In this document: positions 1-64,000 of the stretch, one piece after another
Layout of the letters: the number at the start of each line of letters is the position of its first letter
Position numbering within the stretch: the stretch's first letter is position 1
From: Candidatus Poribacteria bacterium
GTDB taxonomy: Bacteria; Poribacteria; WGA-4E; WGA-3G
Direction: 5' to 3'
DNA length: 64,000 nucleotides
Assembly (NCBI GenBank): GCA_965261435.1
Contig: CBDHDL010000021.1
Span: 142,872-206,871 of the forward strand
Notes under the pieces: generated by a model
Databases searched by the model: none
What the model saw: only the letters and a program-made list of their open reading frames with translations
Told to the model about the DNA's origin: nothing
Made by a program: the position numbers and the translations under genes

Positions 1-65
1 GTGTATCTTCATCTGGTATGCATGTTTTGATACGCTGCTATATACTGAAATTTTCTTATGTACAC

Positions 66-437
66 TTAAAAACTTTTGATTCTTTTTTTCTTGAGTGCTT
101 GATAATTATCTCCAGCTAAGATTGCAGCGATTTCCTTCTCATCACGTTTGGAACGTAGGTCTCTAATAGTCTCATTCTGTTCCTCTTGGATCTTAGCAAG
201 ATCACGATGCAATTGTTGCATCTGAAGTTTGAATAATTGAATTCTGTTTTGAAGACCTTCAAGTTCCTGTTGAATTGTTATTACTCGATTTTTTTTCTCA
301 TCTATTGTAGTTTCACTTTCTTTCTTCAACGTTGTATATAGGATGTAGTCTGGATGTTGTTTTACTTCTTCCTCAGATTTACCTTCTTCTTTCAGTTCAT
401 TAGCAATGGATTCTAATTTTTTCTTATTCTCTTCCAC
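66..437 (-). CDS. hypothetical coiled-coil protein
   Basis: 123-aa ORF with heptad-like charged repeats (KLESIANELKEEGK; QLHRDLAKIQEEQ), GTG start, no recognisable catalytic motif. A 51-aa ORF (approx. 455..610, minus) lies just upstream and is separated by a T7 homopolymer. Confidence 0.35.
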   Translation of the reverse strand: MEENKKKLESIANELKEEGKSEEEVKQHPDYILYTTLKKESETTIDEKKNRVITIQQELEGLQNRIQLFKLQMQQLHRDLAKIQEEQNETIRDLRSKRDEKEIAAILAGDNYQALKKKRIKSF

Positions 438-701
438 AAAACTTGTAAATTTGTCAATATCTGCTTCAAGGCTTGCTCAAGGTGCCTTTTTTTATTTCAA
501 TATGAGGAAGTAACATCCCAACTGCCATTTTGTACTGTTCGAATTTCGCTTCTTTGAATCTGATGAGAATATCATAAGCAGATTGTATCGTCTCAGTATT
601 AATTTTCTCACTTTTTACCATTTGATTATCTCCTATTGTCTGCTAAGTGTAAATTCATATAGATTTATGTCTTTAACTTGAGAATCCTCTTAAAACTTGT
701 G

Positions 702-1544
702 CTATTGTAGCGTTTCTTGTTCAGTAGACTCAACTTTAGGTTGAGTGGACAATGTCTGTGTATCTTCATCTGGTATTGTCGTTTGAGGTATTTCAATCTC
801 GGGGTTCTGTGTAGAGGTGCGTATCTGCTCATCAACCTTTTTAGCGAACGCAAGGCTTTCATCAAGTTCGGATCGTAGGCGAGAAAGTTCAGTTTCGTTA
901 CTATCAGGACTCAATGTTATTACACGTGCATATAATTGCGTTAGTTGTACTATTGTTTTCTCAACATCCGCGATGAGTTGTTCTCTGCGTTCCTGTAAGA
1001 CTCGTCTCACATTTATTAATTTGGAGTTTTTTGACTTTTCATACATACGGAGTGTATCTTTCAAGCACTGAACAGCCTGTGTAAAGAGTTCTGTTACCTT
1101 TCTTGTGATGTCAGCACTAACAGACAAAGGTAGAGACGCCATCCATCCAGCATCATTAACATCCTCTTGGAAGGATTGGTGTAGTGTACGTAGTTCTTCC
1201 AACATCTGCTCAGTTCTCATGTCACCATCTTTTTTCAATTGTAAGTGTAGCGCGTTTAGTTCCTCTTCTTGTTGATGTTGTGTCTCGTGAAGAAGTTCTT
1301 CATGCACGCGTTTTGCTATTTCGTCTGTCCCCGTTGTCCACTTCGTAATCAGACTACCAATTGGGATTGCGATTCCCACAACAGCACTTGCGAAGAGAAA
1401 GAAAATACTTGGTTGAAAATTGAATACCCAGGTCGCAAATGCTCCAATTGTTCCTGCAGCAAAAGGATAAATGACGAAAGGGTTATTTATATGATGATTC
1501 AGATATTTCTTCAGAAACGCTTTCCTATCAATCAACTTTCTCAC
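702..1544 (-). CDS. hypothetical membrane protein with coiled-coil C-terminal region
   Basis: 280 aa. The N-terminus has two hydrophobic helices (FVIYPFAAGTIGAFATWVF; IFFLFASAVVGIAIPIGSLI), followed by a long charged coiled-coil and an acidic tail. Confidence 0.45.
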   Translation of the reverse strand: MRKLIDRKAFLKKYLNHHINNPFVIYPFAAGTIGAFATWVFNFQPSIFFLFASAVVGIAIPIGSLITKWTTGTDEIAKRVHEELLHETQHQQEEELNALHLQLKKDGDMRTEQMLEELRTLHQSFQEDVNDAGWMASLPLSVSADITRKVTELFTQAVQCLKDTLRMYEKSKNSKLINVRRVLQERREQLIADVEKTIVQLTQLYARVITLSPDSNETELSRLRSELDESLAFAKKVDEQIRTSTQNPEIEIPQTTIPDEDTQTLSTQPKVESTEQETLQ

Positions 1545-1966
1545 CCTATAAAATGCGTAATTGTTACAATTTCAAGATTCTTTGAGTGTATGAGAATCAA
1601 TGTTGTTGGTATCGTGCATTGGTAAATTTAAAAGAAAGAAATCTCAGGTCAACTTATTCTCCATACTAATACGCCAAGAAATCACTGACACATCATATTG
1701 CTTTTCTATCTTATTTCTATATAATATTATCATATTGTAGCAATGTTTGTAAAGAGAATTAACAGGACTTCAAAATCTATTTTCAAAGTTCAATAAAGTA
1801 TAACAAAGGATGATGAAAAAATCAATGTGTTTGTGTCTTTCAACACTTCTCAATATTGAAATCATCTTTCTAATTTGGTATAATTGCCAAAAACCGAGAT
1901 TGCTTCTGAAACTTTGCAGAATTATTCTACCATTGCTTAGAATGACTAACCAAAATAGGGGGAAAG

Positions 1967-3514
1967 GTGACGTTTGATATTATTATTACTGGGGGGAGCA
2001 TCGTTGACGGAACTGGGAAACGAGACCCTTTTGTTGCAGATGTCGGTATACAATCCGATAGAATCACTGGGATAGGTAATCTTGAAAATGCAGAAACGAA
2101 CTGTCGCATATCTGCAAATGGATTGGTGGTGTGTCCTGGATTTGTGGATGTTCATGTGCATTCTGAGATTTCATTATTGGGAGGACGAGACCAACATGCA
2201 GCTGTGATGCAAGGGGTAACTACCCATCTTGCAGCACCCGATGGTTTTGGATGGGCACCACTTTCACCGAAGTTAGCACAGGAATTATGGCATTATACGC
2301 AATTTGCTTATGGTGATGATGAAGTGCCACTCAATTGGCAGACCCCTGATGAATATCTCAATATGTTTAATGATAGAATCCCTGCGAATCTTTATCCACA
2401 AGTCCCACACTGCGCTGTCCGTCTTGGTGCAATGGGATGGGATGCAAGACCCGCTACATCGGATGAACTGAAAACCATGGAACGTTCAACAAGAGCGTGG
2501 CTTGAAGCAGGGGCATGTTGTCTCTGTTTAGGCTTGGATTATCAACCCTCTGCAAATGCTGATTTAGATGAATTGGTCTACTTGTCCAAGGTTGCTGCAC
2601 GTTATGACGCAATATATGCTGCACATGTCCGCTACCAACTCATCGGTAGAAAGGCTGCTTGGCAGGAAACCGTAGAAATTGCAAAACAAGCCGATATACC
2701 TGTCCATATTTCACATGAACGGGTTGATGATGAAGTTGGTGCTATACTTGATCAGGTAGACCGTGAGGACATTGATCTGACATTTGAATCGTACCTTTAT
2801 CCTGCGGGTATGACACACCTTGCGATGTTGCTACCGATGGAATATCAGACTGGAACTCCTGAAGAGATGTTAGAGAATTTAGAGGATCCAGCTGTTCAAG
2901 CGAAGTCTCTTCCATATCTTCGCGAAAAATTGGGAGATGCCAATCAAATTATTGGCTATAACAGATCTGGAAGATACATCGGCATGTTACTCTTCCAAGC
3001 AGCGCAAGCTGAAGGTAAATCAAATGAAGAGTTTGCTTATGATTTCATTCGTGATGAAGCGGCAATTGAAACATCTATAATGCCGTGGTCTTCACCCGCA
3101 GAAGAAAATGAACGGATTCTAAACCGCACTGCAAGTCATCCCAGGATGATGATTGCCAGCGATGGCGTTTACAACATACCACATCCACATCCGAGAAGTT
3201 ATGGATGTTTTGTGCAGTATCTCGGAAAGTATGTAAGAGAAAAAAAGATTGTCTCGTTAAAAGAAGCAGTTTATAAGATGAGTGGTTTCCCCGCTGAACG
3301 ATTTCGGATCCATGATCGTGGTAAAATCGCTCAAGGACTTGCTGCGGACATTGTCATATTTGATCCAGAAACCGTTGCAGATCAATCTACTTGGTTTGAA
3401 CCGGTACAGCCACCAATAGGTGTAAATTGGGTATTTGTGAATGGGATACCTGTAATTGAAGATGGTGATGTCACTGATAGGTTGCCGGGGAAAGTTTTGC
3501 GTCATACAAGATAG
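1967..3514 (+). CDS. N-acyl-D-amino-acid deacylase (D-aminoacylase) family amidohydrolase
   Basis: N-terminal IIITGGSIVDGTG...ADVGIQSDRITGIG...GLVVCPGFVDVHVHSE matches the metal-binding HxH region of D-aminoacylases. 515 aa is typical for the family. Confidence 0.7.
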   Translation: MTFDIIITGGSIVDGTGKRDPFVADVGIQSDRITGIGNLENAETNCRISANGLVVCPGFVDVHVHSEISLLGGRDQHAAVMQGVTTHLAAPDGFGWAPLSPKLAQELWHYTQFAYGDDEVPLNWQTPDEYLNMFNDRIPANLYPQVPHCAVRLGAMGWDARPATSDELKTMERSTRAWLEAGACCLCLGLDYQPSANADLDELVYLSKVAARYDAIYAAHVRYQLIGRKAAWQETVEIAKQADIPVHISHERVDDEVGAILDQVDREDIDLTFESYLYPAGMTHLAMLLPMEYQTGTPEEMLENLEDPAVQAKSLPYLREKLGDANQIIGYNRSGRYIGMLLFQAAQAEGKSNEEFAYDFIRDEAAIETSIMPWSSPAEENERILNRTASHPRMMIASDGVYNIPHPHPRSYGCFVQYLGKYVREKKIVSLKEAVYKMSGFPAERFRIHDRGKIAQGLAADIVIFDPETVADQSTWFEPVQPPIGVNWVFVNGIPVIEDGDVTDRLPGKVLRHTR

Positions 3515-3528
3515 CGGAGACAAAATAT

Positions 3529-4971
3529 ATGGATAGGTATGACCTTACTATCATTGGTGGCGGGAGTGCGGGACTTGTGCTTGCAGTCGCGGGTGCTAAA
3601 CTCGGGAAAAAGACCGCACTGGTAGAAAAACATCGTCTTGGCGGAGATTGTCTCTGGACAGGATGCGTTCCTTCAAAAGCATTACTAAAGACCGCAAAAG
3701 TTGCTAATATCTTTAGACACGCAGATAAATATGGGATTCCTTCCATTGATGCAAAACCAGATTTTCAACGAGTCATGGACTATGTTCGCGGTACCCAGCA
3801 CTATATTGAAGAGGAACACGACAACCCCGAACGTTTCCGTGAAATGGGTGTTGATGTAATCTTTGGTGATGGATATTTTGAATCACGCAATACATTCGCT
3901 GTCAAGGACAGTGAAAATAATCAGTCAAGAGTACTGAATAGCAAGAAGTTTGTCATCAGTACAGGATCACGTCCACTGGTACCGAATATTCCTAATTTAG
4001 ATCACTGTGATTATTTGGACAGTGAAAATGTATGGGATTTGGAAGAACTACCACAACGGTTGTTAGTTGTCGGTGCCGGTCCAATCGGCATAGAATTAGG
4101 ACAAGCATTTCACCGACTCGGTTCAGCGGTGACGATAGTTCAGCGAAGTGACAGAATAATGAAAAAAGAGGATTCAGAGGTATCTGAAAGGGTGTTGGAG
4201 TATTTGCGTGCAGAAGGTATTGAAATCAGACTCAATATAGGAATTGATGGCGTTGAAAAACGCAATGATGAAATCGTTGCAACATTCGCTGGAACAAAAA
4301 ACGTTACCAACGAGGATAGACAAAAACGGACATTTGATAAGGTCCTGATTGCTATTGGACGCGCACCCAATATTGAGGGATTGGGGTTGGAAGATATCGG
4401 TGTTAGAACTGGCAAGAATGGAATTATCGTTAATAACAAACTTCAGACACATGTTAAGAACATATATGCTGCAGGCGATGTGATTGGACATTACCTATTT
4501 ACACATGTCGCGGCATTTCAAGCGCAATTGCTCATCAAAAACCTATTACTTCCTTTTAGCCAAAAGATCAACTATGCTGTTGTTCCTTGGACAACGTTCT
4601 GTGATCCTGAGGTGGCACGTTGCGGATTAACTGAGGAAGAAGCTCGTAAGAAATATGGTGATGTGGATGTTTTTAAACTGGATCAATCTGATGTTGATAG
4701 AGCGGTTGCTGAAGGTGAAACACTGGGGTTCACAAAAGTTATTACAAGCAAGTGGAGGGGTCGAATCTTAGGTGTTCATATAGTAGGTACAAATGCTGGC
4801 GAAGTCATTCATGAATATGTCTTGGCGATGCAGGAAGGTATACCTTTAAGAAAACTGAGTGGAATGATGCATGTGTATCCAACCTATTCTACCAGTGTAT
4901 TGCGGGTAGCAGCAAAGTGGTTGTCTGAAGGCACGTTAGTAAAATCTTTGAGAAAGTTGATAGGATCTTAA
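3529..4971 (+). CDS. class I pyridine nucleotide-disulfide oxidoreductase (dihydrolipoyl dehydrogenase / glutathione reductase family)
   Basis: FAD Rossmann motif IIGGGSAGLVLA; redox-active disulfide GGDCLWTGCVPSK (CxxxxC); second NAD(P) Rossmann motif VVGAGPIGIELG; C-terminal H-x-YPT interface motif (HVYPTYS). It sits 14 nt after the D-aminoacylase, probably in the same operon. Confidence 0.7.
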   Translation: MDRYDLTIIGGGSAGLVLAVAGAKLGKKTALVEKHRLGGDCLWTGCVPSKALLKTAKVANIFRHADKYGIPSIDAKPDFQRVMDYVRGTQHYIEEEHDNPERFREMGVDVIFGDGYFESRNTFAVKDSENNQSRVLNSKKFVISTGSRPLVPNIPNLDHCDYLDSENVWDLEELPQRLLVVGAGPIGIELGQAFHRLGSAVTIVQRSDRIMKKEDSEVSERVLEYLRAEGIEIRLNIGIDGVEKRNDEIVATFAGTKNVTNEDRQKRTFDKVLIAIGRAPNIEGLGLEDIGVRTGKNGIIVNNKLQTHVKNIYAAGDVIGHYLFTHVAAFQAQLLIKNLLLPFSQKINYAVVPWTTFCDPEVARCGLTEEEARKKYGDVDVFKLDQSDVDRAVAEGETLGFTKVITSKWRGRILGVHIVGTNAGEVIHEYVLAMQEGIPLRKLSGMMHVYPTYSTSVLRVAAKWLSEGTLVKSLRKLIGS

Positions 4972-5369
4972 ATAGGATTATATATCACGTCATTATGCTG
5001 ATGCTTCAACCAGTTTGAATCTGTGGTAAAAACACTACATTTTTGAACACATTATTCAGGAACAAATAGTATCTTCTTATTCAATTCAGGGATTAGATAT
5101 TTGGATTTTGGAATTGTGAAAAGAGTCGGAGACTACAACCTATATATAATGGTTGAGGTGTATCAGGGAATCTAACCTTACGCATACAAATTCGGTTGCC
5201 ACATGCGTAAATTTAAGATTGTAGCTCCGACTCACCTAAGGAGGCGTATATTCTATTTAGCAATTTTTATGCCAAGAGAAATGTTGTTTATAAGTGTCTT
5301 TGTCGTTATTTTTGCCTATTTTTTTGACATACTGATGAAAAATTGGACACTGAAGATTTTACTTCGCCT

Positions 5370-8300
5370 TTATTCTCGCTCAACTCTTTCAACAATCAAC
5401 GTAACACCAAGTAGACGGGCAATTTTTTCAAGCTCCCCTATTCTATCAACATTATCAAAACCGATCGTTCCTCTTACATAGAATTCATCTACTTTGATTC
5501 CTTTGGTTTTATAGCCAGTGAACGGTTTTCTTGATACGATGTTAGGACGAACTCGCATTACTTTTTCCAGACCTAACTTTTTAAGCACCTCAATATAAGT
5601 ATCGTTACTGCGATAGTGATGAATAACTGTTTTATCAGACATAGTAACTTTAAGGTTCGTAAATTTCCTAAGTCCTCTGCCTTTTTCATAAGGTTGATTA
5701 CTGCCATTAGGTTCTTCTCCCTTCTGTTCATCACTGCTATTTAACGCAGCTAATAGGTTCTTCTCCCTTCTGTTCATCACTTTTCCAATCTGTTCATCAT
5801 TCTCAATAGATTCATCACTCTCAATAGGTTCAGGAACAGAGTTTTCAACAATTTGGGATTGTTGCTGTGCGTAAAAACTCAAGATTGCTTTTATATCCAA
5901 CCAGTGTCTTTCCACAAAACGAATGCTTGCTTCTGTGTCTCCCAGTTTCAAGGGCACTTCAAATTCACCAGAATTATCCGCATTGATCAACTGATTTTTC
6001 AAGGTGTTCATTACTTCAGGAACCTGTTTAACATAAGTCGTATATTTAGGTGAGCACTCTGGACAGAGTGCCAAAAACTGTGCCGCGTACTCTTTTGTGA
6101 AGTGACCTTTTAACATTTCAACAGCGTCAAAGTAGTAATTCCCACCGTGATATTTAAAAGGCATTTTATCTTGACATATCTGACAAACAACTTGGCCGTC
6201 TTCATTTCTATATTGCTCAGTAAGCCAGGTTTTTGGATCAATTGAACCTGTTGAAGTGCGAACGCTTCTAACTTTTTTTTCATATTCTTGGTTCGGAGCA
6301 TTTTCCAACTCTGTGATCACAAGTTTTCTGCGTCTTTCAGGATCCCGTACAGACCTAACTGGAAAAGGGGTGTCTTGAGGTGTTTGTACGAATGCAATAC
6401 TATTATTGGATGGTGACTGAAGGAACGATTCAATTCTTGCTTTTGCCATTGGGGATGCCTCAATAATCTTGTTCAGAAAATCTATTGAGACATCAATTTC
6501 TTGCGAGATTGTCTCAATTATCCGTTTCCTACTCATTGGCATACCAAGTTTTTTTGCCAACTGTTCATTTCTTATAAATGAATCAGGTAGATCATCAATA
6601 CTAATTTCACTTGGCTTGTGCATGTTGCCATCTACATCAGGCAACCAATTGGTGTCAATTAATAACCTACCAAAAGAATCAGATATTTCTTCCTCATTAG
6701 TACTATTTTCATAGTTTTTCTTGCTTGATTTCTCTACAGTCCCTTTAATACAGTCAGCGTTGTAAACAGCGATTTGATTCCATATAAAAACGCTTTTCTC
6801 AGCAGTTAAATCGTTAAGTGCATGTTCTAATCCGTCTACTTCTATGTTTGGATCAAATCCATCAAGCCCTCTACTATGATTGCCATGATAGTTATGAATA
6901 GTAACATAACCTTGCATATCTTTTTCTTTTCTTACGACTCGCACGGAATTCATAACTCCCAATTCTTTAAATAATTCTTCTGCAGAGGGAGGATAAAAAT
7001 CAAGATTGACAAAGCCGTAAGATGGATTTCCTTTAAAATATAGACGTAGATTATCATTACCAAAATAGAGTTGATCAGGCATGAAGTAAATGTTTCTGTC
7101 TAAATCAGGTTTTTCGGCAAGGATGAAAGGAGTATCCTGAAGGGCATTCCTAAGTTGTCTTTTCTTTTCTTCCGAATCTGTATCGTATGCTTTTATAATT
7201 CTGTCAAAATCGCGTCTATGCTCGGAAAATAAAATTATACGTGAGTCCTCCTTGTATTTTGGCGGGATAGTCTCAATAATTTCTGCAACACTATCGTACT
7301 CCTGAACTCCTAATGTTTTTAAGAATTCGTAGGCATCCTTATCTTGTGAGATTTCAAATTTCACTATTGGTCGTGAAGCGTCTACGCTTGTGTCATCTGC
7401 CAAATAGGCAGTTGGCTGTGAACGTTCTTGAGGAGGACTTACGTGTATGCAATTTTGTAAGCGTAAGATAGGTTTGGTACGCAGAACGCTATCACTATCA
7501 CGCCACAACGCTGGTTGATCAGACAAAAATTTATAAAATCTAACGAACCATTCGTCATCTTGTATTGAAAGAAAGTTCACAGAGATTTTACGTCCAAACA
7601 TAGCAGGTGTTACTTCCTCAATTTCTAATAAGTGCATAACATATTGACGAAGAGCTGGAGTCCGATCTGGTGTGATTTCATTAGACAGCCATTTAAGTTC
7701 ATCATCATCAGGACGCGAAAATAACTGACCTAATTGTGTATAGGACAGTATATTTCTAACTGCATTAGAACGCGTGAGTACAGCATTTTGTGCTGATACA
7801 AAAGCATTAGCATCATTCGTAGGAAGAAATTGTTCCACCAGAAACAAGTCACGCACTATCGTAAAAATGTGATAGAACAAACTATCTTCTTCGTTCTCAA
7901 GATCATTCAGACGGTTAGCCAGGGCTTCCAAAAATTGTACTTTTAAAAGTTCTCTTTCTTTTAAAAGAGGTAATAAATCAGAAGCAACTGAATTGGCAAC
8001 GCATTTCATTAACCAGTGATTCCAAGGCACATCTTGGAGGTCTTCACGCGAACTTGGTAAAATAAAATCTGCGTTGATTAAAAATGGGAAATTTGTATCT
8101 GATCGGATGGGTAGATAGGCAAAAATCTTCCCGACTGCTTTAGAATTTTGATCCAATGGAAAAGCTACTGAAACATCACGTTTATCTATTCCCTCTCGTT
8201 TTTCGTGAGAAATATTTGAAGGTCTATCAAAACGTTTGGTACATACTAAAAATTTTTCTGTATTAGAGTAGGGAATGCCTTGTTTTTCGTCTTTAACTAT

Positions 8301-9011
8301 AATTTCCACTTCTGGTCCTGCAGAATTGTCTTTTAAAATGGTAAGATTGTCACCAGAATCCGTTTCAATGCGAATTTCTTGGAGCGTAGAAAGAAATAGA
8401 ATTACTTCTGGTTCAATATCTCGCAGCATCTCTTCAATTTCCTTGTACTTAAAATTGCCCTTTGTCAATGGGAGAATAATATGAGTTTCAGACAAGTCTA
8501 AACCGTCTGGAAACTTGTGAGTCCATTGCGGTACAATATACCCAAGTCCTGTTTCTTCATCAAACTTCGGTAAACTGAAATGGTAACCATTTGAAAAAAT
8601 ATGCGGGTTGTCCGTAACACGAAAAACAGATTTGAAACCGATTCCTTTTTCACCTATATACCCTTGATCTTTTATCTTAGTAGTTTCACCAACTGCACAA
8701 ATTGCCTCTACGTTGTCGCGGTTAAAGCCAGTTTCATTATTTTGAATAATTAATGCACCATTAGATCCTGAGGTAAAGGTTGGATCCGTTCTTGTTAACC
8801 GAAAGGAAATATAGGGAGGTTGAGGACTGTGCTTTTCATACGAATTGTCTTCAGCATTCTGGATCAACTCAAAAATAAAATGAATATCCTTATTATAAAG
8901 GTCATCTGCCAAAGTTTCGATTGAATTGTTTAAACTCGTTTTAAGTTTCTCACTTCCCTCATGAAAACCTGTCCTAATTTTCTGAATATGTTCAAATTGT
9001 TCACTTGACAA
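5370..9011 (-). CDS. large GHKL (sacsin/MORC-like Bergerat-fold) ATPase-domain protein, C-terminal Cys-rich region; candidate conflict-system component
   Basis: N-terminal Bergerat motifs: N-box FELIQNAEDN; G1-like region IIQNNETGFNRDNV; G2 box GEKGIGFKSVF. 1213 aa. A Cys cluster sits near the C-terminus (CQICQ...CPEC). An acidic low-complexity linker contains short DNA repeats. The start is 66 nt downstream of the SNF2 helicase stop on the same strand. Confidence 0.65.
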   Translation of the reverse strand: MSSEQFEHIQKIRTGFHEGSEKLKTSLNNSIETLADDLYNKDIHFIFELIQNAEDNSYEKHSPQPPYISFRLTRTDPTFTSGSNGALIIQNNETGFNRDNVEAICAVGETTKIKDQGYIGEKGIGFKSVFRVTDNPHIFSNGYHFSLPKFDEETGLGYIVPQWTHKFPDGLDLSETHIILPLTKGNFKYKEIEEMLRDIEPEVILFLSTLQEIRIETDSGDNLTILKDNSAGPEVEIIVKDEKQGIPYSNTEKFLVCTKRFDRPSNISHEKREGIDKRDVSVAFPLDQNSKAVGKIFAYLPIRSDTNFPFLINADFILPSSREDLQDVPWNHWLMKCVANSVASDLLPLLKERELLKVQFLEALANRLNDLENEEDSLFYHIFTIVRDLFLVEQFLPTNDANAFVSAQNAVLTRSNAVRNILSYTQLGQLFSRPDDDELKWLSNEITPDRTPALRQYVMHLLEIEEVTPAMFGRKISVNFLSIQDDEWFVRFYKFLSDQPALWRDSDSVLRTKPILRLQNCIHVSPPQERSQPTAYLADDTSVDASRPIVKFEISQDKDAYEFLKTLGVQEYDSVAEIIETIPPKYKEDSRIILFSEHRRDFDRIIKAYDTDSEEKKRQLRNALQDTPFILAEKPDLDRNIYFMPDQLYFGNDNLRLYFKGNPSYGFVNLDFYPPSAEELFKELGVMNSVRVVRKEKDMQGYVTIHNYHGNHSRGLDGFDPNIEVDGLEHALNDLTAEKSVFIWNQIAVYNADCIKGTVEKSSKKNYENSTNEEEISDSFGRLLIDTNWLPDVDGNMHKPSEISIDDLPDSFIRNEQLAKKLGMPMSRKRIIETISQEIDVSIDFLNKIIEASPMAKARIESFLQSPSNNSIAFVQTPQDTPFPVRSVRDPERRRKLVITELENAPNQEYEKKVRSVRTSTGSIDPKTWLTEQYRNEDGQVVCQICQDKMPFKYHGGNYYFDAVEMLKGHFTKEYAAQFLALCPECSPKYTTYVKQVPEVMNTLKNQLINADNSGEFEVPLKLGDTEASIRFVERHWLDIKAILSFYAQQQSQIVENSVPEPIESDESIENDEQIGKVMNRREKNLLAALNSSDEQKGEEPNGSNQPYEKGRGLRKFTNLKVTMSDKTVIHHYRSNDTYIEVLKKLGLEKVMRVRPNIVSRKPFTGYKTKGIKVDEFYVRGTIGFDNVDRIGELEKIARLLGVTLIVERVERE

Positions 9012-9076
9012 AATAAATTCCTCCTACTATCAATAATTTCCATTTAAGAAATAACTTGTCCTAAAATATAAGGAAA

Positions 9077-12000
9077 TCACATCACTGCTTCCACTTCCAA
9101 AACCCCGGATGCCACCAGTTCAGTCGTAATATCCGCCTTTTCTGTACCTTCTTCTAATTTCTGAATACGTCTATTGTATTCTGCCTCAGCATTGGCGAGC
9201 TGCTGGTGGCGCATCCGCTGAATGTTCGGGTCTGGCACCTTCTCAATTTGCATTTCAAGTAGCCTTATCCGTTTCTGATGACTCGTTGATAAGCTCTCCT
9301 TTTGATATTCAACAATTTCCCTGCTGTGTTCTCTATGCTTCTCACGTGCTGCAGTCCACATGGCATGGTGCTGTTCTTCCAATGCTTTCTGATCGGTTAA
9401 ACTCACCTCTTCACGTATATCGTTATCCTCAGCCGTTTCAAGCAAAGGACTAATATGCGGTGTCAACACCTCTGATGAGGTGATAGGCATAAAAACCCAA
9501 TCCTCTTTATTGCCGAGATACTCCCATTTGTAGATAGCAAATTGATAACGCCCCATGGGGACTTGATCGGTTCTAACTTTTAGTGTTGTAACGATCTCTC
9601 CTTCTGTGTCCAACGTCCTTGATGCCTGCTTTACCAATGGATGTATTGGCATAATGAACACAGCTTCAGGCTGCAGCTTTGCACTTTCCGCGTCAAATGT
9701 TATCGTTAGGTGCTGTTCAGTTCCCTTCAACCAATTCTCCCACTCGCGATAGACCTTTGTCCTCTCCCTTGGCAGTTGTTGAAAATCACGCAATAAAGTG
9801 TTTCGCGCATCTTCCGAAAGTCGGAGTGTTTTGAGGGATTTTTCACCGAGAATAAACTCCTGCTCTGTTGCGATTTTCCGCTGAAGATAACGCGTAACAA
9901 GTCGTTGGATTGATGTGGGAGTTAACCAATAACTGGATGCTTCTTCAACCTCTTTCTCCATCCCATGCTTGGGTAACGGATCACTGAAAAGGTCCAATTG
10001 TTGTGCTTCCAAGTTTTCTTGCTCTTGTAATAATCGAATTTCGTTATCTTCCAGCTGTTGTAACTTAGCTATTCTTTCCTCTTGGGTCAATTCAAAATCT
10101 TCGGCTATGTTTTGAAGTTCGGTTGTGATTTCTCCAAGAATTTTTTCACTACCACCCAATGCACTTTCAAATACACCGATACGTAGTAGACATCGTTCAT
10201 AGATATCCGCATCCACGGTGTCCGGCGTGATTAAATTGTAGATGGTAACGCTCTCACTCTCTTGGCCTCTCCTGTCAATACGTCCTATTCGTTGTTCAAT
10301 TTTCATCGGATTCCACGGCAGGTCGTAATTAACAATACAGTCGCAGAACTGGTAATCTAATCCCTCACATCCAACTTCAGAAAAAAGCATCAGGTCTATA
10401 CAATCGTTCTCAGTCCTTGATTTTTCAAATCGCTCGCTGAGTTGGCGGCGTTCTTCGTCTGGTACGCCGCCGTGGATCATCCCTACGCGAACTCCATCCG
10501 CTTTGAGATGCTTGTAAAGATATGCAAGTGTGTGTCGGAAACTGCTAAAAACCATGATTTTGTTATTGGTACGGTTTTCCCTTTCAAGAACGATTGTTTG
10601 GAGTTTCTGCAATTTCAAATCATCTGAATCAAGTTTTCCCACTTTTTCAAGAAGTGTTTGGATCTGTTCTTGGATTCGTGTTACAGTCTCTTGTGTCGGA
10701 ATTGCATCGGCAGCGTCAGCTTCGGTCCACTCAAGTTCATCAAATTGGCGTTTCAAAATACCTTCAATGAATGGTTCAAGTCCATAAAGACAACTTGCCA
10801 ACTGTCGTCGGAGTGTTGTCATCATGAAGTTAACACTCTTATCACCGTGAAGGCTGCGAAATATCTCTGCCTTTGTTTCAAGTAGCACTTCATGAATTTC
10901 TTCCTGTTTTGGTGTCAATGGAACTTCTATGGTTTGCGGCTTCCGAATGGTGAATTCACCGATATCGCGGCGGCGGGTTCTATTGATTATCCGTGAAAAT
11001 GTGTGGAGTGCTTCCATATCGGTGATAAGTTGTACGCGTTCTTTATCGGTGATCTGTCTGTTATCAAGCTGCTTTCTGATTCGTTTGAATTCGGGGTTTT
11101 TTTTGAAAATCGCTTGTCCCCATGCGGTTGCAGCTGCCTGATCAAGATTCTCCTTTACGTGCCGTTCCCAATCTATTTGTCGTGCGCGAGCTGCGTCCAC
11201 TGCTTGATTGATGAACGGATTCGGTTCCGCCATGTGCTCAAAACTTTCGTAATCCAAAACAAGATCAGGACGGAGAACATTTAGCAGTACGAACAAGTCA
11301 TGGTTGCCAAGCTGGATAGGTGTAGCGGTTAGAAAAACAGCTGCTTCCGCATTTTCGCAGAAAAACCGGACAGCTTCGTGGTTTGCAGTGGTTTGGTTTC
11401 GGATATGATGTGCTTCATCTACTATGACGAGATCAAAGTGAGGTGGCGGATCGAGGTCTGCAAGTCCTTTTCCTGTCCGCCGTTTGCGGCTACCGTCCGG
11501 ACCGTAAAGCCGTATTTTATCTAACAGTGAATAGGGGAGAATTGCTTTCTTATATTGCTCCGGCCATTCGCCATCCAGATGGGTTTCTTCAATACAATAT
11601 TTCAAAGTCTTTCCATCCAAATGCATAAAATCTTCATCAAACCTTTTCATTTCGCGCTGCCATTTTGCCTCTGCCACCAATGGACGCGGACATATAATTA
11701 GGACAGATCTGATGTCACCTCGTGCTTGTAATTCACGTAGAATTAAACCTGCCTCAATAGTTTTTCCTACGCCAACACTATCAGCAATTAGTAGTCTTGG
11801 TTGGTCAGACTTGATAAACTTCAAGACTGGTCGATACTGATAGGGAATAAAGTCAATCCGTGCGGTGTTGAGTGAATACAGAGTTGATAGAGCGGGGGAT
11901 TGGATTTGCAGCGCGGTGAGGTAGGCATGAAATCCTTCACATGAAAGTTGTAGAGACTCCTCTTCAGTTTCAACTTCAAGACGTAACTGAGATGCGAAAA

Positions 12001-12160
12001 AGGTTTGAACCTTATTGTTGACAAAAACTTTAACACTGTTTACCGGGTTGCCCGATATTATTTCAACAATTGCCCCGCGGATAGAAGGATCTGATTTCAG
12101 GTATACAATTTGACCTGGTGAAAACTCTATCGATTTAATATCGTTTGTTTCCATAAGCAT
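9077..12160 (-). CDS. SNF2-family (RapA/HepA-like) DEAH-box helicase
   Basis: Motif I LLIADSVGVGKTIEAG; motif II LVIVDEAHHIRN; motif III FLTATPIQ; a helicase-C region with the SNF2-type motif VI QRIGRIDRRGQ. 1027 aa. First gene of a two-gene minus-strand operon. Confidence 0.8.
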   Translation of the reverse strand: MLMETNDIKSIEFSPGQIVYLKSDPSIRGAIVEIISGNPVNSVKVFVNNKVQTFFASQLRLEVETEEESLQLSCEGFHAYLTALQIQSPALSTLYSLNTARIDFIPYQYRPVLKFIKSDQPRLLIADSVGVGKTIEAGLILRELQARGDIRSVLIICPRPLVAEAKWQREMKRFDEDFMHLDGKTLKYCIEETHLDGEWPEQYKKAILPYSLLDKIRLYGPDGSRKRRTGKGLADLDPPPHFDLVIVDEAHHIRNQTTANHEAVRFFCENAEAAVFLTATPIQLGNHDLFVLLNVLRPDLVLDYESFEHMAEPNPFINQAVDAARARQIDWERHVKENLDQAAATAWGQAIFKKNPEFKRIRKQLDNRQITDKERVQLITDMEALHTFSRIINRTRRRDIGEFTIRKPQTIEVPLTPKQEEIHEVLLETKAEIFRSLHGDKSVNFMMTTLRRQLASCLYGLEPFIEGILKRQFDELEWTEADAADAIPTQETVTRIQEQIQTLLEKVGKLDSDDLKLQKLQTIVLERENRTNNKIMVFSSFRHTLAYLYKHLKADGVRVGMIHGGVPDEERRQLSERFEKSRTENDCIDLMLFSEVGCEGLDYQFCDCIVNYDLPWNPMKIEQRIGRIDRRGQESESVTIYNLITPDTVDADIYERCLLRIGVFESALGGSEKILGEITTELQNIAEDFELTQEERIAKLQQLEDNEIRLLQEQENLEAQQLDLFSDPLPKHGMEKEVEEASSYWLTPTSIQRLVTRYLQRKIATEQEFILGEKSLKTLRLSEDARNTLLRDFQQLPRERTKVYREWENWLKGTEQHLTITFDAESAKLQPEAVFIMPIHPLVKQASRTLDTEGEIVTTLKVRTDQVPMGRYQFAIYKWEYLGNKEDWVFMPITSSEVLTPHISPLLETAEDNDIREEVSLTDQKALEEQHHAMWTAAREKHREHSREIVEYQKESLSTSHQKRIRLLEMQIEKVPDPNIQRMRHQQLANAEAEYNRRIQKLEEGTEKADITTELVASGVLEVEAVM

Positions 12161-12208
12161 TCCTCACATTTCAAATTATGGTTAACTATAGAAGTAATTC
12201 AAGAACAT

Positions 12209-12440
12209 ATCTCATAAATCATTTATATTAGGACTTATGCAAAATGACCAAATTTCACCTATTTTCACATGATTCAGGTATGTCAGAATACGCGTTTGGT
12301 ATTCTGAATTGGTTAGGAAACCGCACCTACCGGGGGAGTGCGTAAGTCCTATATATGTTGAATTCTGAGTTGTTTGTGATGTGTATTAGACTGATACAAC
12401 GGACAGGGAGACCCTGTCCCTACGAAAATAGGTTTTGCAT
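12209..12440. repeat. degenerate copy of a dispersed about 110-bp element ending in the hairpin GGACAGGG-aga-CCCTGTCC followed by TACGAA
   Basis: gaacatatctcataaatcatttata... at 12209 and gttgtttgtgatgtgtattagactgatacaacggacagggagaccctgtccctacgaaaa at 12373..12432 match the copies at 12693..12805 and 47968..48060. Confidence 0.55.
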
Positions 12441-12692
12441 ATCGGGTGGGGAAACCCCCTTCCTACGAACGGATCTGCTCATCATTTGAGTGTAGACAGA
12501 ACACTAATATGTTTACTTTATACATTATACATAACTATCATATTTCAGTCAATATTCAAAAAACATATTAAATGTCTTAGTATGATATTATAGGATATAA
12601 TATCATACATTCCGCAGTTGTTTAATCAGATTTTGAGTATTTTAGTGGGGGAAGTGCAGTATCAGGAACGGTCTTGCATGCTTTAGGTGTAG

Positions 12693-12805
12693 AACGTATC
12701 TCATAAATCATTTATATGGTGAGTTTTTTGTTGTTTGTGATGTGTAATAGACTGATACAACGGACAGGGAAACCCCGTCCCTACGAAAAACAGGTGCTTT
12801 AATCT
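12693..12805. repeat. second copy of the same dispersed element (GGACAGGG-N3-CCCNGTCC hairpin followed by TACGAA)
   Basis: gaacgtatctcataaatcatttatatggtgagttttttgttgtttgtgatgtgtaatagactgatacaacggacagggaaaccccgtccctacgaaaaacaggtgct is nearly identical to 47968..48060 plus 48248..48285. Confidence 0.6.
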
Positions 12806-13007
12806 TTATTAGGGACGAGATGTTTATTTTTCTATGCCGTTCCTACGGAACTCAAGAAAGGGGTGATAACGTTTTTCTATAAACATTTCGTCCCAAATGA
12901 AGTTAAAAAAAATAAGTCAGGTAATTGGGCGAGGTTAGGAAGAAATCAACGGTATGAATGCCATTTAGGCATTCCCCGCCTCGCCAGCAGAGTGGGGGTA
13001 ACTGCCT

Positions 13008-14462
13008 TCAACCCTTCACAACACCTATCGGACGCAAACGTGCGACTCGCCGTGAAAGTCCTGCTTCATCAACAACCCGGACTACTTCGTCGACATCTTT
13101 GTATGCTTCAGGTACCTCTTCCTGCAAGGTGCGTTTGCCTTCTGCGCGGACATAAATGCCTTTTTTCTCAAGGTCTTTCTGTATAGAACGTCCCTCAGTT
13201 AAGGCAATGGCTTTACGACGTGATAGCACTCTACCTGCGCCGTGACAGGTTGTCCCCCAAGTCTCTGCCATTGCACCAGGATTACCGACAAGTACATAAG
13301 ACGCAGTTCCCATATCACCCGGAATTAGTACCGGTTGACCAACTTTCTGATATTTTTCTGGGATCTCAGGATGTCCAGCTGGAAAAGCACGGGTTGCGCC
13401 TTTTCGGTGAATAAACAGCTCACGTTCCTCACCATCAACTTGATGTTTCTCGAATTTACCGATATTATGTGCGACATCGTATACGAGCTCCAATCCGAGT
13501 TCATCTTCTGTTGTATCAAAATACTTCATAAAGGTTTGGCGAACAAGGTGCATAATGCATTGTCGATTGTTCCATGCATAATTTGCACTACACGCCATAG
13601 CAGTGATGTAATCCTGACCTTCTGGGGAGTTGATTGGAGCGGACGCAAGTTGGCGATCAGGCAGGTTTATGCCGTATCTTTCTGTGACTTGAACCCAACT
13701 CTTTACGTGTTCATCGCAGATCTGATACCCGAATCCCCGTGAACCCGTATGGATCATGACACAGACATTTCCTACTTCCAATCCCATTGCCTCAGCCGCT
13801 TCCTGATAGAAGATACGGTCAACGACTTGTACCTCAAGAAAATGATTTCCTGAACCGAGTGTCCCGAGTTGGTTTTTCCCGCGTTCTAATGCGCGTTGAC
13901 TTGCGGCATCGGCACTTGCATGTTGTAGGATTCCTGTTGCTTCAGTGTATTTCAGATCATCTGGATGTCCGTATTCACGTTCAATTGCCCATTGCGCGCC
14001 TTTTTCTATCATGTATTTTTCTTCATTTAAGGATAGATTTATCTGTCCTCTTGAACCCACACCGCAAGGGACATTATCAAATAGTTCTCCGATGAGTCCT
14101 TTTGTTCTGCCTTGCAATTGTGTTGATTTTAGATTGGTTCTAATGAGTCGCACACCGCAGTTAATATCGTATCCAATACCACCTGGTGAAACAACCCCGT
14201 CAGCTTTTGGGTCGGTTGCTGCAACCCCACCGATGACAAAACCGTATCCCCAGTGTAAATCAGGCATAGCAAGTGAGTGTTTGACGATGCCGGGAAGATG
14301 TGCGACATTTGCGACCTGCTGCAATGCTTCATCACTTTTAGCTTGTTCAAGGAGTGCTTCGTTAGCATATATCATACCGTCCACACGCATGCCTTTCATA
14401 TAACTTTTTGGGATACGCCAACGGTAATCATCAATTTTTTGTAGTGTTACGTTTTGTGCCAT
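13008..14462 (-). CDS. rtcB: RNA-splicing ligase RtcB
   Basis: RtcB signatures GGIGYDINCGVRL and TTCHGAGRVLSRRKA. 484 aa. Confidence 0.9.
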   Translation of the reverse strand: MAQNVTLQKIDDYRWRIPKSYMKGMRVDGMIYANEALLEQAKSDEALQQVANVAHLPGIVKHSLAMPDLHWGYGFVIGGVAATDPKADGVVSPGGIGYDINCGVRLIRTNLKSTQLQGRTKGLIGELFDNVPCGVGSRGQINLSLNEEKYMIEKGAQWAIEREYGHPDDLKYTEATGILQHASADAASQRALERGKNQLGTLGSGNHFLEVQVVDRIFYQEAAEAMGLEVGNVCVMIHTGSRGFGYQICDEHVKSWVQVTERYGINLPDRQLASAPINSPEGQDYITAMACSANYAWNNRQCIMHLVRQTFMKYFDTTEDELGLELVYDVAHNIGKFEKHQVDGEERELFIHRKGATRAFPAGHPEIPEKYQKVGQPVLIPGDMGTASYVLVGNPGAMAETWGTTCHGAGRVLSRRKAIALTEGRSIQKDLEKKGIYVRAEGKRTLQEEVPEAYKDVDEVVRVVDEAGLSRRVARLRPIGVVKG

Positions 14463-14500
14463 GATAGTCCTTTCCGATGTGTTTGTTTATTTTATTCTTC

Positions 14501-15175
14501 TCACGCTTTTTGTGCCACCATACTTGCGAGGATCCCCAGGATCGTATCGCACTGGGATATATGATAGGCATTCATGTCAATGTAGAGTTTCTTTCCCTCC
14601 AATTTGAGGAAAAGCCAATTTATCCCGGATGTGATGGTTCCATAAATACAAGCGATGTTATTCCCTTCTTCAGCATTGAAACGTTGTGCAGCGACCATTT
14701 CTGCCACACACTGTCCTAATCCTACCAGAAAGTCATCCTTTTTCGCCTCAACAAGGAGGATGACTGGTGCCCTTAAAGAAAATTGACTTGGTGAAAGGCT
14801 TACCAAGAAATCGCAAACACCAGTAAGCCCTTCTTCAGCATTTACGTTAAAGTCGATCCCAGAAAAAAAACTGATGCGTCGTTCAAAGTGTTCCCTGAGC
14901 TCAACCAGAACATCTACAACAATAAGTTCTGATCTTGCTTTTTCAGTGTCAATAGCTAACGCTAAGGGGACATTTCGCTCCAACACCGAGGTGAGAAGTG
15001 TGCTTGGTGGTACAGGTTCTATATCGGCATAAATACCAGCAGCTTCTTCTGTTTTAAGGTTAAATGTTTTGCGTGCTTCCTCTAAGGTAAAATTGCTATA
15101 CGCCATGTAAGAGAATCTCCTTGGAAATAATTTACCAGTGTGAAAGGTCTTGCAACCCCGACGCACATCCAACAT
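14501..15175 (-). CDS. hypothetical protein with PD-(D/E)xK nuclease-like motifs
   Basis: IVVDVLVEL ... ILLVEAKKDD resembles the D ... E-x-K core of restriction-endonuclease-fold proteins. It lies immediately downstream of rtcB. The start may be the internal Met (MAYSNF...). Confidence 0.3.
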   Translation of the reverse strand: MLDVRRGCKTFHTGKLFPRRFSYMAYSNFTLEEARKTFNLKTEEAAGIYADIEPVPPSTLLTSVLERNVPLALAIDTEKARSELIVVDVLVELREHFERRISFFSGIDFNVNAEEGLTGVCDFLVSLSPSQFSLRAPVILLVEAKKDDFLVGLGQCVAEMVAAQRFNAEEGNNIACIYGTITSGINWLFLKLEGKKLYIDMNAYHISQCDTILGILASMVAQKA

Positions 15176-15305
15176 AAGTCAGAATGTTAGACCAGATGTT
15201 TATTATACAGCATTTTTCTGGAGAATGCAATATATCTGCTGAATCATAGATGACAGATTACGCGGACTTTGGTAAATGGAAGAGCAAAAATCTTCACCAC
15301 CTTCA

Positions 15306-16475
15306 TCATAGTGCTGATAGTTCAGGTAACTCCACCCACCTGCGTGATTTCCAAGATTCCATTCCTAATTCTGCTAACTGTACACCTTTCGCACCTTCAA
15401 GTAGTGTCCATGGGAACGGTTCATCTGCTACGACATGTTTGAGGAACAACTCCCACTGTGCTCTGAATGCATTTTCGTAAGTTTCCTGTTCCGGAACTTT
15501 AAGCCATCCATCAAAAAACTTGATCGGTTGTTCTATATCCGGATTCCAGACGGGACGCGGTGTTCCTGATAGTGGTTGTATCCAACAATCTCTTAAACCG
15601 ACAACTGCAGAACCGTTCAAACCATCTACGTGAATAGTTAATAGGTCATCTCTGCGTACTCGAACTGCCCATGAGGAGTTAAAATGTGCTATTATACCGT
15701 CTTCTAATTCAAAAGTTGCATAAGCTGCATCTTCTGCGGTGCATTGATACGGTTCTCCTGCTTCATCCCATCGTTGTGGTAGGTGTGTTGTAGCGATACA
15801 GGATACGCCTTTCACAGGACCGAATAGGTTGTCTAAGACATACCGCCAATGACTAAACATATCAAGAATAATCCCACCACCATCTTCTGAACGATAGTTC
15901 CAAGATGGTCGTTGTGTTGGTATAGCATCCCCTTGAAAGACCCAGTACCCAAACTCACCCCGGACAGCGATGATTTTTCCAAAAAAGTCAGCATCAATCA
16001 GTCGTTTCAGTTTCTGAATACCAGGTAACCAGAGTTTATCTTGGACGACTCCATTTTTGAGTCCAGCCTTTTCCGCGCGCTTATAAAGGTCATAAGCATC
16101 TTTTGTTGATGTCGCTGTCGGTTTTTCACAATATATGTGCTTGCCTGCTTTGATGGCGGCATTCACTGAATCAACTCTAAGTGAGGTAACCTGCGCATCA
16201 AAATAGACTGAATATGTATCATCCGCAAGTGCTGCCTTTAGGTCAGTACTCCATTTTTCAACACCGGTAGATTCAGACAATTTCTCTAATTTTGTCGGAT
16301 TTCTACCAACGAGAAATGGGTCAGGCATAATCACTTCACCATCACCGATTGGGATACCACCATCCTCTGCGATTGCTAAGAGTGATCGGATAAGGTGTTG
16401 GTTTGTACCCATCCTACCGGTAACTCCGTTCATGATGATTCCGACACGGTGTGTCTTCTGAGTATGGTTCGTCAT
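15306..16475 (-). CDS. Gfo/Idh/MocA family NAD(P)-dependent oxidoreductase
   Basis: N-terminal Rossmann region RVGIIMNGVTGRMG and the conserved KHIYCEKP motif. 389 aa. Confidence 0.8.
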   Translation of the reverse strand: MTNHTQKTHRVGIIMNGVTGRMGTNQHLIRSLLAIAEDGGIPIGDGEVIMPDPFLVGRNPTKLEKLSESTGVEKWSTDLKAALADDTYSVYFDAQVTSLRVDSVNAAIKAGKHIYCEKPTATSTKDAYDLYKRAEKAGLKNGVVQDKLWLPGIQKLKRLIDADFFGKIIAVRGEFGYWVFQGDAIPTQRPSWNYRSEDGGGIILDMFSHWRYVLDNLFGPVKGVSCIATTHLPQRWDEAGEPYQCTAEDAAYATFELEDGIIAHFNSSWAVRVRRDDLLTIHVDGLNGSAVVGLRDCWIQPLSGTPRPVWNPDIEQPIKFFDGWLKVPEQETYENAFRAQWELFLKHVVADEPFPWTLLEGAKGVQLAELGMESWKSRRWVELPELSAL

Positions 16476-16661
16476 TTAACTTCCTTTAATATCTGAAAAT
16501 GCAAGAATAGCACGTTATACCATTTCTATTAATTTTTCTCTCATTACCGCCTGTTTAGAAATGAAGCGGGGAACGGCACAATCTAACAGAATGTGCTACA
16601 ACAAAGCAACATTTTCAATTAGAAATGGTATTATTTGATAGGAGTTCTTATTGCACAATAT

Positions 16662-17165
16662 CTACGGTTTCGGTTTATCAGTACATTGTGGTGCAGCCCC
16701 TTTGGGTAAAGGTGGAACATCAATTCCTGCTTTTGGTAGTGTGCCGGCGAGTTCCTGTTTCCAATGGTCAACATCACCAGCAGGTCCGTAGCAGTAAACC
16801 ATCTTCATCGGCGTACTGCTTGTGTTTGTCAATTGGTGAAATACCCAGGAAGGAATAAAGACTGTTTGTCCAGATGAGATTGTCTGTTTTTCCTCACCAA
16901 GACACATCTCGCCTTCCCCTTCCACGATGAAGTAGATCTCTTCCTGTTCGTGGTTGTGCCAGGGTACCTGTCCACCATTGGGTTCCAAGACGACAAATCC
17001 CATACAGAATTCATCTATTTGGATAGGTGATGCACCTCCAACAAGATTTCTGGTTAATCTACGGGCAGGATATGTTCTGCCTTCCATTTCATTTACATCT
17101 GCGATTAACATTGTGTTATCCTTTCCAAGCAAATTTAATGAGACTCTATTCAAAAAGTTCAGCAA
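16662..17165 (-). CDS. cupin domain protein
   Basis: Cupin motifs PWHNHEQEEIYFIVEGEG and GQTVFIPSWVFHQ. Confidence 0.55.
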   Translation of the reverse strand: MLNFLNRVSLNLLGKDNTMLIADVNEMEGRTYPARRLTRNLVGGASPIQIDEFCMGFVVLEPNGGQVPWHNHEQEEIYFIVEGEGEMCLGEEKQTISSGQTVFIPSWVFHQLTNTSSTPMKMVYCYGPAGDVDHWKQELAGTLPKAGIDVPPLPKGAAPQCTDKPKP

Positions 17166-17264
17166 CTGAACAAGTAAATCCTTCTACTACATCTTCACCG
17201 CTGAGCGTATCATTTCGTGTAAGTGTTGTGATTTCTGTTTCTGAACGATAGACGGTCACTGTTT

Positions 17265-17741
17265 TTAATCGAGATTCAAGTACCCATACCAACTGTGTGC
17301 CTGCTTCAAGATATGCAAACACCTTTCTTGAATTTGATGAATCGTGTCAGTTGAAAATACTACCTCTACAGCAATATTTGGTGCGACATAGAATGACTTA
17401 TAATTGTAATCAGGAAGTCGCTCAGTTGAAATATAGGATAAATCTGGTATTAGTCCATATTCTCCAATTTTATATGCAGTGTATGGAAAATATATTCTTC
17501 CTATACTATTGTCACGAACATATTCACCTAAAAAGAAAGCAGTATTAGTACAAGCTCCTCCTAATTCCAATGTCTTTGGTTGCATATACACTAATTCTCC
17601 ATTAACATATTCATAACCCTCTAAGTCACTTTCAAGGAACTCCTCTAAGGTCATTACTGTCTTTCCAGGAGATAGGACATCTTGTTTGTAATGATAAATG
17701 TCTTGTGAATTCATGCATTTTCTCCAGTGTAAATTTGGCAT
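17265..17741 (-). CDS. Uma2 family (DUF820) putative endonuclease
   Basis: YEYVNGELVYMQP; GLIPDLSYIS; APNIAVEVVFSTD match the Uma2 PD-(D/E)xK pattern. The true start is probably the internal MTLEEF. Confidence 0.5.
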   Translation of the reverse strand: MPNLHWRKCMNSQDIYHYKQDVLSPGKTVMTLEEFLESDLEGYEYVNGELVYMQPKTLELGGACTNTAFFLGEYVRDNSIGRIYFPYTAYKIGEYGLIPDLSYISTERLPDYNYKSFYVAPNIAVEVVFSTDTIHQIQERCLHILKQAHSWYGYLNLD

Positions 17742-17825
17742 TTAGTTTATCTTCAATGTAATCATAATTTACCACATTATGCCGATATATTTCAACCGTT
17801 TTGTACTATAGAATGTATTCAAAAA

Positions 17826-17862
17826 GATAAGGCGTGAATGCGGAATGCACACACGCCTATTC
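17826..17862 (-). terminator. putative rho-independent terminator downstream of ppdK
   Basis: On the minus strand: AGGCGTG-loop-CACGCCT hairpin followed by TTATCTTTTT. Confidence 0.35.
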
Positions 17863-17883
17863 TGTGAAAAAACAAAATTATGA

Positions 17884-20532
17884 CTATGCCTTATCTTCAA
17901 TGGAAGCCTGTGCTGCTGCAAGACGCGCTATAGGTACACGGAACGGTGAACAGGATACATAATCAAAACCTAATCCATAACAGAACTTGACTGAATGCGG
18001 TTCTCCTCCATGCTCTCCACAGATTCCTACTTTTAAATCTGGTCGTTCAGATCGCCCTTTTTCACATCCAATTTCCAATAGTCTCCCAACACCTTCTTGG
18101 TCAAGCACTTGGAATGGATCGTATTCAAGGATTCCATCCTTGACATAGTCGTCAAGGAATTTTGCTGCATCATCACGACTCATACCAAATGTTGTTTGTG
18201 TCAAGTCGTTTGTCCCATAAGAGAAGAATTCTGCTTCTGCTGCGATTTTGTCTGCAGTTAGTGCAGCACGCGGGAGTTCAATCATTGTCCCTACGAGATA
18301 CTCAACACGAGTCCCTGTTTCCTTGAATACTTCTTCTCCTGTATCAACTACTACTTTCCGCTGCAATGAGAATTCGTTGATATGTCCGACAAGCGGGATC
18401 ATTATCTCAGGCAAAACTTTGATTCCGCGTTTAGCGACATCAACAGCGGCTTCAAAGATAGCACGCGCCTGCATCTCAGTTATTTCTGGATACACAATGC
18501 CCAATCGACATCCTCTATGTCCGAGCATAGGATTGAATTCGTGTAGTTCTTCAATCCGTTCACGAAGTTTCTGTGCATCAACATTGATTCTCTCTGAGAG
18601 ATCAAGGATTTCAGATTCATTCTTTGGTAAGAATTCATGCAATGGTGGATCAAGTGTGCGGATAGTTACTGGATATCCTTCCATCGCTTCAAAGATACCG
18701 ATAAAATCGGTTCTTTGGTGTGATAGTAATTTATTCAGTGCCTGTTTTCGTTCAAAAGTATCGTCTGCCAGTATCATTTCCCTGACAGCGTCAATTCCTG
18801 TTCCAAAGAACATATGTTCAGTGCGACAGAGTCCGATTCCTTCAGCCCCAAATTGTCTTGCATTTTTTGCATCTTCAGGTGTGTCAGCATTGGTTCGCAC
18901 GTTTAGTGTTCTTGCTTCGTCTGCCCATTCCATGAGCGTTCCAAATTGCCCACTCAGTTCGGGTTGAATCAATGACACTTGTCCTTTGAGAACATCCCCC
19001 GTAGAACCGTTTAGTGTAATAAAATCACCTTCTGCATATCTGTTTCCTCCTGCATAGAATTCCAATGCTTCTTCGTTTATAAAGACATCAGAACATCCAG
19101 CGACACAACATTTTCCCATCCCTCTTGCTACAACAGCGGCGTGACTTGTCATTCCACCTCGAGCGGTCAGAATACCTTCAGCTGCATCCATACCCCCAAT
19201 ATCTTCCGGTGATGTTTCTGAGCGAACTAGTATAACTTTCTCTCCTTTTGATGCCATTTCCTCTGCCCGAATAGCCGTAAAAACGACCTTACCAACAGCA
19301 GCACCTGGAGAAGCGGGTAATCCTTGTGCAATCACCTCGACAGAAGCATCAGGATCAACACTTGGATGTAACAATTGATCAAGATCGTTAGCGGGAACGC
19401 GTGTCAGAGCGGCTTCTTTCTCAATCAAACCTTCCTCAACCATCTCGACTGCTATTCTGACCGCTGCTTGACCTGTACGTTTTCCGTTTCTTGTCTGTAA
19501 CATATAGAGCGTACCGTCTTGAATTGTGAACTCTACATCTTGCATGTCACGGTAGTGCTTTTCAAGTCTCAAACCGATGTCAACTAATTCATTGTATACA
19601 TCTGGCAAAATGTTTCTCAATTCGGAGACTGGAAGGGGTGTGCGGATGCCAGCGACCACGTCTTCACCCTGCGCGTTAATGAGGAATTCACCGTAAAATT
19701 GGTTTGCGCCGGTCGAGGGGTTGCGTGTGAATGCAACTCCTGATCCAGAAGTTCCACCCATATTTCCGAATACCATTGCTTGGACATTAACAGCTGTGCG
19801 CCCGAGTTCTTCAGAAATATCGTTGAGACGGCGATAAGTAATCGCGCGTGGATTGCCTGAAGACTCAAAAACGGCATCCCGTGCCATATCTAACTGTTGA
19901 CGCGGGTTATCAGGAAAATCTCTTCCTGTGTGCTGTTTGACAGCATTCTTGAATTCATTGACAAGTGCGGCTAAATCGTCCGCTTCTAACTCAGTATCTA
20001 ATGTAACACCTTTAGTCTTTTTCTTTTCTTCAAGCAAATGCTCAAATTCATCGTGATCAACATCAAGTACAACGTTGCCGAACATCTGGACGAAGCGCCG
20101 GTATGAATCGTAAGCAAAACGTTCGTTTTCAGATTTAGTAATGAGTCCCTTCACGGCGTCATCATTTAAACCGAGGTTGAGAATAGTATCCATCATTCCC
20201 GGCATTGACACTGCAGCACCTGAGCGAACAGAAAGAAGAAGCGGGTTCTGAGTATCCCCGAATTTTGCGTCCAAGGCATTTTCTAATTTCTGTAAATTCT
20301 CTGTAATCTGTTGATCAAGACCACTGGGATATTTCTTTTCATTGTCATAGTAAAACTTACATACTTCAGTGGAGATAGTAAACCCTGGAGGCACAGGAAC
20401 GCCAAGATTTGTCATTTCAGCGAGATTTGCGCCTTTACCGCCAAGTAGTAATCGCATTGATGCGTCGCCTTCACCTTCACCTGCTCCAAAGAAGTAAACA
20501 TACTTCGGTAGTGTCATTAGATTTCTCCTCAA
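17884..20532 (-). CDS. ppdK: pyruvate, phosphate dikinase
   Basis: 882 aa. N-terminal VYFFGAGEGEGDASMRLLLGGKGANLAEM; PEP-utilising enzyme mobile domain GGMTSHAAVVARGMGKCCVAG; C-terminal TIM-barrel. Confidence 0.9.
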   Translation of the reverse strand: MRRNLMTLPKYVYFFGAGEGEGDASMRLLLGGKGANLAEMTNLGVPVPPGFTISTEVCKFYYDNEKKYPSGLDQQITENLQKLENALDAKFGDTQNPLLLSVRSGAAVSMPGMMDTILNLGLNDDAVKGLITKSENERFAYDSYRRFVQMFGNVVLDVDHDEFEHLLEEKKKTKGVTLDTELEADDLAALVNEFKNAVKQHTGRDFPDNPRQQLDMARDAVFESSGNPRAITYRRLNDISEELGRTAVNVQAMVFGNMGGTSGSGVAFTRNPSTGANQFYGEFLINAQGEDVVAGIRTPLPVSELRNILPDVYNELVDIGLRLEKHYRDMQDVEFTIQDGTLYMLQTRNGKRTGQAAVRIAVEMVEEGLIEKEAALTRVPANDLDQLLHPSVDPDASVEVIAQGLPASPGAAVGKVVFTAIRAEEMASKGEKVILVRSETSPEDIGGMDAAEGILTARGGMTSHAAVVARGMGKCCVAGCSDVFINEEALEFYAGGNRYAEGDFITLNGSTGDVLKGQVSLIQPELSGQFGTLMEWADEARTLNVRTNADTPEDAKNARQFGAEGIGLCRTEHMFFGTGIDAVREMILADDTFERKQALNKLLSHQRTDFIGIFEAMEGYPVTIRTLDPPLHEFLPKNESEILDLSERINVDAQKLRERIEELHEFNPMLGHRGCRLGIVYPEITEMQARAIFEAAVDVAKRGIKVLPEIMIPLVGHINEFSLQRKVVVDTGEEVFKETGTRVEYLVGTMIELPRAALTADKIAAEAEFFSYGTNDLTQTTFGMSRDDAAKFLDDYVKDGILEYDPFQVLDQEGVGRLLEIGCEKGRSERPDLKVGICGEHGGEPHSVKFCYGLGFDYVSCSPFRVPIARLAAAQASIEDKA

Positions 20533-20663
20533 TTGAGAGTTTGCAACAAAGATAGATATGCAATTATTGTGTCGTTTGTTCCATTAATGCTTCATCAAGA
20601 GCATCACGAAAATCATTTCATCCTTCTCCTAATAAAATTGTTTAGGCATCGGACAGTTTCCAA

Positions 20664-21023
20664 TTATCCTTGATTGTTAAACGCTGATATCCCGGGTGTT
20701 TTTCGGCTCTTCTGCAAATCCTCATATACAATTCGGGCGATATCGGGGCCAATCTTCTGGAGTTCTTCTTCCAATCCGGCCTCTTGAATAGGGACAGTAG
20801 CAACGAATGCGCCTTTATGTAGATCAATTGGGAAACCGTTTTCTTGTTCAACACCGTCGCGGGCATATCGAACCCGTGCCATGAAGAGCGGTCCATACTC
20901 TCCATCATAGTGGAGTTCTACCCGCAGCAATTCAATAGAATCAGGACCCGGCACGCGCCCAACGAGATCAAGGGTCTTAATTCTAAGGTCCATCTTATTA
21001 ACGTTGTCAACAATGTGTTTCAT
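20664..21023 (-). CDS. hypothetical protein (possible cognate partner of the upstream ART-like gene)
   Basis: 119-aa ORF 25 nt downstream of 21048..21638 on the same strand. No recognisable motifs. Confidence 0.3.
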   Translation of the reverse strand: MKHIVDNVNKMDLRIKTLDLVGRVPGPDSIELLRVELHYDGEYGPLFMARVRYARDGVEQENGFPIDLHKGAFVATVPIQEAGLEEELQKIGPDIARIVYEDLQKSRKTPGISAFNNQG

Positions 21024-21047
21024 GAGAGTATCTCCTCTTCATTCCGA

Positions 21048-21638
21048 TTATGACGGCTCAGGGTAAACATCAAAACTGTTTTTTACACAAGTTGCGGGAA
21101 TAATTCCGTGTGCAAGAATTTCTGCATCCCGCAATGCGCGCACAAGTGTCTCTAATTCGATTGTTAGGTTTGGCGAGCGTGGGGTGCCTTCACTTGAAGG
21201 TGGTTGCCTCGCGTGTTGTATTAGAAAATGTCCCATACGTCCGGGATCAACAATACCCAATAAGAAATCAGGCAACCCATCGTGTTGGTAGGGTGGTCCT
21301 GAATTTGTCGGAGACGGTAACATCTGTGCGACCTCCTTGACTGGATCCAGGAGATGCAATCCAAGTGGTAGCGGTTCGTGAATTTCAATTTCATGAACGT
21401 AGGCAGGATCCTCTGGGTTAGGCACCCTCTCGCTGCCTAACATTGCATAATGCCAAGCCACCGCGTAAGATCGCGTAAGAGAAATAAAAGGACTGTTCAC
21501 AGTGCTTCTGGCAATATGAAGCATCTGTCGAGTTATAGTAGGTGCCATTCCGGGGGACCTTGCAATAAATCCTTGTTCTATTGGATCGTTGAGATACCAA
21601 TATGTGTTAACACCTGCCCCACGATAGAATATCGCCAT
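21048..21638 (-). CDS. hypothetical protein with ADP-ribosyltransferase-like R / S-x-T-x-S / E-x-E motif arrangement (candidate toxin)
   Basis: MAIFYRGAG (aromatic-Arg); ISLTRS about 50 aa later; HEIEIHE (E-x-E) about 30 aa after that. The order and spacing resemble R-S-E class ARTs. This is pattern-based only. Confidence 0.3.
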   Translation of the reverse strand: MAIFYRGAGVNTYWYLNDPIEQGFIARSPGMAPTITRQMLHIARSTVNSPFISLTRSYAVAWHYAMLGSERVPNPEDPAYVHEIEIHEPLPLGLHLLDPVKEVAQMLPSPTNSGPPYQHDGLPDFLLGIVDPGRMGHFLIQHARQPPSSEGTPRSPNLTIELETLVRALRDAEILAHGIIPATCVKNSFDVYPEPS

Positions 21639-21922
21639 AAGTTCCTTTTAATCCTTCTCCTTTTCTCAAATGTGGATATGCCTTAAGTATATCTCTTGTT
21701 GGATAAAAGGTCAAGTGAAAACTCAACCGAGTATCAAGTCGTTCCAATCGGAAAATTGCTCTTGTTTCGGTGAGCAGTAATTTGATAAGGTCGTGGTCAA
21801 GTTGCCATGCGTGGTTTTGACTGCGGCGGTGAGGAGTTCGCCTGATTCGTCAGTAAATTCGGAATGGATTTTGAGGAGTGCGATCAGTTTTTCGTTGAAG
21901 TTTTGTTTTGACATAGAGATTA

Positions 21923-22222
21923 TTAACCATTACCGATCCATTTTAACGCCATACTAACTGAGAATATAATACCTCCTGTTAGGATTGCACCTAAAAACAA
22001 TTGAATCACTGCCATTTTGCCATTAAGTCCTGATATGCTTGTTTCAAGATCAGATATATTTTTTGACAGTTCTTTATGCTCTTTCCTGTTTTCTTCATCC
22101 ATTTTCTTCACATCAGTCTTTAATTCGTTCACATCAGTCTTTAATCCGTTCACATCAGCCTTTAATCCGTTTATATTATCTTCAAGTCTTTTCAGAATTT
22201 CAGTATTGAGTTCATTTGCCAT
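21923..22222 (-). CDS. XhlA-like coiled-coil protein with C-terminal transmembrane helix
   Basis: 99 aa. Tandem heptads LKADVNGLKTDVNELKTDV, then hydrophobic LFLGAILTGGIIFSVSMAL. Confidence 0.35.
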   Translation of the reverse strand: MANELNTEILKRLEDNINGLKADVNGLKTDVNELKTDVKKMDEENRKEHKELSKNISDLETSISGLNGKMAVIQLFLGAILTGGIIFSVSMALKWIGNG

Positions 22223-22403
22223 TGTTTCTCTCCTCGTATTATTTTAGGTCATGCAGAACTTGCGATACTCAACAAGATTAGTGTTCCAGTAACTACATGT
22301 CAGGTTTTTCGGAGGCTCTATCAACCTACAAACTTTGACATATTTAGCCCTTCTATATAGAATTCTATCCATTAGGTTCTTCATCATCTTCGGGTGTTTT
22401 GGG

Positions 22404-22790
22404 TTATATCTCTGGTTCCTCCGGAATCTCAAAATCAGGAACCTGTCCGTTTATTCTGCTTCTGATGACTGATACTACTTCTTTAAGTGAAGCTCGTGTT
22501 CGCCACCAACTTAACATAAGGTAACCGCCAAACATCGGACCTATTACGGTGATAATTGTAAATATTGTTTTTGCAAAATCCCATTTAAAATCTGCTGTTG
22601 CTAAAGCAGCTATACATGTCAACGCAATAGAAAATAGAAAGATCGCAAAATTGAATTGCAGCGTTCCTGCTGCTCCCTTTTCCAATAACTCTAATTCGTG
22701 CTCTTTGACTTCATATAAATCAACGGAGGCAACTCTTCCTCGTCTTACGGGAAGTTTATCTACATTTTGGGCAGAGTCGGGATTAGCCAT
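22404..22790 (-). CDS. hypothetical membrane protein (2 TM helices)
   Basis: FNFAIFLFSIALTCIAALATA and IFTIITVIGPMFGGYLMLSWW are hydrophobic segments. Translationally coupled to 22792..23061. Confidence 0.4.
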   Translation of the reverse strand: MANPDSAQNVDKLPVRRGRVASVDLYEVKEHELELLEKGAAGTLQFNFAIFLFSIALTCIAALATADFKWDFAKTIFTIITVIGPMFGGYLMLSWWRTRASLKEVVSVIRSRINGQVPDFEIPEEPEI

Positions 22791-22791
22791 T

Positions 22792-23061
22792 TTACAATCT
22801 TTCCTTTAGCCATTCATCATGTTTCGTTCCATAACTATTTATCCACGCAGAATATGTTCCAGAACGAATGACAAAAATTCTATCAGATTCAGAAACAGTA
22901 CTACCCAAGGAATCTCTGATTTGAACTGGAGTTTGATCAGAGACGATAGCCCAACAATTATCATGAATAGGGCAAAAAGTACCGTATGTTTTGAGTTTCT
23001 CTTTAAGAGCACTCTTTTTCAAATCATCAGCGACTTCAAAAGTAACAATATAAGTTGTCAT
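22792..23061 (-). CDS. hypothetical protein
   Basis: 89-aa ORF whose stop abuts the start of 22404..22790. No motif recognised. Confidence 0.3.
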   Translation of the reverse strand: MTTYIVTFEVADDLKKSALKEKLKTYGTFCPIHDNCWAIVSDQTPVQIRDSLGSTVSESDRIFVIRSGTYSAWINSYGTKHDEWLKERL

Positions 23062-23192
23062 TGTATTTTCCTGAATTCCGAATATTGAATCTCACACTTG
23101 GTCATAAATATATTAAGTTTATCATACCTCAGGGAAATGGTCAAAGGAAATGTGGAAAGAACCTACAAATTTGGCTTTAGGGTTTGCGTAGC

Positions 23193-23825
23193 TTACTCAG
23201 GAAATGTGACGCGATCATAAATTTCATGCAAGGGGAGTTCACATTCAACTGAAATAAGTGGTAGACGTTCTTCAATGTTTTGAAAATCGGTGAGAATCCA
23301 ATTGTTCTCTTGGCGACTGAAACGTTCAACGCAAATTTTGTCTTGGGCAACGAGGATATATTCCTGTAAAGATGACAGCTGTCGGTAGTGTCTAAATTTT
23401 TCGCCGCGATCATACACCTCGGTTGAAGGAGACAAAACTTCTACAAGAATAATTGGATTGAGAAGTATATCAAAGACGTCATCTTCAAAACGCGGTTCTT
23501 CACAGACGACAACGACATCAGGATAGAAATAGGATAAAGTGCTGGGTGTGCTAACCCGCATTTCGTTTGCATAGGTTTCGCATTCACTGCCTTTCAGGAG
23601 ATTGCGAAGTTCACCAGATATATTACTGGTAATAAGATTATGTGCTCGACTTGCCCCAGACATTGCGATTATTTTCCCATTAACGTACTCACTTCTAACT
23701 GTTTCTGCGTCAGGTATTGCTTTACGTTCTAAAGTGATGTATTCTTCGGGTGTAAGGTATGTTTGTGCTGCAGGAGTTGCCATAAACTCCTCCGGTAATT
23801 CATTAACTTGTGCTGAGGCAAGCAT
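23193..23825 (-). CDS. Uma2 family (DUF820) putative endonuclease
   Basis: EYVNGKIIAMSGAS; YPDVVVVCEEP; NPIILVEVLSPST are classic Uma2 motifs. Confidence 0.7.
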   Translation of the reverse strand: MLASAQVNELPEEFMATPAAQTYLTPEEYITLERKAIPDAETVRSEYVNGKIIAMSGASRAHNLITSNISGELRNLLKGSECETYANEMRVSTPSTLSYFYPDVVVVCEEPRFEDDVFDILLNPIILVEVLSPSTEVYDRGEKFRHYRQLSSLQEYILVAQDKICVERFSRQENNWILTDFQNIEERLPLISVECELPLHEIYDRVTFPE

Positions 23826-23862
23826 AATGACTTATATTTATTGTTATTCGGATGTTTTAGGA

Positions 23863-25224
23863 TTAGATTGAATATATCATTCTACTTGCTTCTTCAAATT
23901 CTGGTTTGAGGGGATCAGTTGAGAGATACAACTTTTGATAAGGTTCATATAGCTGGATGTAACTCCAGTTTACTCCACATAGGACTTTTCCATTATTGAC
24001 GAGTTTAATAAACCTTCCACGAAACTTCGCGCGTGTGTTTTCAGGTGGTGAATGCATCGCCTTCCGTATCTGTGAATCGTCTAATATCCTTTCTATCAGA
24101 CCACGTTTTTCTGCTTTATAGAATATGCTATTTTCTTGTCGAATATTGTGGTATTCCAGGTCCAACCTTTTCACCTCTGCCGAATCCCAGTTTAGTGAAC
24201 GGTGTTTAACATAGGTCTCAATACACTTTCGCTTGATGACCCAATCAAGTTCACGGTCTAATAGCATTGGGTCTTGTTCCAAGCGTTTCATAACATATTC
24301 CCATCGTGTCATCACCTCATCAGTTGTGGGGTCGGACTCGACCTGTTCAAGATACCTTTTTGCACATTCAAAGTATCGCCACTGAAGTTCAATAGCAGAA
24401 AGTCGTTTTCCGTTGTCTAATTCAATTAGTCTTTTGCAAGTAATGTCATCTGAAATCTCATGTATAGCTTGTACAGAATTCCGTAGTGCGAAGTGTTCGT
24501 TGATAAAGTGGTCTTCAATCATCCGAAGGATAATTCCAGTAGTCCCAACTTTCAAGAAAGTTGCGTATTCGGACATATTAGAATCTCCGACGATGACATG
24601 TAGTCGTCTATATTTTTCTCTATCAGCGTGTGGTTCATCACGTGTATTAATTATGCCGCGTGCGGTGGTAGTAGCGATTGATATTTCTTCTCTGATATGT
24701 TGTGCGCGTTGTGAGATTTCGTAGAAACCTTGATCACTTCGTTTGACTTTTCCCGCGCCAGTGTAAATTTGTCGGGTGACAAAAAAAGGAATGAGTTGTG
24801 AAGCGAGTTGCCTAAAACTAACCTTTTCACGTTCCATCAGATAGTTTTCATGACAACCGTAAGTATTTCCGACTGTATCTAAGTTGTTCTTAAAGATAGA
24901 GATTTTACCTCTAAAACCGTCCGCCTTCATGCGTCGTTCTGCAGTCGTCGCGAGTCGTGTAACGATGCGTTCTCCTGCTTTATCGTGTGCTACCAAATCA
25001 ATGACATCATCACATTCAGGTGTAGCATATTCAGGGTGACACCCGATATCTTGGTAGAATCTTGCCCCGTTTTCTAAAAACACGTCTGGATACATGCGTC
25101 CAGAGATTATTTCACGGAACAGATACATCACCACATTCTGAACGGTAAGTTTTTTCCCTCTATGCTTCTCTGGTGTACAAATAATACCGTATTCAGTTTC
25201 CAAGCCATAAATTCTACGATGCAT
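23863..25224 (-). CDS. pafA: Pup--protein ligase PafA
   Basis: N-terminal IYGLETEYGI. Carboxylate-amine ligase fold shared with the Dop paralog at 27057..28538. It is the shorter of the two (453 aa) and sits distal to pup, as in actinobacterial loci. Confidence 0.8.
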   Translation of the reverse strand: MHRRIYGLETEYGIICTPEKHRGKKLTVQNVVMYLFREIISGRMYPDVFLENGARFYQDIGCHPEYATPECDDVIDLVAHDKAGERIVTRLATTAERRMKADGFRGKISIFKNNLDTVGNTYGCHENYLMEREKVSFRQLASQLIPFFVTRQIYTGAGKVKRSDQGFYEISQRAQHIREEISIATTTARGIINTRDEPHADREKYRRLHVIVGDSNMSEYATFLKVGTTGIILRMIEDHFINEHFALRNSVQAIHEISDDITCKRLIELDNGKRLSAIELQWRYFECAKRYLEQVESDPTTDEVMTRWEYVMKRLEQDPMLLDRELDWVIKRKCIETYVKHRSLNWDSAEVKRLDLEYHNIRQENSIFYKAEKRGLIERILDDSQIRKAMHSPPENTRAKFRGRFIKLVNNGKVLCGVNWSYIQLYEPYQKLYLSTDPLKPEFEEASRMIYSI

Positions 25225-25924
25225 GGTTCAATATCTCAGTTATATCTTCTATAGAAAACCTGCGAAACTTCCGTCTGCCAGCAGTAGCATCCAAGCACGC
25301 AACTTCTATGGTTTGTGGCGTAATCTCATACGGTTCTGACTCTTCAGATTCAATTTTTTCAAAGGTTTGAGATGCAAGTTGTATTGCATCCGTTAAGTCT
25401 AAACCATCGGCATAGTTTTCTTGTAGAATCTCGACAATTGCCTCTGCTCTTCCACCGATAACAGCGTAATTATCCACTTCACGATATGTTCCATCAAAAT
25501 CGATGTAGTATATCTGGTGTCCTATTGATGCGTCTCCATCTACTTCACAGACGAGCAATTCAATTTCCAGTGGTTTTGCATCCCAAGCCTGTGAAATTGT
25601 CCCCATGTGCTGTGAATATATATTAGTCAACCACTTAGCAGTAACATCCTCTCTAAAGTAGGTGTAGCCTTTCACCTCTGCTTCACGGATTCCTGCGACA
25701 CGCAATGCCTCATACTCAGCAATTCGTCCTGTAGATGCAAGTGCGATTTTGTCGTATATTTCAGATATCTTATAGGTTGTTCTGCGTGGGTTCTCAGCCA
25801 CCATTAAGAGACCATTTTCATAAGCTAAGACAACGACCTCTTTTGCTTGCTCTATACCTCGACGGACAAAGTCTCTTTTATCTTCCCAAATCTGCTCAGG
25901 AGAAACATAATAGGGTGTTGACAT
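25214..25924 (-). CDS. prcA: 20S proteasome alpha subunit
   Basis: 236 aa with no propeptide. Immediately downstream of prcB. Family-like N-terminal region YVSPEQIWEDKRDFVRRGI. Confidence 0.8.
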   Translation of the reverse strand: MSTPYYVSPEQIWEDKRDFVRRGIEQAKEVVVLAYENGLLMVAENPRRTTYKISEIYDKIALASTGRIAEYEALRVAGIREAEVKGYTYFREDVTAKWLTNIYSQHMGTISQAWDAKPLEIELLVCEVDGDASIGHQIYYIDFDGTYREVDNYAVIGGRAEAIVEILQENYADGLDLTDAIQLASQTFEKIESEESEPYEITPQTIEVACLDATAGRRKFRRFSIEDITEILNHAS

Positions 25925-25968
25925 TAATACTCCATGAAAGTTCTACCGTTAACCTGTAACTATCAAAT

Positions 25969-26760
25969 CTAAGGTTGTTTTAATCGGGAAATTAACTCCC
26001 GGAACAATTCTGCAACGGTGTCAACTGGAATCTCAGATACACCTTCTTTTGTAATTGTTGTTAAGGATGGAAAGATATTTCTGATTAGGTCTGGACCGCC
26101 CGTTGCAATATCTTCATCAGCGGCATCCCAAAGTGCTTCAGCTACAGCTTCCAATGCGGATTCTTTTGACATCTCAGGTTGAAACGTCTTCTTAAGCGTT
26201 GAGCGTGCATCTTTCCCACCCGAACCGATAGCATAATAGGTGTCTTCTTCGTAACGTCCACCTAAAGCATCGTATTTAAAGATGCGACCTTTCTCAAGTC
26301 GGCGATCATATCCTGCAAAAATCGGTAAGACAATCAATCCTTGCATTGCTAAAGTTAGGTTTGATCTCACAAGTGTAGACAGATAATTGGCTTGTCCATC
26401 CAAGCTTAAGGACATACCTTCAATCTTTTCATAATATTCCACCTGAACTTGAAAAAGTTTAGCAGTTTCAATACAGGGTCCCGCTACCCCAGCGACTGCT
26501 ATTGCAGAATGTTGATCGATTTTATACACTTTCTGAATTCGTCGTTCCCCAACTTGATAACCTTCTGTAGCTTGACGGTCCCCTGCGATTATAACACCGT
26601 CGTTGTAGACAAGCGCGAGCACAGTGGTACCTTCCAATATATTGTTAGGTAGATTATCATTTATGTCGTTCAGCCGGTTCCAATCACCGACCTGATCGGG
26701 GTGTCGATCTTTTAATACTTGTAAAAAATCTGTCATTCCATATTCATGGAGTTTGAGCAA
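25969..26760 (-). CDS. prcB: 20S proteasome beta subunit (with propeptide)
   Basis: Propeptide followed by the catalytic N-terminal Thr context EG-TTVLALVYNDGVIIAGDRQ. Confidence 0.85.
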   Translation of the reverse strand: MLKLHEYGMTDFLQVLKDRHPDQVGDWNRLNDINDNLPNNILEGTTVLALVYNDGVIIAGDRQATEGYQVGERRIQKVYKIDQHSAIAVAGVAGPCIETAKLFQVQVEYYEKIEGMSLSLDGQANYLSTLVRSNLTLAMQGLIVLPIFAGYDRRLEKGRIFKYDALGGRYEEDTYYAIGSGGKDARSTLKKTFQPEMSKESALEAVAEALWDAADEDIATGGPDLIRNIFPSLTTITKEGVSEIPVDTVAELFRELISRLKQP

Positions 26761-26762
26761 TC

Positions 26763-26960
26763 CTACTGTCCTCCCCGCTGTATATAGTTTTCGACGAATT
26801 CCTCAGAATCTTCTTCTAAAATCTCATCGATTTCGTCAAGTAGTGCATCTAAGTCTTCGGTTAATTCGTCAACATTATCATTGAGTTCGGGATTAGGATA
26901 AATCTCCTCATTTTCTTTGATGGAGTTATCTTTGTATTCTTGCTGTTTTTCGCTTGGCAT
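26763..26960 (-). CDS. pup: prokaryotic ubiquitin-like protein Pup
   Basis: 65-aa acidic protein ending in ...FVENYIQRGGQ, the Pup C-terminal GGQ. It sits between dop and prcB, and its stop is 3 nt from the prcB start. Confidence 0.8.
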   Translation of the reverse strand: MPSEKQQEYKDNSIKENEEIYPNPELNDNVDELTEDLDALLDEIDEILEEDSEEFVENYIQRGGQ

Positions 26961-27056
26961 GTCGTGCTCCTTATTAGAATTACAGTTACGAAAACCTGTA
27001 TACCGATGTTATCTTACTTTGACAAGAGGGTTAAACATCTTTCAACAAGATTATTT

Positions 27057-28538
27057 TCAGTCATCACGAAGTTGGTTCACGAGTTCATCAACTGTACATG
27101 TACTAAGTAATTCACCGATTATTCTCTGTGTGCCGAAGTGAGGACGTTCCATCATAATTTTGTCAAAACCTGTAGGGCCGTTGAAAATAATAGAATTCCA
27201 ACTCACACTATGAATGTCATTTGGAAATTTACGTAGACAAGTACCTCTAAAATAGGCTCGTGTATCTAAAGGTGGATGCTGTATGGCATGGACAATTTCC
27301 TCATGAGATAATATACGTTCTACATGTCCATTTTTGAGCAGTCTTAGGTAAAGTCCTTTATCTGGACGCAAGTCATGATACTGTAGATCAAGCATTCGGA
27401 CGCGTGGGTCTGTCCATTCAAAACCGTGCCGTTCGATATACGCATCAATAAGTCTTTTCTTGATAATCCAATCTAAATATTTTCCTAAAGCCATCGGATC
27501 CGTTTGTAAATTCCCTAATACGAAATCCCATTTCTTCAAGAGATCATCTACAATAGGTGTTCTTTCTTCTCCGGATAAGTGTTTATGGGCGAGTTCAAGG
27601 TATTCACGTTGAATATTTATTGCTGTCAATTTGCGTCCATCTTTAAGTTCTAACTCATGTGTGCACTTTAAATCCCGCGAAACTGTTTTAATCGCTTTGA
27701 CTGGATCTTCTAAAGCAAATTTGTTACCGATGACACCTTTCTCAATCAATTGTAAGACAATTGCCGTGATTCCTACTTTCAAGTATATCGTAAATTCTGA
27801 CATGTTGGAATCTCCAACTATGACATGTAATCTCCGATAAAGTCTGGAATCCGCGTGGGGTTCATCTCGTGTATTTATCAATGGTCGTTCGACCATTGTG
27901 CTTAGACCGACTTCTTTCTCAAAGAAATCTGCACGTTGTGAAATCTGATAATCGGCATCGTCGGCTCCGTTTTCAGCACCGACCTTCCCACTGCCAGTTA
28001 TTATCTGTCGTGTTACTATAAAGGGTGTAAATCCATCAACAATATCCGTGAATTCCACCTTCCGCGACATCAAATAGTTTTCATGCGATCCGTAACTATG
28101 TCCTTTATAGTCTGTATTATTCTTATATATTATGATTTCTTGATTATCCAATAATAACTGTTCTGCTGCGAGTCTGCTAAGGTCTAAAATTAGCTCTCCT
28201 GCTTTTTCATATTTGACGAGATCGCGTGCATTTGAACATTCAGGCGTACAATATTCAGGATGTGCATGGTCAACGTAATATCGTCCGCCGTTTATTAATA
28301 TATCATTGATAACACTGTAGGTATCTTCCTCAACCACCGGTTTCTGACTAACATCAATGAAACCTCGTGCATCCATCAAAGGACTTTCTTGTGCATAATC
28401 CCACGATATACTGGGAATATTACGGCTTTTATATGCATTAACAACTAATGTTGATGCTGCAATTGGATCTTGTTCTCTTGCGTTTTTAACAGAAATACCA
28501 AATTCTGTTTCTGTTCCAATTATCGTTGGTGTTGACAT
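27057..28538 (-). CDS. dop: Pup deamidase/depupylase Dop
   Basis: N-terminal IIGTETEFGIS. 493 aa, longer than the PafA paralog, consistent with the Dop-loop insertion. Located between arc and pup. Confidence 0.8.
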   Translation of the reverse strand: MSTPTIIGTETEFGISVKNAREQDPIAASTLVVNAYKSRNIPSISWDYAQESPLMDARGFIDVSQKPVVEEDTYSVINDILINGGRYYVDHAHPEYCTPECSNARDLVKYEKAGELILDLSRLAAEQLLLDNQEIIIYKNNTDYKGHSYGSHENYLMSRKVEFTDIVDGFTPFIVTRQIITGSGKVGAENGADDADYQISQRADFFEKEVGLSTMVERPLINTRDEPHADSRLYRRLHVIVGDSNMSEFTIYLKVGITAIVLQLIEKGVIGNKFALEDPVKAIKTVSRDLKCTHELELKDGRKLTAINIQREYLELAHKHLSGEERTPIVDDLLKKWDFVLGNLQTDPMALGKYLDWIIKKRLIDAYIERHGFEWTDPRVRMLDLQYHDLRPDKGLYLRLLKNGHVERILSHEEIVHAIQHPPLDTRAYFRGTCLRKFPNDIHSVSWNSIIFNGPTGFDKIMMERPHFGTQRIIGELLSTCTVDELVNQLRDD

Positions 28539-28637
28539 ATTTCTTTGTGTCAGTCATTCAAATGTTTAGGCAAATGTTTAGGACAAAATTCCGTTGAAAA
28601 TCTAATCTAAAATACAATAGTATCATCAACTGATATT

Positions 28638-30434
28638 TTATAGGTATGATCCACCTTTGCTAACTCTAACTTCGGGTTTTCTGCGCGTTTCGGGTTCATT
28701 AATTAATGCTCGAATATTGACTATTTTTTCACCTTTTCTACCAGAAATCTTAGCCCAATCATCTGGGTTAGTTGTATTGGGAAGATCTTCATTTTCACGG
28801 TATTCTTCACGTATAGCAGTCTTTAGGTCATTTAAAGAGATACCTTTTTCCCTACCTTCAGAACTGATTAGGCGTTTAATTGCCATCTTCTTTGCCCGTG
28901 AAACTATGTTTCTAATCATCGCGCCACTAACAAAATCTTTGAAGAATAACGTTTCACGTTCGCCTCGTGTGTAGGTAACCTCAATAAATCGGTTATCATC
29001 TCTGGTTGCATACATTTCATCAGCAGCTTCAGAAATAAGGTGTTTGACAACATCTTCAGCATTACCGTCAAATTTTTCCCGTACTGCATCTGCAAGCGGT
29101 AGGTCAGGTGTAAGATAGATTCCAAATATATCTTTTGCGCCGTCAATGTTAGGACGATCAATCTTAATTTTAATGTCAAGCCTGCCGGGTCTTAATACAG
29201 CAGGGTCAAGAAGATCTTGCCTATTACTTGCTCCAATGACAATCACATCACGTAAGTTCTCAACGCCATCTATCTCAGCAAGGAATTGCGGCACTAAAGT
29301 TGACTCCATATCCGAGGATATTCCCATACCACGTGAACGAAATAACGAATCCATTTCATCAAAGAATATGACAACAGGAAATCCTTCTCTTGACTTATCC
29401 CGTGCTTTTTGAAATACTTCTCGAATTTTTCTTTCAGTTTCACCAACATACTTATTCAAAAGCTCAGGACCTTTAATGTTGATAAAATAGCCTCTAATGT
29501 CTTCCCTACCCGATTTTTGTCTGATGCGTTCTGCGAGACAATTTGCAACTGCCCTTGCGATCAGAGTCTTTCCACAACCTGGTGGGCCATAGAGCAATAC
29601 ACCTTTTGGGGGTGTGAGGTCAAATTCTTTATATTCTTCAGGGTATAGATAGGGCATTTCTATTGCGTCTCGAATCGCCTCAATCTGCGTGTCCAATCCA
29701 CCTATGTCAGCATAACTTATATCAGGTACTTCTTCGAGCAGTAAATCATCAAGTTCGCGCTTTGGAAGTTTCTCAAGAAGCATCCCGCTGCTATGATTCA
29801 ACAGAACGGTATCCCCTGTTTTTAGTGTTTCTTCTTTTAATGCGGATGAAACACGCACGACCTGTTCTTCATCGGTTCTCAGGCTTACAACAGCGCGTCC
29901 AGATTCAAGTACCTCCTTGATCTTTACCACATCTCCATGTTTTTCAGGAGGTTTAACTGCGACAACGTTCAGTCCACTATTAACGATTACTTCTTGCCCT
30001 ACATCAATCTGATCAGCTTTAATAGTTGGATCAAGATTAACTCTCCATTTCTTTCCACCGATGTCTACATCAATGGTATTATCATCATTAGTACCGAGAA
30101 AGATTCCGTAATTATTCGGAGGTGCACTGAGTTGTTTCACTTTCTCTTTTAATAGCTCAAGTTTCTCTCTTGCTTCTTGAAGTGTCCCGGTGAGTTTTCG
30201 ATTGCGTCTGTGTGCTTGCATTAATTCGCGTGTCATTTCATACAGGCGCGCATCAACATCTTCATCTGGTGAACTTCTGAGTTGTCTTCTTAGATCTGAG
30301 ACCTCGTTTTGAAGCATCTCAATTTGCCAATTTAGTTCTCGAACCATTTGAGGATAATCGATATTATCAGTTTCGATACCTTCAATATCGGAACTTTTCA
30401 ATAAGTCAGATGAAGTGTCTCTTTTAGTTGCCAT
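28638..30434 (-). CDS. arc: proteasome-associated AAA+ ATPase ARC/Mpa
   Basis: N-terminal coiled coil; Walker A GPPGCGKTLIARAVAN; Walker B VIFFDEMD; C-terminus ...GGSYL resembles the Mpa GQYL docking tail. Confidence 0.85.
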   Translation of the reverse strand: MATKRDTSSDLLKSSDIEGIETDNIDYPQMVRELNWQIEMLQNEVSDLRRQLRSSPDEDVDARLYEMTRELMQAHRRNRKLTGTLQEAREKLELLKEKVKQLSAPPNNYGIFLGTNDDNTIDVDIGGKKWRVNLDPTIKADQIDVGQEVIVNSGLNVVAVKPPEKHGDVVKIKEVLESGRAVVSLRTDEEQVVRVSSALKEETLKTGDTVLLNHSSGMLLEKLPKRELDDLLLEEVPDISYADIGGLDTQIEAIRDAIEMPYLYPEEYKEFDLTPPKGVLLYGPPGCGKTLIARAVANCLAERIRQKSGREDIRGYFINIKGPELLNKYVGETERKIREVFQKARDKSREGFPVVIFFDEMDSLFRSRGMGISSDMESTLVPQFLAEIDGVENLRDVIVIGASNRQDLLDPAVLRPGRLDIKIKIDRPNIDGAKDIFGIYLTPDLPLADAVREKFDGNAEDVVKHLISEAADEMYATRDDNRFIEVTYTRGERETLFFKDFVSGAMIRNIVSRAKKMAIKRLISSEGREKGISLNDLKTAIREEYRENEDLPNTTNPDDWAKISGRKGEKIVNIRALINEPETRRKPEVRVSKGGSYL

Positions 30435-30482
30435 ACAAAAAGTTCTCTCTTTCCATTGAAAAGATTGATGATAGGGTAAAAA

Positions 30483-30511
30483 AAGGTTGGATTTTTACGA
30501 TTCCAACCTTA
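30483..30511 (-). terminator. rho-independent terminator downstream of recA
   Basis: On the minus strand, the AAGGTTGGA-atcgtaaaaa-TCCAACCTT hairpin is followed by TTTTTTT. Confidence 0.55.
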
Positions 30512-30563
30512 GCACGTATAAGTATAGCATGTTGAAATATTTACTTCAAGAAAAACAAGCGTG

Positions 30564-31727
30564 TTAACTATTATTAGTATCTGATGTTGATGCATCAGTG
30601 TTTTCAAATTCCGTTTCTACTTCATCATCAACAACATCAACAGCAGGTATACTTCCTGCAGCGGATTCAGATTGCGCCATTGTACTCAGATTCTCACGTA
30701 TTTTCTTATCAAGTTCAGTTGCGATCTCAGGATTCTGTTCTAAATAGGTTTTCACATTATTGCGTCCTTGTCCAATCCGTTCATTGTTGTAAGAAAACCA
30801 TGAACCTCTTTTTTGAATGAATCCTGCTTCAACTGCGATATCTAAAAGGTTTCCTTCTATTGAGATACCTTTACCGAATGTTATATCAAACTCTGCTTCC
30901 CTGAATGGCGGTGCAACTTTATTCTTGACGACCTTGACAAGTACTCGATTTCCAAGAACATCTTGTCCTTCTTTTATCTGTGTAGCCCGTCGGATTTCCA
31001 ATCGCACAGAAGCATGAAACTTCAGCGCAAGTCCACCGGGTGTAGTATCTGGATTTCCAAACATGATTCCTATCTTCTGTCGGATTTGGTTTGTAAAAAT
31101 CACACAGGTTTTGGATTTGTTTGTTACGCCAGATAGTTTTCGTAGTGCTTTTGACATCAATCTTGGCAATAAACCGACATGTGCATCGCCCATTTCACCT
31201 TCCACTTCTGCTTGAGGTGTCAATGCAGCAACGGAGTCAATAATAACGACATCTATTGCCCCGCTTCGTATAAGGGTTTCTACAATCTCCAATGCTTGTT
31301 CACCGGCATCTGGCTGGGAAATTAATAGATTTTCCAGATTCACACCGATACTACGTGCATAGGTAGTGTCCAATGCGTGTTCAACATCTATAAATGCTGC
31401 GATGCCCCCCATTTTTTGTGCTTCAGCGACGACGTGCAGTGCTAATGTTGTTTTTCCTGTTCCTTCATGCCCAAAGACTTCAATGATTCTCCCACGAGGG
31501 ACGCCGCCGACACCTAACGCGAGGTCTAATGCAAGTGCACCGGTAGGAATAACTTCCACCGGAACAACTTCGTCGCCGGTCAGACGCATAATTGCCCCTT
31601 TACCATAAGCGCGTTCAACCTGAGATATGGCATCATCAACCGCCTTCTTTTTCTCTGCTGCGTTTTTCTGTTCTTCCGGACTAAGTTCATTGTCTAAACT
31701 GTTTTTGTCATCATTCGCCATTATCAA
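30564..31727 (-). CDS. recA: recombinase RecA
   Basis: [20 protein letters not shown] (Walker A). L1/L2 regions conserved. It has an about 20-aa N-terminal extension and an acidic C-terminal tail. Confidence 0.95.
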
Positions 31728-32303
31728 CTATCTCCTACTCAATTGAAATTTTTTAATAGGTGTGTATACCGATCCACTTGGGTGTAGTTTGCTTTTGACT
31801 AATACAATTTCATTTACTGTCAGCTTTGAATTTTGTAAGGTGTCATATTCCTCAAATATATCCTTAAAACCACTCAAATTCATAGGATTTCTTATTCTTG
31901 CCAGTGTAACATGTGGGTGAAATCGACTCTCGTTCTTAAAACCTAAGTGTACCATTTCAGTGTTAATTTCTTGACCTAATTCTGTTGTAGTCAATGTTCC
32001 TTGTTTTAATCCAATCCATAAGACGCGTGGTCGTGGTATGTTCGGAAATGCCCCTATACCACCAAAATTCAAAGGAAAAGGTTCATATTTTTTTGAAATA
32101 TATTCTATGGTATTGCCGATCTGAGAAATTCTATTCTGCTTTACATCACCAAGGAATTTCAAGGTCAAATGAAAGTTCCCCAATTTTGTCCAGGATGCAT
32201 TACTAATCCTTGACCTTAATGTAGTCTGTATCTCCTCAAAAATCTTTTGAATACTATGTGGTAACTCAATAGCAATAAAACACCGAATAGAGGAATCTCT
32301 CAT
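31728..32303 (-). CDS. thpR: RNA 2',3'-cyclic phosphodiesterase (2H family, ThpR/LigT)
   Basis: Two H-x-T-x motifs, HLTLKFLG and HVTLARI. 191 aa. Confidence 0.7.
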   Translation of the reverse strand: MRDSSIRCFIAIELPHSIQKIFEEIQTTLRSRISNASWTKLGNFHLTLKFLGDVKQNRISQIGNTIEYISKKYEPFPLNFGGIGAFPNIPRPRVLWIGLKQGTLTTTELGQEINTEMVHLGFKNESRFHPHVTLARIRNPMNLSGFKDIFEEYDTLQNSKLTVNEIVLVKSKLHPSGSVYTPIKKFQLSRR

Positions 32304-32333
32304 GACAATTTTATTAAAGAGTGCACGTTTTGC

Positions 32334-32921
32334 TTAAGTTGAAAATGCCTTTCGATTCCCGTATAGGAACTCAATTCCAGAGGTTACCGTTATTATGACT
32401 GGTAAATACATCATAAAATAGATGGGACCGTAAGGTTGAATAACCATTTCAGAATCGAGGTAGAATACCAATAAAAGTAAACTAATTGTTATTATACTAA
32501 GTTGGGTTACAGTTTTGTATTTTCCCCATTTATTAGCGGAAATTACATCCCCATCCTTAGCCACAACAATGATTCGGAATGTAGTTACTATTGTCTCCCG
32601 TCCGAGTATGACCAGCACCATCCAGATAGGAATAAGCCTTGCCCCATTTGCTAAGTGTTCATGTTGAAATAGATAGAAACTGATTAACGCTGCAGCTACA
32701 AGAATTTTATCCACGATGGAATCCATAAAGCTTCCAAACTCTGTTATCCCCTGCTTTCGTGCGATTTTCCCATCTAATAGGTCTGTTAACGCTGCTAACC
32801 CGAAACAGATAGCAGAAGGAAACATCATTTTTGCGCGAAAGAAGAATAGAAAAGGAACTGTTAGCAATAACCGTGAAAATGTTAGTAAATTTGCTAAACG
32901 TAAATATGGATGAGAACTCAT
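32334..32921 (-). CDS. pgsA: CDP-alcohol phosphatidyltransferase (CDP-diacylglycerol--glycerol-3-phosphate 3-phosphatidyltransferase-like)
   Basis: CDP-OH transferase motif DLLDGKIARKQG...GSFMDSIVDK and multiple TM helices. Confidence 0.7.
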   Translation of the reverse strand: MSSHPYLRLANLLTFSRLLLTVPFLFFFRAKMMFPSAICFGLAALTDLLDGKIARKQGITEFGSFMDSIVDKILVAAALISFYLFQHEHLANGARLIPIWMVLVILGRETIVTTFRIIVVAKDGDVISANKWGKYKTVTQLSIITISLLLLVFYLDSEMVIQPYGPIYFMMYLPVIITVTSGIEFLYGNRKAFST

Positions 32922-32927
32922 AAGTGT

Positions 32928-33686
32928 TTATTTTTCCGTAAAGTCAATCACCTCTGCATCTTCTGGAATTTTGAACTTAAATACATCTGCAGTTAACTGC
33001 TTATCTCGTTCAATCTTGGATAGCGTTGTTATTACACTCCTGCGGCTCTTATCAGAATATTCCATAACATATCCGAATTGGACGGGTAGCCAATCTTCTT
33101 CCTGGACCCAAATTTCAAGTGTTTCTTTTACCTGATCTTCATCAGGTGTTTCTTTTACAGTTGTATTTAGCAGATGTGGTTTTGGTGTCAATCTAATTTG
33201 AAACACGCCTTTAGCATTTGCGGCTTCATCGGGGACAAGTTCCATGTTCCAGTTTGATGACACATCTTCAAGAGATGCCCCGACACCAGGTAGTATCTCC
33301 CGTCGTTTTGAGGTATCCCATTTCTTTTTGTTGACTTGGTTGTATATTGGAACATAAGACCATGCGAAAGAACCATCTAAGACGATTACTTTTACGATCC
33401 GTTTCGGATCTTTTGGAGAGACATATTCCTTCCGTAGTAAGTTGGGTTTACCAAATGTGAAGTGTCCGCGTGCAACCCTTTCCTGTGCTTTAAATAGGGT
33501 CGTCTCCTCAAATTCAGCACTGAAATTTTTTGACTCAGTATAAGCGTTTTTGAAATTTTCAAATATTTCATCAACCGTATAGGTATGGGCATTGACACTA
33601 ATACCAAACATCAGTAATAACAGAATCAAAATACAGAAGTGATATTTCACAATGAATCTCCTATCATGTGAGCTGAGGGACGGCAT
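32928..33686 (-). CDS. LolA-like outer-membrane lipoprotein carrier/sorting family protein
   Basis: Signal peptide followed by a pattern reminiscent of the LolA fold. This is a weak motif-level call. Confidence 0.4.
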   Translation of the reverse strand: MPSLSSHDRRFIVKYHFCILILLLLMFGISVNAHTYTVDEIFENFKNAYTESKNFSAEFEETTLFKAQERVARGHFTFGKPNLLRKEYVSPKDPKRIVKVIVLDGSFAWSYVPIYNQVNKKKWDTSKRREILPGVGASLEDVSSNWNMELVPDEAANAKGVFQIRLTPKPHLLNTTVKETPDEDQVKETLEIWVQEEDWLPVQFGYVMEYSDKSRRSVITTLSKIERDKQLTADVFKFKIPEDAEVIDFTEK

Positions 33687-33724
33687 TTGTTAAGAAGATA
33701 GTATATCACACCCAATTTTGCATG

Positions 33725-34240
33725 TCAACGATATTTTTCCGATGTTTCCATCTGAACTGCTTTCTCAATATCTACGTCGGAAGTTAAAATACGCGTCCAA
33801 TCACTTAATTCTACTTCATGACCATCAGTATCATCCAAGGCAAAGTAGACAAGTGTTTCTAAAGTTTTAGACAACTGCGTATCACGAAAAAGTGCTTGGA
33901 ACCAGATACCGAAAAGTTTTAATGCCTCGGATGATTCTGAGAATACCCAAAAGATTACACGGCAGAAATCAAGTCCTTCGTCAACTGATTGGTGCGAAAT
34001 CCATACTTCAGAAGGAAAATCGTGAAAATGGGGTAGAAGATCAGCAATAATGACTGTTTTTTCATGATTCAAGTATGTAATCTCAGGAAAGATGTCTAAT
34101 TGGATAGAATATTTCTGTGCATAAAGTGTAGTTTCTTGAATTTTAGTGTTCATTATCACTCTCCAGTCGCAATATAACAGAATGTGGTACAAAGAACGCA
34201 AGCTAACAGAATGCCTCTTATTGGCGAGGGTGTTGTTCAA
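33725..34240 (-). CDS. hypothetical protein
   Basis: 171-aa ORF with no recognisable motif. Confidence 0.3.
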   Translation of the reverse strand: MNNTLANKRHSVSLRSLYHILLYCDWRVIMNTKIQETTLYAQKYSIQLDIFPEITYLNHEKTVIIADLLPHFHDFPSEVWISHQSVDEGLDFCRVIFWVFSESSEALKLFGIWFQALFRDTQLSKTLETLVYFALDDTDGHEVELSDWTRILTSDVDIEKAVQMETSEKYR

Positions 34241-34940
34241 AATAAGCCCAAAATATTATAGTTGTAAATTAGCAAAAATTGTCTTATTATAACTGTAATA
34301 CGATTTATGGTAGTGTGAGCGTTCACACTATATTGATTCTTAGCAAGTGCTACTTTTTAGGTGTGTCTTTTATCTAAAACTGTACCATCAAAAATGATAT
34401 GTCCGTTGTGGGTTTGATTCAGGTGCGGTTTAACACTTTCCCAGACACAACGGGGTAGTAAACGATCACTCTATATGCGTCAATTTAGTGAATTTCCCAG
34501 GCCGGTAGGTGCGATTTCCTAATCGCGCTGGATCCTTCGCGAAAACCTTTATGAACGCAATTCGCACAAAGCCGGTTCGGTTAGGAAACCGAACCTACCG
34601 ACCTGAAATTTATAGCGGGATTCTCCTTAAAGTGACGCTTACGGGGTGGTAAACGATCACCCGCAAAATAACGATTAATTTGATCATGACTGAACTGTTC
34701 ACAGTGATCCGTAAAATTGATTATAGCATAGTTGACAAGTGTAGTTAGTAGATATTGACAATAATTTACTGTTTTGTCAATACTTAACTAAAAATAAACG
34801 GAGATACTCCATCATAAGAGATTGTTTGAGATTGCTATTAAGTATTATATTAACCCAAGTCGCCGCCTTGTAGCATAATCTGTTAGATTGTGCCTGTGAG
34901 GGTGCAATCTAACAGTTTACGCTACGATATATTATGAAAA

Positions 34941-37900
34941 ATGGATTATTTTCTATTTAAGGAATTATTAATGTCTCATAGAAAATATGGAAGATGGTAT
35001 GTAACATTTTTACTTTTGTGTGTTTTTGTCCTCTATTCTATAAGTTATGCGGATGTGACTCCTGTTGCTGACCGCACGCCACAAGTGCGTGATGCGATTG
35101 TTGCTGCAGTACCGGGTGTGGATTCTGCAGCCGATGTGACTGCGGAGCATCTGTCAACGATGACGAGTCTTACCCTGCGTTTGTTAAAGATAACGTCGTT
35201 GGCATCAGGTGATTTTTCTGGGTTAACAGGTATGACTTCTCTGAACCTCTACGGGAACCAGCTCTCCAGTTTACCTGCTGGTATTTTTGAAGGGTTGACA
35301 TCTTTGACAACACTACGTTTAGGGAGAAACGCTGTGGATCCTCTCCCTTTGACTGTATCATTAGAAAAGGTTGCCGAAGGTGAGTTCAAGGCGGTTGTCC
35401 CTGCAGGAGCGACGTTTGATATTGTTTTACCGATCACTGTTGCAAATGGCAGTATCACGGGTGGTACGACAGCACTCACAATTTCTCAGGGTGGCACAGA
35501 GAGTAGCCTGTTTGAGGTAACACGCACCCCTGGTACAACAGGTGAAGTCACCGTTGATATTGGTACATTACCGAGTTTGCCTCGTAATCATTATGGTTAC
35601 GAACTTGTCAAATCCGATGCACTTCTCCTGACTATCATCGGTGGCATAAACACGGCACCTACTTTTGCTGAAGGCAATATCACTATACGTACCATTGCAG
35701 AAAATGTCTCGGTAGGCACGAACATCGGTGCGCCGATAACAGCCACGGATGTAGAGGATGACACACTGACTTGGACCCTCGGTGGCGTTGATGCCGATTC
35801 CTTTGAGATAAATAGTACAACAGGGCAGCTTAAGACCAAAGCACCGCTTGACTATGAAACCAAGCGTGTCTATTCGGTGTCCCTCACAGTTGCTGATGAA
35901 GAGCTATCCGATACGATAACGGTAATTATCAGCGTGATTGACGTAAGTGATACTGTTGTCGCTGCGGATGTTTTTCCTGTCGTTGACCGCACGCCACAAG
36001 TGCGTGATGCAATCGTGGCGGCGATCCCCACTGTGCGTGATGCAACCCAAGTAACCGCCACACACCTCGCAAGTATAACAAGTCTGAACCTGCGTAGCAA
36101 AGGTATTTCTGCACTGAAAATAGGTGATTTTTCTGGACTTGTCGCACTTACAAATCTCAATCTATTTGGGAATCAACTTTCCAGTCTACCCGTAGGCACT
36201 TTTGATGGTTTGGGGGCACTCACTACGCTCCGATTAGGTGGCAACGTTGTTGACCCACTCCCGTTGATCGTGTCTTTACAACAGGTCCGTGATAGCGAAT
36301 ATCGTGCGATAATACCTACTGGCGCGCCTTTCCCGATCCGCCTCCCGATTACCGTCACTGATAGTAGTATTAGCGGTGGGATAACATCTGTTGTGATCTC
36401 ACAAGGTAGGCGTCATAGTGCCCCATTTACCGTAGTCGGCACCTCCGCAAAAGTGTCTATCGGCATGTTGCCCGGAGTGCCGCGTAACCATTACGGGTAT
36501 GTGCTTGCACAATCCACCGTCAGCAGCCGCACCGAACAAGTGGCAACTGCGATTGCTGCTGCGATAGGTGTTAGCGATAGTCGTTCTGTGACCGAGATAG
36601 ACCTTGCTACGATAACAAGTCTCGATCTCTCAGGAACTTCTCTTACGACGCTCAAAACAGGCGATTTTGCGGATATGGTATCGTTGACAACACTCAACTT
36701 GTCAAACAATGCACTGACGTACCTACCGGCTGACATCTTTGATGACACACCGTCGCTGCGTTCCATTACTTTAGCCAATAACCAGCTTTCAAGTCTCCCT
36801 GTTGGATTGTTCACGGGGTTGTCGTTTCTGAGCACGGTTGACCTCAGTGGCAACGGCATCACAAGCTTATCAGATGGAACATTCAGTGAGTTATCTACGT
36901 TGACAACCCTCAATTTGTCCAACAACAAGATGTCTACGTTACCAGCTGGCATTTTTGAGGGGTTGACATCGTTGAATCAACTCTCATTAAGTGGGAATAC
37001 AGTGGATCCGTTGCAGATAGGTGTATCACTCCAGAAGGTAGGAATAAATCAGTTTAAAGCAGTCGCTCTCACAGGTGCGCCGTTTAATATCGTGTTGCCA
37101 CTCGAACGGATAAATGGCACGGTTCGCGGCGTGGCAACAACCATTCAGATACCGAAAGGCAGTGTGGAAAGCCAACCCTTGACAATGATCCGGATGCCCA
37201 ACACTATTGCAGCAGTTGAAGTAGATATAGTCAATGTGCCGCAGCTCCCCTCAAATCATAACGGGTACGCGCTTGTGAAATCTATGACTCGGCGGTTAGA
37301 AGTACTCCCGATCTTGAACTCGCCACCCGTGTTCACTGAAGGCACAAGCACGACTCGCAATATCGCAGAGAATACCGCAGCAGGCACAAACATCGGTGAT
37401 CCTGTTTCAGCGACAGATGTTGATGAAGACACGTTAACCTACCGGATCGGTGGTACAGATGCAGCCGCTTTCGCTATTGATACATCCTCCGGACAACTGC
37501 GAACAAGTGCAATCTTAGACTATGAAAACAAGAACTCTTATTCTATCACCGTCTCGGTTTCTGATGGCAATGGTGGAAGTGATAGCATTACCGTCACTAT
37601 CACTGTGACGGATGTTAGTGAAACTAAGATAACACCTGCGATTAGTGACCGCACACCACAGGTACGTGATGCCATCGTTGCTGCAGCCAGTGTTTCCTCC
37701 GCTGCTGATGTGAACGCAGCGCACCTCACAGCGATCAGAACTCTGGACCTTTTAGACCACTCCATCAGTTCCTTGAAAGCAGGTGATTTCAGTGGACTTA
37801 CCTCACTGATATGGATCGATCTGTCTTCCAATTCCATAAGTGATATATCTGCCCTTGAGGACTTGACTTCACTTGAAACGCTCCGTCTGTATGACAATTC

Positions 37901-39038
37901 CATAAGTGATATATCTGTCCTTTCAGGGTTGACTTCATTGACAACACTCAATCTGTCTGGTAATTCCATAGGTGATATATCTGCACTTTCAGGATTGACT
38001 TCACTGACAACGCTCAATCTGTCTATCAATTCCATAAGTGATATATCTGCACTTTCAGGGTTGACTTCACTGACAAGGCTCGGTCTCAGGGGTAATTCCA
38101 TTTCAGATTACGGACCGCTGCGCAGGCTACTCGCAGCAATTGAGGCAGCTGGTAATAGTTTATCACTTGATACTACTATCCCGCTTGTCGGAAACAACAA
38201 CGATGCCCCCATATTCACAGATGGCACCAGCACGACACGTTCTATCGTTGAAAATACTGGATCTGGTGTCAATATCGGTCCTGCGGTATCAGCAACCGAT
38301 GCGGATAACGATACACTCACATATACGCTCATTGGTACGGATGCGTCATCATTTAGCATTGTCAGTTCATCAGGACAGCTCCAAACAAAAGCATCCCTTG
38401 ACTATGAAAACAAAAACTCTTATTCTGTCACCATCTCTGTCTCTGATAGCAACGGTGGGACAGATAGCATTACCGTCACTATCAATGTTACGGATGTGAG
38501 TGAAACGACAATAACACTTGTCAGTGAACGAACATCACAGGTACGCGATGCTATTGTCGCCGCACTCCGTGGTGTTTCCTCCGCGGCGGATGTGACCGCA
38601 GCACACCTCACAACAATTACATCTTTGGACCTTTCAGACCAATCCATCAGTTCATTGAAACCAGGTGATTTCAGTGGACTTTCTTCACTGACAACGCTCC
38701 GTCTGTATGACAATTCCATAAGTGATATATCTGCACTTTCAGGGTTGACTTCACTGACAACGCTCAATCTGTCTGGCAATTCCATAAGTGACATATCTGC
38801 ACTTTCAGGGTTGACTTCACTGACAAGGCTCAATCTGTCTATCAATTCCATAAATGATATATCTGTCCTTTCAGGGTTGACTTCACTGACAAGGCTCAAT
38901 CTGTCTATCAATTCCATAAGTGATATATCTGCACTTTCAGGGTTGACTTCACTGACAAGGCTCGGTCTCAGGGGTAATTCCATTTCAGATTACGGACCGC
39001 TGCGCAGGCTACTCGCAGCACTTGAGGCAAGCTGGTAA
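34941..39038 (+). CDS. giant surface protein, segment 1 (signal peptide, Ig/cadherin-like repeats, LRR modules); open frame ends at a +1 frameshift
   Basis: Signal-like N-terminus. Repeated module RTPQVRDAIVAA...AADVTAAHL followed by LRRs (NSISDISALSGLTSLTTLNL). Cadherin-like repeats (LDYE.K..YS.TV.VSDG...D.ITVTI.VTDV). It stops at 39036 where ...LEAAGNSLSLDTTIP of every other module reads gcaAgctggtaa, with an extra A at about 39029. Confidence 0.7.
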   Translation: MDYFLFKELLMSHRKYGRWYVTFLLLCVFVLYSISYADVTPVADRTPQVRDAIVAAVPGVDSAADVTAEHLSTMTSLTLRLLKITSLASGDFSGLTGMTSLNLYGNQLSSLPAGIFEGLTSLTTLRLGRNAVDPLPLTVSLEKVAEGEFKAVVPAGATFDIVLPITVANGSITGGTTALTISQGGTESSLFEVTRTPGTTGEVTVDIGTLPSLPRNHYGYELVKSDALLLTIIGGINTAPTFAEGNITIRTIAENVSVGTNIGAPITATDVEDDTLTWTLGGVDADSFEINSTTGQLKTKAPLDYETKRVYSVSLTVADEELSDTITVIISVIDVSDTVVAADVFPVVDRTPQVRDAIVAAIPTVRDATQVTATHLASITSLNLRSKGISALKIGDFSGLVALTNLNLFGNQLSSLPVGTFDGLGALTTLRLGGNVVDPLPLIVSLQQVRDSEYRAIIPTGAPFPIRLPITVTDSSISGGITSVVISQGRRHSAPFTVVGTSAKVSIGMLPGVPRNHYGYVLAQSTVSSRTEQVATAIAAAIGVSDSRSVTEIDLATITSLDLSGTSLTTLKTGDFADMVSLTTLNLSNNALTYLPADIFDDTPSLRSITLANNQLSSLPVGLFTGLSFLSTVDLSGNGITSLSDGTFSELSTLTTLNLSNNKMSTLPAGIFEGLTSLNQLSLSGNTVDPLQIGVSLQKVGINQFKAVALTGAPFNIVLPLERINGTVRGVATTIQIPKGSVESQPLTMIRMPNTIAAVEVDIVNVPQLPSNHNGYALVKSMTRRLEVLPILNSPPVFTEGTSTTRNIAENTAAGTNIGDPVSATDVDEDTLTYRIGGTDAAAFAIDTSSGQLRTSAILDYENKNSYSITVSVSDGNGGSDSITVTITVTDVSETKITPAISDRTPQVRDAIVAAASVSSAADVNAAHLTAIRTLDLLDHSISSLKAGDFSGLTSLIWIDLSSNSISDISALEDLTSLETLRLYDNSISDISVLSGLTSLTTLNLSGNSIGDISALSGLTSLTTLNLSINSISDISALSGLTSLTRLGLRGNSISDYGPLRRLLAAIEAAGNSLSLDTTIPLVGNNNDAPIFTDGTSTTRSIVENTGSGVNIGPAVSATDADNDTLTYTLIGTDASSFSIVSSSGQLQTKASLDYENKNSYSVTISVSDSNGGTDSITVTINVTDVSETTITLVSERTSQVRDAIVAALRGVSSAADVTAAHLTTITSLDLSDQSISSLKPGDFSGLSSLTTLRLYDNSISDISALSGLTSLTTLNLSGNSISDISALSGLTSLTRLNLSINSINDISVLSGLTSLTRLNLSINSISDISALSGLTSLTRLGLRGNSISDYGPLRRLLAALEASW

Positions 39039-40986
39039 TAGTTTATCACTTGATACTACTATCCCACCTGTCCGCAGCAACAACAATGCCCCCGTATTCA
39101 CAGATGGCACGAGCACAACACGCTCTGTCGCGGAAAACAGTGGTTCTGGTGTCAATATCGGTTCTGTGGTATCAGCAACCGATGCGGATAACGATACACT
39201 TACATATACGCTCATTGGCACAGATGCGTCATCATTTAGCATTATCAGTTCATCAGGACAGCTCCAAACAAAAGCATCCCTTGACTATGAAAACAAAAAC
39301 TCTTATACAGTCACAGTGTCAGTTTCTGATGGCAACGGTGGGACAGATAGCATTACCGTCACTATCAATGTTACGGATGTTAGTGAAACGACGATAACAC
39401 TCGTCAGTGAAAGAACATCACAGGTGCGCGATGCTATTGTCGCCGCACTCCATGGTGTTTCCTCCGCGGCGGATGTGACCGCAGCACACCTCACAGCGAT
39501 TACATCTTTGGACCTTTCAGACCAATCCATCAGTTCATTGAAACCAGGTGATTTCAGTGAACTTACCTCACTGACAACGCTCAATCTGTCTTACAATTCC
39601 ATAGGTGATATATCTGCACTTGAGGACTTGACTTCACTGACAACGCTCAATCTGGCTGGCAATTCCATAAGTGATATATCTATCCTTTCAGGGTTAACTT
39701 CACTGACAAGGCTTAATCTGTCTATCAATTCCATAAGTGATATATCTGCCCTTGAGAACTTGACTTCACTGACAAGGCTCAATCTATCTGACAATTCCAT
39801 AAGTGATATATCTGCCCTTGAGAACTTGACTTCACTGACAAGGCTCGGTCTCAGGGGTAATTCCATTTCAGATTACGGACCGTTGCGCAGGCTCCTCGCA
39901 GCACTTGAGGCAGCTGGTAATAGTTTATCACTTGATACTACTATCCCGTCTGTCCGTAGCAACAACAATGCACCCGTATTCACAGATGGCACGAGTACAA
40001 CGCGCCACATCCCAGAAAACAGTGGTTCTGGTGTTAACATCGGTTCTGCGGTCTCAGCAACCGATGCGGATAACGATACACTCACATATACGCTCATTGG
40101 CACAGATGCGTCATCATTTAGCGTTGTCAGTTCATCAGGACAGCTCCAAACAAAAGCATCCCTTGACTATGAAAACAAAAACTCATATACAGTCACAGTG
40201 TCAGTTTCTGATGGAAAGAGTGGAACCGATAGCATTACCGTCACTATCAATGTTACGGATGTTAGTGATACGCCGCTAACATCTGACAGTGAGCGAACAC
40301 CGCAAGTGCGTGATGCCATCGTTGCTGCAGCCGGTGTAGCATCTGCGACTGATGTGACCACAACACACCTTGCAACGATTACATCTTTAGACCTTTCAAA
40401 CCTATCCATCGGTTCCTTGAAAGCAGGTGATTTCAGTGGACTTACCTCACTGACATGGCTCGATTTGTCTGACAATTCCATAAGTGATATATCTGCACTT
40501 GAGGACTTGACTTCACTTGAAACGCTCCATCTGTATGACAATTCCATAAGTGATATATCTGCACTCTCAGGGTTGACTTCACTGACAACGCTCAATCTGG
40601 CTGACAATTCCATAAGTGATATATCTGCGCTTGAGGACTTGACTTCACTGACAAAGCTCGGTCTCAGGGGTAATTCCATTTCAGATTACGGACCGTTGCG
40701 CAGGCTCCTCGCAGCACTTGAGGCAACTGGTAATAGTTTATCACTTGATACTACTATCCCGCCTGTCCGTAGCAACAACAATGCACCCGTATTCACAGAT
40801 GGCACGAGCACAACGCGTTTTGTCGTGGAGAACACTGGTTCTGGTGTTAACATCGGTTCTGCGGTATCAGCAACCGATGCGGATAACGATACACTTGCAT
40901 ATACGCTCATTGGCACGGATGCGTCCTCGTTTAGCATTGTCGGTTCATCCGGGCAGCTTGCTAACAAAAGCAACTTTGGATTATGA
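39022..40986 (+). CDS. same giant gene, segment 2 (cadherin-like plus LRR modules); ends at a second +1 frameshift
   Basis: Continues the about 880-bp module periodicity. The first residues of the ORF call are out of frame. It ends at 40986 where gggcagctTgctaac (extra T at about 40959) replaces the gggcagctgctaac of the following units. Confidence 0.65.
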   Translation: MRQAGNSLSLDTTIPPVRSNNNAPVFTDGTSTTRSVAENSGSGVNIGSVVSATDADNDTLTYTLIGTDASSFSIISSSGQLQTKASLDYENKNSYTVTVSVSDGNGGTDSITVTINVTDVSETTITLVSERTSQVRDAIVAALHGVSSAADVTAAHLTAITSLDLSDQSISSLKPGDFSELTSLTTLNLSYNSIGDISALEDLTSLTTLNLAGNSISDISILSGLTSLTRLNLSINSISDISALENLTSLTRLNLSDNSISDISALENLTSLTRLGLRGNSISDYGPLRRLLAALEAAGNSLSLDTTIPSVRSNNNAPVFTDGTSTTRHIPENSGSGVNIGSAVSATDADNDTLTYTLIGTDASSFSVVSSSGQLQTKASLDYENKNSYTVTVSVSDGKSGTDSITVTINVTDVSDTPLTSDSERTPQVRDAIVAAAGVASATDVTTTHLATITSLDLSNLSIGSLKAGDFSGLTSLTWLDLSDNSISDISALEDLTSLETLHLYDNSISDISALSGLTSLTTLNLADNSISDISALEDLTSLTKLGLRGNSISDYGPLRRLLAALEATGNSLSLDTTIPPVRSNNNAPVFTDGTSTTRFVVENTGSGVNIGSAVSATDADNDTLAYTLIGTDASSFSIVGSSGQLANKSNFGL

Positions 40987-43357
40987 GAAAAAAGTCCAGT
41001 ATTCTGTGACGGTGAAAGTTTCTGATGGAAAACTCACGGACACAATCACGGTTACTATCAATGTGACAGATGTGCAGGAGAACCGAGCCCCGCTATTTAG
41101 TGCTGACACAGCAACACGGTCTGTCGCAGAAAACACTGCTGCTGGACAAAACATCGGGGCTGCAATAACAGCAACAGACTCGGATAACGACAACTTGACC
41201 TATACTCTTGAGGGTACGGATGCGTCCTCGTTTAGCATTGTCAGTTCATCCGGGCAGCTGCTAACAAAAGCAACTTTGGATTATGAGAAAAAAGTCCAGT
41301 ATTCTGTGACGGTGAAAGTTTCTGATGGAAAACTCACGGACACAATCACGGTTACTATCAATGTGACAGATGTGCAGGAGAACCGAGCCCCGCTATTTAG
41401 TGCTGACACAGCAACACGGTCTGTCGCAGAAAACACTGCTGCTGGACAAAACATCGGGGCTGCAATAACAGCAACAGACTCGGATAACGACAACTTGACC
41501 TATACTCTTGAGGGTACGGATGCGTCCTCGTTTAGCATTGTCAGTTCATCCGGGCAGCTGCTAACAAAAGCAACTTTGAATTTTGAAAGCAAAAGCAGCT
41601 ATGAAGTGACGGTGTCTGTTTCTGATGGGAATGGCGGAAGTGATAGTATTACTGTCACTATCAATGTGGCGGATGTGAATGAGAACCAACCTGTATTTAG
41701 TGATGGCGCAAGCACGACGCGGTCTATCGCAGAAAACACTGTCGCAGGTCAAAACATCGGAGACCCAGTATCCGCAACGGATGCGGATACTGGTGATACG
41801 TTAACCTATAGTCTTGGCGGTACGGATGCGTCATCGTTTGATATTATTAGCACATCAGGACAACTTCAAACCAAAGTTGCTTTGGATTATGAGGGGTCGA
41901 AAAATTCCTATACCGTCACCGTGTCTGTCTCTGATGGTAAAGGTGGGACTGATAAGATTACCGTGTCCATCATCGTCACAGATGTAACCGAAACTACTAC
42001 GGCACCTCAGATACAGATTACACCTGTCGGGAAACGGACATCACAGGTGCGTGATGCGATTGTGGCTGACATCTCTGGTGTTTCCTCCGCGGAAGATGTG
42101 ACCGAAGCACACCTCACAACGATCACATCTTTGGACCTTTCAAACCAATCCATCAGTTCCTTGAAAGCAGGTGATTTCAGTGGACTGACTTCGCTGACAC
42201 ACCTCCGTCTGTATAACAATTCCATAAGTGATATATCGGCTCTTTCGGACTTGACTTCACTGACATGGCTCTTTCTGTCTAACAATTCCATAAGTGATAT
42301 ATCGGCTCTTTCAGGGTTGACTAAATTGACAAGGCTCACTCTGTATGACAATTCCGTAAGCGATATATCGGCTCTTTTGGACTTGACTTCACTGACATGG
42401 CTCCATCTGTATGACAATTCTATAAGTGATATATCGGCTCTTTCAGCCTTGACTGAATTGACATGGCTTGAACTGGGGGAGAATTCCATAAGTGATATAT
42501 CGGCTCTTTCAGCCTTGACAGACCTGAGATCGCTCAATCTGTATAACAATACCATAAGTGATATATCGGCTCTCTCGGGCATGACTAAAATGACAGACCT
42601 CTATCTGTCTAAAAATTCCATAAGTGATATATCGGCTCTCTCGGGCATGACTAAAATGACAACGCTCTATCTGTCTAACAATTCCATAAGTGATATATCG
42701 GACCTTGAAGACTTGACTAAATTGACAACGCTCTATCTGTCTAACAATTCCATAAGTGATATATCGGCTCTCTCGGGCATGACTAAAATGACATGGCTCT
42801 TTCTGTCTAACAATTCCATAAGTGATATATCGGACCTTGAAGACTTGACTAAATTGACAACGCTCTATCTGTCTAACAATTCCATAAGTGATATATCTGC
42901 CCTTGAAGACTTGACTAAATTGACATGGCTTCAACTGGATGGCAATTCCATTTCAGATTACGGACCGTTGGGCAGGCTCAAGGCAGCAATTGAAGCAGCC
43001 GGTAATAGTTTATCACTTGACATTACTATCCCAGCAGATGCTCCCTCACATGCCGCTGTTCCTAAGTCAACATCACTTTTACCCAACTTCCCCAACCCGT
43101 TCAACCCGGAAACGTGGATTCCGTATCAGTTAGCCAAACCCTCAGCGGTGACAATAACGATATTTGATGTCCGGGGACGTGTTGTGCGGACGTTGATTTT
43201 AGGCACTCAACCTTCGGGTATCTATAGAAGTCAAAGCAAGGCAGCCCATTGGGATGGTAAAAACGCGTTCGGGGAAAAGGTCGCAGGAGGAATGTATTTC
43301 TATAGGCTTACGGCAGGTGATTTTTCTGCCACACGCAAAATGTTAATTTTGAAGTGA
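40957..43357 (+). CDS. same giant gene, segment 3: cadherin-like repeats, LRR array and T9SS-type C-terminal sorting domain
   Basis: In-frame continuation LLTKATLDYEKKVQYSVTVKVSDG. The C-terminus NFPNPFNPETWIPYQL...VTITIFDVRGRVVRTL...GIYRSQSKAAHWDGKNAFGEKVAGGMYFYRLTAGDFSATRKMLILK matches the T9SS-type CTD. The listed ORF start at 40718 is an out-of-frame artefact. Confidence 0.7.
40981..41580. repeat. perfect 2 x 300-bp tandem duplication (one cadherin-like repeat unit) inside the giant gene
   Basis: 40981..41280 and 41281..41580 appear identical. The antisense ORFs 40981..41193 and 41281..41493 have identical 70-aa translations. Confidence 0.85.
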
Positions 43358-43411
43358 CTTTTGACAAAATGGGCAAATTTGAAATAGAATCAAACAATTA
43401 AAGGAGTTTAT

Positions 43412-45760
43412 GTGAAAACTTTAGGCAATAAATCAAAGAAAATTGGGCAAACCTTGATGATTCTTAGTTTTGCTTTTCTAATGTTAACAACAGTTCCTGT
43501 TATAGCGAATGAATTTGAAATCGGAACACAGTTCGGGATTTCCCGTTTTATTCCTGACAGCGAGGATTCTTCAACGACAAGTATTACCTTCACTCGGTTA
43601 CCAGCAGGAACACTTGTTGATATTGGGACATCTCCAACATCACTGTACGCGACGTTCTTTCTGGGCAAAAAATATGCGGTTGGGTCAGAATTCAGTTTTG
43701 GAGAAATGTCAGTGTCAGATGAGTCTTGGGCCGATGAGGATAACGCAAGCTTAATGACACTTCACCTTGGTGGTCGCGCATCATACTTTTTGTTTAGTCA
43801 TTCAGTATCTTCACCTTACGTATTCGGACAGATGGCTCGCACTATATTTATTGGTGATGCTAATTTCTTTTTTGAAGGTGACAACAACTCATCTCTTGCG
43901 AGTTTGGGGGGCGGTTTAGGGTATCAGTGGCGTATAGGCCCTGCTTTTGTGCTGCGGACAGAAGCACAGTATCAACGCGTGTTTGTTGTAGATGAAGATC
44001 AAAATGCAAATGAGTTCTCATTTATTATTGGCATCGGCACACGGTTCGGAGGCAATAACAACCCAGCAGAGGCAAAACTTGATCTCAATGACACAGAATT
44101 CACGCCTGTCAGTGCAAGAACACCACAGGTACGTGACGCGATTGTTGCTGCGGTGCCGGGTGTGAATAATGCTGATGCTGTGACCGCAGCACACCTCGCG
44201 GAGATTACATCTTTAGACCTTGCAGACCCATCCATCAGTTCCCTAAAAGCAGGTGATTTCAATGGACTTACCTCACTGACAGAACTCTTTCTGACTTCCA
44301 TAAGTGATATATCTGTACTTGAAGATTTGTCTTCACTGACAGAACTCAATTTGTGGAATAATTCCATAAGTGATATATCCGCACTTGAAAACCTAACAGC
44401 ACTGACAGATCTTTTTTTGTCTTCCAATTCCATAAGTGACATATCTGCGCTTGAGAACCTCACAGGACTGACAACGCTCGATCTGTCTTCCAGTACCGTA
44501 AGTGATATATCCGCCATTGAAAACCTAACAGCACTGGAATGGCTCAAGCTGGGTAACAGTTCCATCAGCGATATATCTGCGCTTCAAAACTTGACAGCAC
44601 TGAAAGAACTCTATCTGTCTTCCAGTACCATAAGTAATATATCCACACTTGAAAACCTAACAGCATTGGAATGGCTCGATTTGTCTTCCAATTCCATAAG
44701 TGATATATCTGCCCTTGAAAACATGACAGCACTAACATTTCTCGATCTGTCTTCCAATTCCATAAGTGATATATCCGCACTTGAAAACTTGACAGCACTG
44801 ACAATGCTCAATCTTTATGGTAACAACATCAAGGATATATCTGCGTTTGAGGACATGACTTCACTAACAGATCTCTATCTGAGTCACAATTCCATAAGTG
44901 ATATATCCGCACTTGAAAACTTGACAGCACTGAGAACACTCAATCTGGCTAAGAATTCCGTAAGTGATATATCTGCGCTTGAAAATCTCACAGCACTGAC
45001 AGAGCTCACTCTACCTGAAAGTTCCATAAATGATATATCTGCGCTTGAAAATCTCACAGCACTGACAACGCTCTATCTGGGTAGCAACGATATCAATGAT
45101 ATATCTACGCTTGAAAACTTGACAGCACTGACAGAACTCCATCTGTTTTCCAATTCCATAAGTGATATATCTGCGCTTGAAAACATGACCTTACTGAGAG
45201 AGCTGAATCTGGGGGGTAATTCCATAAGTGATATACCGTCTCTTGAAAACTTGACAGCACTGACAACGCTCTATCTGTGGGATAATTCCATAAGCGATAT
45301 ATCTGTGCTTGAAAACCTGACTTCACTGAGAACACTGAATATATATCGCAACGACATCAAGGATATATCTGGGCTTGAAAACCTGACCTTATTGAAAGAT
45401 CTCTATCTGAGTCACAATTCCATAAGTGATATATCCGCGCTTGAAAACTTGACAGTGCTAACAAGGTTGACTTTGCATCACAATGCTATCAGCGATGTAT
45501 CTGCGCTTGAAAACCTGAATGCACTGAAAATGCTCAAGCTGAGTCACAATTCCATCAAGGATATATCTGCACTTGAAAACCTGATTGCACTGACAGAGCT
45601 CAATCTGGATAATAATTCTATAAGTGATATATCCGCACTTGAAAATTTGACAGCATTGAAAAAGCTTGAACTGCGGAACAATCCGATTTCAGATTACGGA
45701 CCGCTTCGTAGACTCAAAGCAAAAAATCCAGGTATGCAGACTGATATTACTATTCCGTAG
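43412..45760 (+). CDS. paralogous LRR protein with N-terminal signal peptide and outer-membrane beta-barrel-like domain; C-terminal sorting domain lost
   Basis: GTG start 5 nt after AAGGAG. Signal MILSFAFLMLTTVPVIA. About 200-aa region of alternating hydrophobic strands ending ...FSFIIGIGTRFGG (OMP beta-barrel-like). Then the RTPQVRDAIVAAVPGV cap and about 25 LRRs (NSISDISALENLTAL). It ends ...TDITIP-TAG. Confidence 0.7.
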   Translation: MKTLGNKSKKIGQTLMILSFAFLMLTTVPVIANEFEIGTQFGISRFIPDSEDSSTTSITFTRLPAGTLVDIGTSPTSLYATFFLGKKYAVGSEFSFGEMSVSDESWADEDNASLMTLHLGGRASYFLFSHSVSSPYVFGQMARTIFIGDANFFFEGDNNSSLASLGGGLGYQWRIGPAFVLRTEAQYQRVFVVDEDQNANEFSFIIGIGTRFGGNNNPAEAKLDLNDTEFTPVSARTPQVRDAIVAAVPGVNNADAVTAAHLAEITSLDLADPSISSLKAGDFNGLTSLTELFLTSISDISVLEDLSSLTELNLWNNSISDISALENLTALTDLFLSSNSISDISALENLTGLTTLDLSSSTVSDISAIENLTALEWLKLGNSSISDISALQNLTALKELYLSSSTISNISTLENLTALEWLDLSSNSISDISALENMTALTFLDLSSNSISDISALENLTALTMLNLYGNNIKDISAFEDMTSLTDLYLSHNSISDISALENLTALRTLNLAKNSVSDISALENLTALTELTLPESSINDISALENLTALTTLYLGSNDINDISTLENLTALTELHLFSNSISDISALENMTLLRELNLGGNSISDIPSLENLTALTTLYLWDNSISDISVLENLTSLRTLNIYRNDIKDISGLENLTLLKDLYLSHNSISDISALENLTVLTRLTLHHNAISDVSALENLNALKMLKLSHNSIKDISALENLIALTELNLDNNSISDISALENLTALKKLELRNNPISDYGPLRRLKAKNPGMQTDITIP

Positions 45761-45829
45761 CAGTTTCTACTTCTGTACACGGAAGGTAGGGACTTTACTG
45801 CAACACGGAAGATGTTGATACTGAAGTAA
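45761..45829 (+). pseudogene. vestigial T9SS CTD tail, in frame after the TAG stop of the LRR paralog
   Basis: In-frame translation after the stop: QFLLLYTEGRDFTATRKMLILK-stop, versus FYRLTAGDFSATRKMLILK at the end of 40957..43357. Confidence 0.6.
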
Positions 45830-46138
45830 ACGCTACCAAACGGAAGGTAAAAACCATATATGAAAAAACTAACATTTGTCTTGCACATCTACACGAATTG
45901 GCGTCCCTTCAAAAGTATTTCTCTCAGCGCAGTGTGATTATCATCGCATTGGCGTGGTTGACAGGTGCAGGTCTGGTTGCATGAACTACCATTTTCTGTA
46001 ATGTTCAGTGAACAAGTTGCCGATGAACACGGTGCGGAAACGGATGACATCTTGTTATCAGTGTTCCGTGAACCGACATAATACCATTTCTATAAATTAT
46101 TGTGTCATTAGACTGTTATTATTGTAGTCATTTTTCAG

Positions 46139-46202
46139 GCCACAAACTGAAAGTTTGTGGTACAAAAAAGAGACATTTTCAAGAAGAAATGGTATAAGAT
46201 TG
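46139..46202. repeat. dispersed about 65-bp element with perfect hairpin CCACAAACT-gaa-AGTTTGTGG followed by TACAAAAAAGAGACATTTTCAAGAAGAAATGGTAT
   Basis: Second copy at 63404..63470 (about 85% identity, with compensatory hairpin). The 3' half alone recurs at 16585..16625 (aacattttcaattagaaatggtatta). This copy is about 75 bp upstream of apt. Confidence 0.6.
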
Positions 46203-46275
46203 GAGGAGGGATACCTTGTCCATTTCCAAGTATTTCTAAACGTTACAACAAAATACCGAGAGGTTTTACAATTTT

Positions 46276-46791
46276 ATGAACGATCTAACGAAGTTTATCC
46301 GAACGATACCTGATTTTCCGAAACAGGGTATTGCATTTAAAGACATTACACCACTTTTAGGGAATGCCTCTGTTTTCAACGCTGTAATTGAAGTCTACGC
46401 GAATCATTACAAAGATGCAGGAGTTGACGTAATTGTAGGTCCTGAAGCCAGAGGGTTCATTTTTGCATCTGCACTTGCATATCGGATGGGAACAGGCTTT
46501 GCTCCGGTTCGTAAAAAAGGAAAGTTACCTTATGACACATATCAAGTGACCTATGAACTGGAGTATGGCAAGGATACCCTCACTATTCATCAAGATGCTT
46601 TTCCAAAGGGGAGTCGCGTGCTGTTATGTGATGATCTCTTGGCTACTGGTGGCACACTTGCGGCAACGGTTGAACTTATTGAAAAACTGGACGGAGACAT
46701 TGTCGGTATTGCCCTCTTAATAGAACTAACGGAACTCAACGGACGAGAAAAGATCGGGAATTTACCAATCTTTTCTTTCTTTGAATTGTAG
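46276..46791 (+). CDS. apt: adenine phosphoribosyltransferase
   Basis: FPKQGIAFKDITPLL and the PRPP-binding motif VLLCDDLLATGGTLAA. 171 aa. Confidence 0.85.
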   Translation: MNDLTKFIRTIPDFPKQGIAFKDITPLLGNASVFNAVIEVYANHYKDAGVDVIVGPEARGFIFASALAYRMGTGFAPVRKKGKLPYDTYQVTYELEYGKDTLTIHQDAFPKGSRVLLCDDLLATGGTLAATVELIEKLDGDIVGIALLIELTELNGREKIGNLPIFSFFEL

Positions 46792-46802
46792 ATGCCCGAA
46801 TT

Positions 46803-47495
46803 TTGCCCTATAAGAAACGAAAACAGATGAAAGAAAGCCTACAAAACCTCATTGATATTATCATGAACCCGAAGGCAGCGTTTACTCGGCTAAAATCCGA
46901 GCCAAAGTGGGTGGTTGTTTTCATAATTTACTGTTTATTTTCTATCATTTTAGCGTGGGCACTCGTCCCATATACGCAGCAGCTCCTCGCTGTTCGCTCC
47001 GCAAATACCTTACCTCCTAACAAACAGCCTTCTGTTATATCTTCTGCGATATTTTCAATGAGTTACAGTTTCTTGATGACGATTTTGTTCAGTATCATTC
47101 TCACAACCTCAGTCGGATTGTGCAAGATAGCGAGTGCTGTAAAATTTAGACATATCTACGCAGCCCTTGTACATATTATGCTGATTCGCTCAATGACATT
47201 TTTCGTGAATGCGGGTCTGCTTCCAATTTTTAAAAATATTGAAGACATTCAATCCGTAATAGATACGAGAGCTATCCCAGGACTGCATCTGTTAGGAGGA
47301 CCCATTCAAAATCAACTTGTTCTGATGTTCCTCTCCTACATAAACCCCTTGGCTGTGTGGTATGTTTTTATCATAACAATCGGTATTCATATTTTTGCAG
47401 AAGTCAGCAAAGTTAAGGCATTGTGCGTAGCACTCATCATGTGGCTATTAAGAGTAAGTCTTGATGTAACATTTGTTGCGTTATTTTTATTGTAA
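46803..47495 (+). CDS. hypothetical polytopic membrane protein (Yip1-like?)
   Basis: 230 aa with about five hydrophobic helices. Family assignment is weak. Confidence 0.4.
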   Translation: MPYKKRKQMKESLQNLIDIIMNPKAAFTRLKSEPKWVVVFIIYCLFSIILAWALVPYTQQLLAVRSANTLPPNKQPSVISSAIFSMSYSFLMTILFSIILTTSVGLCKIASAVKFRHIYAALVHIMLIRSMTFFVNAGLLPIFKNIEDIQSVIDTRAIPGLHLLGGPIQNQLVLMFLSYINPLAVWYVFIITIGIHIFAEVSKVKALCVALIMWLLRVSLDVTFVALFLL

Positions 47496-47975
47496 TCCTT
47501 TATACATGATGCACTCAATGACCTATTTGAAAAACAAGAGTATCCGCGTATAGCGGATTAGCCATCAGAAAGAGAGAGCGAAGGACGAGTTGTTGAGTCT
47601 CATGACCGGAAACATTCACCTGGTTGTGTAAAGTTTTTGGCAAAGCATTGATTTTTTGCTTATGTTTGGTTTTGTTTACATAGCACTCCGCTGGAGTGCG
47701 GGCACTTGACATACATTTTTCTATAGACATAATGCTCCGCTGGAGCAAAAAGCGTTCTTGACAGGTAAGAGATATCCTCACGCCAGAGGCGTGATATGTC
47801 TATAGAACTCACAATGTCCAAAACCCCCACTCCAGCGGAGTGCTATGTCTTGGATCGAGCCGATAAGGAAACGCTGCCAAAATATTTACAGACCCGCAAC
47901 TTAGGTTAAAATAGACAAAGACATCTACACATGTTATAATATTTGATTGGAACTGTAGTCAATCTATACCAGAAC

Positions 47976-48325
47976 GTATCTCATAAATCATTTATATGGT
48001 GAGTTTTTTGTTGTTTGTGATGTATAACGGACAGGGAGACCCAGTCCCTACGAACAGAACGGACAGGGAAACCCAGTCCCTACGAACGGAACGGACAGGG
48101 AGACCACGCCCCTACGAACGGAACGGACAGGGAGACCCAGTCCCTACGAACAGAACGGACAGGGAAACCCAGTCCCTACGAACAAACGGACAGGGAGACC
48201 CAGTCCCTACGAACAAACGGACAGGGAAACCCAGTCCCTACGAACAAACGGACAGGGAAACCCAGTCCCTACGAAAAACAGGTGCTGTGATGAGAAATTT
48301 ATGGACAATTAGGTTTATGAGATAC
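47976..48325. repeat. about 350-bp element with 12-13-bp terminal inverted repeats (GTATCTCATAAA ... TTTATGAGATAC) containing the dispersed 110-bp element and a spacerless tandem array; it ends 17 nt before the metH ATG
   Basis: Left end 47976..47987 gtatctcataaa; right end 48314..48325 tttatgagatac. The interior matches 12693..12805. Confidence 0.55.
48026..48278. repeat. tandem array of eight 31-32-nt units AACGGACAGGGA(G/A)ACCCAGTCCCTACGAAC(A/G)(G/A), each containing an imperfect hairpin
   Basis: Units at 48026, 48058, 48090, 48122, 48154, 48186, 48217 and 48248. No spacers. The ORF 47996..48370 is just a translation of this array. Confidence 0.85.
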
Positions 48326-48341
48326 ACTCTAAATCTATATC

Positions 48342-51300
48342 ATGGAAGAGAATTTAGCGTTTATGGCTGATCCAGATCGAATTACACAGTTGAAACATGC
48401 ACTGTCAGAGCGGATTTTGGTGCTTGATGGTGCGATGGGTTCACTTATACAGACGTATCAACTCTCGGAAGCGGATTTTCGAGGTGAGACGTTCGCTGAT
48501 CATACTTCTGAACTCAAAGGTTATAATGACCTGTTATCTATCACGCAACCACAAATTATCAGAGAAATTCATAGCAGTTACTGTAACGCAGGTGCTGACA
48601 TACTCACAACTAACACCTTCACAAGCACGTCGGTGTCAATGGCAGACTATCAGCTTGAAGAATTTGCATATCAGGTCAACGTTTCAGCAGCCCAAATTGC
48701 TCGTGAAATAGCTGATGCTTGCTCAACAGTTGAAAAGACTCATTTCGTTGCAGGTAGCATGGGACCAACGAATCGAAGTTGTTCAATCTCTCCGGATGTA
48801 AACGATCCAGGTTACCGTAATATCACTTTTGCTGAACTCGTTTCTGCCTATACGACACAAGCTGAAGGCTTAATTGATGGCGGTGTGGATTTACTACTCG
48901 TTGAGACCGTTATGGACACACTAAATTGCAAAGCAGCACTTTTTGCAATTCAAACTCTAACAGAAAAACGTGGGATCAACATCCCGACTATCGTTTCATC
49001 AGACAGGAGTGGTGGCGGCGGAAGAAACCTGTCAGGACAAACAGTCGAAGCATTCTGGAATTCTATTCGACACGTAGACTTACTTGCTGTCGGTTTAAAC
49101 TGTGGTTTTGGAGCGAAGCAGATAAGACCCTTTCTTGTGGAGATGTCAAAGCTTGCAGACATTCCCATCATTTGTTATCCAAATGCGGGTCTACCCAATG
49201 AACTTGGTCACTATACTCAGACACCTGAAGAACTGGGTAACTGGATGCACGATTTCGCTCGCAACGGATTCGTCAATATCGTAGGTAGTTGTTGTGGTAG
49301 TCAACCTGAGCATATAGAAGCGATTGTCAAGGTCGCGGCAGCGTATCCACCCCGTCAACTCCAATCACAAAAACCTGCCTGCAGACTCAGCGGTTTAGAG
49401 GCATTCAATATTACACCGGAATCCCTCTTTGTAAACGTTGGCGAAAGAACAAATGTCACAGGTTCACGAAGATTTGCATCACTCATCAAGAAGGAAGATT
49501 ATGAAACAGCATTAGAAGTCGCTCGTGATCAAGTCGAAAACGGTGCACAACTGATCGATATTAATATGGATGCGGGTCTGTTAGATGCCAAAACTGCCAT
49601 AGTCAAGTTCATAAATCTCATCGCTGCAGAACCAGATATAAGCCGTGTTCCTATTATGATAGATTCCAGTAAATGGGAAGTAATTGATGCAGGTTTACAA
49701 TGTATACAAGGAAAAGGTGTCGTCAACTCAATTAGTTTGAAAGAGGGTGAGGACGATTTCTTAGATAAAGCACGAAGTATTAGACATTACGGCGCTGCTG
49801 TCATTGTAATGGCGTTTGATGAAAAAGGACAAGCCGATACGCTTCAACGCAAAGTAGAAATTTGTCAAAGAGCGTATCAATTGTTAATAGAAGAAGTTGA
49901 TTTCCCCCCTGAAGACATTATCTTTGATCCTAATATCTTCGCGATAGCAACAGGGATTGATGAGCATAATGAATATGCGCTTGCTTTTATAGATGCATGC
50001 AAGCAGATCAAAGAGACTTGTCCGCACGCCTTAGTCAGTGGAGGCGTCAGTAACGTTTCCTTTGCCTTTCGCGGTAACGATACAGTTCGCGAAGCGATGC
50101 ACGCAGCGTTTCTTTACCATGCGATCAATGCTGGTATGGATATGGGGATCGTAAATGCTGGACAACTTGCTGTCTATGACGACATCCCTAAACCCCTCTT
50201 AGATTCTGTAGAAGATGTATTATTTAATCGACGAAAAGATGCAACAGACCGACTCGTTAATTTGGCAGAAACATTGCATGGTACAAAAAAGAAGAAACGT
50301 GTTGATAAAGAATGGCGGAAGCTCTCCGTTGAAGATCGGTTAAGTCACGCCCTCGTAGAAGGTGTCACTGAACACATCGTGGAAGATACTGAGGAAGCAA
50401 GATTAAAATACAAGCGTCCGATACAGGTAATTGAAGGTCCTCTGATGTTCGGAATGGACAGAGTCGGTGAGTTGTTCGGAGACGGTAAGATGTTCCTACC
50501 TCAAGTTATCAAAAGCGCACAGGTAATGAAACGCGCTGTTGCACATTTAATTCCATTTATTGAAAAGGAGCAATCTGAAGGAGAAATCAAATCAAGAGGG
50601 AAATTAGTCATGGCAACAGTGAAAGGTGATGTCCATGACATTGGGAAGAACATCGTTGGTGTGGTCCTTGGTTGTAACAACTATGAAATCATTGACCTTG
50701 GGGTCATGGTAGCTGCAGAAGATATATTGGAAACAGCACGCAAAGAAGATGCTGATATAATTGGTTTAAGTGGTCTAATTACACCTTCATTGGATGAGAT
50801 GGTTCATGTTGCAAAGGAGATGGAAAGAGAAGGTTTCAGTATTCCACTCCTCATTGGTGGTGCCACTACATCAAAAATACATACAGCTATTAAGATTGAA
50901 CCTGAATACAATGGGGCAACGATACACGTCAAAGATGCATCCCGCAGTGTTGGTGTCGTTCGCAACTTACTGAGCAATGAAAACCGACAAACAATAGTCA
51001 ACCAGACACGTGAAGAATATGAAGGAATTCGTAAGAAGCGAGCCAAAACGCAACAACGAACCAATCTTTTACCATTTGGAACAGCACAGCAACGCAAACT
51101 AAGACTTGATTGGCAAGACTACAATCCAGATAAACCGAGAATGACAGGAGTCAAGGTTTATGAGGATTTTCCGCTTGAAGAACTTGTCACCTATATTGAT
51201 TGGACACCTTTTTTCACTACTTGGGAAATGAAAGGAAAATATCCTAAAATATTGGATGATTCAAAGATAGGTCCAAAGGCACAAGAACTGTATAAAGATG

Positions 51301-52034
51301 CAAATAAATTATTAGATGATATTATCAGTTATAAGAAGATTTCCGCCAAAGGGGTTATAGGAATCTTCCCAGCTAATTCTGTTGGTGAAGACATAGAAAT
51401 ATATAATGAAGACAGAACAGCAGTCATCGCAACAATTCATCACTTACGGCAACAGACAGAACAACCATTCTCAAGACCAAATCTGAGTCTTGCAGATTTC
51501 ATAGCGCCAAAAAACACATCAATACCTGATCATATAGGTGCATTCGCAGTGACAACAGGTATTGGTGTACCTGAACTTTGTAATGAATTTGAAGAGAATC
51601 ATGACGACTACAACAGCATTATGACCAAAGCAATCGCAGACCGTTTAGCAGAAGCCTTCGCAGAATATATGCACAAGCATGTGAGGAGAGAATTATGGGG
51701 TTACGCTGGTCATGAGGAATTGGAAAACGAAGAACTCATTGCGGAAAAATATAGAGGTATCAGACCCGCCCCAGGTTATCCAGCATGTCCAGATCACAAT
51801 CAGAAACGAGTATTGTTTCGTCTATTGAATGCGACTGAAAATACCGATATCTCACTCACTGAGAGTCTTGCCATGTTTCCAGCTGCTTCAGTGAGTGGTT
51901 GGTATTTTTCACATCCGGAATCAAGATACTTTAGCATTGCCAGAATTGGAGAGGATCAAATTGCAAGTTATGCCAAACGATCAGAAATGGATTTGGACAC
52001 TGCAAGACGCTGGTTAAGACCTTTATTGCTGTAA
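48342..52034 (+). CDS. metH: cobalamin-dependent methionine synthase
   Basis: 1230 aa. N-terminal [15 protein letters not shown] (Hcy domain), pterin-binding domain, B12-binding domain and C-terminal activation domain. An alternative start, MADPDR at 48363, is preceded by GAAGAG. Confidence 0.9.
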
Positions 52035-52051
52035 AGGAAATAAAAAACAGG

Positions 52052-52082
52052 GAAGCTATAATAGATAACTTCCCTGTCCTGC
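52052..52082 (-). terminator. rho-independent terminator for the minus-strand VOC gene array (between metH and the first VOC gene)
   Basis: On the minus strand, CAGGGAAG-ttatctattatag-CTTCCCTG is followed by TTTTTT. Confidence 0.5.
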
Positions 52083-52148
52083 CAACCTGATATGCCAAGC
52101 AATTATGTGTATGTATTAGTATGAATATGAAAGTATATGCATGACAAT

Positions 52149-52511
52149 CTATTGTTGGTGTAAACCCAAGATATTTCCACTTGGATCAATAAACATAGCA
52201 AAAGACCCCATGTTATTAGGTATTTCTTGGGGTGGGATAAGTATTTTACCGCCGTTACTTTCAACGTTCTTAACTGCTGCGTGCAGATCGTCAACGGATA
52301 TATAAAAAGTGACCTGGTTTGTATACGGCATTTCATCTGTAGTTGGGAAGATGTGTCCTTTTATTCCTTCTTCTGAACCAGTATCACAGAAATAGACTCC
52401 ACTGTTTTCTGGTGAAATCTCCCAACCAAATATTGATCCGTAAAACTCACAGAGTTCATCAGCGTTTTTACCTGCTATTTCAAACCACATGACTGGATTA
52501 CTCATTGACAA
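52149..52511 (-). CDS. VOC (glyoxalase / bleomycin-resistance-like) family protein, paralog 1 of 5
   Basis: MSNPVMWFEIAGKNADELCEFYGSIFGWEI ... VESNGGKILIPPQEIPNNMGSFAMFIDPSGNILGLHQ. 120 aa. Confidence 0.6.
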   Translation of the reverse strand: MSMSNPVMWFEIAGKNADELCEFYGSIFGWEISPENSGVYFCDTGSEEGIKGHIFPTTDEMPYTNQVTFYISVDDLHAAVKNVESNGGKILIPPQEIPNNMGSFAMFIDPSGNILGLHQQ

Positions 52512-52572
52512 TAACTCCTTTTTGTTTTTACATGTATGACTATTGGTTAGTCCATATTAAAATCGTTGTGTC

Positions 52573-52660
52573 TATCATGTCCAAATCAACGTCAAATGCG
52601 CGTTTGGCATTTGACGGGTTTCGCTTCGCTCTACCCGACCTACAAGTTAAGTATTGACTA
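52573..52660. repeat. dispersed about 90-bp element: CCAAATCAACGTCAAATGCGCGTTTGGCATTTGACG hairpin plus GTTTCGCTTCGCTCTACCCGACCTACAAGTTAAGTATTGAC
   Basis: Near-identical partial copy at 63880..63930 and a diverged copy at 63520..63610. All are intergenic. Confidence 0.7.
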
Positions 52661-52682
52661 AAGAGGGTATGTATACCGTTTT

Positions 52683-53075
52683 CTATTTTTGATGTAACCC
52701 GATAACATTTCCACTCGGATCACTGAACATTGCAATTGCCCCCAATCCATCAGGAAGTTCTTGCGGTGTTACAAGTGTCTTTCCGCCGCTGTTTTCAATT
52801 TTATTGAGTGTTTCATGCAGGTCTTCTACCTGTATGAATATAGAAATGCGATTTTCAAAGTCAGTATTATCAGGCAATGGATAGATGTGTCCTCTAATTC
52901 CTTGGTCAGGTAAAGGTTCTGGAGTTGGATCAATCACCAAGATGTCATTAGGATAGTGTGATGTGCTCCATTTGAAGGGTAGAATTATCCATTCATCATA
53001 TAAGGAAGAATAAAAGTCTTGTAAGGATTCACCATCCTTACCCGCGATTTCAAAAAACATTACAGGATTACCCAT
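52683..53075 (-). CDS. VOC family protein, paralog 2 of 5
   Basis: MGNPVMFFEIAGKDGESLQDFYSSLY ... GGKTLVTPQELPDGLGAIAMFSDPSGNVIGLHQ. The start is taken at the internal Met (53075) rather than the 155-aa ORF start at 53150, which overlaps paralog 3. Confidence 0.55.
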   Translation of the reverse strand: MGNPVMFFEIAGKDGESLQDFYSSLYDEWIILPFKWSTSHYPNDILVIDPTPEPLPDQGIRGHIYPLPDNTDFENRISIFIQVEDLHETLNKIENSGGKTLVTPQELPDGLGAIAMFSDPSGNVIGLHQK

Positions 53076-53478
53076 TGTGTAAGTCTCCTTTTCTCTGATT
53101 TGAGTCATATAATCCAATTCGATTTCCACTGGGGTCAAGGAACATTCCAATCATTTCACCTTTTTCAGATACAACAGTAGGAGGCATCAGTATCTTACCA
53201 CCAAGGATCACAAGTTTATCAACCGTAGCCTGTATATTTTCAACAGTAACATAGATAGTTACACTGTTTCCAAAAGGAACACCTTCAACTAATTGCATTT
53301 CATCGTTTGGAGGGTATATGTGTCCTTCAATACCTTTAGCATCTTCAGAACCTGTCTCAAACCAATAGAATCCTTCCTCATAAGAATGCATCTCCCAATC
53401 AAACACATCACTATAAAATTCACTTAATGCCTTACTTTCTTCAGAAGCAATTTCAATGTTAGTAACTGGATTAGACAT
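53068..53478 (-). CDS. VOC family protein, paralog 3 of 5
   Basis: MSNPVTNIEIASEESKALSEFYSDVFDWEM ... GGKILMPPTVVSEKGEMIGMFLDPSGNRIGLY. Confidence 0.55.
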   Translation of the reverse strand: MSNPVTNIEIASEESKALSEFYSDVFDWEMHSYEEGFYWFETGSEDAKGIEGHIYPPNDEMQLVEGVPFGNSVTIYVTVENIQATVDKLVILGGKILMPPTVVSEKGEMIGMFLDPSGNRIGLYDSNQRKGDLHNG

Positions 53479-53492
53479 TTCCTTCTCCCAAT

Positions 53493-53864
53493 TTAAGAAG
53501 TTTGCAATCTACGCTGCAGCAGTCCAATACTATTTCCGCTTGGATCATTGAACAATGCATAATGGCTTGAATTACCGGGAATTTCTTGGGGTGGTATAAT
53601 TATTTCTCCACCGAGGTTCTCTGCTTTCTTAAGACATGCATGAATATCATCAACTTGGACATAAATTAAAATAAGGTTTTTAAAGTTCATCTTATCGGTT
53701 GTTTCAAATAGATGCCCTTCTATCCCTTTGTCGGTTTCTGGATCAGCTATATATAATTCGTCATCTAATGGAAATATGTTCCATCCGAATACTGCACTAT
53801 AGAAGCCGATCTGTTTTTTGAGATTCTGTCCACCTATTTCAAAATGTAAAACAGGACTGCTCAT
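53493..53864 (-). CDS. VOC family protein, paralog 4 of 5
   Basis: MSSPVLHFEIGGQNLKKQIGFYSAVFGWNI ... GGEIIIPPQEIPGNSSHYALFNDPSGNSIGL. Confidence 0.6.
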   Translation of the reverse strand: MSSPVLHFEIGGQNLKKQIGFYSAVFGWNIFPLDDELYIADPETDKGIEGHLFETTDKMNFKNLILIYVQVDDIHACLKKAENLGGEIIIPPQEIPGNSSHYALFNDPSGNSIGLLQRRLQTS

Positions 53865-53917
53865 AGTTCACTCCATCCAAAGTGTGTAATTTAGAGTAAT
53901 AAATTGGTTGAAATACA

Positions 53918-54277
53918 TTACTTAGATTGGAACAGACCAAGACAATTACCACTTGGGTCAAGAAACATAGCAAACAGATCATCACCATCAGGGATAGGCA
54001 TGGGTCCCATAATTACCTTACCACCATGATTTTCAACCTTTTTGGCAGATTTTTCAATGTCACTTACCTCAATGTAAAAGGTAACATGGTTTGTTATTGG
54101 CATCTCTTCGGTTGTCTGGACAATATGTCCATTAATGCCTTCTTGAGACCCCGTATTGACGGTATTACCACACTCATCATCTTGATTGATTTCCCATTGG
54201 AACAGTGAACTATAGAAATCGATTAGGTTATCCTCTTTTTTGCCTGCGATTTCAAATATCGTTACAGGGTTTCCCAT
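53918..54277 (-). CDS. VOC family protein, paralog 5 of 5
   Basis: MGNPVTIFEIAGKKEDNLIDFYSSLFQWEI ... GGKVIMGPMPIPDGDDLFAMFLDPSGNCLGLFQ. Confidence 0.6.
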   Translation of the reverse strand: MGNPVTIFEIAGKKEDNLIDFYSSLFQWEINQDDECGNTVNTGSQEGINGHIVQTTEEMPITNHVTFYIEVSDIEKSAKKVENHGGKVIMGPMPIPDGDDLFAMFLDPSGNCLGLFQSK

Positions 54278-54509
54278 TTTTTACTCCATCTTTCTCATTT
54301 ATGATATAGTGCATAGTCCATCTTAAACTTGTAGGTGGGTAGATGTTTTTTACATTGATTTTTCCACCACATTAAAATACGCTTATATTTAGCAATCGTT
54401 GCATTGAATTCAATAGAAAATCACTGTATTTTCCTTACATTTTTTCTGTTGTTATTTTGCGGTATATTCTATATAATTGTGTTCAAGTAAATATTGGTGA
54501 AACATAAAC

Positions 54510-55400
54510 ATGCAAACATCACATAAATATCTTGACCCAGTTGCTCTTTCACGTATAGGCGGCATGGAACTCGTTGCGCGACTCGTGGTAGAGGGGTTTG
54601 TTACCGGACTACACAAAAGTCCATATCAAGGATTCAGTGTTGAATTCGCTGAGCATAGACAGTACATGCCTGGCGATGAGATTCGTTATATTGATTGGAA
54701 AGTGTTCGGCAAGTCAGATAGGTTTTATGTTAAAAAGTTTGAAGAGGAAACAAACTTACGCGCATACATCCTGCTTGATACAAGTGCATCAATGAGCTAC
54801 AAACACAGTGACGATGTCCTTACGAAGTTTGAATACGGGTGTTATCTTGCAGCGACACTAACCTATCTCATGTTGAAACAGCGTGACTCAGTTGGTTTAG
54901 CACTTTTTGATACTGATATTAATCAATACATCCCACCGAGAGGCGCAGCAACTCATCTACGTGCAATCATGAATGCATTGGAGAATGCTACGCCAGGTGA
55001 GGAGACTAAGTTAAGTAGTCTATTTCACGAACTTGCTAAACGTATAGTCAGACGCGGTTTGGTCATTGTAATCTCAGATCTTCTTGATGAACCATCACAA
55101 GTAATTTCTGCCCTTAAGCATCTGCGTCATCAAAAACATGAAGTGATTGTTTTCCACCTCCTTGACAACGCAGAACTCACCTTCCCATATAAGGGATCAG
55201 TCATTTTCCGTGACATGGAAACTGGACAGACATTATCAACGCAAGCGGACTCACTTAAATCTGCATATCTTGAAAAGCTTAACCAGTTCATTCAAAGTTA
55301 CCGACGCGGGTGTGGATCAAGCCAAATAGACTATGTGCAAATGGATACTCAAACCCCGTTTGATCATGCCTTATCGGCATACCTCTCTCGACGTAAATAG
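54510..55400 (+). CDS. DUF58 domain protein (vWA-like, normally a MoxR-ATPase partner)
   Basis: QGFSVEFAEHRQYMPGDEIRYIDWKVFGKSDRFYVKKFEEETNLRAYILLDTSASM is the DUF58 signature. Confidence 0.75.
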   Translation: MQTSHKYLDPVALSRIGGMELVARLVVEGFVTGLHKSPYQGFSVEFAEHRQYMPGDEIRYIDWKVFGKSDRFYVKKFEEETNLRAYILLDTSASMSYKHSDDVLTKFEYGCYLAATLTYLMLKQRDSVGLALFDTDINQYIPPRGAATHLRAIMNALENATPGEETKLSSLFHELAKRIVRRGLVIVISDLLDEPSQVISALKHLRHQKHEVIVFHLLDNAELTFPYKGSVIFRDMETGQTLSTQADSLKSAYLEKLNQFIQSYRRGCGSSQIDYVQMDTQTPFDHALSAYLSRRK

Positions 55401-55431
55401 TTGCCGAAATATAAAATCAAAGGTTTTGTAA

Positions 55432-55989
55432 ATGCGAATTCTGATCACTTTCTTTATTTTTGGATCACTCTTTGTTTTTGCTTGTTCTGAAGAGATGGAT
55501 AAACCGGAAGTTCCTATAATAGATACATCTTTGGAAAAAGCTAAAGCAGCAATGGCAAGAGTTACAGAGAGAAGAATTGAAGCTCACCAGAAGGCTAAAG
55601 AAACTGGTGACTACTCGACATTATTTGAAATTTCTGACCAGATATTGGAAGAAGAACTCGGTTTTGATACTGATTACTTTAATGATGAAATACGTGTTGC
55701 CTATGAAGAAGCACGGGGTGAACTCCAAAATGATGGCAAGTTAGAACTTGAAGATTCAGACAGATATCTGAAATTTATAACAACATACTTTAAGAAACTT
55801 TCTTGGGAGATGGAAACAACAGGTGGAGAATTTCTGTTTGAGTTTCTAAGTGCCTATGATGAAATCGTAACGGAGTATGTAAGACTCACCTATCGATTTC
55901 CTACGCTTAGTAAGGAAAGGTTGCTTGAAGAATTAAAGAAATCCGTTCTGAAAAAGAAGATAGATATACAGTATCCTGAAGGATTTTGA
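55432..55989 (+). CDS. hypothetical lipoprotein
   Basis: Signal peptide with lipobox-like FVFAC. Acidic, coiled-coil-rich. It overlaps the next gene by 4 nt. Confidence 0.4.
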   Translation: MRILITFFIFGSLFVFACSEEMDKPEVPIIDTSLEKAKAAMARVTERRIEAHQKAKETGDYSTLFEISDQILEEELGFDTDYFNDEIRVAYEEARGELQNDGKLELEDSDRYLKFITTYFKKLSWEMETTGGEFLFEFLSAYDEIVTEYVRLTYRFPTLSKERLLEELKKSVLKKKIDIQYPEGF

Positions 55990-57200
55990 TGTCATTTTCG
56001 GTAAATGAAGGTAGTATCAACCTATTGGAAGAGTTTATGAAAACATACCGTATAGCCATTTTAGGATGTAGAGGACGTGGCACTACTGCTGCTCGTGCCT
56101 ATAATGCACATCCGCGAACAGAGATCGTGGGACTGTGTGATTTAATAGAAGAGAGACGCAATGCGTTAGGAAAGGAAGTCAATGTAAGTGCACGTTATGA
56201 TGATCTTGATGAGATGATTCAAGATACTTCACCTGACATCGTAGCCATTCCTACAGCGACTGAGTTGCATTACGATTTATCTATGAGAGTCTTAGATCAC
56301 GGTGTAAACATTGAAGTAGAAAAGCCGATGTGCGTAGACCTTATACAAGCTGATGCTGTCATCACTAAAGCCGAAGAGCAAAGCGTTCAGGTCGCCGTTC
56401 ATCATCAAGGTAGAGTCGGAGCATCTCACCGAGCTATTGCAGCTGCTTTTGACGCAGGTAAGATTGGTGATTTACGCTATATGTATGGTAGTGGTAAAGG
56501 TTACTATGGTGGATACGGTTTGATGAATATAGGCACACACATGCTCAATAACATGCTCCATTTTGGGAAGCGATGTGAGAGTGTCTTTGCACAACTAACA
56601 ACAGGTGGAAAACCTATAACAACTGCTGATGTAGTGCCATCACCCAGTGGAATGGGAACAATCGCTGGTGAATACATCACAGCTACCATGCAGTATGAAG
56701 GCAATGTTACAGGTACGCTGCTACAACACCGATTTGGTAAGATGGACACTAATGCATATACGATGGAACTCTTTGGAACTGAAGGAAGATTATTTTGGTC
56801 AAGTAATAGTGCGTGGTACTTACCGACTCCCCATTATATCCCAGATGGCACACTTGACAAATGGGAATCATTAGATTTAATCTATCCTGAACATTACGAT
56901 AAAAAAAGCAGTGCATCAATAGATGATTATTGGTTTGTTGAGGAATATGTCAATGCATTAGATGAGAAAAGACCCCACACGTGTAGCGGTTATGAAGGAA
57001 GACACATTATTGAAATGATGATGGGTATATTTGAATCTGCAGCTTACGAAAGCAGAGTAGATTTACCTCAAGAAGATAGAAGACATCCGTTATTGAGATG
57101 GCGAGAGGCGTTTGGACTAAAACCGCCTGAAGAGATGCCGCGGGGTTATGGTGAATGGTTAGGATTGGAATCCAGTCGGATAAATAAATTTAAATCGTAA
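55986..57200 (+). CDS. Gfo/Idh/MocA family oxidoreductase
   Basis: YRIAILGCRGRGTTAARAY Rossmann region and the EKPMC motif. 404 aa. Confidence 0.75.
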   Translation: MMSFSVNEGSINLLEEFMKTYRIAILGCRGRGTTAARAYNAHPRTEIVGLCDLIEERRNALGKEVNVSARYDDLDEMIQDTSPDIVAIPTATELHYDLSMRVLDHGVNIEVEKPMCVDLIQADAVITKAEEQSVQVAVHHQGRVGASHRAIAAAFDAGKIGDLRYMYGSGKGYYGGYGLMNIGTHMLNNMLHFGKRCESVFAQLTTGGKPITTADVVPSPSGMGTIAGEYITATMQYEGNVTGTLLQHRFGKMDTNAYTMELFGTEGRLFWSSNSAWYLPTPHYIPDGTLDKWESLDLIYPEHYDKKSSASIDDYWFVEEYVNALDEKRPHTCSGYEGRHIIEMMMGIFESAAYESRVDLPQEDRRHPLLRWREAFGLKPPEEMPRGYGEWLGLESSRINKFKS

Positions 57201-57209
57201 AGTAAGATT

Positions 57210-58184
57210 TCAGTTTTTTGCAGCATATATCTGAGATATAATACGATTTGTTCGCAAACCTGATTCACCTGTAACTCGAATAGGTTCACCCGTTCTGATA
57301 TGATTGACGAAATCCTCAACTATGCCTGTATGGGTATGTGTTAAAGGTGTTTGGTGCAAATCTACCAGTCCATCCGATTTAGTTTCAAGTGTCAGTTTCC
57401 CTGAATTTAGCGGTGAACAACGTAGACATCCGGTGGTACCATATACCTCTACATCGTCAATTCCGATTCCGATGTTCCAGTTTATATTCGCGACAGCGTG
57501 CGTGCCACTTTCAAAACGGAGTGTAAAAACAGCTGAATCATCCACTGGTATATCTTGATGTATAGTCTCAGCATAACCCGTTGCAGATTCAATGTTTCCC
57601 ATCAGGTATTCAAGCAGACTGATTCGATGACTTCCAATGTCCATTAGGACACCACCCCCACTTATCCCTGGGTTTATCCGCCAATTTTTCAAATCAGGAC
57701 GGTTTGGATTGTAGTAAGCGGTGCAGTTGACGCGAGCAAGTACCACGTCACCAATTGCGCGTTCATCCATCAGTGCTTTCATTTTGACGATATTTGGAAA
57801 GAAGTTTCTGTAGTAAGCAACCATCAAGGTAACACCAGTATCTTTGCAAGCATCTACCATGCGTTGACACTCTTCAACAGTGATCGCCATCGGTTTTTCA
57901 CAGAGAATATGTTTGCCAGCGTGTGCGGCTTGAATTGTCTGTTCACAGTGCAGATAAGGAAGGGTTGCTATGTAAACTGCATTAACCTCCTCATCTGCCA
58001 GGAGTTGATCTACATCAGTATAGTAACGTTTTGCACCGTGTCTTTTAGCAAAATCCTCTGCTTTCGCACGATCACGGCGCATCACAGCAATAAGTTCAGA
58101 GTCTTCAACTGTATATAGTGGTGGTCCACCTTTATGCTCAGCGACATTACCACAACCGATGATACCCCATCTCAGTGTTGCCAT
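57210..58184 (-). CDS. Gfo/Idh/MocA family oxidoreductase
   Basis: LRWGIIGCGNVAEHKGGP and HILCEKPMA. 324 aa. Confidence 0.8.
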   Translation of the reverse strand: MATLRWGIIGCGNVAEHKGGPPLYTVEDSELIAVMRRDRAKAEDFAKRHGAKRYYTDVDQLLADEEVNAVYIATLPYLHCEQTIQAAHAGKHILCEKPMAITVEECQRMVDACKDTGVTLMVAYYRNFFPNIVKMKALMDERAIGDVVLARVNCTAYYNPNRPDLKNWRINPGISGGGVLMDIGSHRISLLEYLMGNIESATGYAETIHQDIPVDDSAVFTLRFESGTHAVANINWNIGIGIDDVEVYGTTGCLRCSPLNSGKLTLETKSDGLVDLHQTPLTHTHTGIVEDFVNHIRTGEPIRVTGESGLRTNRIISQIYAAKN

Positions 58185-58359
58185 AAATTGTGTCCTATAG
58201 TATTGTTATAACAAAAAATGATAGAAGTCAGAGGATATTATACTTGAGAGAATTAGAATTCCACCACCCCCTTGCTGATACAGATGATGGATTACGTGCT
58301 TTTGAGTTGAAGGAACATGATGGGTATGTATTGTGTTGTGGGAAGATGACGTGAGTGAT

Positions 58360-60846
58360 TTAGTGCAATCTATTTGATGCTGGTTCATGTTTTACCGGTT
58401 TTACACATCGAAATCCAATGGTGGGACTTGTACAATCAGGCGAATTTGTAACAATACGAAAAGTGACTCGAATGCCGTTTTTGGAACTAGCCCAAGATCC
58501 TCCGCGCACTACACGACCAGTTACAATATTTCTATAGTTTTTTACAATGCTATTGATACTACCTCCGGATATAGGATTTAGTTCAGGAGATATTGTATAA
58601 AAACTACCGTTATAGTCATCAAGACAATACTCAGAAACATTCCCGTATAGATCATATAAACCATAAGGATTAGAGGCATATTTACCAACAGCTGTTGTAC
58701 TCCCCACTAAAAAGTTATAATTTACATCTGAAGTCTGAGGTAGATTTATAGATTGATTATTCATTCTCCCACGTGCAGCTTTCTCCCATTCTGCTTCTGT
58801 TGGTAGTCGTTTTCCTTTCCAATTGGCATATGCCATGGCTGCATACCAACTCACATAAACTATAGGGTGATTTCCTTTACCTATTGGATAATTGTTACCA
58901 TTCCAATGGTGCAAATATTTGCCATCATGATATTTGCGCAAAATCAGATCTTTGCGCCAATTTTGATGTGAATCAATGAATTTTTTGTATTCCGAATTAG
59001 TTACCTCATAAATGTCTATGTAGAATGCATCTAAATAAACTGAATGTTCTGGTCTTTCATCCCTAAATGCATTTTGATCAGTTGCGCTGCTTCCCATTCG
59101 AAATTCACCAGCAGGTATCAGTACCATCCTTAAGTTGTTATTAATTCTTGGTGAGCTAATACGCGTGTCTTGTAACACTGATTGATTATCAGAGTTCCTA
59201 ATAGATCTAAAAGTGGAAGTTAACCGTTTTATTTCTGCATTTTTCTCGCTGAGTTGAGATTTCAGCTTGTTGTTTTCATTGGTTAATGTCCTTTGATTTT
59301 TTTTCGATGTTTCTACACTTGCTGTAAGCTGCTGAATTTCAGTACTTTGATTTTTCTGACTAAGTTTTAGTCTATCGATTTCAAGTAAAGCGGAATTCTT
59401 CTTATCCATCTGAAACACAAAGGCTATAATGCAACAGACCGAGACTAAGGCTAATAGACCTATGCTGTATTCTTTTATTTTAAATGGGGGTTTTGATGAC
59501 AAAGTATGTGCTGGTTTAGTATGGGTTGGTTGATCGGTAGAATCTTGTTCTTGAGTTGAATTAGCATCTGTAGAGGCATGTATAGAAGTGACTTCTGAAG
59601 TCTTAATAGTTTTCAACAACTGTTTTGCAGGTTGGTAGTGTGGATCAATTCTTAACGCATCACTAATTGCACTATTTGCCTTGTTAATTTCACCCAATTT
59701 AAAATGGGTTAGTCCTAACCCGTAATGTGCTTCTTTATAGTCTGGATCTTGACTGATTGCGTATCCAAATGCAACTATCGCTTCAGTAAATCTCTTAGTG
59801 TGGAGATTAGCAAGGCCAAAACCATAAATAGCGCGCTTATAATTGCAATCTATAGATACGGCCTTCTGGAATTCTATAAGTGCTTCAGTATACTGTTTGT
59901 TGCTTAAAAGTATAAAACCGGAATCTGTATGTGAATTAACATCGGGCATTGGTAGTATATCTTCTAAGGGATGTAATTGATCAATGGAAGTCTTACCACA
60001 ATAATCTTTTAGAGTTGTTGCTAACTGACGAATTTCAGAGGATAATTTGTTAAGTTCTTGAAATATCTCCGATTGGTTTGGATTCTTAAAATCCTCCTTT
60101 GTGAATAGCAAGCCTTTTTCAGTCTTATCTTTAAACTTATCCCACAATTCAGGTCTTTCAGATAAACTAAGAAAAGACAAATATATCACTAACTCAGAAA
60201 AATAATCCATTTTCTCGTTGCATTGATCAGTTCTTAGAGGATGTTGATATTCTGGAAGTCCTGGAGTTGGACTTTTTTGGCCTTGAAGATTAGGTACAAA
60301 GAGACTGTCATAATCAATTAGTTTGATTGTTATATTTTTTCCATTTCTTGTTAGTAGTATATTCCCATCTTGCAGATCACCATGGGATATCTGATTTACA
60401 TGTAGACACTCAAACATTTTCCTAAATTCATCTGCTACTATGGCAAAGATACCAGTATCATTGAGATTCTGATCAACAAATGCGCGCAACAAATCACCAT
60501 CTGTCCATTCCATACGAGTGATCGGCCATTTCTTACCGTTGATTAGGATTCCTTCTTGTACATATTCAAAATCAACGAAGTATGGTAGATTAACTTGTTT
60601 AAGGTATCTATCAATTTTTTCATAACGATTCTTTGAATCACCAATGTCTTTATTCCAGCACCGCAACGCGTATTTACTGTGCGCGATATCAATAGGAAAA
60701 ACAGTTGAAAAACCACCAGTGTATACAAGTAATTGATTTGTCGAATTCTTCTTGGATTTACCTCCTTTAAGTAACGGATCTAGCAAGCAAACATCTGGAT
60801 ATCCACCGACAGCTTGTACATAATCCGCTGGAGTTGGCCAAAGCAT
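58360..60846 (-). CDS. transmembrane protein-kinase-like / TPR / FGE-sulfatase-domain fusion protein
   Basis: N-terminal kinase-like motifs (HGDLQDGNILL; IDYDSLF); three to four TPRs; Ser/Thr-rich linker; TM helix LLALVSVCCIIAFVF; coiled coil. C-terminal FGE/SUMF1-type domain (RMGSS...RDERPEHSVYLDAFYID.YEVTN.EY..F...; YVSWYAAMAYANWKGKRLPTEAEWEKAARG; YGLYDLYGNVSEY; RVVRGGSWAS) that lacks the catalytic Cys pair. Confidence 0.7.
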   Translation of the reverse strand: MLWPTPADYVQAVGGYPDVCLLDPLLKGGKSKKNSTNQLLVYTGGFSTVFPIDIAHSKYALRCWNKDIGDSKNRYEKIDRYLKQVNLPYFVDFEYVQEGILINGKKWPITRMEWTDGDLLRAFVDQNLNDTGIFAIVADEFRKMFECLHVNQISHGDLQDGNILLTRNGKNITIKLIDYDSLFVPNLQGQKSPTPGLPEYQHPLRTDQCNEKMDYFSELVIYLSFLSLSERPELWDKFKDKTEKGLLFTKEDFKNPNQSEIFQELNKLSSEIRQLATTLKDYCGKTSIDQLHPLEDILPMPDVNSHTDSGFILLSNKQYTEALIEFQKAVSIDCNYKRAIYGFGLANLHTKRFTEAIVAFGYAISQDPDYKEAHYGLGLTHFKLGEINKANSAISDALRIDPHYQPAKQLLKTIKTSEVTSIHASTDANSTQEQDSTDQPTHTKPAHTLSSKPPFKIKEYSIGLLALVSVCCIIAFVFQMDKKNSALLEIDRLKLSQKNQSTEIQQLTASVETSKKNQRTLTNENNKLKSQLSEKNAEIKRLTSTFRSIRNSDNQSVLQDTRISSPRINNNLRMVLIPAGEFRMGSSATDQNAFRDERPEHSVYLDAFYIDIYEVTNSEYKKFIDSHQNWRKDLILRKYHDGKYLHHWNGNNYPIGKGNHPIVYVSWYAAMAYANWKGKRLPTEAEWEKAARGRMNNQSINLPQTSDVNYNFLVGSTTAVGKYASNPYGLYDLYGNVSEYCLDDYNGSFYTISPELNPISGGSINSIVKNYRNIVTGRVVRGGSWASSKNGIRVTFRIVTNSPDCTSPTIGFRCVKPVKHEPASNRLH

Positions 60847-60865
60847 AATTACTCCTAAATTCTTA

Positions 60866-61795
60866 CTAATTCTTATTCAACAATACTATTACAAGTATTA
60901 CAAATCCTACTATAAAACCGAAAACACCTGCAAGAAAAGCCCAGAATATGAAACTAATTAATTTTGAAATTGTCTGACTATCTTCATTTGGAATATTATT
61001 TACACCTTCATGGTCATCCGAAATTTCACATTCTTCAATAGAAATCACCATTAATGTAACATCGTCATTGACTAAGCGCAACTCATCGTTACGTGCTTGT
61101 TCAACAAAGTATTCAAATTGTTCTTGTTGTTCTAAATTTGTTAATTTATCAATAATAGGACTTAGCCCTTTTGCTTCGTAGTTTTGTAAAATCCATTTTG
61201 ATAAGGCATCTGTTGCTAAGATAAGAATATCACCAGGGATGATTGTACCATTTTCTTTTCTCGGTGGACCTCCGACAGGATTGTCCTTTGGAAAACTAGC
61301 AAAACTGTCAGGCCTATATGGGAAATCATCTGACTTTTTTAATGGAAAACTGATGCATTTGGAATTCCTTAGATGAAATAGACAACTGTCTCCTATAATT
61401 AAAGCGTCCCATTCACTCCTTTCACGGTTGAATTCAATTCCAATAAAAGTAGAGAGTGCAGATTCATGTTGAGATAGACGATCAACAAGAATATATGACT
61501 TGGATTCTTGGACGATTTTAGATACTAATTCTATCCATTCTTGTTGAATAGGTTTTATCCATTCTTTCCAATTTTTTTCATTCAGTGTCAGGTTTTCATC
61601 TTTTTTGTTACAATAATATTTAACTAAAAGCTCTGCCCATTCTTTTGGAAAGAAAGATAATGTAGCACCATCCGCAACTGCAAAACGACCATTCTCTTCG
61701 TTAAGACCGTAATCGTCTTGACAGTCATCTATGGTTTCCCCTTTTTTATGGGTTTTGAAATGACTAACCTTTAATTTATTCATTAGATAATCCAT
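60866..61795 (-). CDS. PP2C-like protein phosphatase with C-terminal membrane anchor
   Basis: Metal-binding Asp contexts FAVADGAT, IIGDSCLFHL and LILATDALS fit PP2C motif order. The C-terminal hydrophobic helix is FIFWAFLAGVFGFIVGFVILVIVLL. Confidence 0.5.
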   Translation of the reverse strand: MDYLMNKLKVSHFKTHKKGETIDDCQDDYGLNEENGRFAVADGATLSFFPKEWAELLVKYYCNKKDENLTLNEKNWKEWIKPIQQEWIELVSKIVQESKSYILVDRLSQHESALSTFIGIEFNRERSEWDALIIGDSCLFHLRNSKCISFPLKKSDDFPYRPDSFASFPKDNPVGGPPRKENGTIIPGDILILATDALSKWILQNYEAKGLSPIIDKLTNLEQQEQFEYFVEQARNDELRLVNDDVTLMVISIEECEISDDHEGVNNIPNEDSQTISKLISFIFWAFLAGVFGFIVGFVILVIVLLNKN

Positions 61796-61892
61796 TCTTT
61801 ATTCATTATAACACTTATTAAAAAGAACATGAAAAATACGACCATGCAAGGTCTTACAACAAGCCAATAAAACCGGACCAAGACAAACTAAT

Positions 61893-62711
61893 CTATTTAG
61901 TGACTTTTACAAGAGATCCTGGTGAGCCAAATTCAATGATCCGACTGGTCAGAGCTTCATCTGCGTTATACGCGAAGCACCGAGCACCTGGCTGGGGAGC
62001 AAAACCGTGTTCACGGGCACTTGGAAATAAAGATTCAGGTAAAACACTCGAAATACTAAAAAGAAACTCAGCAGATGGATTATCAGAAAACTGTGAGTTA
62101 TCATATTGAAATTCCACTGGGTTGTCAGAATTTGCAATATGGATGTTATAGACTAATACATTTCCATCTGTGGTTTGGAGATTCATTATCGTTCTTGCTG
62201 CATCACCTGCTAAATCTGGATAGGTTGCTTCACCATCTGTGACGTTTATTATCACAGGTGGAAAACTGTCAGGCCAGTCAGCAATCCAATCATTGACAAT
62301 CTTTGAAGCCCTTTCAAATGCTTCATGCATTGGAGTTCCTCCACTTGCGCGAGGGAGTAACCATATTGGCAATTCTACATCTACTTCAACAACGCCGCCT
62401 GCACCATCTGGTATTTTTTTTGTAACTGCCTTTACTTCAATTGGTGAATTATAGACATCATCTATCATTCCTTCCACTACGGTATCAACGTTTTCACCAT
62501 AACTAATCACACTTACAAAGCATCGCGGTCTATACTCCGGACCTACTTGACACTTTAAAGCAAGATTAAAAATTGCACGATTGACTATTAATGTAGCTTG
62601 TTCTAATTTCAATCCAGTTTGCCAATCTTCATTCATAGACCACGACTGATCTACTAAAATAACAATACAACCTGGATTTGATGTTCCTATAGGGAGATTA
62701 CTATAAGCCAT
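61893..62711 (-). CDS. vWA domain protein (TerY-like)
   Basis: MIDAS motifs VILVDQSWSM, SGGTPM and NVTDGEAT. 272 aa. First gene of a vWA / phosphatase / kinase triad. Confidence 0.7.
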   Translation of the reverse strand: MAYSNLPIGTSNPGCIVILVDQSWSMNEDWQTGLKLEQATLIVNRAIFNLALKCQVGPEYRPRCFVSVISYGENVDTVVEGMIDDVYNSPIEVKAVTKKIPDGAGGVVEVDVELPIWLLPRASGGTPMHEAFERASKIVNDWIADWPDSFPPVIINVTDGEATYPDLAGDAARTIMNLQTTDGNVLVYNIHIANSDNPVEFQYDNSQFSDNPSAEFLFSISSVLPESLFPSAREHGFAPQPGARCFAYNADEALTSRIIEFGSPGSLVKVTK

Positions 62712-63119
62712 TCAACCCTCCTATTACTATGAATATGTTTAACACAATACCTTCGCCAAAAATGGACAGTTTTTCATAAGCCAATCAACTTTGAAAAACC
62801 ATTCAATGTGCAGGTGGAGCAGAAAACTACTTTTATCCACATCCTGTTTAGAATACACTAAGTTTAGAACCTTTACACCTCAAGACAGTCAAATGTTTGT
62901 TGAAGTATTTACATGATTAAAATGCTTCTGCTAAAACATGAAACTATTCTAATTCATTAAAATCCTTGAACATCACGGATCGTCGGGTGGTATCCAACAC
63001 ATATCCATTCAACGCAAACTTAGATAATTGGCGAAGTTATTGATAAATGTACTACAACTATAACGAGTTGTGTTAGTTAACTATTTGTTTGTATCCTTTT
63101 CACACAGATGGACTTAATG

Positions 63120-63210
63120 TTATAAACATATCGTCCCTACGGGACTGAAGAGAGGGTATTCTACGTTTTTCTATAAACATATCGTCCCTACGGGACTGAA
63201 GAACCTATCT
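63120..63210. repeat. two direct copies of a 35-bp palindrome-containing unit (CTATAAACATATCGTCCCTACGGGACTGAAGAGA) about 50 bp apart
   Basis: The core GTCCCTACGGGAC is a perfect hairpin. The units are separated by only about 15 bp. Confidence 0.8.
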
Positions 63211-63627
63211 TTCATAAGGAAAACACACTGAATATTGGACACATGTGAAAACATGTTGTACAATAAGTTATTTAGCAGAAGTCGTAACTATAATAATGCA
63301 TATATTCATATTATGCAATAACTATTTTTATATGTTGCTTTATGTTTAATATCTTAATATTAACTTTACAATACGAAAAAAATACCGTAGTTATTCTATA
63401 GGACACAAACTGGGAGTTTGTGGTACAAAAAAGAAACATTTTCAATTAGAAAATGTCAATAAGATACCAGTAAACACTGCGGTGAATCTTTCTATGTTTA
63501 TGGTCAATGTGAGTGCGCGTATGGCATTCGTCCAAATCAACGTCAAATACGCGTTTGGTATATGGTGGGTATCGCTCACGCTCTACCTATAAGTGTAAAC
63601 TTAAGGAATTTTCTATGTCAGAAATCC

Positions 63628-63810
63628 TCTCCAGTCCCGTAGGGACGCTATGTTTATAGTTAAACGTTATACAACCCCTCTTTAGTCCCGTAGGGACGAT
63701 ATGTGTAGTAGTTCATCCTGATATAAACATATCGTCCCTACGGGACTGAAGAGAGGTGAGGGTATACATTTTTCTATAAACATATCGTCCCTACGGGACT
63801 GAAGAGAAGA
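63628..63810. repeat. cluster of four more copies of the same unit, two inverted then two direct
   Basis: Inverted copies at about 63629..63660 and 63677..63708; direct copies at 63722..63757 and 63771..63808; the period is 48-53 bp. Confidence 0.8.
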
Positions 63811-64000
63811 CAATCCCAATAACTATAAGGGTTCGAAATGATTCATAGAAACATCAAAATTCTCTTAAATTGACACCTATAGGTTTCGCTTCGCTCTACC
63901 CGACCTACAAGTTAAGTATTGACAGAACACTAATGTGAACCTGAACTGTCGAATTTCCTGATCGCATCATCAATTGCTTTTCTGTATGCAGCTCTGGCTA

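Follow-up and report, generated by a model that had tools for sequence, protein, structure and literature searches.

A barrel–LRR chimera in Candidatus Poribacteria: probable product of two deletions in a surface-protein gene cluster that appears to be decaying

Introduction

The window analysed here (the whole 64,000-nucleotide stretch of Candidatus Poribacteria DNA) contains an ORF, 43412..45760 on the + strand, that encodes 782 aa and consists, from N- to C-terminus, of a signal peptide, an 8-stranded outer-membrane barrel and 23 leucine-rich repeat (LRR) units, followed by a TAG stop codon. The locus raises the question of whether an LRR protein has changed the manner of its surface anchoring. 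An earlier note, made from the sequence alone, had read it in this way, as the exchange of a T9SS C-terminal sorting domain (CTD) for an N-terminal barrel, with a leaky stop codon as the alternative. The evidence assembled below favors a different answer, namely that the chimera is probably the product of two deletions in a decaying surface-protein cluster and not a new form of surface anchoring.

Architecture of the chimeric gene

The features of the locus are as follows.

34941..43357, + strand: giant LRR/cadherin cargo gene with an intact T9SS-type CTD at 43058-43357 (Pfam, TIGR04183, translations)
43361..43390, + strand: sigma-70-like promoter match TTGACA-18-TAGAAT (11 of 12 positions match the consensus)
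43401..43414, + strand: ribosome-binding site (RBS) AAGGAG and GTG start (read from the sequence; homologue comparison)
43412..43507, + strand: putative signal peptide, residues 1-32, MKTLGNKSKKIGQTLMILSFAFLMLTTVPVIA, followed by NE (sequence features, homologue alignment, AF2)
43508..44050, + strand: 8-stranded outer-membrane beta-barrel, residues 33-213 (PF13505, homologues, AF2, Foldseek)
44051..44095, + strand: fusion junction, residues 214-228, GNNNPAEAKLDLNDT (DNA alignment to loci L009, L014 and L025)
44096..45757, + strand: LRR region with N-cap (TPVSARTPQVRDAIVAAVPGV...), 22 repeats and a C-cap ending ...NPISDYGPLRRLKAKNPGMQTDITIP (Pfam, TRF, homologue N-caps)
45758..45760, + strand: TAG stop, on the 3' deletion junction, with CTD-homologous DNA from 45759
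45759..45829, + strand: remnant of a T9SS-type CTD, consisting of its final ~24 codons down to the TAA stop (nhmmer)

As read from the sequence, the GTG start codon (43412-43414) is preceded at a distance of 5 nt by AAGGAG (43401-43406), and homologues have AAAGGAGTTT, a short spacer and ATGAAAAC in common with the chimera and start, with MKTL, at the same place. The promoter-like match sits within the 54-bp spacer preceding the gene; it is a match to consensus only, in a region where such sites are, in total, no more numerous than in shuffled sequence. Residues 1-32 resemble a signal peptide (K-rich, then a hydrophobic stretch, then VIA followed by NE) and align with the N-termini of stand-alone barrel homologues, and residues 5-30 form a helix in the AF2 model. 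Because the promoter-like site, RBS and signal peptide of a barrel gene all remain, a product is probably made from the chimeric gene. Look-up of the exact 782-aa sequence returned no record, and an Rfam scan of 43200-46400 gave no match.

The earlier proposal of an N-terminal outer-membrane barrel is well founded. The AF2 model of this domain has 8 long strands (pLDDT 75.5, pTM 0.69), the last of which finishes in Phe (...IGIGTRF, residue 212), and its best Foldseek matches are Ail, OprG, OmpA, OmpW, OprF-N, OmpX and NspA (E 1e-6 to 1e-4); model and matches alike describe a closed, antiparallel 8-stranded barrel, placed after the putative signal peptide. The autotransporter barrels Hbp and NalP rank 40th and 47th among the fold matches, with E of ~3e-3 to 5e-3. 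By profile, residues ~33-213 match Pfam OMP_b-brl (PF13505) over positions 2-175 of 175, scoring 25.2 bits for the domain alone and 21.3 for the whole protein against a gathering cut-off of 28.7. A precomputed PF13505 match is present in many of the ~150 barrel homologues, and the only other Pfam match to the domain is a weak one to OprF.

The LRR region comprises one unit of 21 aa, one of 20 aa and 20 of 22 aa, plus a 37-aa C-cap, and the corresponding DNA has a period of 66 bp (TRF: 20.8 copies, 72% matches, 44296-45666). The chimera had been credited with the same LRR cap and ~25 LRRs as its neighbor; both N-cap and C-cap types are indeed common to the two, but the count for the chimera is 23, the neighbor has only ~13 LRRs, and the array is not shared. 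Compared with class 1 internalins (NF033189), the protein scores 413 bits against a cut-off of 1600, and only the 22-residue LRR region matches.

Signs of decay within the gene were sought in both parts. The barrel deviates from its family at 5 of 72 conserved columns (family mean 3.7, sd 3.6), which lies within the family range and gives no clear signal either way; likewise, substitutions in the Asn ladder of the LRRs (4/20 vs 8/56 in relatives) are in no clear excess and signal decay in neither direction. The LRR reading frame stays open over 1.66 kb. Measurable decay is thus seen in neither part, and a strong promoter-like site and RBS are present, points that speak for a possible function of the fusion.

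Loss of the sorting domain

The TAG is followed by 22 in-frame codons and then TAA (45827-45829), a stretch that had been described as the fossil of a CTD. An nhmmer profile built from the DNA of 54 Poribacteria CTD 3' ends matches window positions 45759-45828 at model positions 229-299 of 300 (E 8.6e-13), far beyond chance, and the homology is true. The alignment requires one 1-nt gap, that is, an internal frameshift: the frame of the gene is retained only in the last 12 codons of the relic (DFTATRKMLILK, then the stop), and the 5' half lies in the +1 frame as SSFYFCTRKVG (compare SGVYFYTLTAG). The fossil therefore stands as a homologue, but of its 22 in-frame codons only the last 12 are read in the CTD frame. 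As the relic starts at the A of the TAG, the stop codon lies on the deletion junction. A reading of IP-stop-QF as a mutated CTD motif, IPYQL with its TAT changed to TAG, was considered and dropped: the profile puts the relic start at model position 229, and the IP-stop-QF/IPYQL match covers 13 of 14 nt, an 8-nt extension of this kind being expected by chance ~0.1 times per CTD.

A complete Ig-like sorting domain (~70-100 aa) at the C-terminus is absent from the gene at 43412..45760, which has no TIGR04183 or PF18962 match. Homologues with the same C-cap (P0260, P0300) run on into a ~20-aa linker and a ~90-aa CTD; the search with the LRR C-terminal part returned distant matches only (<=372 aa) and served to show this continuation from C-cap to linker and CTD. 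Together, the relic and these homologues support the view that the gene formerly had a T9SS-type CTD and lost it by deletion, as had been suggested, and they make the earlier figure of ~85 deleted codons reasonable. The deletion would have been out of frame and would have removed ~85–95 codons (at least ~85) of linker and CTD, sparing only the last ~24 CTD codons, with the TAG arising at the joint.

The alternative of a leaky TAG, through which read-through would append the 22-residue tail and restore a minimal T9SS signal, can be weighed against the same data. A C after TAG makes for comparatively weak termination, and motif E (KMLILK) is kept in the tail. In P. gingivalis, the smallest part of the CTD that is needed is its last 22 residues, which carry motifs D and E (PMC3120885). 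Nevertheless, given the internal frameshift, read-through would restore merely 12 CTD residues, the motif-D strand (GVYFY) being in another frame; the translated read-through tail has no TIGR04183 match; and the N-terminal barrel would in any case continue to hold the protein. Nor is TAG reassigned, since it ends 12 of the 35 long ORFs in the window. Functional read-through is therefore exceedingly improbable.

Origin of the fusion

In Poribacteria, the barrel family normally consists of stand-alone 'porin family' proteins of ~215 aa. The ~150 protein homologues span 178-404 aa, mostly 205-235 aa, with a best query coverage of <=84%, and the nearest is only 67-70% identical; Poribacteria barrel ORFs at 38 genomic loci all stop 0-15 codons past GTRFG. 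These genomic relatives were recovered with an alignment of the barrel family, a scan with a single barrel protein having given none. No LRR fusion occurs among the ~150 homologues and 38 loci, and no second barrel–LRR protein was found in 5.8 billion proteins, the 38 loci and the JGI metagenomes; the junction peptide NNPAEAKLDLNDTEFTPV, searched in the latter as a degenerate DNA pattern, gave no match.

The gene neighborhoods indicate how the parts may have met. A same-strand CTD end lies <=300 bp upstream of 16 of 39 barrel starts, where ~1.7% would be expected, and the window repeats this order of CTD gene then barrel with a gap of 54 bp. Three relatives (L009, L014 and L025) have, ~450 bp 3' of the barrel, an LRR gene that is separate and carries a signal peptide; it begins MKTLTVNQKIAASIV...AQDNAPELTPVSDRTQQV, and its N-cap is 60-64% identical to that of the chimera. 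In DNA alignment, the 45-nt junction of the chimera corresponds to ~510 bp in these loci, a stretch that runs from the end of the barrel gene with its stop codon through the intergenic spacer to the signal peptide of the gene that follows. Because 45 nt replace ~510 bp, the fusion is explained by one in-frame deletion. No locus truly orthologous to the chimera was found, so the ancestral layout is drawn from paralogous or positionally similar loci; neighborhoods anchored on APRT (L042-L044) are not syntenic with the window, though homologues of the downstream APRT are 91-94% identical.

Two further searches concerned the spacers themselves. Covariation was sought in the spacer hairpin of relatives, and no compensatory changes were seen. 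A conserved post-CTD spacer element in 45830-46275 was rejected, since a profile of nine spacers matched, by nhmmer, only the RBS and start of the chimera (E 0.047).

From these comparisons, we infer a starting array of a CTD cargo gene, a small stand-alone barrel gene and an LRR cargo gene that had a CTD and a signal peptide of its own. A first deletion of ~465 bp, in frame, would have lost the last codons and stop of the barrel gene, the spacer and the signal peptide of the LRR gene, welding the barrel onto the LRR N-cap; the second would be the one that removed the linker and most of the CTD. On this account, the chimera exemplifies how one in-frame deletion can weld neighboring genes into a new architecture, and how a secretion signal decays and leaves a datable relic.

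The non-random linkage also bears on a functional interpretation, in which the barrel family docks CTD cargo and a covalent link has replaced the CTD–barrel interaction, the location of the LRR part being unchanged (a Rosetta-stone fusion). Its appeal lies in the linkage of barrel to CTD-cargo genes, in the intactness of both barrel and LRR parts, and in the biology of the phylum: Poribacteria carry many TIGR04183-type CTDs, on repeat proteins, but their single-cell genomes yielded no Por structural genes (Kamke 2014, PMC3909097). PorP/SprF-like barrels encoded beside type B CTD cargo, moreover, anchor that cargo (PMC9143113). Yet the tight, conserved linkage is with the upstream cargo, whereas the fusion is with the downstream gene; no second fusion exists among the homologues and loci examined; and the barrel matches neither PorP/SprF, PorT nor any other T9SS model in NCBIfam. 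Such a fusion is accordingly unlikely. The broader proposition, that the small barrels are the missing outer-membrane docking or anchoring partner of Poribacteria CTD proteins and that the chimera is a putative Rosetta-stone fusion in which the CTD became dispensable, is decidedly doubtful; were it true, the chimeric protein would have a function, and the pairs of barrel and cargo genes would amount to a new module for handling CTDs.

The surrounding gene cluster

The gene directly upstream is itself damaged. Insertions of 1 nt at two places, one close to 39029/39030 and the other to 40960, split the giant cargo gene into ORFs 34941-39038, 39022-40986 and 40718-43357, and its translations carry on past the ORF ends in shifted frames. 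Its Pfam domains are LRR_4/LRR_8, Cadherin, FlgD_ig and Por_Secre_tail, and the CTD that the earlier note had assigned to the neighboring ORF is confirmed as intact (TIGR04183, 42.5 bits vs a cut-off of 23). The two frameshifts suggest that the whole surface-protein gene cluster is decaying. Other long genes of the window (MetH, PPDK, RecA, Pup ligases and others) are intact, and no T9SS machinery (SprA/Sov, PorK/L/M/N, PorU, PorV) was found among the window ORFs scanned.

A concentration of lesions in one place invites the suspicion that the fusion, CTD deletion and two frameshifts all stem from mis-assembly or mis-polishing of a repetitive MAG region. Tandem repeats of 66 bp and 300 bp abound here, all four lesions fall within these 11 kb with the remaining window clean, and an independent copy of the junction was not found. 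However, both deletion junctions lie in unique sequence (barrel 3' end/LRR N-cap and C-cap/CTD end), neither frameshift is in a homopolymer, and the many synonymous differences between the relic and the neighbor's CTD show that the one did not arise as a collapsed copy of the other. That the lesions are artefacts of assembly or sequencing is on these grounds improbable.

Returning to the two-deletion account, the most likely status of the LRR tail, given the two frameshifts in the adjacent giant gene, is that of a non-adaptive passenger in an eroding cluster of cargo genes. The barrel part may still perform its normal job, and a functional role for the fusion as a whole is conceivable.

Topology of the product

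If the product is made, it would be exported by Sec and its 8-stranded barrel inserted by BAM. Connections between successive strands in the AF2 model are 28, 3, 6, 7, 13, 3 and 5 residues, the odd-numbered ones long and the even-numbered ones short. In solved barrels of the Ail/OmpX/OmpW/OmpA type, both termini are periplasmic. The C-terminus of the barrel is accordingly predicted to face the periplasm, and because an 8-stranded barrel ends there, the LRR domain is predicted not to be surface-displayed; instead, a solenoid of ~560 aa would hang from the periplasmic C-terminus of the barrel in an OmpA-like layout. Accumulation of a CTD-less cargo protein in that compartment has a precedent in RgpB, which builds up in the periplasm when its CTD is missing (review PMC5445135).

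This predicted topology bears directly on the reading with which the locus was introduced, in which an LRR adhesin has switched from CTD/T9SS attachment to surface display via its own N-terminal barrel. The architecture is real, the intact ORF is accompanied by a promoter-like site and RBS, the CTD has demonstrably been lost, and no degradation of barrel or LRR part is visible, all of which speaks for the switch. N-terminal-barrel display systems (inverse autotransporters), however, employ a barrel of 12 strands through which a linker is threaded; the present barrel is 8-stranded and poreless, and has no Pfam match to the inverse-autotransporter family. None of the homologues examined shares the architecture, and gene adjacency plus one in-frame deletion, with a one-in-three chance of keeping the frame, explains the fusion fully. 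The barrel is, in short, a normally stand-alone gene at its usual place after a CTD-cargo gene rather than one acquired as an anchor, and its predicted periplasmic C-terminus, lone occurrence and seemingly decaying cluster speak against the switch as well, leaving it very unlikely. For annotation, the lesson is that such an ORF is not to be read as a new type of adhesin.

Comparison with known systems

The barrel is closest in design to Ail/OmpX, OmpW/OprG and the N-domains of OmpA/OprF, with which it shares 8 antiparallel strands, long external loops, short periplasmic turns, a final strand that terminates in Phe, and size; its identity to solved small barrels is nonetheless only 12-18%, and a 570-aa C-terminal extension is exclusive to the window copy. 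The two-domain layout of OmpA/OprF is alike in its barrel-first order and, as predicted, in the position of the second domain after the periplasmic end of strand 8. In OmpA/OprF, however, that domain is the peptidoglycan-binding OmpA_C within a conserved architecture, whereas in the chimera it is an internalin-like LRR solenoid derived from secreted cargo, and the architecture would be a one-off deletion product. Inverse autotransporters (intimin/invasin, type Ve) similarly combine an N-terminal barrel with a C-terminal, repeat-rich, adhesin-like passenger; with 12 strands and a linker through the pore, they form a class outside which the poreless chimera falls.

The ancestor of the LRR part resembled T9SS type A LRR cargo such as P. 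gingivalis InlJ, T. forsythia BspA and the 'eukaryote-like', TIGR04183-bearing LRR proteins of Poribacteria. Judged by homology, it comprised a signal peptide, LRRs and a TIGR04183-type CTD, like the neighbor and the proteins P0249, P0260 and P0300. The chimera differs in having neither the LRR gene's own signal peptide nor any CTD beyond the frame-broken relic of ~24 codons.

Lastly, the PorP/SprF-like genes of Bacteroidota offer a parallel in gene order, the outer-membrane barrel gene lying directly 3' of a CTD-cargo gene. There, the barrel binds, as well as anchors, the neighboring type B CTD cargo (PMC9143113). The window barrel differs in its 8 strands and ~190 mature residues and in the type A-like CTD adjacent to it; no NCBIfam family at all, PorP/SprF and PorT included, matches the barrel domain at E <= 0.1, nor does Pfam give a PorP/SprF match. 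The wider value of the comparison resides in the finding that, in Poribacteria, small 8-stranded barrel genes come directly after those of 'eukaryote-like' surface proteins with a CTD at a frequency far above chance. If these barrels take part in the export or anchoring of CTD proteins, the linkage is a concrete candidate for that role in Poribacteria (cf. Kamke 2014), and it may be a more interesting lead than the chimera itself.

Layout of the chimeric gene

The chimeric ORF (43412..45760, plus strand; 782 codons) opens with a GTG start codon 5 nt downstream of AAGGAG (43401-43406), with a sigma-70-like TTGACA-18-TAGAAT site ahead of it at 43361-43390. Beyond its TAG, 22 more in-frame codons (QFLLLYTEGRDFTATRKMLILK) extend to a TAA at 45827-45829.

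Parts of the chimeric ORF, in order
Residues 1-32: signal-peptide-like N-terminus
Residues 33-213: beta-rich domain, ending ...IGIGTRF
Next 15 residues: joint between the beta-rich domain and the LRR N-cap
After the joint: LRR N-cap, TPVSARTPQVRDAIVAAVPGV...
Between N-cap and C-cap: 22 LRRs (20 with a length of 22 residues)
Last part before the stop: C-cap, ending ...RRLKAKNPGMQTDITIP
45758-45760, plus strand: TAG stop

The barrel domain

The N-terminal domain, proposed in the earlier note to be an outer-membrane barrel, is borne out as such. Chimera residues 19-212 match the whole Pfam OMP_b-brl profile at 25.2 bits, below the threshold of 28.7 bits, and membership in PF13505 appears borderline at the sequence level. 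Residues 1-283, searched against 5.8 billion proteins, recovered about 150 homologues, nearly all of 205-235 aa and up to 70% identical, many with a precomputed PF13505 match; those with a source name are 'porin family protein' entries of Candidatus Poribacteria. The AlphaFold2 model (alignment of 48 homologues; pLDDT 75.5, pTM 0.69) comprises eight long strands (34-48, 77-84, 88-103, 110-126, 134-147, 161-175, 179-192, and 198-213) with connections of 28, 3, 6, 7, 13, 3, and 5 residues, and Foldseek searches of the PDB returned the classic 8-stranded barrels Ail, OprG, OmpA, OmpW, OprF-N, OmpX, and NspA. Because of this model and these matches, the barrel call is considered right, and by its fold the domain belongs with the small 8-stranded outer-membrane barrels. 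In such barrels the odd-numbered loops are as a rule long and the even-numbered turns short, and both termini of OmpA, OmpX, and Ail are periplasmic.

Loss of the CTD

Window 45759-45828 matches a DNA profile built from the 3' ends of 54 Poribacteria CTDs (E 8.6e-13), so the relic is real; the match covers model positions 229-299 of 300. The claimed loss of the CTD holds. The proposed 22-codon fossil is thus a true CTD relic, but only its last 12 codons share the frame of the chimera. Its protein-level ending, DFTATRKMLILK and stop, equals the family consensus ...GVYFYTLTAGDF[ST]ATRKMLI[RL]K and stop, while the profile alignment requires a 1-nt gap, and the 5' half in the +1 frame reads SSFYFCTRKVG, the counterpart of SGVYFYTLTAG. 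An alternative pairwise alignment with the upstream neighbour, which has two gaps (4 nt and 3 nt), breaks the frame too. In the homologous proteins P0260 and P0300, the same unusual type of C-cap (RRLKxxNPxxxxDIxI) is followed by a linker of ~20 residues and a CTD of ~90 residues; about 85-95 codons have therefore been lost, in agreement with the ~85 estimated earlier. Many synonymous sites distinguish the relic from the end of the neighbour's CTD; it is therefore what remains of the chimera's own former CTD and was not copied recently from the neighbour.

Since the CTD-homologous DNA starts at the A of TAG, the simplest account of the stop is that joining the two sides of an out-of-frame deletion created the TAG, with no need for a separate nonsense mutation. 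A leaky TAG, read through into the downstream codons, is a weak alternative: TAG ends 12 of the 35 long ORFs in the window and is ordinary there, TIGR04183 does not recognise the read-through tail, and motif D is out of frame in the relic (the P. gingivalis CTD needs at minimum its last 22 residues, which carry motifs D and E; PMC3120885).

The 446 bp between the relic and the APRT gene (window 45830-46275) hold no convincing gene, only a 26-codon ORF starting at 45871 (MKKLTFVL...), with no Rfam match and no terminator-like site; they may contain further debris of the deleted region.

Origin of the fusion

DNA alignment to the relatives' loci L009, L014, and L025 shows clear barrel-side homology up to window 44050 (...GGCACACGGTTCGGA) and clear LRR-side homology from 44096 on (ACGCCTGTCAGT...), the junction spanning 45 nt in the window versus about 510 bp in relatives. 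The stretch absent from the window comprises the barrel's short tail and stop, a spacer, and the signal peptide of the LRR gene. In L009, L014, and L025, and in L024 as a more distant case, the separate gene ~450 bp past the barrel begins MKTLTVNQKIAASIV...NVQAQDNAPELTPVSDRTQQVQDRIVALVPGV..., a signal peptide followed directly by the chimera-type LRR N-cap. One deletion, of about 465 bp and by a one-in-three chance in frame, would suffice to fuse the barrel to the LRR part.

The barrel-LRR combination is without known counterpart in the protein database, the 38 loci, or a metagenome scan for the junction peptide. None of the ~150 barrel homologues carries LRRs, coverage of the 283-residue query is at most 84% in all of them, and every homologue of greater length (353-404 aa) is a tandem double barrel. 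Latescibacterota, too, have such tandem pairs, 353 aa long (L036:9905-11056, one of several loci with barrel oddities); others are L040:10001-10159, a barrel fragment (residues 159-213 only) after a CTD, and L041:10001-13204 (Latescibacterota), where a barrel frame without a stop continues into ~900 aa of methyltransferase-like sequence.

Signal-peptide starts are near-alike (MKTLxVNxK...) in barrel genes and downstream LRR cargo genes (window 43412-43460; L009 ~10960, L014 ~10980, L025 ~1520), and the RBS context AAAGGAGTTT is the same in both, which suggests a lineage-specific leader or common 5' sequence.

Function, decay, or artefact

The three ORFs upstream of the chimera (34941-39038, 39022-40986, and 40718-43357) form one giant LRR/cadherin/CTD gene (about 2,800 codons) that is disrupted by 1-nt insertions near 39029/39030 and near 40960, neither of the two in a homopolymer; the breaks reflect either pseudogene status or faulty polishing of repeat-rich sequence. 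Its CTD is bona fide T9SS type A-like (TIGR04183, 42.5 bits against a cut-off of 23; Pfam FlgD_ig and Por_Secre_tail). Two frameshifts and two deletions thus fall within 11 kb of cargo genes, while MetH, PPDK, RecA, RtcB, the Pup ligases, and other long genes elsewhere in the window are intact.

Overall, the evidence on decay is mixed. The lesion cluster and unique architecture are signs of it; against it stand the barrel's conserved columns (5 of 72 highly conserved ones deviate; family mean 3.7, sd 3.6), an LRR frame open over 1.66 kb, and four Asn-to-Ser ladder substitutions in the LRRs, not clearly commoner than in relatives. We read the event as recent or tolerated and the LRR tail as a passenger, while selection may still act on the barrel part. 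The chimera may also be an assembly artefact, but a mis-join driven by repeats is unlikely, as the sequence at both deletion junctions is unique.

Other genes of the window include a Pup-proteasome-type set (23863-30434).

Genes of the Pup-proteasome-type set and the adjoining gene
23863-25224, minus strand: Pup-ligase family gene
27057-28538, minus strand: second Pup-ligase family gene
28638-30434, minus strand: proteasomal AAA ATPase with OB domains
30564-31727: recA, adjoining the set

Homologues of the APRT gene (46276-46791) in other Poribacteria assemblies are 91-94% identical, but their neighbourhoods (L042:14273-20395, L043:11307-13913, and L044:10428-13004) are completely rearranged relative to the window; as a large LRR gene nevertheless lies no more than a few kb from APRT in each, LRR genes seem to mark variable regions.

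Predicted topology

The expression signals and the signal peptide of the barrel gene are intact, so the product is probably made; it would undergo Sec export and then BAM insertion of the barrel. A few residues follow the terminal Phe in stand-alone members too, which makes an internal beta-signal ordinary in this family. Strand 8 ends on the periplasmic side and barrels of eight strands lack a pore, so on the modelled fold the LRR solenoid would remain periplasmic in a layout resembling the order of barrel and C-terminal domain in OmpA. Inverse autotransporters, which display a C-terminal passenger through an N-terminal barrel, have a 12-stranded one, and no similarity to them was found in the chimera's barrel. 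The T9SS cargo RgpB accumulates in the periplasm when it lacks its CTD (PMC5445135). The earlier interpretation is thus partly supported: the architecture and CTD loss stand, whereas a switch in surface anchoring does not, as the predicted topology places the LRR part in the periplasm.

Barrel genes beside CTD cargo

A scan with the family alignment (one genome per GTDB species) found 39 barrel loci (L003-L041), almost all in Poribacteria MAGs, of which one duplicate was removed to leave 38 for counts. By tblastn, the barrel ORF stops 0-15 codons past GTRFG in every Poribacteria locus. Of 39 barrel starts, 16 have the end of a CTD-coding gene on the same strand within the 300 bp upstream, versus ~1.7% expected from CTD density within the same loci. 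Distances are about 95-250 bp, with a TIGR04183-type CTD upstream; the window keeps this order (CTD stop 43357, barrel start 43412).

CTD ends with a barrel downstream
Window 43058-43412
L003, L007, L009-L012, L015, L016, L018, L020, L023-L025, L028, L034, L035, L040

The ~100-bp spacer of relatives contains a conserved hairpin, GGAAGGGTG...CACCCTTC (8 pairs and no compensatory changes by RNAalifold), and, immediately before the RBS on its 5' side, a palindrome, GATTGCAcaTTGCAATC; the window's 54-bp spacer has neither.

Spacers with hairpin and palindrome
L003:9905-10003, L009:9907-10003
L010, L011, L016, L017, L020, L034, L035

Comparison with known systems

The LRR part descends from TIGR04183-type cargo, a kind already noted among Poribacteria 'eukaryote-like' proteins (Kamke 2014, PMC3909097), and Por structural genes were reported missing from the phylum (PMC3909097). 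The most fitting description of the chimera is a one-off variant that deletions made from known parts, rather than a new anchoring system; the reading as a Rosetta-stone fusion, which would require that Poribacteria barrels interact with CTDs, is improbable. The strong linkage of barrel and CTD cargo genes, which may reflect a functional pairing in Poribacteria, is a by-product more interesting than the chimera itself, and can be likened to that in Bacteroidota, where PorP/SprF-like barrels are encoded next to type B CTD cargo and anchor it (PMC9143113).

Follow-up and report, generated by a model that had tools for sequence, protein, structure and literature searches.

The window, by which we mean the whole stretch of 64,000 nucleotides of Candidatus Poribacteria DNA analysed here, contains metH, the gene for the cobalamin-dependent methionine synthase, preceded by a promoter and, between this promoter and the start codon, by a composite repeat holding eight copies of a short hairpin unit. 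The coordinates of these features, of two further copies of the repeat and of the transposase genes that turned out to be relevant for their interpretation are collected in table 1. The closest relatives of the encoded protein come from Candidatus Poribacteria, and the window MetH itself matches P0001. The longest metH ORF starts at 48342, and this start is also used by the gene calls P0001 and P0121. The comparison of N-terminal sequences suggests, nevertheless, that the true start is probably not this one but the ATG at 48363 (MADPDR..), because orthologues (five N-termini read) measure 1224-1225 aa and have MTDSDK.. or MADSER.. at their beginning. Starting at 48342 would add seven residues, MEENLAF, which are absent from those five orthologues, and the ATG at 48363 is preceded by AGAGAA-N10, as in the orthologous locus L003. 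The other listed MetH homologues measure 1222-1251 aa, mostly 1224. With the start at 48363, the right arm of the inverted repeat discussed below lies 37 nt from the gene, not 16, and the distance of 17 nt between the right end of the element and the metH ATG, given in an earlier note on this DNA, needs to be corrected.

Table 1. Features of the metH locus, related repeat copies in the window and RAYT genes in other Poribacteria. Positions refer to the window unless another locus is named.
Feature	Position	Strand	Evidence or remark
metH, cobalamin-dependent methionine synthase	48363..52034	+	five Pfam domains; orthologue N-terminal alignment; start codon probable
Conserved metH promoter	47912..47940	+	-35 TAGACA (47912-47917), 17-nt spacer, extended -10 TGTTATAAT
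Left module of composite repeat (AGAACGTATCTCATAAATCATTTATATGGTGAGTTTTTTGTTGTTTGTGATGT...)	47971..48025	+	holds left 12-mer arm, 47976-47987
REP array, eight units head-to-tail	48026..48276	+	Tandem Repeats Finder, pattern search, 62-nt identical blocks, hairpin folds, stem-pair tally
Right tail of composite repeat (..AAACAGGTGCT)	48277..48286	+	last stretch common with 12691-12798
Segment found at the metH locus only, ending in TTTATGAGATAC	48287..48325	+	right arm found only here
Single-unit composite copy, 108 nt	12691..12798	+	REP unit at 12762-12788
Second single-unit composite copy	12202..12433	+	perfect-palindrome REP unit 12401-12427; read from sequence, repeat families
Diverged REP-like unit with the same tail (GGGTGGGGAAACCCCCTTC + CTACGAAC)	12441..12470	+	adjoins copy at 12202-12433
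RAYT gene, L012	12437-13036
RAYT gene, L014	4001-4564
RAYT gene, L015	2559-3080
RAYT gene, L013	10799-11341

The metH promoter scores 11 of 12 in a promoter scan and has a TG extension. The motif AAAT(A/G)GACA...TGTTATAAT is invariant, with fixed spacing, at seven Poribacteria metH loci, namely those of the window, L010, L003, L004, L007, L008 and L009. The repeat begins 30 nt downstream of this promoter. Measured from the -10 box, the annotated ATG is 401 nt away in the window and 337 nt in L010, compared with 36-69 nt in the five other species, whose metH leaders (L003, L004, L007, L008 and L009) all lack the repeat element; this difference in leader length indicates that the repeat is an insertion into the metH 5'UTR. 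As the repeat is located between the promoter and the start codon, transcription of metH must run through it, and the array is probably co-transcribed from the upstream promoter as a part of a structured leader of about 400 nt. The leader RNA is predicted to fold with -131.6 kcal/mol, which is stabler than shuffled sequences (z = -3.9), and in the centroid fold a 14-bp helix between two 12-mer arms closes the array into a loop. No sigma-70-like site was found inside any of the three element copies on either strand. The earlier note had maintained that the promoter and 5'UTR of metH are provided by or through the element. The latter half is consistent with our analysis, since transcription probably passes through the element, but the promoter conserved at the seven loci lies upstream of it; together with the lack of sigma-70-like sites in any copy, this also speaks against a mobile promoter. 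The broader suggestion, repeat DNA of mobile origin lying downstream of the metH promoter and ahead of the start codon, is supported.

An ORF of 124 aa at 47996-48370 was considered as a potential coding sequence and rejected: it has no Pfam match, the period of the repeat is not a multiple of three, and the ORF is unconserved in L010, where a 76-aa ORF is called at this place. Just upstream of the metH promoter, at 47678-47848, there is an inverted repeat with 66-nt arms that are 76% complementary and 39 nt apart; it holds a further strong sigma-70-like site, TTGACA-16-CATAAT (47706-47733), and two terminator-like hairpins. Further upstream, an approximately 11-kb block of leucine-rich-repeat/repeat-module genes (34941-45760; periods of 66, 300 and 882 nt; four long ORFs), together with Pribosyltran and Yip1 genes, separates metH from a LolA / CDP-OH_P_transf / LigT / RecA cluster. 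In L003, L007 and L009 this cluster lies directly and divergently upstream of metH.

The array itself was delimited by Tandem Repeats Finder at 48026-48275, with 7.9 copies, a period of 32 and 93% matches, the period being 32 nt in the first four units and 31 nt in the last three. Its unit consists of AACGGACAGGGA(G/A)ACCCAGTCC followed by CTACGAA and a linker of 1-4 nt or, read directly, of AACGGACAGGGA(G/A)ACCCAGTCCCTACGAAC and then the 1-4 nt linker. It can be drawn as a hairpin with an 8-bp stem and a 3-nt loop, GGACAGGG-aga-CCC(A)GTCC, after which CTACGAA follows. A pattern search of the window for the unit returned eight matches in the array and single ones at 12401 and 12762, where shuffled sequences would be expected to give none; these 10 units, distributed over three loci in 64 kb, are all intergenic. 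In every one of them (10/10) the CTAC directly abuts the palindrome (..GTCC-CTAC-GAA), a layout also seen in the units of L001, L010, L012, L014 and L015, and read on the opposite strand the unit is GTAG plus palindrome. At stem position 5, an A·A mismatch is present in seven of the eight units of the array; the third unit is degenerate. This mismatch makes the hairpin of the A·A variant weaker (-4.3 kcal/mol, folded as DNA) than that of the perfect variant at 12401 (-8.0 kcal/mol, z = -4.1). Both the eight head-to-tail units and the ability of each to fold as a hairpin, as had been noticed earlier, were thus borne out by the tandem-repeat and pattern searches and by DNA folding, respectively. 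A single hairpin unit has been amplified locally to give the array, and the identity of units 1-2 to units 4-5 (62-nt identical blocks) implies that it grew partly by duplication of blocks of more than one unit.

The surroundings of the array are repeated as well. Positions 47971-48023 are identical to 12691-12743 (53/53), and 12759-12798 matches 48247-48286 in 39 of 40 positions (97.5%), with similarity ending at 48286; the first 27 nt of the left module also occur at 12202-12228. The recurrence of a sequence of about 110 bp near 12.2-12.8 kb, reported in the earlier note, is confirmed by the copies at 12691-12798 and 12202-12433. As read from these alignments, the duplicated composite is about 108 bp long: an AT-rich module of 53 nt is followed by a short stretch that varies, then by a single hairpin unit and AAAACAGGTGCT. 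The AT-rich module forms at best a marginal hairpin (-1.5 kcal/mol), with shuffled sequences doing equally well. The left module includes the 12-mer GTATCTCATAAA, which is found at 47976 and 12696 and, with one mismatch, at 12207; its exact reverse complement, TTTATGAGATAC, is found at 48314-48325 only. The segment 48287-48325, in which this right arm lies, represents native leader sequence or else part of the left end copied in inverted orientation. A nested 123-bp MITE (12229-12351) splits the copy at 12202-12433, a MITE which has its own terminal inverted repeats (TIRs; TAGGACTTATGC / GCGTAAGTCCTA) and a TATAT duplication at both sides, and of which a 21-nt piece recurs inverted at 34502-34522.

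One of the other metH loci, L010, is syntenic with the window and 97.5% identical to it, and represents a second strain of the same species, in which the region upstream of metH is almost the same. Its array has six units against eight in the window, with different linkers and a perfect last unit, and it retains the inverted 12-nt pair; the count of six was taken from a scaffold assembled from short reads and may in part reflect the assembly. A Logan contig that carries the same gene breaks at the array edge, from which it appears that assemblers struggle at the array. The two strains also differ in a 115-bp MITE present in L010 (6380-6494) and absent from the window between 47675 and 47676. 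This MITE begins with the TIR TACCATTTCTA.., has TTA on both sides and, within it, CTAC follows a hairpin (GGCACAATCTAACAGAATGTGCTACAA); the window has a near-identical copy at 16517-16631 and diverged copies at about 46.1 kb and 63.4 kb.

The identity of the hairpin unit became clearer from its occurrence in related genomes. When the unit was scanned in species-representative genomes, the matches listed included a 5.9-Mb Poribacteria MAG (L002 and, with wider flanks, L012) with an array of 34 copies at a 47-nt period, in which the stretch between units is a constant 17 nt. The array is situated between cas5 of a type I-B system and the gene for a 199-aa protein that matches Pfam Y1_Tnp (E 2.7e-6), has the E. 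coli TnpA-REP (4ER8) as its top match among solved structures, and is hit by NCBIfam NF047646, 'REP-associated tyrosine transposase' (RAYT), with an E value of 2.4e-19 and 69.7 bits, this score falling under the cutoff of 80 bits because the match is split by a REP-derived insert. In 31 aligned RAYT sequences, the HUH histidines H81 and H83 and the catalytic Y179 are invariant. In L012 as well as in L014 and L015, GTAG-oriented units lie upstream and CTAC-oriented ones downstream of the RAYT (Y1_Tnp) gene, and the unit arrays flanking RAYT genes in related Poribacteria run to 20-35 copies. L015 is a minimal version with one or two units per side, and the order in L014 is cas5, two GTAG-oriented units, at least 20 CTAC-oriented units, the RAYT gene and another CTAC-oriented unit. 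L013 has a canonical RAYT of a different type (198 bits), on whose two sides a GTAG palindrome of its own stands in inverted orientation, which indicates that REP/RAYT pairs are established in the phylum Poribacteria.

L014 derives from the same sample as L010, the other strain of the window's species, and all 20 of its strictly matched array units carry the window's A·A variant, the mismatch being fixed in 32 units of the window, L010 and L014. This shared variant ties the window array to the RAYT-linked family of L014, although it does not prove that the two originate from the same genome. At stem position 5 of the L012 units we counted A-T in 16 units, G-C in four, G-T in eight and A-C in three, a pattern of compensatory change showing that the palindrome is preserved. 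A tblastn search revealed no RAYT in the window or the metH loci, and the best 120 matches to RAYT or Cas5 include none from the 4.83-Mb contig from which the window was taken. The unit is likewise absent from about 75 kb of metH flanks of other Poribacteria, and a scan of viral contigs with it gave no matches. Two further loci from a metagenome scan with the left-end 21-mer, L005 and L006, were discarded as chance matches, as they share a 21-22-mer with the element and nothing else.

The RAYT ORF of this subfamily itself contains in-frame inverted REP units, with a 39-nt period encoding (I)VGTGSPRP: three in L012 (12707-12815), two in L014 (4277-4338) and one in L015 (2832-2854). Thirty RAYT homologues have from none to about eight such repeats between the HUH motif and the Tyr helix, with the catalytic residues invariant. 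The arrays upstream of the RAYT gene in L012 (10770-12420) and L014 (3250-3985) are bracketed by duplicates of the approximately 26-nt start of the gene (AAAATGAGAATTTATTATGCAACAC), from which it follows that part of its 5' end was drawn into the expanding array.

RAYTs are domesticated HUH/Y1 transposases of the IS200/IS605 superfamily, and the hairpin of a REP, as single-stranded DNA, is the recognition site of the RAYT. REPs are extragenic and typically present in more than 100 copies per genome. Judging from the sequence features described above, we interpret the array as a RAYT-associated, GTAG-tagged REP cluster arranged head-to-tail and inserted in the metH 5' leader of a Poribacteria genome, an interpretation to which we assign a probability of roughly 0.8. 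The assignment to the REP class is based on the palindrome with its GTAG/CTAC tag and on the position of the same unit on both sides of RAYT genes in relatives. REPs have been defined as palindromes of 20-40 bp ending in GTAG, and REP clusters 'reiterated in tandem along with flanking DNA', with pieces of the rayt gene drawn in, have been described (PMC3733652, PMC2817692). The array thus adds one more case to a familiar type of bacterial repeat and does not represent a new system. Certain circumstances count against this assignment, namely that no RAYT occurs in the window, that the density of units is modest, that the hairpin is weakened by the A·A mismatch and that the location is a 5' leader; the REP model also leaves unexplained the inverted repeat of 12 nt by which the element is closed in the predicted RNA fold. 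REPs are mostly found near the 3' ends of genes or between convergent genes and not in 5' leaders (PMC3733652).

The following scenario would account for the locus as a REP cluster. A composite of about 108 bp with one REP unit would have landed behind the conserved promoter, within the leader of metH, most plausibly copied in via RAYT-dependent single-strand processing of the kind proposed for REPs and BIMEs (PMC2817692, PMC8266576). The REP unit would then have been amplified in place to eight (or six) head-to-tail copies by unequal recombination or replication slippage, possibly aided by RAYT cleavage and rejoining. metH would be transcribed through the array as a leader of about 400 nt, in which the array is presumably tolerated.

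Other explanations have to be weighed against this one. The earlier note saw in the element a MITE-like insertion bounded by TIRs, which in its full form would be a MITE with 12-bp TIRs (47976-48325) mobilised in trans by a DDE transposase, its internal array having expanded after the insertion. The perfect 12-nt inverted pair indeed exists and is conserved in L010, its start being at the left edge of the sequence that the copies share, and genuine MITEs with TIRs and duplications do occur in this genome (the strain-variable 115-bp element and the nested 123-bp one). The element also resembles MITEs such as Correia and Nezha in being small, non-coding, near a promoter and probably co-transcribed with its neighbour. 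However, the right arm is missing from the copies at 12202 and 12691 and starts 28 nt past 48286, where the shared homology ends, so that it lies outside the sequence shared with these copies and no TIR pair is common to them all. Neither is there a target-site duplication, the flanks being ..CCAGAAC (AGAAC) on the left and ACTCTAAA.. (ACTCT) on the right, and the complementarity of the right arm to the left end continues outward, reaching the flank of the copy at 12691 (12672-12707, 81% over 36 nt), and not inward. About 2.3 perfect 12-nt inverted pairs within 400 nt are expected per shuffled window, although pure chance is probably an unlikely source of an inverted 12-mer that starts at the very edge of the element. 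With the core of the element being a REP hairpin, we consider a MITE an unlikely explanation. The resemblance to CRISPR repeats without spacers, also raised in the earlier note, was taken up as the idea that the array is of CRISPR type, degenerate or devoid of spacers, and that Cas6 processes its units. Like CRISPR repeats, the units are direct repeats of about 30 nt with one hairpin apiece, here followed by an 8-nt tail, and in L012, L014 and L015 the unit arrays are embedded in type I-B cas operons, in the interval from cas5 to cas3, but this proximity is explained by the RAYT gene located there. The units are separated by only 1-4 nt in the window and by a constant 17 nt in L012, which leaves no spacers, and the genuine CRISPR array of the lineage, found in L013 beside cas1-cas2 with spacers of about 36 nt, uses CTTCTAATCGCACCAATTTGGAATAGAAAC, an unrelated sequence, as its repeat. 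The eight window ORFs flanking the three copies gave no match to a Cas or RAYT family when scanned against Pfam, nor is there a CRISPR-like array among the tandem repeats of the window. The resemblance is therefore without substance, and a CRISPR origin appears very improbable.

A different question is whether the REP array has been recruited for the control of metH, that is, whether the array and the 14-bp panhandle form a selected cis-regulatory leader that modulates the stability or translation of the metH mRNA, with copy number as a tuning device. The array does lie between a conserved promoter and the start codon, the leader is more stable than expected (see above), its long-range helix ends near the ribosome-binding region, and the array has been retained in two strains with different copy numbers. 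Against this, it is absent from the five orthologous leaders, and its unit occurs also in unrelated contexts and beside RAYT genes. The element has no Rfam match at the gathering score or even at E <= 1, no U-tract follows the hairpins on the sense strand (terminator-like matches being on the antisense strand), and the panhandle lacks covariation support, its arms being identical in both strains. The attenuator proposed in the earlier note, or a riboswitch, is hard to reconcile with these observations and with a copy number that varies between strains, and we regard a selected leader as quite improbable. Nothing in our analysis indicates a specific regulatory role of the array in metH; its absence in other species and its variable copy number rather suggest tolerance, presumably neutral, than an evolved control device.

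In comparison with the GTAG REPs and RAYTs described to date (PMC2817692, PMC3733652, PMC3479197; structure 4ER8), the Poribacteria repeats share the short, G+C-rich, imperfect palindrome with its GTAG/CTAC tag, the extragenic occurrence, here as 10 units at three loci of the window, the inverted placement of units on either side of a Y1/HUH transposase gene in relatives, the stem kept by compensatory changes, and the head-to-tail clusters that include bits of flanking DNA. They differ in that the metH array contains head-to-tail units only, at a very short period of 31-32 nt, is placed in a 5' leader instead of at a 3' end, and is dominated by an A·A-mismatched variant, while the RAYT subfamily is distinguished from known RAYTs by the in-frame REP-derived repeats in its ORF and by its position inside a type I-B cas operon. 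A mosaic of REPs and short conserved motifs at several intergenic sites, with clusters expanding and contracting between strains, is also characteristic of E. coli BIMEs and Pseudomonas REPINs. In those, however, REPs alternate in (inverted) orientation, whereas all eight units of the metH array point the same way, and the Poribacteria composite combines one REP type with a 53-nt AT-rich module.

A full-text literature search retrieved no description of REPs or RAYTs from Candidatus Poribacteria, and the REP/RAYT system is hereby extended to these sponge-associated, uncultured bacteria. The metH locus offers a clean case of a probable REP cluster in the 5' leader of an essential biosynthetic gene, with a copy number differing between strains. 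Clusters of this kind disrupt assemblies from short reads and lead gene callers astray, as illustrated here by the spurious 124-aa ORF and by a metH start placed probably seven codons too early. The practical value of recognising them lies in annotation and in avoiding mistaken CRISPR, MITE or riboswitch calls.

The RAYT genes embedded in type I-B cas operons may merit a study of their own. A RAYT gene is found between cas5 and cas3 in four Poribacteria loci, with two different RAYT subfamilies occupying this same position, and 23 contigs, matched on size, are common to the lists of the best 120 Cas5 and the best 120 RAYT matches; as some of these contigs are only 5.6-17 kb long, the cas5-RAYT arrangement seems to be widespread. 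The Cas5 protein has 216 aa in L012 and L014, where most relatives have 242 aa, and the stop codon of its gene is immediately followed by an inverted REP. One could speculate that the REP/RAYT system of Poribacteria is functionally coupled to type I-B CRISPR-Cas, that arrays like the one in the metH leader are products or substrates of this coupling, and that their copy number might tune genes. The retention of a RAYT with intact catalytic motifs between cas5 and cas3, the large REP arrays and the in-frame REP-encoded repeats are what motivates this idea, which we nonetheless rate as a long shot. Between cas6 and cas8b, L012 has about 2 kb of nested simple repeats (5355-7568, equivalent to 904-3063 in L002), composed of (CAGGATTTT)n and (GGAAGGAT)n with a higher-order period of 134/178 nt and including a coiled-coil-like ORF of 21-nt repeats; in L013, cas6 adjoins cas8b.

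The window also harbours a separate hairpin family, (TTTTTC)TATAAACATATCGTCCCTACGGGACTGAAGAG, which has CTAC in the loop. Its members occur at 63111-63806 as well as at 12817-12908 and 47712-47752, in both orientations, as doublets with 94-nt arms 397 nt apart, and diverged members adjoin both places where the metH-type element is found.

Follow-up and report, generated by a model that had tools for sequence, protein, structure and literature searches.

We propose that the 64-kb window (the whole stretch of Poribacteria DNA that was analyzed) encodes a battery of five VOC-fold proteins, V1 to V5, that share a pocket chemistry or a binding mode and that have five related small-molecule targets. 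This is our best explanation, and we rate its chances at about even. The five proteins would be cytoplasmic and single-domain, with common chemistry and differing specificities, and each copy would act on a different, related small molecule. The shared chemistry would be acid/base chemistry that is metal-independent (or that relies on a non-canonical metal), or else the five proteins would have one common binding mode. The array would then be a detoxification or processing battery against small compounds, probably aromatic or electrophilic, of the sponge or coral holobiont. What points to the same chemistry or binding mode on different small molecules is that the putative pocket appears to combine a constant polar core with a lining that is specific to each paralog. 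Counting against this explanation, we found no gene neighbor or paper that ties the array to a pathway or a compound: we did not find any biosynthetic cluster or efflux gene near the array, and in the literature on Poribacteria and glyoxalase and on bleomycin resistance in sponge symbionts, we found no description of it.

The array and its genes

Positions 52149 to 54277 contain five co-directional ORFs on the minus strand, all of which lie fully inside this span. Every one of them passes PF00903, which bears out the first-pass annotation of five tandem VOC paralogs. We found no other ORFs of the PF00903 family within the 64-kb window. The array and its surroundings are:

53918..54277, minus strand: V1, VOC paralog of 119 aa, the first gene of the array (ORF; PF00903, 29.5 bits)
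53493..53864, minus strand: V2, VOC paralog of 123 aa (ORF; PF00903)
53068..53478, minus strand: V3, VOC paralog of 136 aa (ORF; PF00903)
52683..53075, minus strand: V4, VOC paralog of 130 aa (ORF; PF00903)
52512..52682, minus strand: V4-V5 spacer, at 171 nt longer than any other gap in the array
52149..52505, minus strand: V5, VOC paralog of 118 aa, the last gene of the array (ORF; PF00903)
52044..52080, minus strand: hairpin and T-run resembling an intrinsic terminator, which ends the array and lies between it and the convergent metH (terminator scan and RNA folding)
54278..54509, no strand assigned: intergenic region that separates V1 from the divergent DUF58 gene, where the promoter of the array is presumed to lie
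48342..52034, plus strand: metH (cobalamin-dependent methionine synthase), outside the array, the downstream boundary of the slot (ORF; Pfam domains of the orthologue in locus L001)
54510..55400, plus strand: DUF58 gene, outside the array, divergent, the upstream boundary of the slot (ORF and orthologues)

Every ATG that we chose is preceded, at a distance of about 7-10 nt, by a Shine-Dalgarno motif (GGAG/AGGAG). The start of V4 is an ATG that is preceded by AAGGAG, and the TTG at 53150 that the ORF lister gave, further upstream, is not the start. For V5, we took the ATG; the alternative TTG at 52511 would give a protein of 120 aa. With these starts, V1-V5 are all called genes on a single public Poribacteria contig of 4,832,559 bp. 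Two of the exact matches are P0002 for V1 and P0022 (130 aa) for V4. The 90% cluster of V5 has 34 members, one of which is labelled "VOC family protein [Candidatus Poribacteria bacterium]". V3 carries an insertion of 6 residues in a loop and is extended by a C-terminal tail, and its stop overlaps the start of V4 by 8 nt (ATGGGTAA). In V4, helix 1 is followed by an 8-residue insertion.

Family and predicted fold

V1-V5 match PF00903 with 29.3-41.7 bits (the gathering cut-off is 20.6) and E values of 1e-6 to 2e-10. The AF2 model of V5 (pLDDT 91.9) has the b-a-b-b-b layout twice, and in the predicted fold, these two modules are paired as a cupped beta-sheet, as expected for the VOC superfamily. 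Each chain of about 120 aa is predicted to fold alone into a complete two-module cup.

By sequence, the top match in the PDB is Rv0577 (3oxh, 1e-17), followed by 2r6u (5e-12) and then by AbxF (8stb/9jt3). The sole NCBIfam family match that helps to place the proteins is to the N-terminal domain of KbpA (E from 4e-9 to 2e-4). The motifs of this branch are all found in the array: [H/W]-x-[E/D] on beta1, F-Y..F-G-W after helix 1, the tyrosine on beta5, GG...P, and D-P-x-G-N-x-x-G-L. By their matches and their predicted fold, V1-V5 belong to the poorly characterized branch of the VOC superfamily that comprises Rv0577, KbpA-N, AbxF, and RHA04853 (2R6U). We take this Rv0577 / KbpA / SgaA-N-like branch to be the one that is often named COG3324.

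The branch is large, with 12,459 cluster representatives at E <= 1e-3. Rv0577, KbpA, and AbxF have two VOC domains in tandem, but this architecture is absent from the array, as V1-V5 are separate single-domain genes with their own stops and Shine-Dalgarno motifs. The Poribacteria homologues that we found are all of 113-152 aa, which is to say single-domain, while the relatives from outside the Poribacteria, among the best 150 of the 12,459 cluster representatives, are mostly two-domain fusions of about 240-260 aa. The only additional fusions that we saw among relatives were to AHSA1/SRPBCC, in a eukaryote-like protein, and, in one other protein, to a zinc ribbon that does not reach its Pfam cut-off; neither is instructive for Poribacteria.

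RHA04853 from Rhodococcus sp. RHA1 (PDB 2R6U) resembles the array proteins in its single-domain size, in its H-F-E-I motif on beta1 (as in V2), and in its GG..P and D..GN..GL motifs. Unlike them, it has no histidine at the column of His51 and it is not known in arrays; it is uncharacterized. Rv0577 from M. tuberculosis (CFP32, PDB 3OXH) shares W-x-D/E on beta1, the tyrosine on beta5, and the glycine on beta8. Both Rv0577 and KbpA/SgaA from Streptomyces differ from the array proteins in that they are two-domain fusions of about 230-260 aa and lack His51. Rv0577, whose function is unsettled, has been linked to TLR2 signalling and neutral-red staining, and possibly to detoxifying by-products that arise in glycerol metabolism (PMC8779077).

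AbxF is described as a VOC-like enzyme in the biosynthesis of (-)-anthrabenzoxocinone (PDB 8STB, 9JT3, and 8EO9; Yan et al. Nat Chem 2025, as cited in PMC13274610). By that account, AbxF is a genuine enzyme with an aromatic polyketide as its substrate, so the branch includes a true catalyst for an aromatic small molecule. AbxF resembles the array proteins over its whole N-terminal domain (28% identity, TM 0.73-0.75), including the acidic residue on beta1, the tyrosine on beta5, and the glycine on beta8. However, AbxF is two-domain and is encoded within a polyketide gene cluster, while the array has no flanking biosynthetic cluster.

A putative pocket with a constant core and a variable lining

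Our assignment of pocket-facing residues relies on strand periodicity in the secondary structure of the AF2 model rather than on coordinates. On this basis, the pocket would have a constant polar core of Glu9, His51, Asn63, and Tyr68. Glu9 (beta1) and Tyr68 (beta5) are common to the whole subfamily, including AbxF, as is Gly114, which would also face the pocket; His51 and Asn63 are fixed in Poribacteria only. Across 260 domains from the top representatives of the wider family, position 9 is Glu or Asp in 237, Tyr68 is present in 222, and Gly114 is present in 202, but only 18 have His51. In the V3 orthogroup, 78% of the members have Glu9 and 65% have His51; the copy in the window has both.

Positions 7, 53, 64, 70, 112, and 116, along with the loops 37-40, 90-94, and 99-102, are fixed within paralog groups but different between them, and they probably face the pocket as well. 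Since the paralog-specific residues lie on the same strand faces as the invariant Glu, His, and Tyr, it is plausible that the specificities of the paralogs have diversified, as the first-pass annotation had supposed. Position 7, which is the canonical ligand position on beta1, is I/H/N/F/W in V1-V5. V2 is the sole copy in the window with His7 as well as His51, and these occupy two canonical ligand positions, so some copies may have a reduced metal site. In V5, the beta1 motif is W7-F8-E9, which is like the W-x-D of Rv0577 and AbxF. It may also be that these conserved polar residues are there for binding, not for catalysis.

Age and conservation of the array

The N- and C-terminal motifs that the first-pass annotation saw in all five genes are real and appear as invariant positions in our alignment of V1-V5: M1, P4, V5, E9, I10, F21, Y22, W28, G50, H51, G85, G86, and P92, and also D107-P-S-G-N111..G114-L115. 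It had put the identity elsewhere at about 40-60%. The paralogs are indeed diverged, but the pairwise identity of the proteins is slightly lower (38-54%).

At the DNA level, repetition is detectable only in the stretches that encode the motifs (60-81% identity), and Tandem Repeats Finder found no repeat in the array. The array is thus old rather than recent. These two observations, and the saturation of dS between paralogs, rule out a recent amplification or gene conversion.

We read the genomic context of the array from a homologue that is 81% identical (P0005). The slot between the DUF58 gene and metH holds from 1 to 9 VOC copies in 73 Poribacteria loci. In most loci, the array has an orthologue of the DUF58 gene (91-95% identical) on its upstream side, and in most loci, metH adjoins the VOC copies. 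We considered a functional link with metH, but metH is convergent with the array, the synteny is phylum-wide, and there is no evidence of co-transcription, so we treat it only as a positional marker.

Within the clade of the window, the order of the paralogs is fixed, as (b b c) V1 V2 V3 V4 V5 (V5'), though copies are now and then lost or reduced to pseudogenes. The collinear orthogroups span loci L003-L030, and the identity within orthogroups (0.69-0.84) is higher than the identity between them (0.41-0.56). V1 is the most conserved orthogroup, with a mean identity of 0.84. V3 is the most labile: it is missing or pseudogenised in some genomes, and one V3 remnant is at L003:7768-8210. This remnant and gene fragments indicate birth-and-death evolution. 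Copies of the V2 type are also found in arrays of 1-3 copies in distant Poribacteria.

Every copy in the window is under purifying selection. Overall, dN/dS is 0.02-0.22, with dS of at least 0.9; by copy, dN/dS is 0.07-0.11 for V1, 0.03-0.12 for V2, 0.07-0.22 for V3, 0.02-0.12 for V4, and 0.05-0.09 for V5. Given these ratios and the collinear orthogroups across many Poribacteria species, the first-pass annotation was also correct that the array is maintained as well as old. The array is vertically inherited and was expanded in place at one chromosomal slot, with gene birth and death. As a lineage-specific expansion of a gene family, it is of ordinary to moderate interest.

Alternative explanations

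The first-pass annotation pointed to two kinds of small VOC proteins, glyoxalases and antibiotic-binding proteins, and neither comparison holds up. One possibility would be that V1-V5 are glyoxalase I isozymes of the ordinary metal-dependent kind, with the detoxification of methylglyoxal as their role. This would suit the name of the Pfam family ("Glyoxalase") and the weak alignment of the C-terminal halves of the array proteins with GlxI from plants and E. coli. However, TIGR00068 (cut-off 120 bits) matches just two of the five proteins, with 15.9 bits for V1 and 21.6 bits for V2, and the identity to GlxI structures is 15-20%. Intact metal ligands were named beforehand as the sign of an ordinary glyoxalase, and the ligand columns are not intact. 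In E. coli numbering, H74 (beta5) corresponds to position 66 (T66), which is Thr, Ile, or Ser in the array, and E122 (beta8) corresponds to position 114, which is an invariant Gly; hhalign and HMMER align both of these positions with confidence. H5 corresponds to the variable position 7. The column of E56 is probably that of His51, where the alignment of beta4 is of low confidence. Neither E. coli GloA (1F9Z) nor Clostridium GlxI (3HDP) has its metal ligands conserved in the array, and E. coli GlxI has a swapped topology, unlike the predicted fold of the array proteins. The TIGR00068 scores and the H74 and E122 columns led us to reject glyoxalase I, and we consider it extremely unlikely that these are such isozymes. 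We also rejected FosA/FosB/FosX: NF000125 matches V1 only (E = 0.006, 16.8 bits, cut-off 250), and Foldseek gives TM of 0.35-0.40. The leading idea of the first-pass annotation was that the five are non-catalytic sequestration or resistance proteins (like BLMA, Mrd, TnmS, or EhpR), each of which binds a different toxic natural product stoichiometrically. BLMA (1JIE), MRD (1KMZ/2A4W), and TnmS/UcmS are likewise VOC superfamily proteins of about 120-130 aa with the concept of a small-molecule pocket, and the Mrd structure 1kmz is a full-length match (TM 0.69). The paralog-specific lining of the putative pocket would suit multiple ligands, and the holobiont is generally known to be rich in metabolites. 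Nevertheless, the characterized binders are only 12-19% identical to the array proteins (17% for Mrd), and the TnmS-type matches are marginal (E of 0.004-0.03). Their sites are intermolecular and swapped, and they lack the conserved Glu/His/Tyr core; the domain-swapped or arm-exchanged dimer of BLMA/Shble/TnmS, with crevices between the chains, is missing from the predicted fold of the array proteins. The strict retention of Glu9, His51, Asn63, and Tyr68 in each paralog is what one would sooner see with shared chemistry than with binders that have different ligands, and, as noted above, we saw neither a biosynthetic cluster nor an efflux gene in the vicinity. We see sequestration as possible but doubtful.

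A role in binding other proteins is harder to credit. KbpA of Streptomyces is a binding partner and inhibitor of the Ser/Thr kinase AfsK, and V1-V5 might be regulators of this kind, each modulating a different signalling protein. This would be consistent with KbpA being their sole NCBIfam family match, with the PDB title of their best relative ("kinase inhibitor homolog Rv0577"), and with a kinase-like/TPR/FGE-sulfatase protein and a PP2C-like gene at 4-7 kb from the array. But the scores for the KbpA equivalog (NCBIfam NF053614, AfsK-binding protein) are 21-36 bits, far under its cut-off of 250, and of the two domains of KbpA, only the N-terminal one, a VOC domain, is matched; the window proteins are single-domain. 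Also, the neighbors whose adjacency was compared across loci are the DUF58 and metH flanks, both of which are conserved, and the residues that are conserved family-wide lie on the putative concave face of the strands, as for a small-molecule pocket. We think a regulatory role is highly unlikely. Somewhat less improbable, though still unlikely, is that the paralogs form heteromers with each other, either obligately or by preference, and pair so as to mimic their fused two-domain relatives. The array would then supply the parts for one complex or for a small number of them. The prevalence of those fusions outside of the Poribacteria fits with this, as do the V3/V4 overlap, the always tight spacing of V3 and V4 in orthologous loci (median gap, 26 nt), and the minimal arrays of distant Poribacteria, which are often pairs such as V2-c or V4-V5. 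Yet in many Poribacteria the slot holds just one copy, which shows that a lone copy functions; the single-domain relative 2R6U was crystallized by itself; and the predicted fold has a complete pocket in one chain, so pairing would not be needed to form it. Furthermore, the copy number in the window is odd, and the copy content differs among species.

Potential significance of the array

Poribacteria are uncultivated and widespread symbionts of sponges and corals, and bioactive metabolites are abundant in these holobionts. Up to nine ordered and individually conserved copies at a fixed slot make the array a candidate adaptation to holobiont chemistry. A more ambitious version of our proposal, which we regard as a long shot, is that the ordered array of 4-9 genes is a "chemical-tolerance island" of Poribacteria: it would encode metal-independent VOC enzymes with a lineage-specific Glu9-His51-Asn63-Tyr68 pocket, each tuned so that it neutralizes or remodels a different aromatic or electrophilic metabolite from the host or from co-symbionts. 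Examples of such targets would be quinone-like or halogenated phenolic compounds from sponges. If this is true, the copy number should follow the chemical environment of the host. In a stronger form, neighboring copies such as V3 and V4 would act as heterodimers or in consecutive steps.

The array is also a natural series of diverged pockets on a common scaffold, which might help to assign a function to the Rv0577/KbpA/2R6U branch. This branch includes an antigen of M. tuberculosis, and the sole biochemically assigned reaction that we found in it is that of AbxF. The array is still a tandem expansion of proteins that already carry the annotation "VOC family protein", and we view it as a lead rather than as a surprise.

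Transcription of the array

The array has the features of an operon (co-directional genes, gaps of at most 171 nt, Shine-Dalgarno motifs, the 8-nt overlap of V3 and V4, and a single strong terminator), which suggests that it is organized as one. V1-V5 would probably be on one transcript that starts upstream of V1, with translational coupling likely between V3 and V4 and some independent control possible for V5. The clean terminator reported in the first-pass annotation is a strong hairpin on the minus strand (52080..52044): a 16-bp stem is followed by the T-run, with dG of -22.8 kcal/mol and z = -5.24, and 0 of 200 shuffled sequences were as stable. A promoter scan upstream of V1 found no match to the sigma-70 consensus on the minus strand. 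Across the whole window, no Rfam match was above the gathering score of its family, which leaves the array without a known riboswitch or leader on its 5' side.

The V4-V5 spacer contains a repeated element of about 45 nt, whose second copy is at 63878-63925, and a hairpin with a 10-bp stem (52590-52616). This hairpin was flagged by a pattern scan, but its stability relative to shuffled sequences is not significant (z = -1.4). The spacer may hold an internal attenuator and/or a separate promoter for V5. It is the most variable spacer across orthologous loci (52-506 nt), and in locus L001 it has a 167-bp insertion relative to L002.

Array layout and selection

The first-pass annotation reported five co-directional VOC paralogs at 52149-54277, with shared N- and C-terminal motifs, about 40-60% identity, and a clean terminator (52052..52082). 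There are indeed five ORFs in this interval, all on the minus strand, and all five proteins (V1-V5, numbered 5' to 3') pass Pfam PF00903:

54277..53918, minus, V1, 119 aa
53864..53493, minus, V2, 123 aa
53478..53068, minus, V3, 136 aa
53075..52683, minus, V4, 130 aa
52505..52149, minus, V5, 118 aa
52080..52044, minus, hairpin (16-bp stem plus T-run) that closes the array; dG -22.8 kcal/mol, z -5.2

The observation is confirmed: the hairpin matches the terminator, and both motifs are among the 26 invariant columns of our alignment. Pairwise identity is in a similar range but slightly lower than claimed (38-54%). At the DNA level, recognisable repetition is limited to the motif-coding stretches (60-81%); TRF found no tandem repeats in the array, and we found no further PF00903-family members among the other ORFs of the 64-kb window.

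The mechanical ORF starts of V4 and V5 were TTG codons (53150 and 52511). We chose ATG codons instead, which have AAGGAG/AGGAG upstream and give the conserved M-x-N-P-V N-terminus. With these starts, all five proteins match the called genes of a single public 4,832,559-bp contig residue for residue. The V3 stop and the V4 ATG overlap by 8 nt (ATGGGTAA) and the remaining gaps are 53, 14, and 171 nt. Transcription probably starts upstream of V1 and covers all five genes, and V3 and V4 are probably translationally coupled.

When each gene was compared to orthologues from seven other species (Nei-Gojobori), dN/dS was 0.02-0.22, which is approximate because dS was at least 0.9 and often saturated. 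V1 is under the strongest constraint and V3, which is also the copy most often missing, the weakest. All five genes are maintained.

The neighbours are typical for Poribacteria (genes for an LRR protein, a phosphoribosyltransferase, metH, DUF58, two Gfo/Idh/MocA oxidoreductases, a kinase-like/TPR/FGE-sulfatase protein, and PP2C-like and VWA-like genes). We found no pathway link among them, and no Rfam families in the window.

Distribution in Poribacteria

In the protein database and species-representative genomes, homologues were found only in Candidatus Poribacteria. All 73 loci retained from a GTDB scan belong to Poribacteria MAGs, obtained from sponges, corals, and similar sources, but the peptide patterns behind that scan were very specific, so it does not speak to the phylum restriction of the wider family. 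A full HMMER scan shows that the wider family extends beyond Poribacteria (12,459 cluster representatives at E <= 1e-3).

In a profile search of all loci, the family was always a co-directional run of 1-9 copies, and tblastn with the flanking proteins found a constant slot in most loci: divergent DUF58, the array, convergent metH. The 246 full-length copies cluster into distinct orthogroups (identity 0.69-0.84 within and 0.41-0.56 between), including groups b, c, d, and V5' from other arrays. The clade nearest the window (L003-L030 and L042) has the fixed order (b b c) V1 V2 V3 V4 V5 (V5'). The maximum is nine genes, reached in L004, L007, L008, L013, L014, and L026; L012 has exactly the five genes of the window, and distant Poribacteria carry only c, V2-c, V4-V5, V5, or d. 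Shortened copies occur in L016, L024, and L028. In L003, V3 is missing except for a 5'-truncated remnant (L003:7768-8210; residues 51-126, 71% identical to the window's V3), which is direct evidence that copy loss is ongoing. Given the fixed slot, the orthogroup order, and the losses, the array has expanded in place by birth and death, starting from one or two ancestral copies. The window holds its conserved five-gene core.

Placement within the VOC superfamily

NCBIfam gave only weak matches for V1-V5: the N-terminal domain of KbpA (21-36 bits, cut-off 250), glyoxalase I TIGR00068 (two of the five proteins, 16-22 bits, cut-off 120), and a Fos model. The best PDB sequence matches were Rv0577 (3oxh, 1e-17), Rhodococcus 2r6u (5e-12), and AbxF (8stb/8eo9/9jt3); glyoxalase I and antibiotic-binding TnmS-type proteins were marginal. 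For V5, AF2 with 74 homologues gave a confident model (pLDDT 91.9, pTM 0.79) consisting of two b-a-b-b-b modules.

Structure comparison of the V5 model
2r6u: score 14.3, TM 0.82
Rv0577 (3oxh): score 13.3
AbxF: TM 0.73-0.75, 28% identity
E. coli GlxI (swapped-chain site): score 8.2
Mitomycin-binding protein 2a4w (swapped-chain site): score 8.1
Bleomycin-binding protein 1jie (swapped-chain site): score 6.8
FosA and TnmS (swapped-chain site): Foldseek TM about 0.4

For proteins whose sites form between swapped chains, the alignment spans one module only (67-70 residues). The first-pass annotation suggested sequestration of or resistance to related small molecules, or sub-functionalised heteromers, and named bleomycin/mitomycin-binding proteins and glyoxalases as VOC proteins of this size; we reject a swapped binder of the bleomycin-resistance type, as 1jie and 2a4w align over one module only. 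The sequence and fold matches instead assign V1-V5 to the Rv0577/KbpA-N/AbxF/2R6U branch as single-domain proteins whose pocket is predicted to be self-contained. The beta1 acid, beta5 Tyr, and beta8 Gly of V1-V5 are also present in Rv0577 and AbxF. Judging from PDB titles, the sole relative found with assigned biochemistry is AbxF, a VOC-like enzyme whose substrate is an aromatic polyketide (Yan et al. 2025, as cited in PMC13274610). [quoted passage not shown]

One cluster representative, P0121 (1431 aa, eukaryote-looking), has about three near-identical units, each pairing an AHSA1/SRPBCC domain with two VOC domains from this subfamily. Either a run of tandem genes has been read as a single protein, or the fusion of many domains may be genuine.

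Proposed function

We propose, with about an even chance of being right, that V1-V5 are five cytoplasmic proteins that process small molecules by the same chemistry with different specificities. The chemistry would be acid/base, and either metal-independent or with a non-canonical metal. In the V5 model, invariant hydrophobics (F8, I10; G50, I52; V65, I67, I69; I113, L115) alternate with an opposite strand face that bears invariant polar residues (E9, H51, Y68, and G114). That face also carries positions that are fixed within each orthogroup yet differ between them:

Orthogroup-specific residues (groups b/c/V1/V2/V3/V4/V5)
Position 7: Y/H/I/H/N/F/W
Position 53: F/L/V/F/Y/Y/F
Position 64: Q/G/H/L/N/R/H
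Position 112: C/C/C/S/R/V/V
Position 116: Y/Y/F/L/Y/H/H

Loops 37-40, 90-94, and 99-102 and an indel at 32-34 are likewise orthogroup-specific. In the wider family (260 domains from its 150 best cluster representatives), position 9 is E/D in 237 domains, Y68 recurs in 222, and G114 in 202. At position 51 most domains have Gly (167) and only 18 have His; Asn63 shows no conservation. We infer a pocket with a family-wide Glu/Tyr core, Poribacteria-specific His51/Asn63, and paralog-specific surroundings, whose residues would lie close together in the model. Such an arrangement is expected of one chemistry on different substrates.

It is unlikely that the proteins are instead stoichiometric binders. 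Heteromeric assemblies are a more doubtful idea: two-domain fusions dominate outside Poribacteria (among the 150 best cluster representatives) and the V3/V4 overlap is a hint, but single-copy genomes exist and the predicted fold is self-contained. KbpA-like regulators that bind proteins seem improbable.

Glyoxalase I is hardly credible. The first-pass annotation had raised the case of intact GlxI metal ligands, but in the confident part of alignments to E. coli GloA (hhalign and HMMER), His74 falls at position 66 (orthogroup consensus Thr, Ile, Thr, Ser, Thr for V1-V5; Leu in the window's V2) and Glu122 at position 114 (invariant Gly), so both are lost. His5 falls at position 7 (Ile, His, Asn, Phe, Trp), and in the beta4 region, where the alignment is of low confidence, Glu56 probably corresponds to His51. 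At most two canonical ligands would survive, and in V2 alone. With these columns replaced and TIGR00068 scores so far below cut-off, we reject this identity.

V1-V5 are new members of a known branch, obscure in function, within a very familiar superfamily; NCBI already calls a 90%-identical relative a "VOC family protein." Our literature search found no paper describing the array. The fixed gene order, the range of 1-9 copies in a constant slot, and a His51/Asn63 pair specific to the lineage are not surprising in kind. They offer leads of modest interest, both for symbiont biology and for working out what the Rv0577/2R6U branch does.

Other features of the window and of related loci

The kinase-like neighbour (58360-60846, minus; 828 aa), 4 kb from the array, is an unusual signalling-type fusion in which a weak protein-kinase domain is joined to TPR repeats and, at the C-terminus, an FGE-sulfatase domain; the PP2C-like and VWA-like genes (60866-62711) come after it. 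A 782-aa protein (43412-45760, plus) carries numerous leucine-rich repeats, and its N-terminus matches an outer-membrane beta-barrel domain below threshold; it is similar to eukaryote-like repeat proteins that have been reported from sponge symbionts. The stretch 47750-48500, which lies just before the metH start and runs over it, is unusually rich in GC (0.48-0.49 versus about 0.40) and has an A-over-T skew (AT skew up to +0.29). We detected no Rfam families in this stretch, and its 124-aa ORF (47996-48370) has no Pfam match.

An element of about 45 nt (GTCAATACTTAACTTGTAGGTCGGGTAGAGCGAAGCGAAACC...) occurs twice on the minus strand of the window (52613-52660, directly after the V4 stop, and 63878-63925). 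Its 16-nt core, GAGCGAAGCGAAACCC, is also found in L009, L024, and L031, and the element has the appearance of a small intergenic repeat (REP/MITE-like). In the V4-V5 spacer, L001 (8108-8389) carries a 167-bp insertion relative to L002 (8108-8222); the two Poribacteria genomes are near-identical elsewhere. The insertion's ends are inverted (GTAGGnGGG...CCCnCCTAC-like), suggestive of a miniature mobile element that is active and has this spacer as its target.

Follow-up and report, generated by a model that had tools for sequence, protein, structure and literature searches.

The 64,000-nt stretch of DNA analysed here (the window), from the sponge symbiont Candidatus Poribacteria, carries three adjacent genes for a vWA protein, a PP2C-like phosphatase and a Ser/Thr kinase, and we propose, with a probability of roughly 60%, that they form a TerY-P system built as a membrane receptor, which would sense something outside the cytoplasm and whose output would be defensive or stress-related. 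By its profile and motif matches, the triad is a member of the known TerY-P anti-phage family (TerY vWA, PP2C and "DYD"-type Ser/Thr kinase); what is new is the wiring of this known system, and not another kind of system. The novelty lies in the C-terminal module of the kinase, an FGE-like ectodomain past a transmembrane (TM) helix, as opposed to the OB fold or zinc ribbon of described TerY-P kinases.

Table 1. Genes and predicted domains of the triad, numbered from the first nucleotide of the window (KD, Kyte-Doolittle hydropathy).
Feature	Coordinates	Strand	Basis
TerY-type vWA protein, 272 aa	61893-62711	-	PADLOC TerY 2.6e-49, MIDAS conservation
PP2C protein, 309 aa	60866-61795	-	ORF, PADLOC PP2C 1.2e-26
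PP2C catalytic domain, aa 17-254	61034-61747	-	Pfam/PADLOC, metal Asp
Predicted C-terminal TM tail anchor of PP2C protein, aa 288-306	60878-60934	-	KD 3.09
Kinase protein, 828 aa (kinase, 3xTPR, TM, coiled coil, FGE-sulfatase)	58360-60846	-	ORF, profile matches
TerY-P/"DYD"-type Hanks kinase domain, aa 1-300	59947-60846	-	PADLOC STK_OB, AF2, motifs
Three tetratricopeptide repeats, about aa 304-410	59617-59937	-	TPR_2 1.2e-12, TPR_11, TPR_19
Single TM helix IGLLALVSVCCIIAFVFQM, aa 462-480	59407-59463	-	KD 2.57
Predicted long helix/coiled-coil stalk, about aa 486-557	59176-59391	-	Structure model
FGE-sulfatase (C-type-lectin-like) domain, aa 573-816, predicted extracytoplasmic	58399-59130	-	PF03781 1.1e-56

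Translation of the minus strand reproduced exactly the three gene coordinates given in the initial annotation (Table 1). The dedicated PADLOC TerY-P models matched all three proteins strongly (STK_OB on the kinase protein at 1.5e-65), so that the assignment to TerY-P, made beforehand from gene content, held. That annotation had described TerY-P as a tellurite-resistance-associated stress triad; the triad itself stood, but the description was silent on the anti-phage role shown later. The order vWA, PP2C, kinase, which had been taken as that of TerY-P, recurs in other phyla, with all three genes detected in this order at about 60-61 of 76 related loci from Poribacteria, Proteobacteria, Bacteroidota, Planctomycetota, Actinomycetota and others. 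The triad was found in ~30 poribacterial species-level genomes, and most poribacterial species sampled have one. In the window, the intergenic gaps are 97 and 19 nt, and these short gaps, together with the conserved order, suggest that the three genes may be co-transcribed; promoter and terminator scans were uninformative. A strong AGGAGG ribosome-binding site lies upstream of the vWA gene.

The vWA protein matched the TerY model over residues 1-256, i.e., over its full length, and Pfam VWA_2 at 4.7e-5, below the gathering score. Its MIDAS, the DxSxS, T and D motifs of which had been pointed out before, is complete (D21-x-S23-x-S25, T126, and D159), and these residues are kept in at least 70 of 71 homologues. 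Hydropathy gave no TM or signal segment, and the protein is predicted to be cytoplasmic. The phosphatase matched Pfam PP2C_2 at 4.7e-5, and its metal-binding residues D27, D42, D136, D196, D244, and D245 (with G43) are present and were kept in 63/63 homologues. Hydropathy also predicts the C-terminal TM segment that would make this phosphatase membrane-anchored, as initially proposed, and such a tail occurs in 31 of the 63 homologues, nearly all from Poribacteria.

An AF2 model of the kinase domain (pLDDT 94.9) matches Hanks kinases, while Pfam Pkinase scored 31.0 bits on aa 44-278, just under the gathering score of 31.7. The kinase motifs comprise an xGGFSxV loop, ALR62CW, HGD157LQDGN162, and LID178YD. 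The motifs listed in the initial annotation (RMGS, WEKAARG, YGLYDLYGNVSEY, RGGSW, ALRCW, and HGDLQDGN) are all in the translation. However, the kinase motifs regarded there as atypical for this gene are a family-wide TerY-P signature (ALRCW/HGDLQxGN/DYD), common to the 73 triad kinases compared, and HGDLQDGN, which had been placed in the N-lobe, is in fact the catalytic loop of the C-lobe. The family comprises 6,637 50%-identity clusters at E<=1e-3 and, judging by the motifs, is apparently the "DYD" family of a bacterial STK atlas. The accessible part of the atlas text labels "DYD" a pseudokinase family, with DYD for DFG and 60% of members without the VAIK Lys, which retains the HRD Asp and the DFG Asp; this part connects "DYD" with neither FGE domains nor vWA/PP2C triads, and mentions neither vWA nor PP2C (bioRxiv 10.1101/2025.01.12.632604).

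That label raises the alternative that the domain is a dead pseudokinase, with Arg for the ATP-anchoring Lys, which would only scaffold the vWA protein and the phosphatase at the membrane. R62 aligns with the VAIK position of PAK1, and the β3 Lys is thus replaced by Arg, as in ~90% of the family (67 of 73 relatives, with Lys in the other 6; 111 Arg and 18 Lys among 150 representatives); K-to-R at this position is a standard kinase-dead mutation. The αC Glu is not conserved either (position 76 is E, A, K or Q across the family, next to a conserved R74-Y75), and the Pfam score slightly below threshold points the same way. Against this, the Asp and Asn that canonical Hanks kinases have in the catalytic loop are present, as is the Asp equivalent to that of DFG, and none of H155, D157, Q159, N162, D178, D180, R205, and D214 varies among 73/73 relatives. 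The complete lack of catalytic Asp and Lys, which the initial annotation had named as refuting its reading, is thus not what is seen, as only the β3 Lys is replaced. Invariance of H-x-D, N, the DFG-equivalent D and the Gly-rich loop across phyla is hard to explain without catalysis, and R and K interchange at β3 inside one family. Furthermore, the kinase is always paired with a PP2C whose active-site residues are intact, which implies a real phosphorylation cycle. We therefore consider a purely scaffolding kinase domain quite unlikely.

The TPRs of the kinase protein lie on the predicted cytoplasmic side of its TM helix, which has an equivalent at the same place in nearly all poribacterial kinase homologues. 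Hydropathy and the need of the kinase for cytoplasmic ATP suggest a topology that puts the vWA protein in the cytoplasm along with the kinase domain and its TPRs. The stalk was modeled as one helix over model residues 2-84 with a core pLDDT of 70-87, and coiled-coil families matched this region weakly; the model of the FGE ectodomain had low confidence (pLDDT 54).

Given the strong PF03781 match (Table 1), with true FGEs as the best PDB sequence matches (about 1e-27 to 3e-27) and partial NCBIfam matches to EgtB, SenA, and PvdO, the domain might be an enzyme carried on the kinase, either a formylglycine generator serving the many sulfatases of Poribacteria or an oxidase resembling EgtB, PvdO or OvoA. 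However, the NCBIfam scores are far under their cut-offs (120.7 versus 360 for EgtB, 53.5 versus 500 for PvdO) and cover the shared FGE fold only, the N-terminal part of EgtB being unmatched. Alignment to 6muj, 2q17, 5nxl, and 2aft bore out the earlier claim that the catalytic cysteine pair is missing: the catalytic C-H-x-S-Y-C loop is replaced by A---SSK, where a 3-residue deletion takes out the first Cys and Lys stands in place of the second. When the pair was sought as a C-x-x-x-x-C loop after RGGS[YW], no catalytic-loop Cys was found in any of the 66 FGE-bearing homologues in which the loop could be located. In addition, the domain can be swapped for TPR and WD40 modules. An enzymatic role is thus very improbable; for want of the Cys pair, the domain presumably cannot make formylglycine. 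Because it is cysteine-less and follows a single TM helix, it is reasonable to assign it an extracytoplasmic, non-catalytic binding role.

Related Poribacteria keep the chassis of vWA, PP2C and kinase-TPR-TM, with FGE, a TPR array or WD40 as the outer module. Two relatives, L008 with FGE and L009 with TPRs, share 83% identity with the window in the vWA protein and 77-79% in the kinase domain, and on one 5.81-Mb contig three triad kinases with different modules stand in tandem; such tandem triads share a single chromosomal hotspot with defence-type genes nearby. Cassettes of the vWA-PP2C-kinase-TM-FGE type were also found in distant lineages, where the kinases have the β3 Lys; at one distant FGE-type triad (L079), a sulfatase gene adjoins. 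Other members of the kinase family bear TIR, S1/OB, zinc-ribbon or TCAD9 modules.

In the window, G+C content is 35-37% at 58-64 kb compared to 38-48% over most of its length, and the flanks of the triad (54-64 kb, annotated by synteny) contain oxidoreductases, DUF58, a glyoxalase, and a repeat region. ORFs within 54-64 kb included no T6SS core or FHA-domain genes beside the triad, and neither CoCoNuT or McrBC genes nor an obvious effector gene were found next to it in the window. Several genomes have the triad in a constant syntenic slot adjoining two GFO_IDH_MocA genes and DUF58. This conserved chromosomal position, and the presence of the triad in the majority of the sampled species of Poribacteria, would suit a housekeeping or symbiosis signalling role across the lineage as well as they suit defence. 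The system could then be a lineage-typical receptor kinase for sponge-matrix molecules (e.g., sulfated glycans) or for envelope state, and not anti-phage, with its FGE, TPR and WD40 ectodomains belonging to the set of eukaryote-like repeats that sponge symbionts typically have. The breadth of the cassette among poribacterial species and the sulfatase gene at L079 agree with such a role, as does the closest functional analogue, TagR-PpkA-PppA, which senses envelope damage, not phage. On the other hand, the TerY-P family has been validated as defence elsewhere, and in this same slot the neighbouring genes vary and are defence-like, with MTase-HNH, NTase-HEPN, AAA_15/AAA_21 pairs, and TnpB in relatives. 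Tandem duplication and module swapping are also typical of conflict systems, and relatives are fused to TIR, OB or nuclease-like modules. On balance, a dedicated symbiosis or envelope role is therefore rather unlikely.

The receptor-type TerY-P reading takes in the residues found intact across the triad, i.e., the catalytic and metal residues of the PP2C and MIDAS, the catalytic-loop Asp and Asn of the kinase, and its DFG-equivalent Asp. The FGE-like ectodomain would bind an extracytoplasmic ligand or report an envelope disturbance, candidate cues being a phage particle, an incoming attack or a glycan of the host or the sponge matrix. Such binding may act through the stalk and TM helix to shift the oligomeric state and thereby switch on the kinase, which would phosphorylate cytoplasmic targets, plausibly the TerY vWA protein among them. 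Once TerY is phosphorylated, its MIDAS could engage a phospho- or acidic ligand, and the membrane-anchored PP2C would reset the switch. By analogy with validated TerY-P, the output would most likely be a defence or stress response that arrests growth or activates an associated effector. A bolder and distinctly doubtful generalization is that TerY-P triads turned into single-pass receptor kinases in Poribacteria and, separately, in one or more other lineages, with swappable ectodomains (FGE-like, TPR, and WD40) that recognise phage particles or incoming attack from outside the cytoplasmic membrane. If true, extracytoplasmic pattern recognition would feed a bacterial immune switch based on phosphorylation, and tandem duplications and exchanges of modules at a single chromosomal hotspot would have diversified it.

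According to two secondary sources, TerY-P protects against T7-like phages (PMC7699616, PMC11090510). The anti-phage system of Gao et al. 2020 has the same three families, the same order and the same kinase signature motifs as the window triad. However, in its kinase (STK-OB) the kinase domain is followed by an OB fold, where the window kinase has TPR-TM-coiled coil-FGE; the STK_OB profile matched at positions 1-301 of 562 only, and its OB-fold part (positions 302-562) was unmatched. A further difference is that kinase and phosphatase are both predicted to be membrane-anchored in the window. In the TerY-P triads of Type II/III-A CoCoNuT (McrBC-related) systems and in the original TerY-P triad (Anantharaman et al. 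2012), the kinase has a zinc ribbon at its end and lies within a nuclease/helicase operon, whereas the window triad has a sensor predicted to be outside the membrane.

A similar circuit is known from type VI secretion, in which PpkA, a TM kinase, is switched on by the FGE-like periplasmic protein TagR and opposed by the PP2C PppA (PMC6082577, PMC13411936). As in the window, an FGE fold thus acts on a single-pass TM Hanks kinase opposed by a PP2C in this Pseudomonas aeruginosa H1-T6SS pathway (TagQRST-PpkA-PppA-Fha1), which reports envelope insult. PpkA also bears a vWA domain. TagR, however, is a separate protein, whereas the FGE fold of the window is fused to the kinase; this kinase is of the DYD/TerY-P family and not of the PpkA type, and the vWA is a separate, predicted cytoplasmic TerY protein.

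Defence STANDs also use FGE-sulfatase domains as sensors (PMC13581612). These Avs-like NTPases have the same C-terminal sensor repertoire (FGE-sulfatase, WD40, and TPR) on an NTPase core, while here the core is a kinase/phosphatase/vWA triad and the module lies past a TM helix in most poribacterial versions. A kinase-FGE-sulfatase fusion, "Proteo1", appears in the accessible part of the STK atlas in another kinase family (bioRxiv 10.1101/2025.01.12.632604). The FGE fold has been described as a non-enzymatic binder in T6SS immunity (bioRxiv 10.1101/2021.05.21.445229), and Tsi3 (T6SS immunity proteins), PorK/GldK and Treponema denticola TvpA all bind at the envelope by an FGE fold that lacks the active site of FGE; they are stand-alone periplasmic proteins or lipoproteins, whereas the FGE fold of the window would be the ectodomain of a kinase.

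The three genes that the initial annotation had placed at 58360-62711 were recovered as minus-strand open reading frames (ORFs) with exactly those boundaries, and every motif it had quoted was present in the encoded proteins. The ORFs are separated by 97 nt (vWA/PP2C) and then 19 nt (PP2C/kinase), with strong Shine-Dalgarno sequences at the first (AGGAGG) and third (AGGAG) genes. Scanning revealed no convincing terminator in the gaps, and it gave 21 promoter-like sites, compared with 22.1 expected. Within the window, neither a second copy of the triad nor a tRNA was found. The vWA protein matched Pfam VWA_2 under the gathering score (4.7e-5), the phosphatase matched PP2C_2 just under it (4.7e-5), and the third protein matched Pkinase over aa 44-278 with 31.0 bits against a threshold of 31.7, followed by TPRs (~aa 304-410) and an FGE-sulfatase domain (aa 573-816, 1.1e-56). 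By hydropathy, the kinase protein has one strong transmembrane (TM) segment (aa 462-480) and the PP2C has one at its extreme C terminus (aa 288-306), while no TM segment was found in the vWA protein. Since the kinase and vWA proteins fall just under the Pfam thresholds, such cassettes are easily missed in annotation; one homologue carries no name beyond "tetratricopeptide repeat protein."

Table. Coordinates of the triad genes, neighboring segments and features of related loci (L numbers).
Feature	Location	Strand	Description
vWA gene	61893-62711	-	272 aa; ORF
PP2C gene	60866-61795	-	309 aa; ORF
Kinase-FGE gene	58360-60846	-	828 aa; ORF
Low-G+C segment	58001-64000		35-37% G+C
Repeat region	63111-63806		upstream of the triad
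Tandem array	L077/L078, ENA ERZ26050812 ctg28421, ~3.687-3.708 Mb		same hotspot as other triads
N-terminal domain fused to TerY	L001 5811-6230; L002 5811-6230; L013 3743-4162; L029 3528-3950		~120-140 aa
Same domain as separate nearby gene	L005 2204-2623; L009 3513-3866; L007 2428-2778; L026 9890-10276		~120-140 aa
Interrupted FGE-type kinase	L014 6001-8513 (OZ241845.1)		poribacterial
Triad with extra kinase	L028 2046-9000		
Distant cassettes	L079 3192-13144; L080 3334-9137		tandem kinase domains, FGE

The assignment of these genes to TerY-P held up against all three PADLOC models: TerY matched the vWA protein over its full length (2.6e-49), PP2C matched the phosphatase (1.2e-26), and STK_OB matched the kinase (1.5e-65) over profile positions 1-301 of 562, i.e., the kinase part only, with no counterpart of the OB half found in the window protein. 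In a scan of one genome per species, kinase relatives were encoded at 73 loci, and by tblastn the vWA, PP2C and kinase genes occurred in the same order at approximately 61 of 76 related loci, the remainder being mostly contig ends or loci with PP2Cs too divergent for the tblastn threshold. The same-order loci span Poribacteria, Alpha- and Gammaproteobacteria, Bacteroidota, Clostridia, Planctomycetota, Verrucomicrobiota, Actinomycetota, Chloroflexota and others, and this conserved order rules out a chance juxtaposition of three genes. With only the kinase domain as query, an exhaustive HMMER search yielded 6,637 clusters (50% identity) at E ≤ 1e-3 and 3,284 at 1e-30; a protein identical to the window's copy was found on a 4.83-Mb contig. 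Given the order shared across phyla and these cluster numbers, the triad is real, conserved and common. In L034-L038 and L050, from gut-associated lineages (Bacteroidales, Prevotella, Clostridia), ~1-2 kb (~0.4 kb in L036) separates the PP2C gene from the kinase-domain match, a spacing that points to either another gene or a kinase extended at its N terminus in this branch. To our knowledge, TerY-P has no known trigger, substrate or effector. Within their accessible text, two reports present it as an experimentally validated anti-phage system (PMC7699616, PMC11090510).

The kinase motifs described as atypical in the initial annotation are indeed present in the window protein, but an alignment of 73 triad kinases showed that they are not peculiar to it: they define the TerY-P kinase family, and the emphasis should shift accordingly. 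Invariant in all 73 were H155, D157, Q159 and N162 (HGDLQxGN), D178 and D180 of the DYD motif that replaces DFG, R205, D214, A60 and G44 of the glycine-rich loop (GGFSxV), while the αC Glu position was not conserved. At the β3 position, which corresponds to the VAIK Lys in PAK1, 67 kinases had Arg and 6 had Lys, and Arg also prevailed among 150 cluster representatives (111 versus 18 Lys). On the question of whether the catalytic Asp and Lys are both absent, as in a pseudokinase scaffold, D157 and D178 are thus retained throughout and the β3 Lys is replaced by Arg. A bacterial STK atlas (bioRxiv 10.1101/2025.01.12.632604), in its accessible part, places a "DYD" family among pseudokinases, with the VAIK Lys absent in 60% and the HRD and DFG Asp residues retained; from these motifs, we infer that this is the TerY-P kinase family. 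However, the other catalytic residues are invariant, Arg and Lys interchange, and in all phyla the kinase is consistently paired with an intact PP2C; we read this as favoring catalytic activity, with an atypical residue anchoring ATP, and these Arg-for-Lys kinases merit a biochemical test. AlphaFold2, run on an alignment of 75 sequences, predicted a Hanks-type fold with high confidence (pLDDT 94.9, pTM 0.91). As its Foldseek matches in the PDB were all generic Hanks kinases (ULK1, ASK1, CaMKII, PKR and Bacillus subtilis YabT; TM 0.5-0.6), no close solved relative was found.

Judged by conserved residues, both partner proteins look functional. The vWA MIDAS residues (D21, S23, S25, T126 and D159) were conserved in at least 70 of 71 homologues, and the metal-binding Asp residues of the PP2C (D27, D42, D136, D196, D244 and D245) in 63 of 63. 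The tail anchor of the phosphatase was present in 31 of these 63, comprising nearly every poribacterial copy and few others. In some poribacterial triads, a further domain is fused in frame to the N terminus of the TerY vWA protein or encoded separately nearby. It gave weak Pfam matches to HSDR_N and HSDR_N_2 and, by eye, has a PD-(D/E)xK-like pattern (...AADIVL...AIAECK), making it a candidate nuclease effector of those triads; it is absent from the window.

The FGE domain had been described as cysteine-less, and alignment to FGE structures bore this out. Its best PDB sequence matches were true FGEs (6muj, 2q17, 5nxl and 2aft; ~1e-27), whose catalytic loop RGGSY-L-C-H-D-S-Y-C-N-R-Y-R aligned to RGGSW-A-(3-residue gap)-S-S-K-N-G-I-R in the window protein, so that the catalytic pair has lost its first Cys to the gap and its second to a Lys substitution. 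The loop could be located in 66 FGE-bearing homologues and contained no Cys in any of them. Matches to the NCBIfam models EgtB, GldK/PorK, SenA and PvdO were far under the cut-offs; together with the missing Cys pair, this rules out an active FGE or an EgtB/PvdO-type enzyme, and the sequence identifies the domain as a non-catalytic copy of the FGE fold. Documented non-enzymatic users of this fold, PorK/GldK and TvpA, were among its PDB matches, and others are the Tsi3 T6SS immunity proteins (bioRxiv 10.1101/2021.05.21.445229) and the FGE-sulfatase sensors on defense STAND NTPases (PMC13581612). Because the protein has a single TM helix and an ATP-dependent N-terminal domain, we infer that the FGE domain is extracytoplasmic. 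In an AlphaFold2 model of aa 473-828 (pLDDT 54), only the TM and stalk helix were confident, with a single long helix predicted at ~aa 474-557, between the membrane and the FGE domain.

In the accessible text of PMC11090510, TerY-P kinases carry C-terminally either an OB fold (stand-alone, phage-tested) or a zinc ribbon (CoCoNuT-associated). The window kinase instead carries a TPR-TM-stalk-FGE module, and no description of an FGE ectodomain on a TerY-P kinase was found in the accessible literature. Full-length homologues of this architecture were numerous (50-61% identity, 99% coverage) and, among named genomes, restricted to Poribacteria; FGE was carried by 76 of the best 120 homologue matches. 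Other poribacterial triads with a similar chassis (the vWA, PP2C and kinase-TPR-TM part) had TPR arrays after the TM helix (L009, L010, L013 and L015-L017) or WD40 propellers in that place (L021 and L027), and L011 had a WD40 propeller without a TM helix. L008 and L009 both matched the window triad at 83% (vWA), 67% (PP2C) and 77-79% (kinase domain); the module of L008 is an FGE domain and that of L009 is TPRs. On a 5.81-Mb poribacterial contig (L077/L078), three vWA, two PP2C and three kinase genes lie in tandem: a TPR gene and an NTase-HEPN gene are followed by vWA-PP2C-kinase/TPR (800 aa), vWA-kinase (a short 393 aa), vWA-PP2C-kinase/coiled-coil/FGE (891 aa), and an AAA_15/AAA_21 gene with a 172-aa partner. 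More distantly, the cassettes L079 and L080 (kinase domain ~32-33% identical, β3 Lys) encode vWA and PP2C and then a protein that combines a tandem pair of kinase domains with a TM helix and FGE. L080 has a WD40 propeller after the FGE; L079 has two further kinase-FGE genes downstream, making three in a row, and an adjoining sulfatase gene. Among the wider kinase relatives, the modules are S1/OB, TIR, zinc-ribbon or TCAD9. These different modules on similar chassis, and those of the distant and wider relatives, mark the kinase C terminus as the variable end of TerY-P, presumably the part that specifies the input. The window triad, most likely a receptor-kinase form of TerY-P whose FGE ectodomain is non-catalytic, belongs to a poribacterial module-swapping series.

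Two further loci differed in their kinase genes. In L014, the FGE-type kinase ORF ends after 257 aa and homology runs on to the FGE, so this copy is probably frameshifted or pseudogenized. In L028, vWA and PP2C are separated by a further triad-type kinase of 667 aa that lacks a TM segment; it precedes the FGE-type kinase.

In relatives, the slot that the cassette occupies is bounded by DUF6785/PPS_PS genes on one side and by a GFO_IDH_MocA pair with DUF58 on the other, and the same GFO_IDH_MocA pair and DUF58 lie downstream of the window triad. Since the other contents of this slot vary (MTase-HNH, NTase-HEPN, AAA_15/AAA_21 pairs and a TnpB), it shows the pattern of a defense hotspot. The G+C of the triad segment is lower than that of most of the window (38-48%), as would fit a variable or acquired region. 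The 1.3 kb preceding the vWA gene contain no convincing ORFs. Here, a ~30-nt element, TATAAACATATCGTCCCTACGGGACTGAAGAG, which includes the palindrome GTCCC-TAC-GGGAC, occurs six times, in both orientations. The copies are grouped as tandem pairs with a spacing of ~51 nt, and ~400 nt are enclosed by inverted arms of 94 nt; in single-stranded form, the region folds into a large hairpin with nested arms (z = -20.5). By chance, 0 matches are expected, and the 76 related loci contain only one further copy (L005). The region resembles a MITE or REP-type insertion immediately upstream of the triad. Rfam matches in the upstream hairpins were to miRNA precursors; they scored 25-35 bits where the gathering scores are 80-110 and so reflect hairpin shape only.

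The loss of the catalytic Cys pair and the module swapping support the earlier reading of the FGE domain as ligand-sensing rather than formylglycine-generating. In the proposed mechanism, the ectodomain would bind an extracytoplasmic ligand or report envelope disturbance, and the stalk and TM helix would pass the signal to the kinase, e.g., by dimerization. The kinase would then phosphorylate cytoplasmic targets, possibly the TerY vWA protein, whose MIDAS, once TerY is phosphorylated, could clamp a phospho- or acidic ligand, and the tail-anchored PP2C would reset the system. By analogy, anti-phage defense is favored as the output over host or envelope signaling. One chassis with different outward-facing binding modules suggests that TerY-P input enters at the kinase C terminus, and the series provides matched chassis for ectodomain swaps. 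The organism, from the sponge-symbiont phylum Candidatus Poribacteria, is uncultured, yet the series gives a concrete clue to the point at which TerY-P takes in its signal.

Among analogues, the best understood is the T6SS threonine-phosphorylation pathway of Pseudomonas aeruginosa, in which TagR, a periplasmic protein with the FGE fold, activates PpkA, a single-pass kinase, the PP2C PppA opposes PpkA, and the pathway responds to envelope insult (PMC6082577, PMC13411936). The window kinase belongs to a different family from PpkA and no T6SS or FHA genes adjoin the triad, which is therefore not a member of that pathway; membership of a T6SS threonine-phosphorylation or CoCoNuT/McrBC locus was likewise ruled out, as no such genes adjoin. 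Nevertheless, the window system resembles a fused version of the TagR-PpkA-PppA input. The series of outward-facing modules hints that periplasmic signals may be read by some immune or stress switches of bacteria, as they are by TagR-PpkA-PppA.
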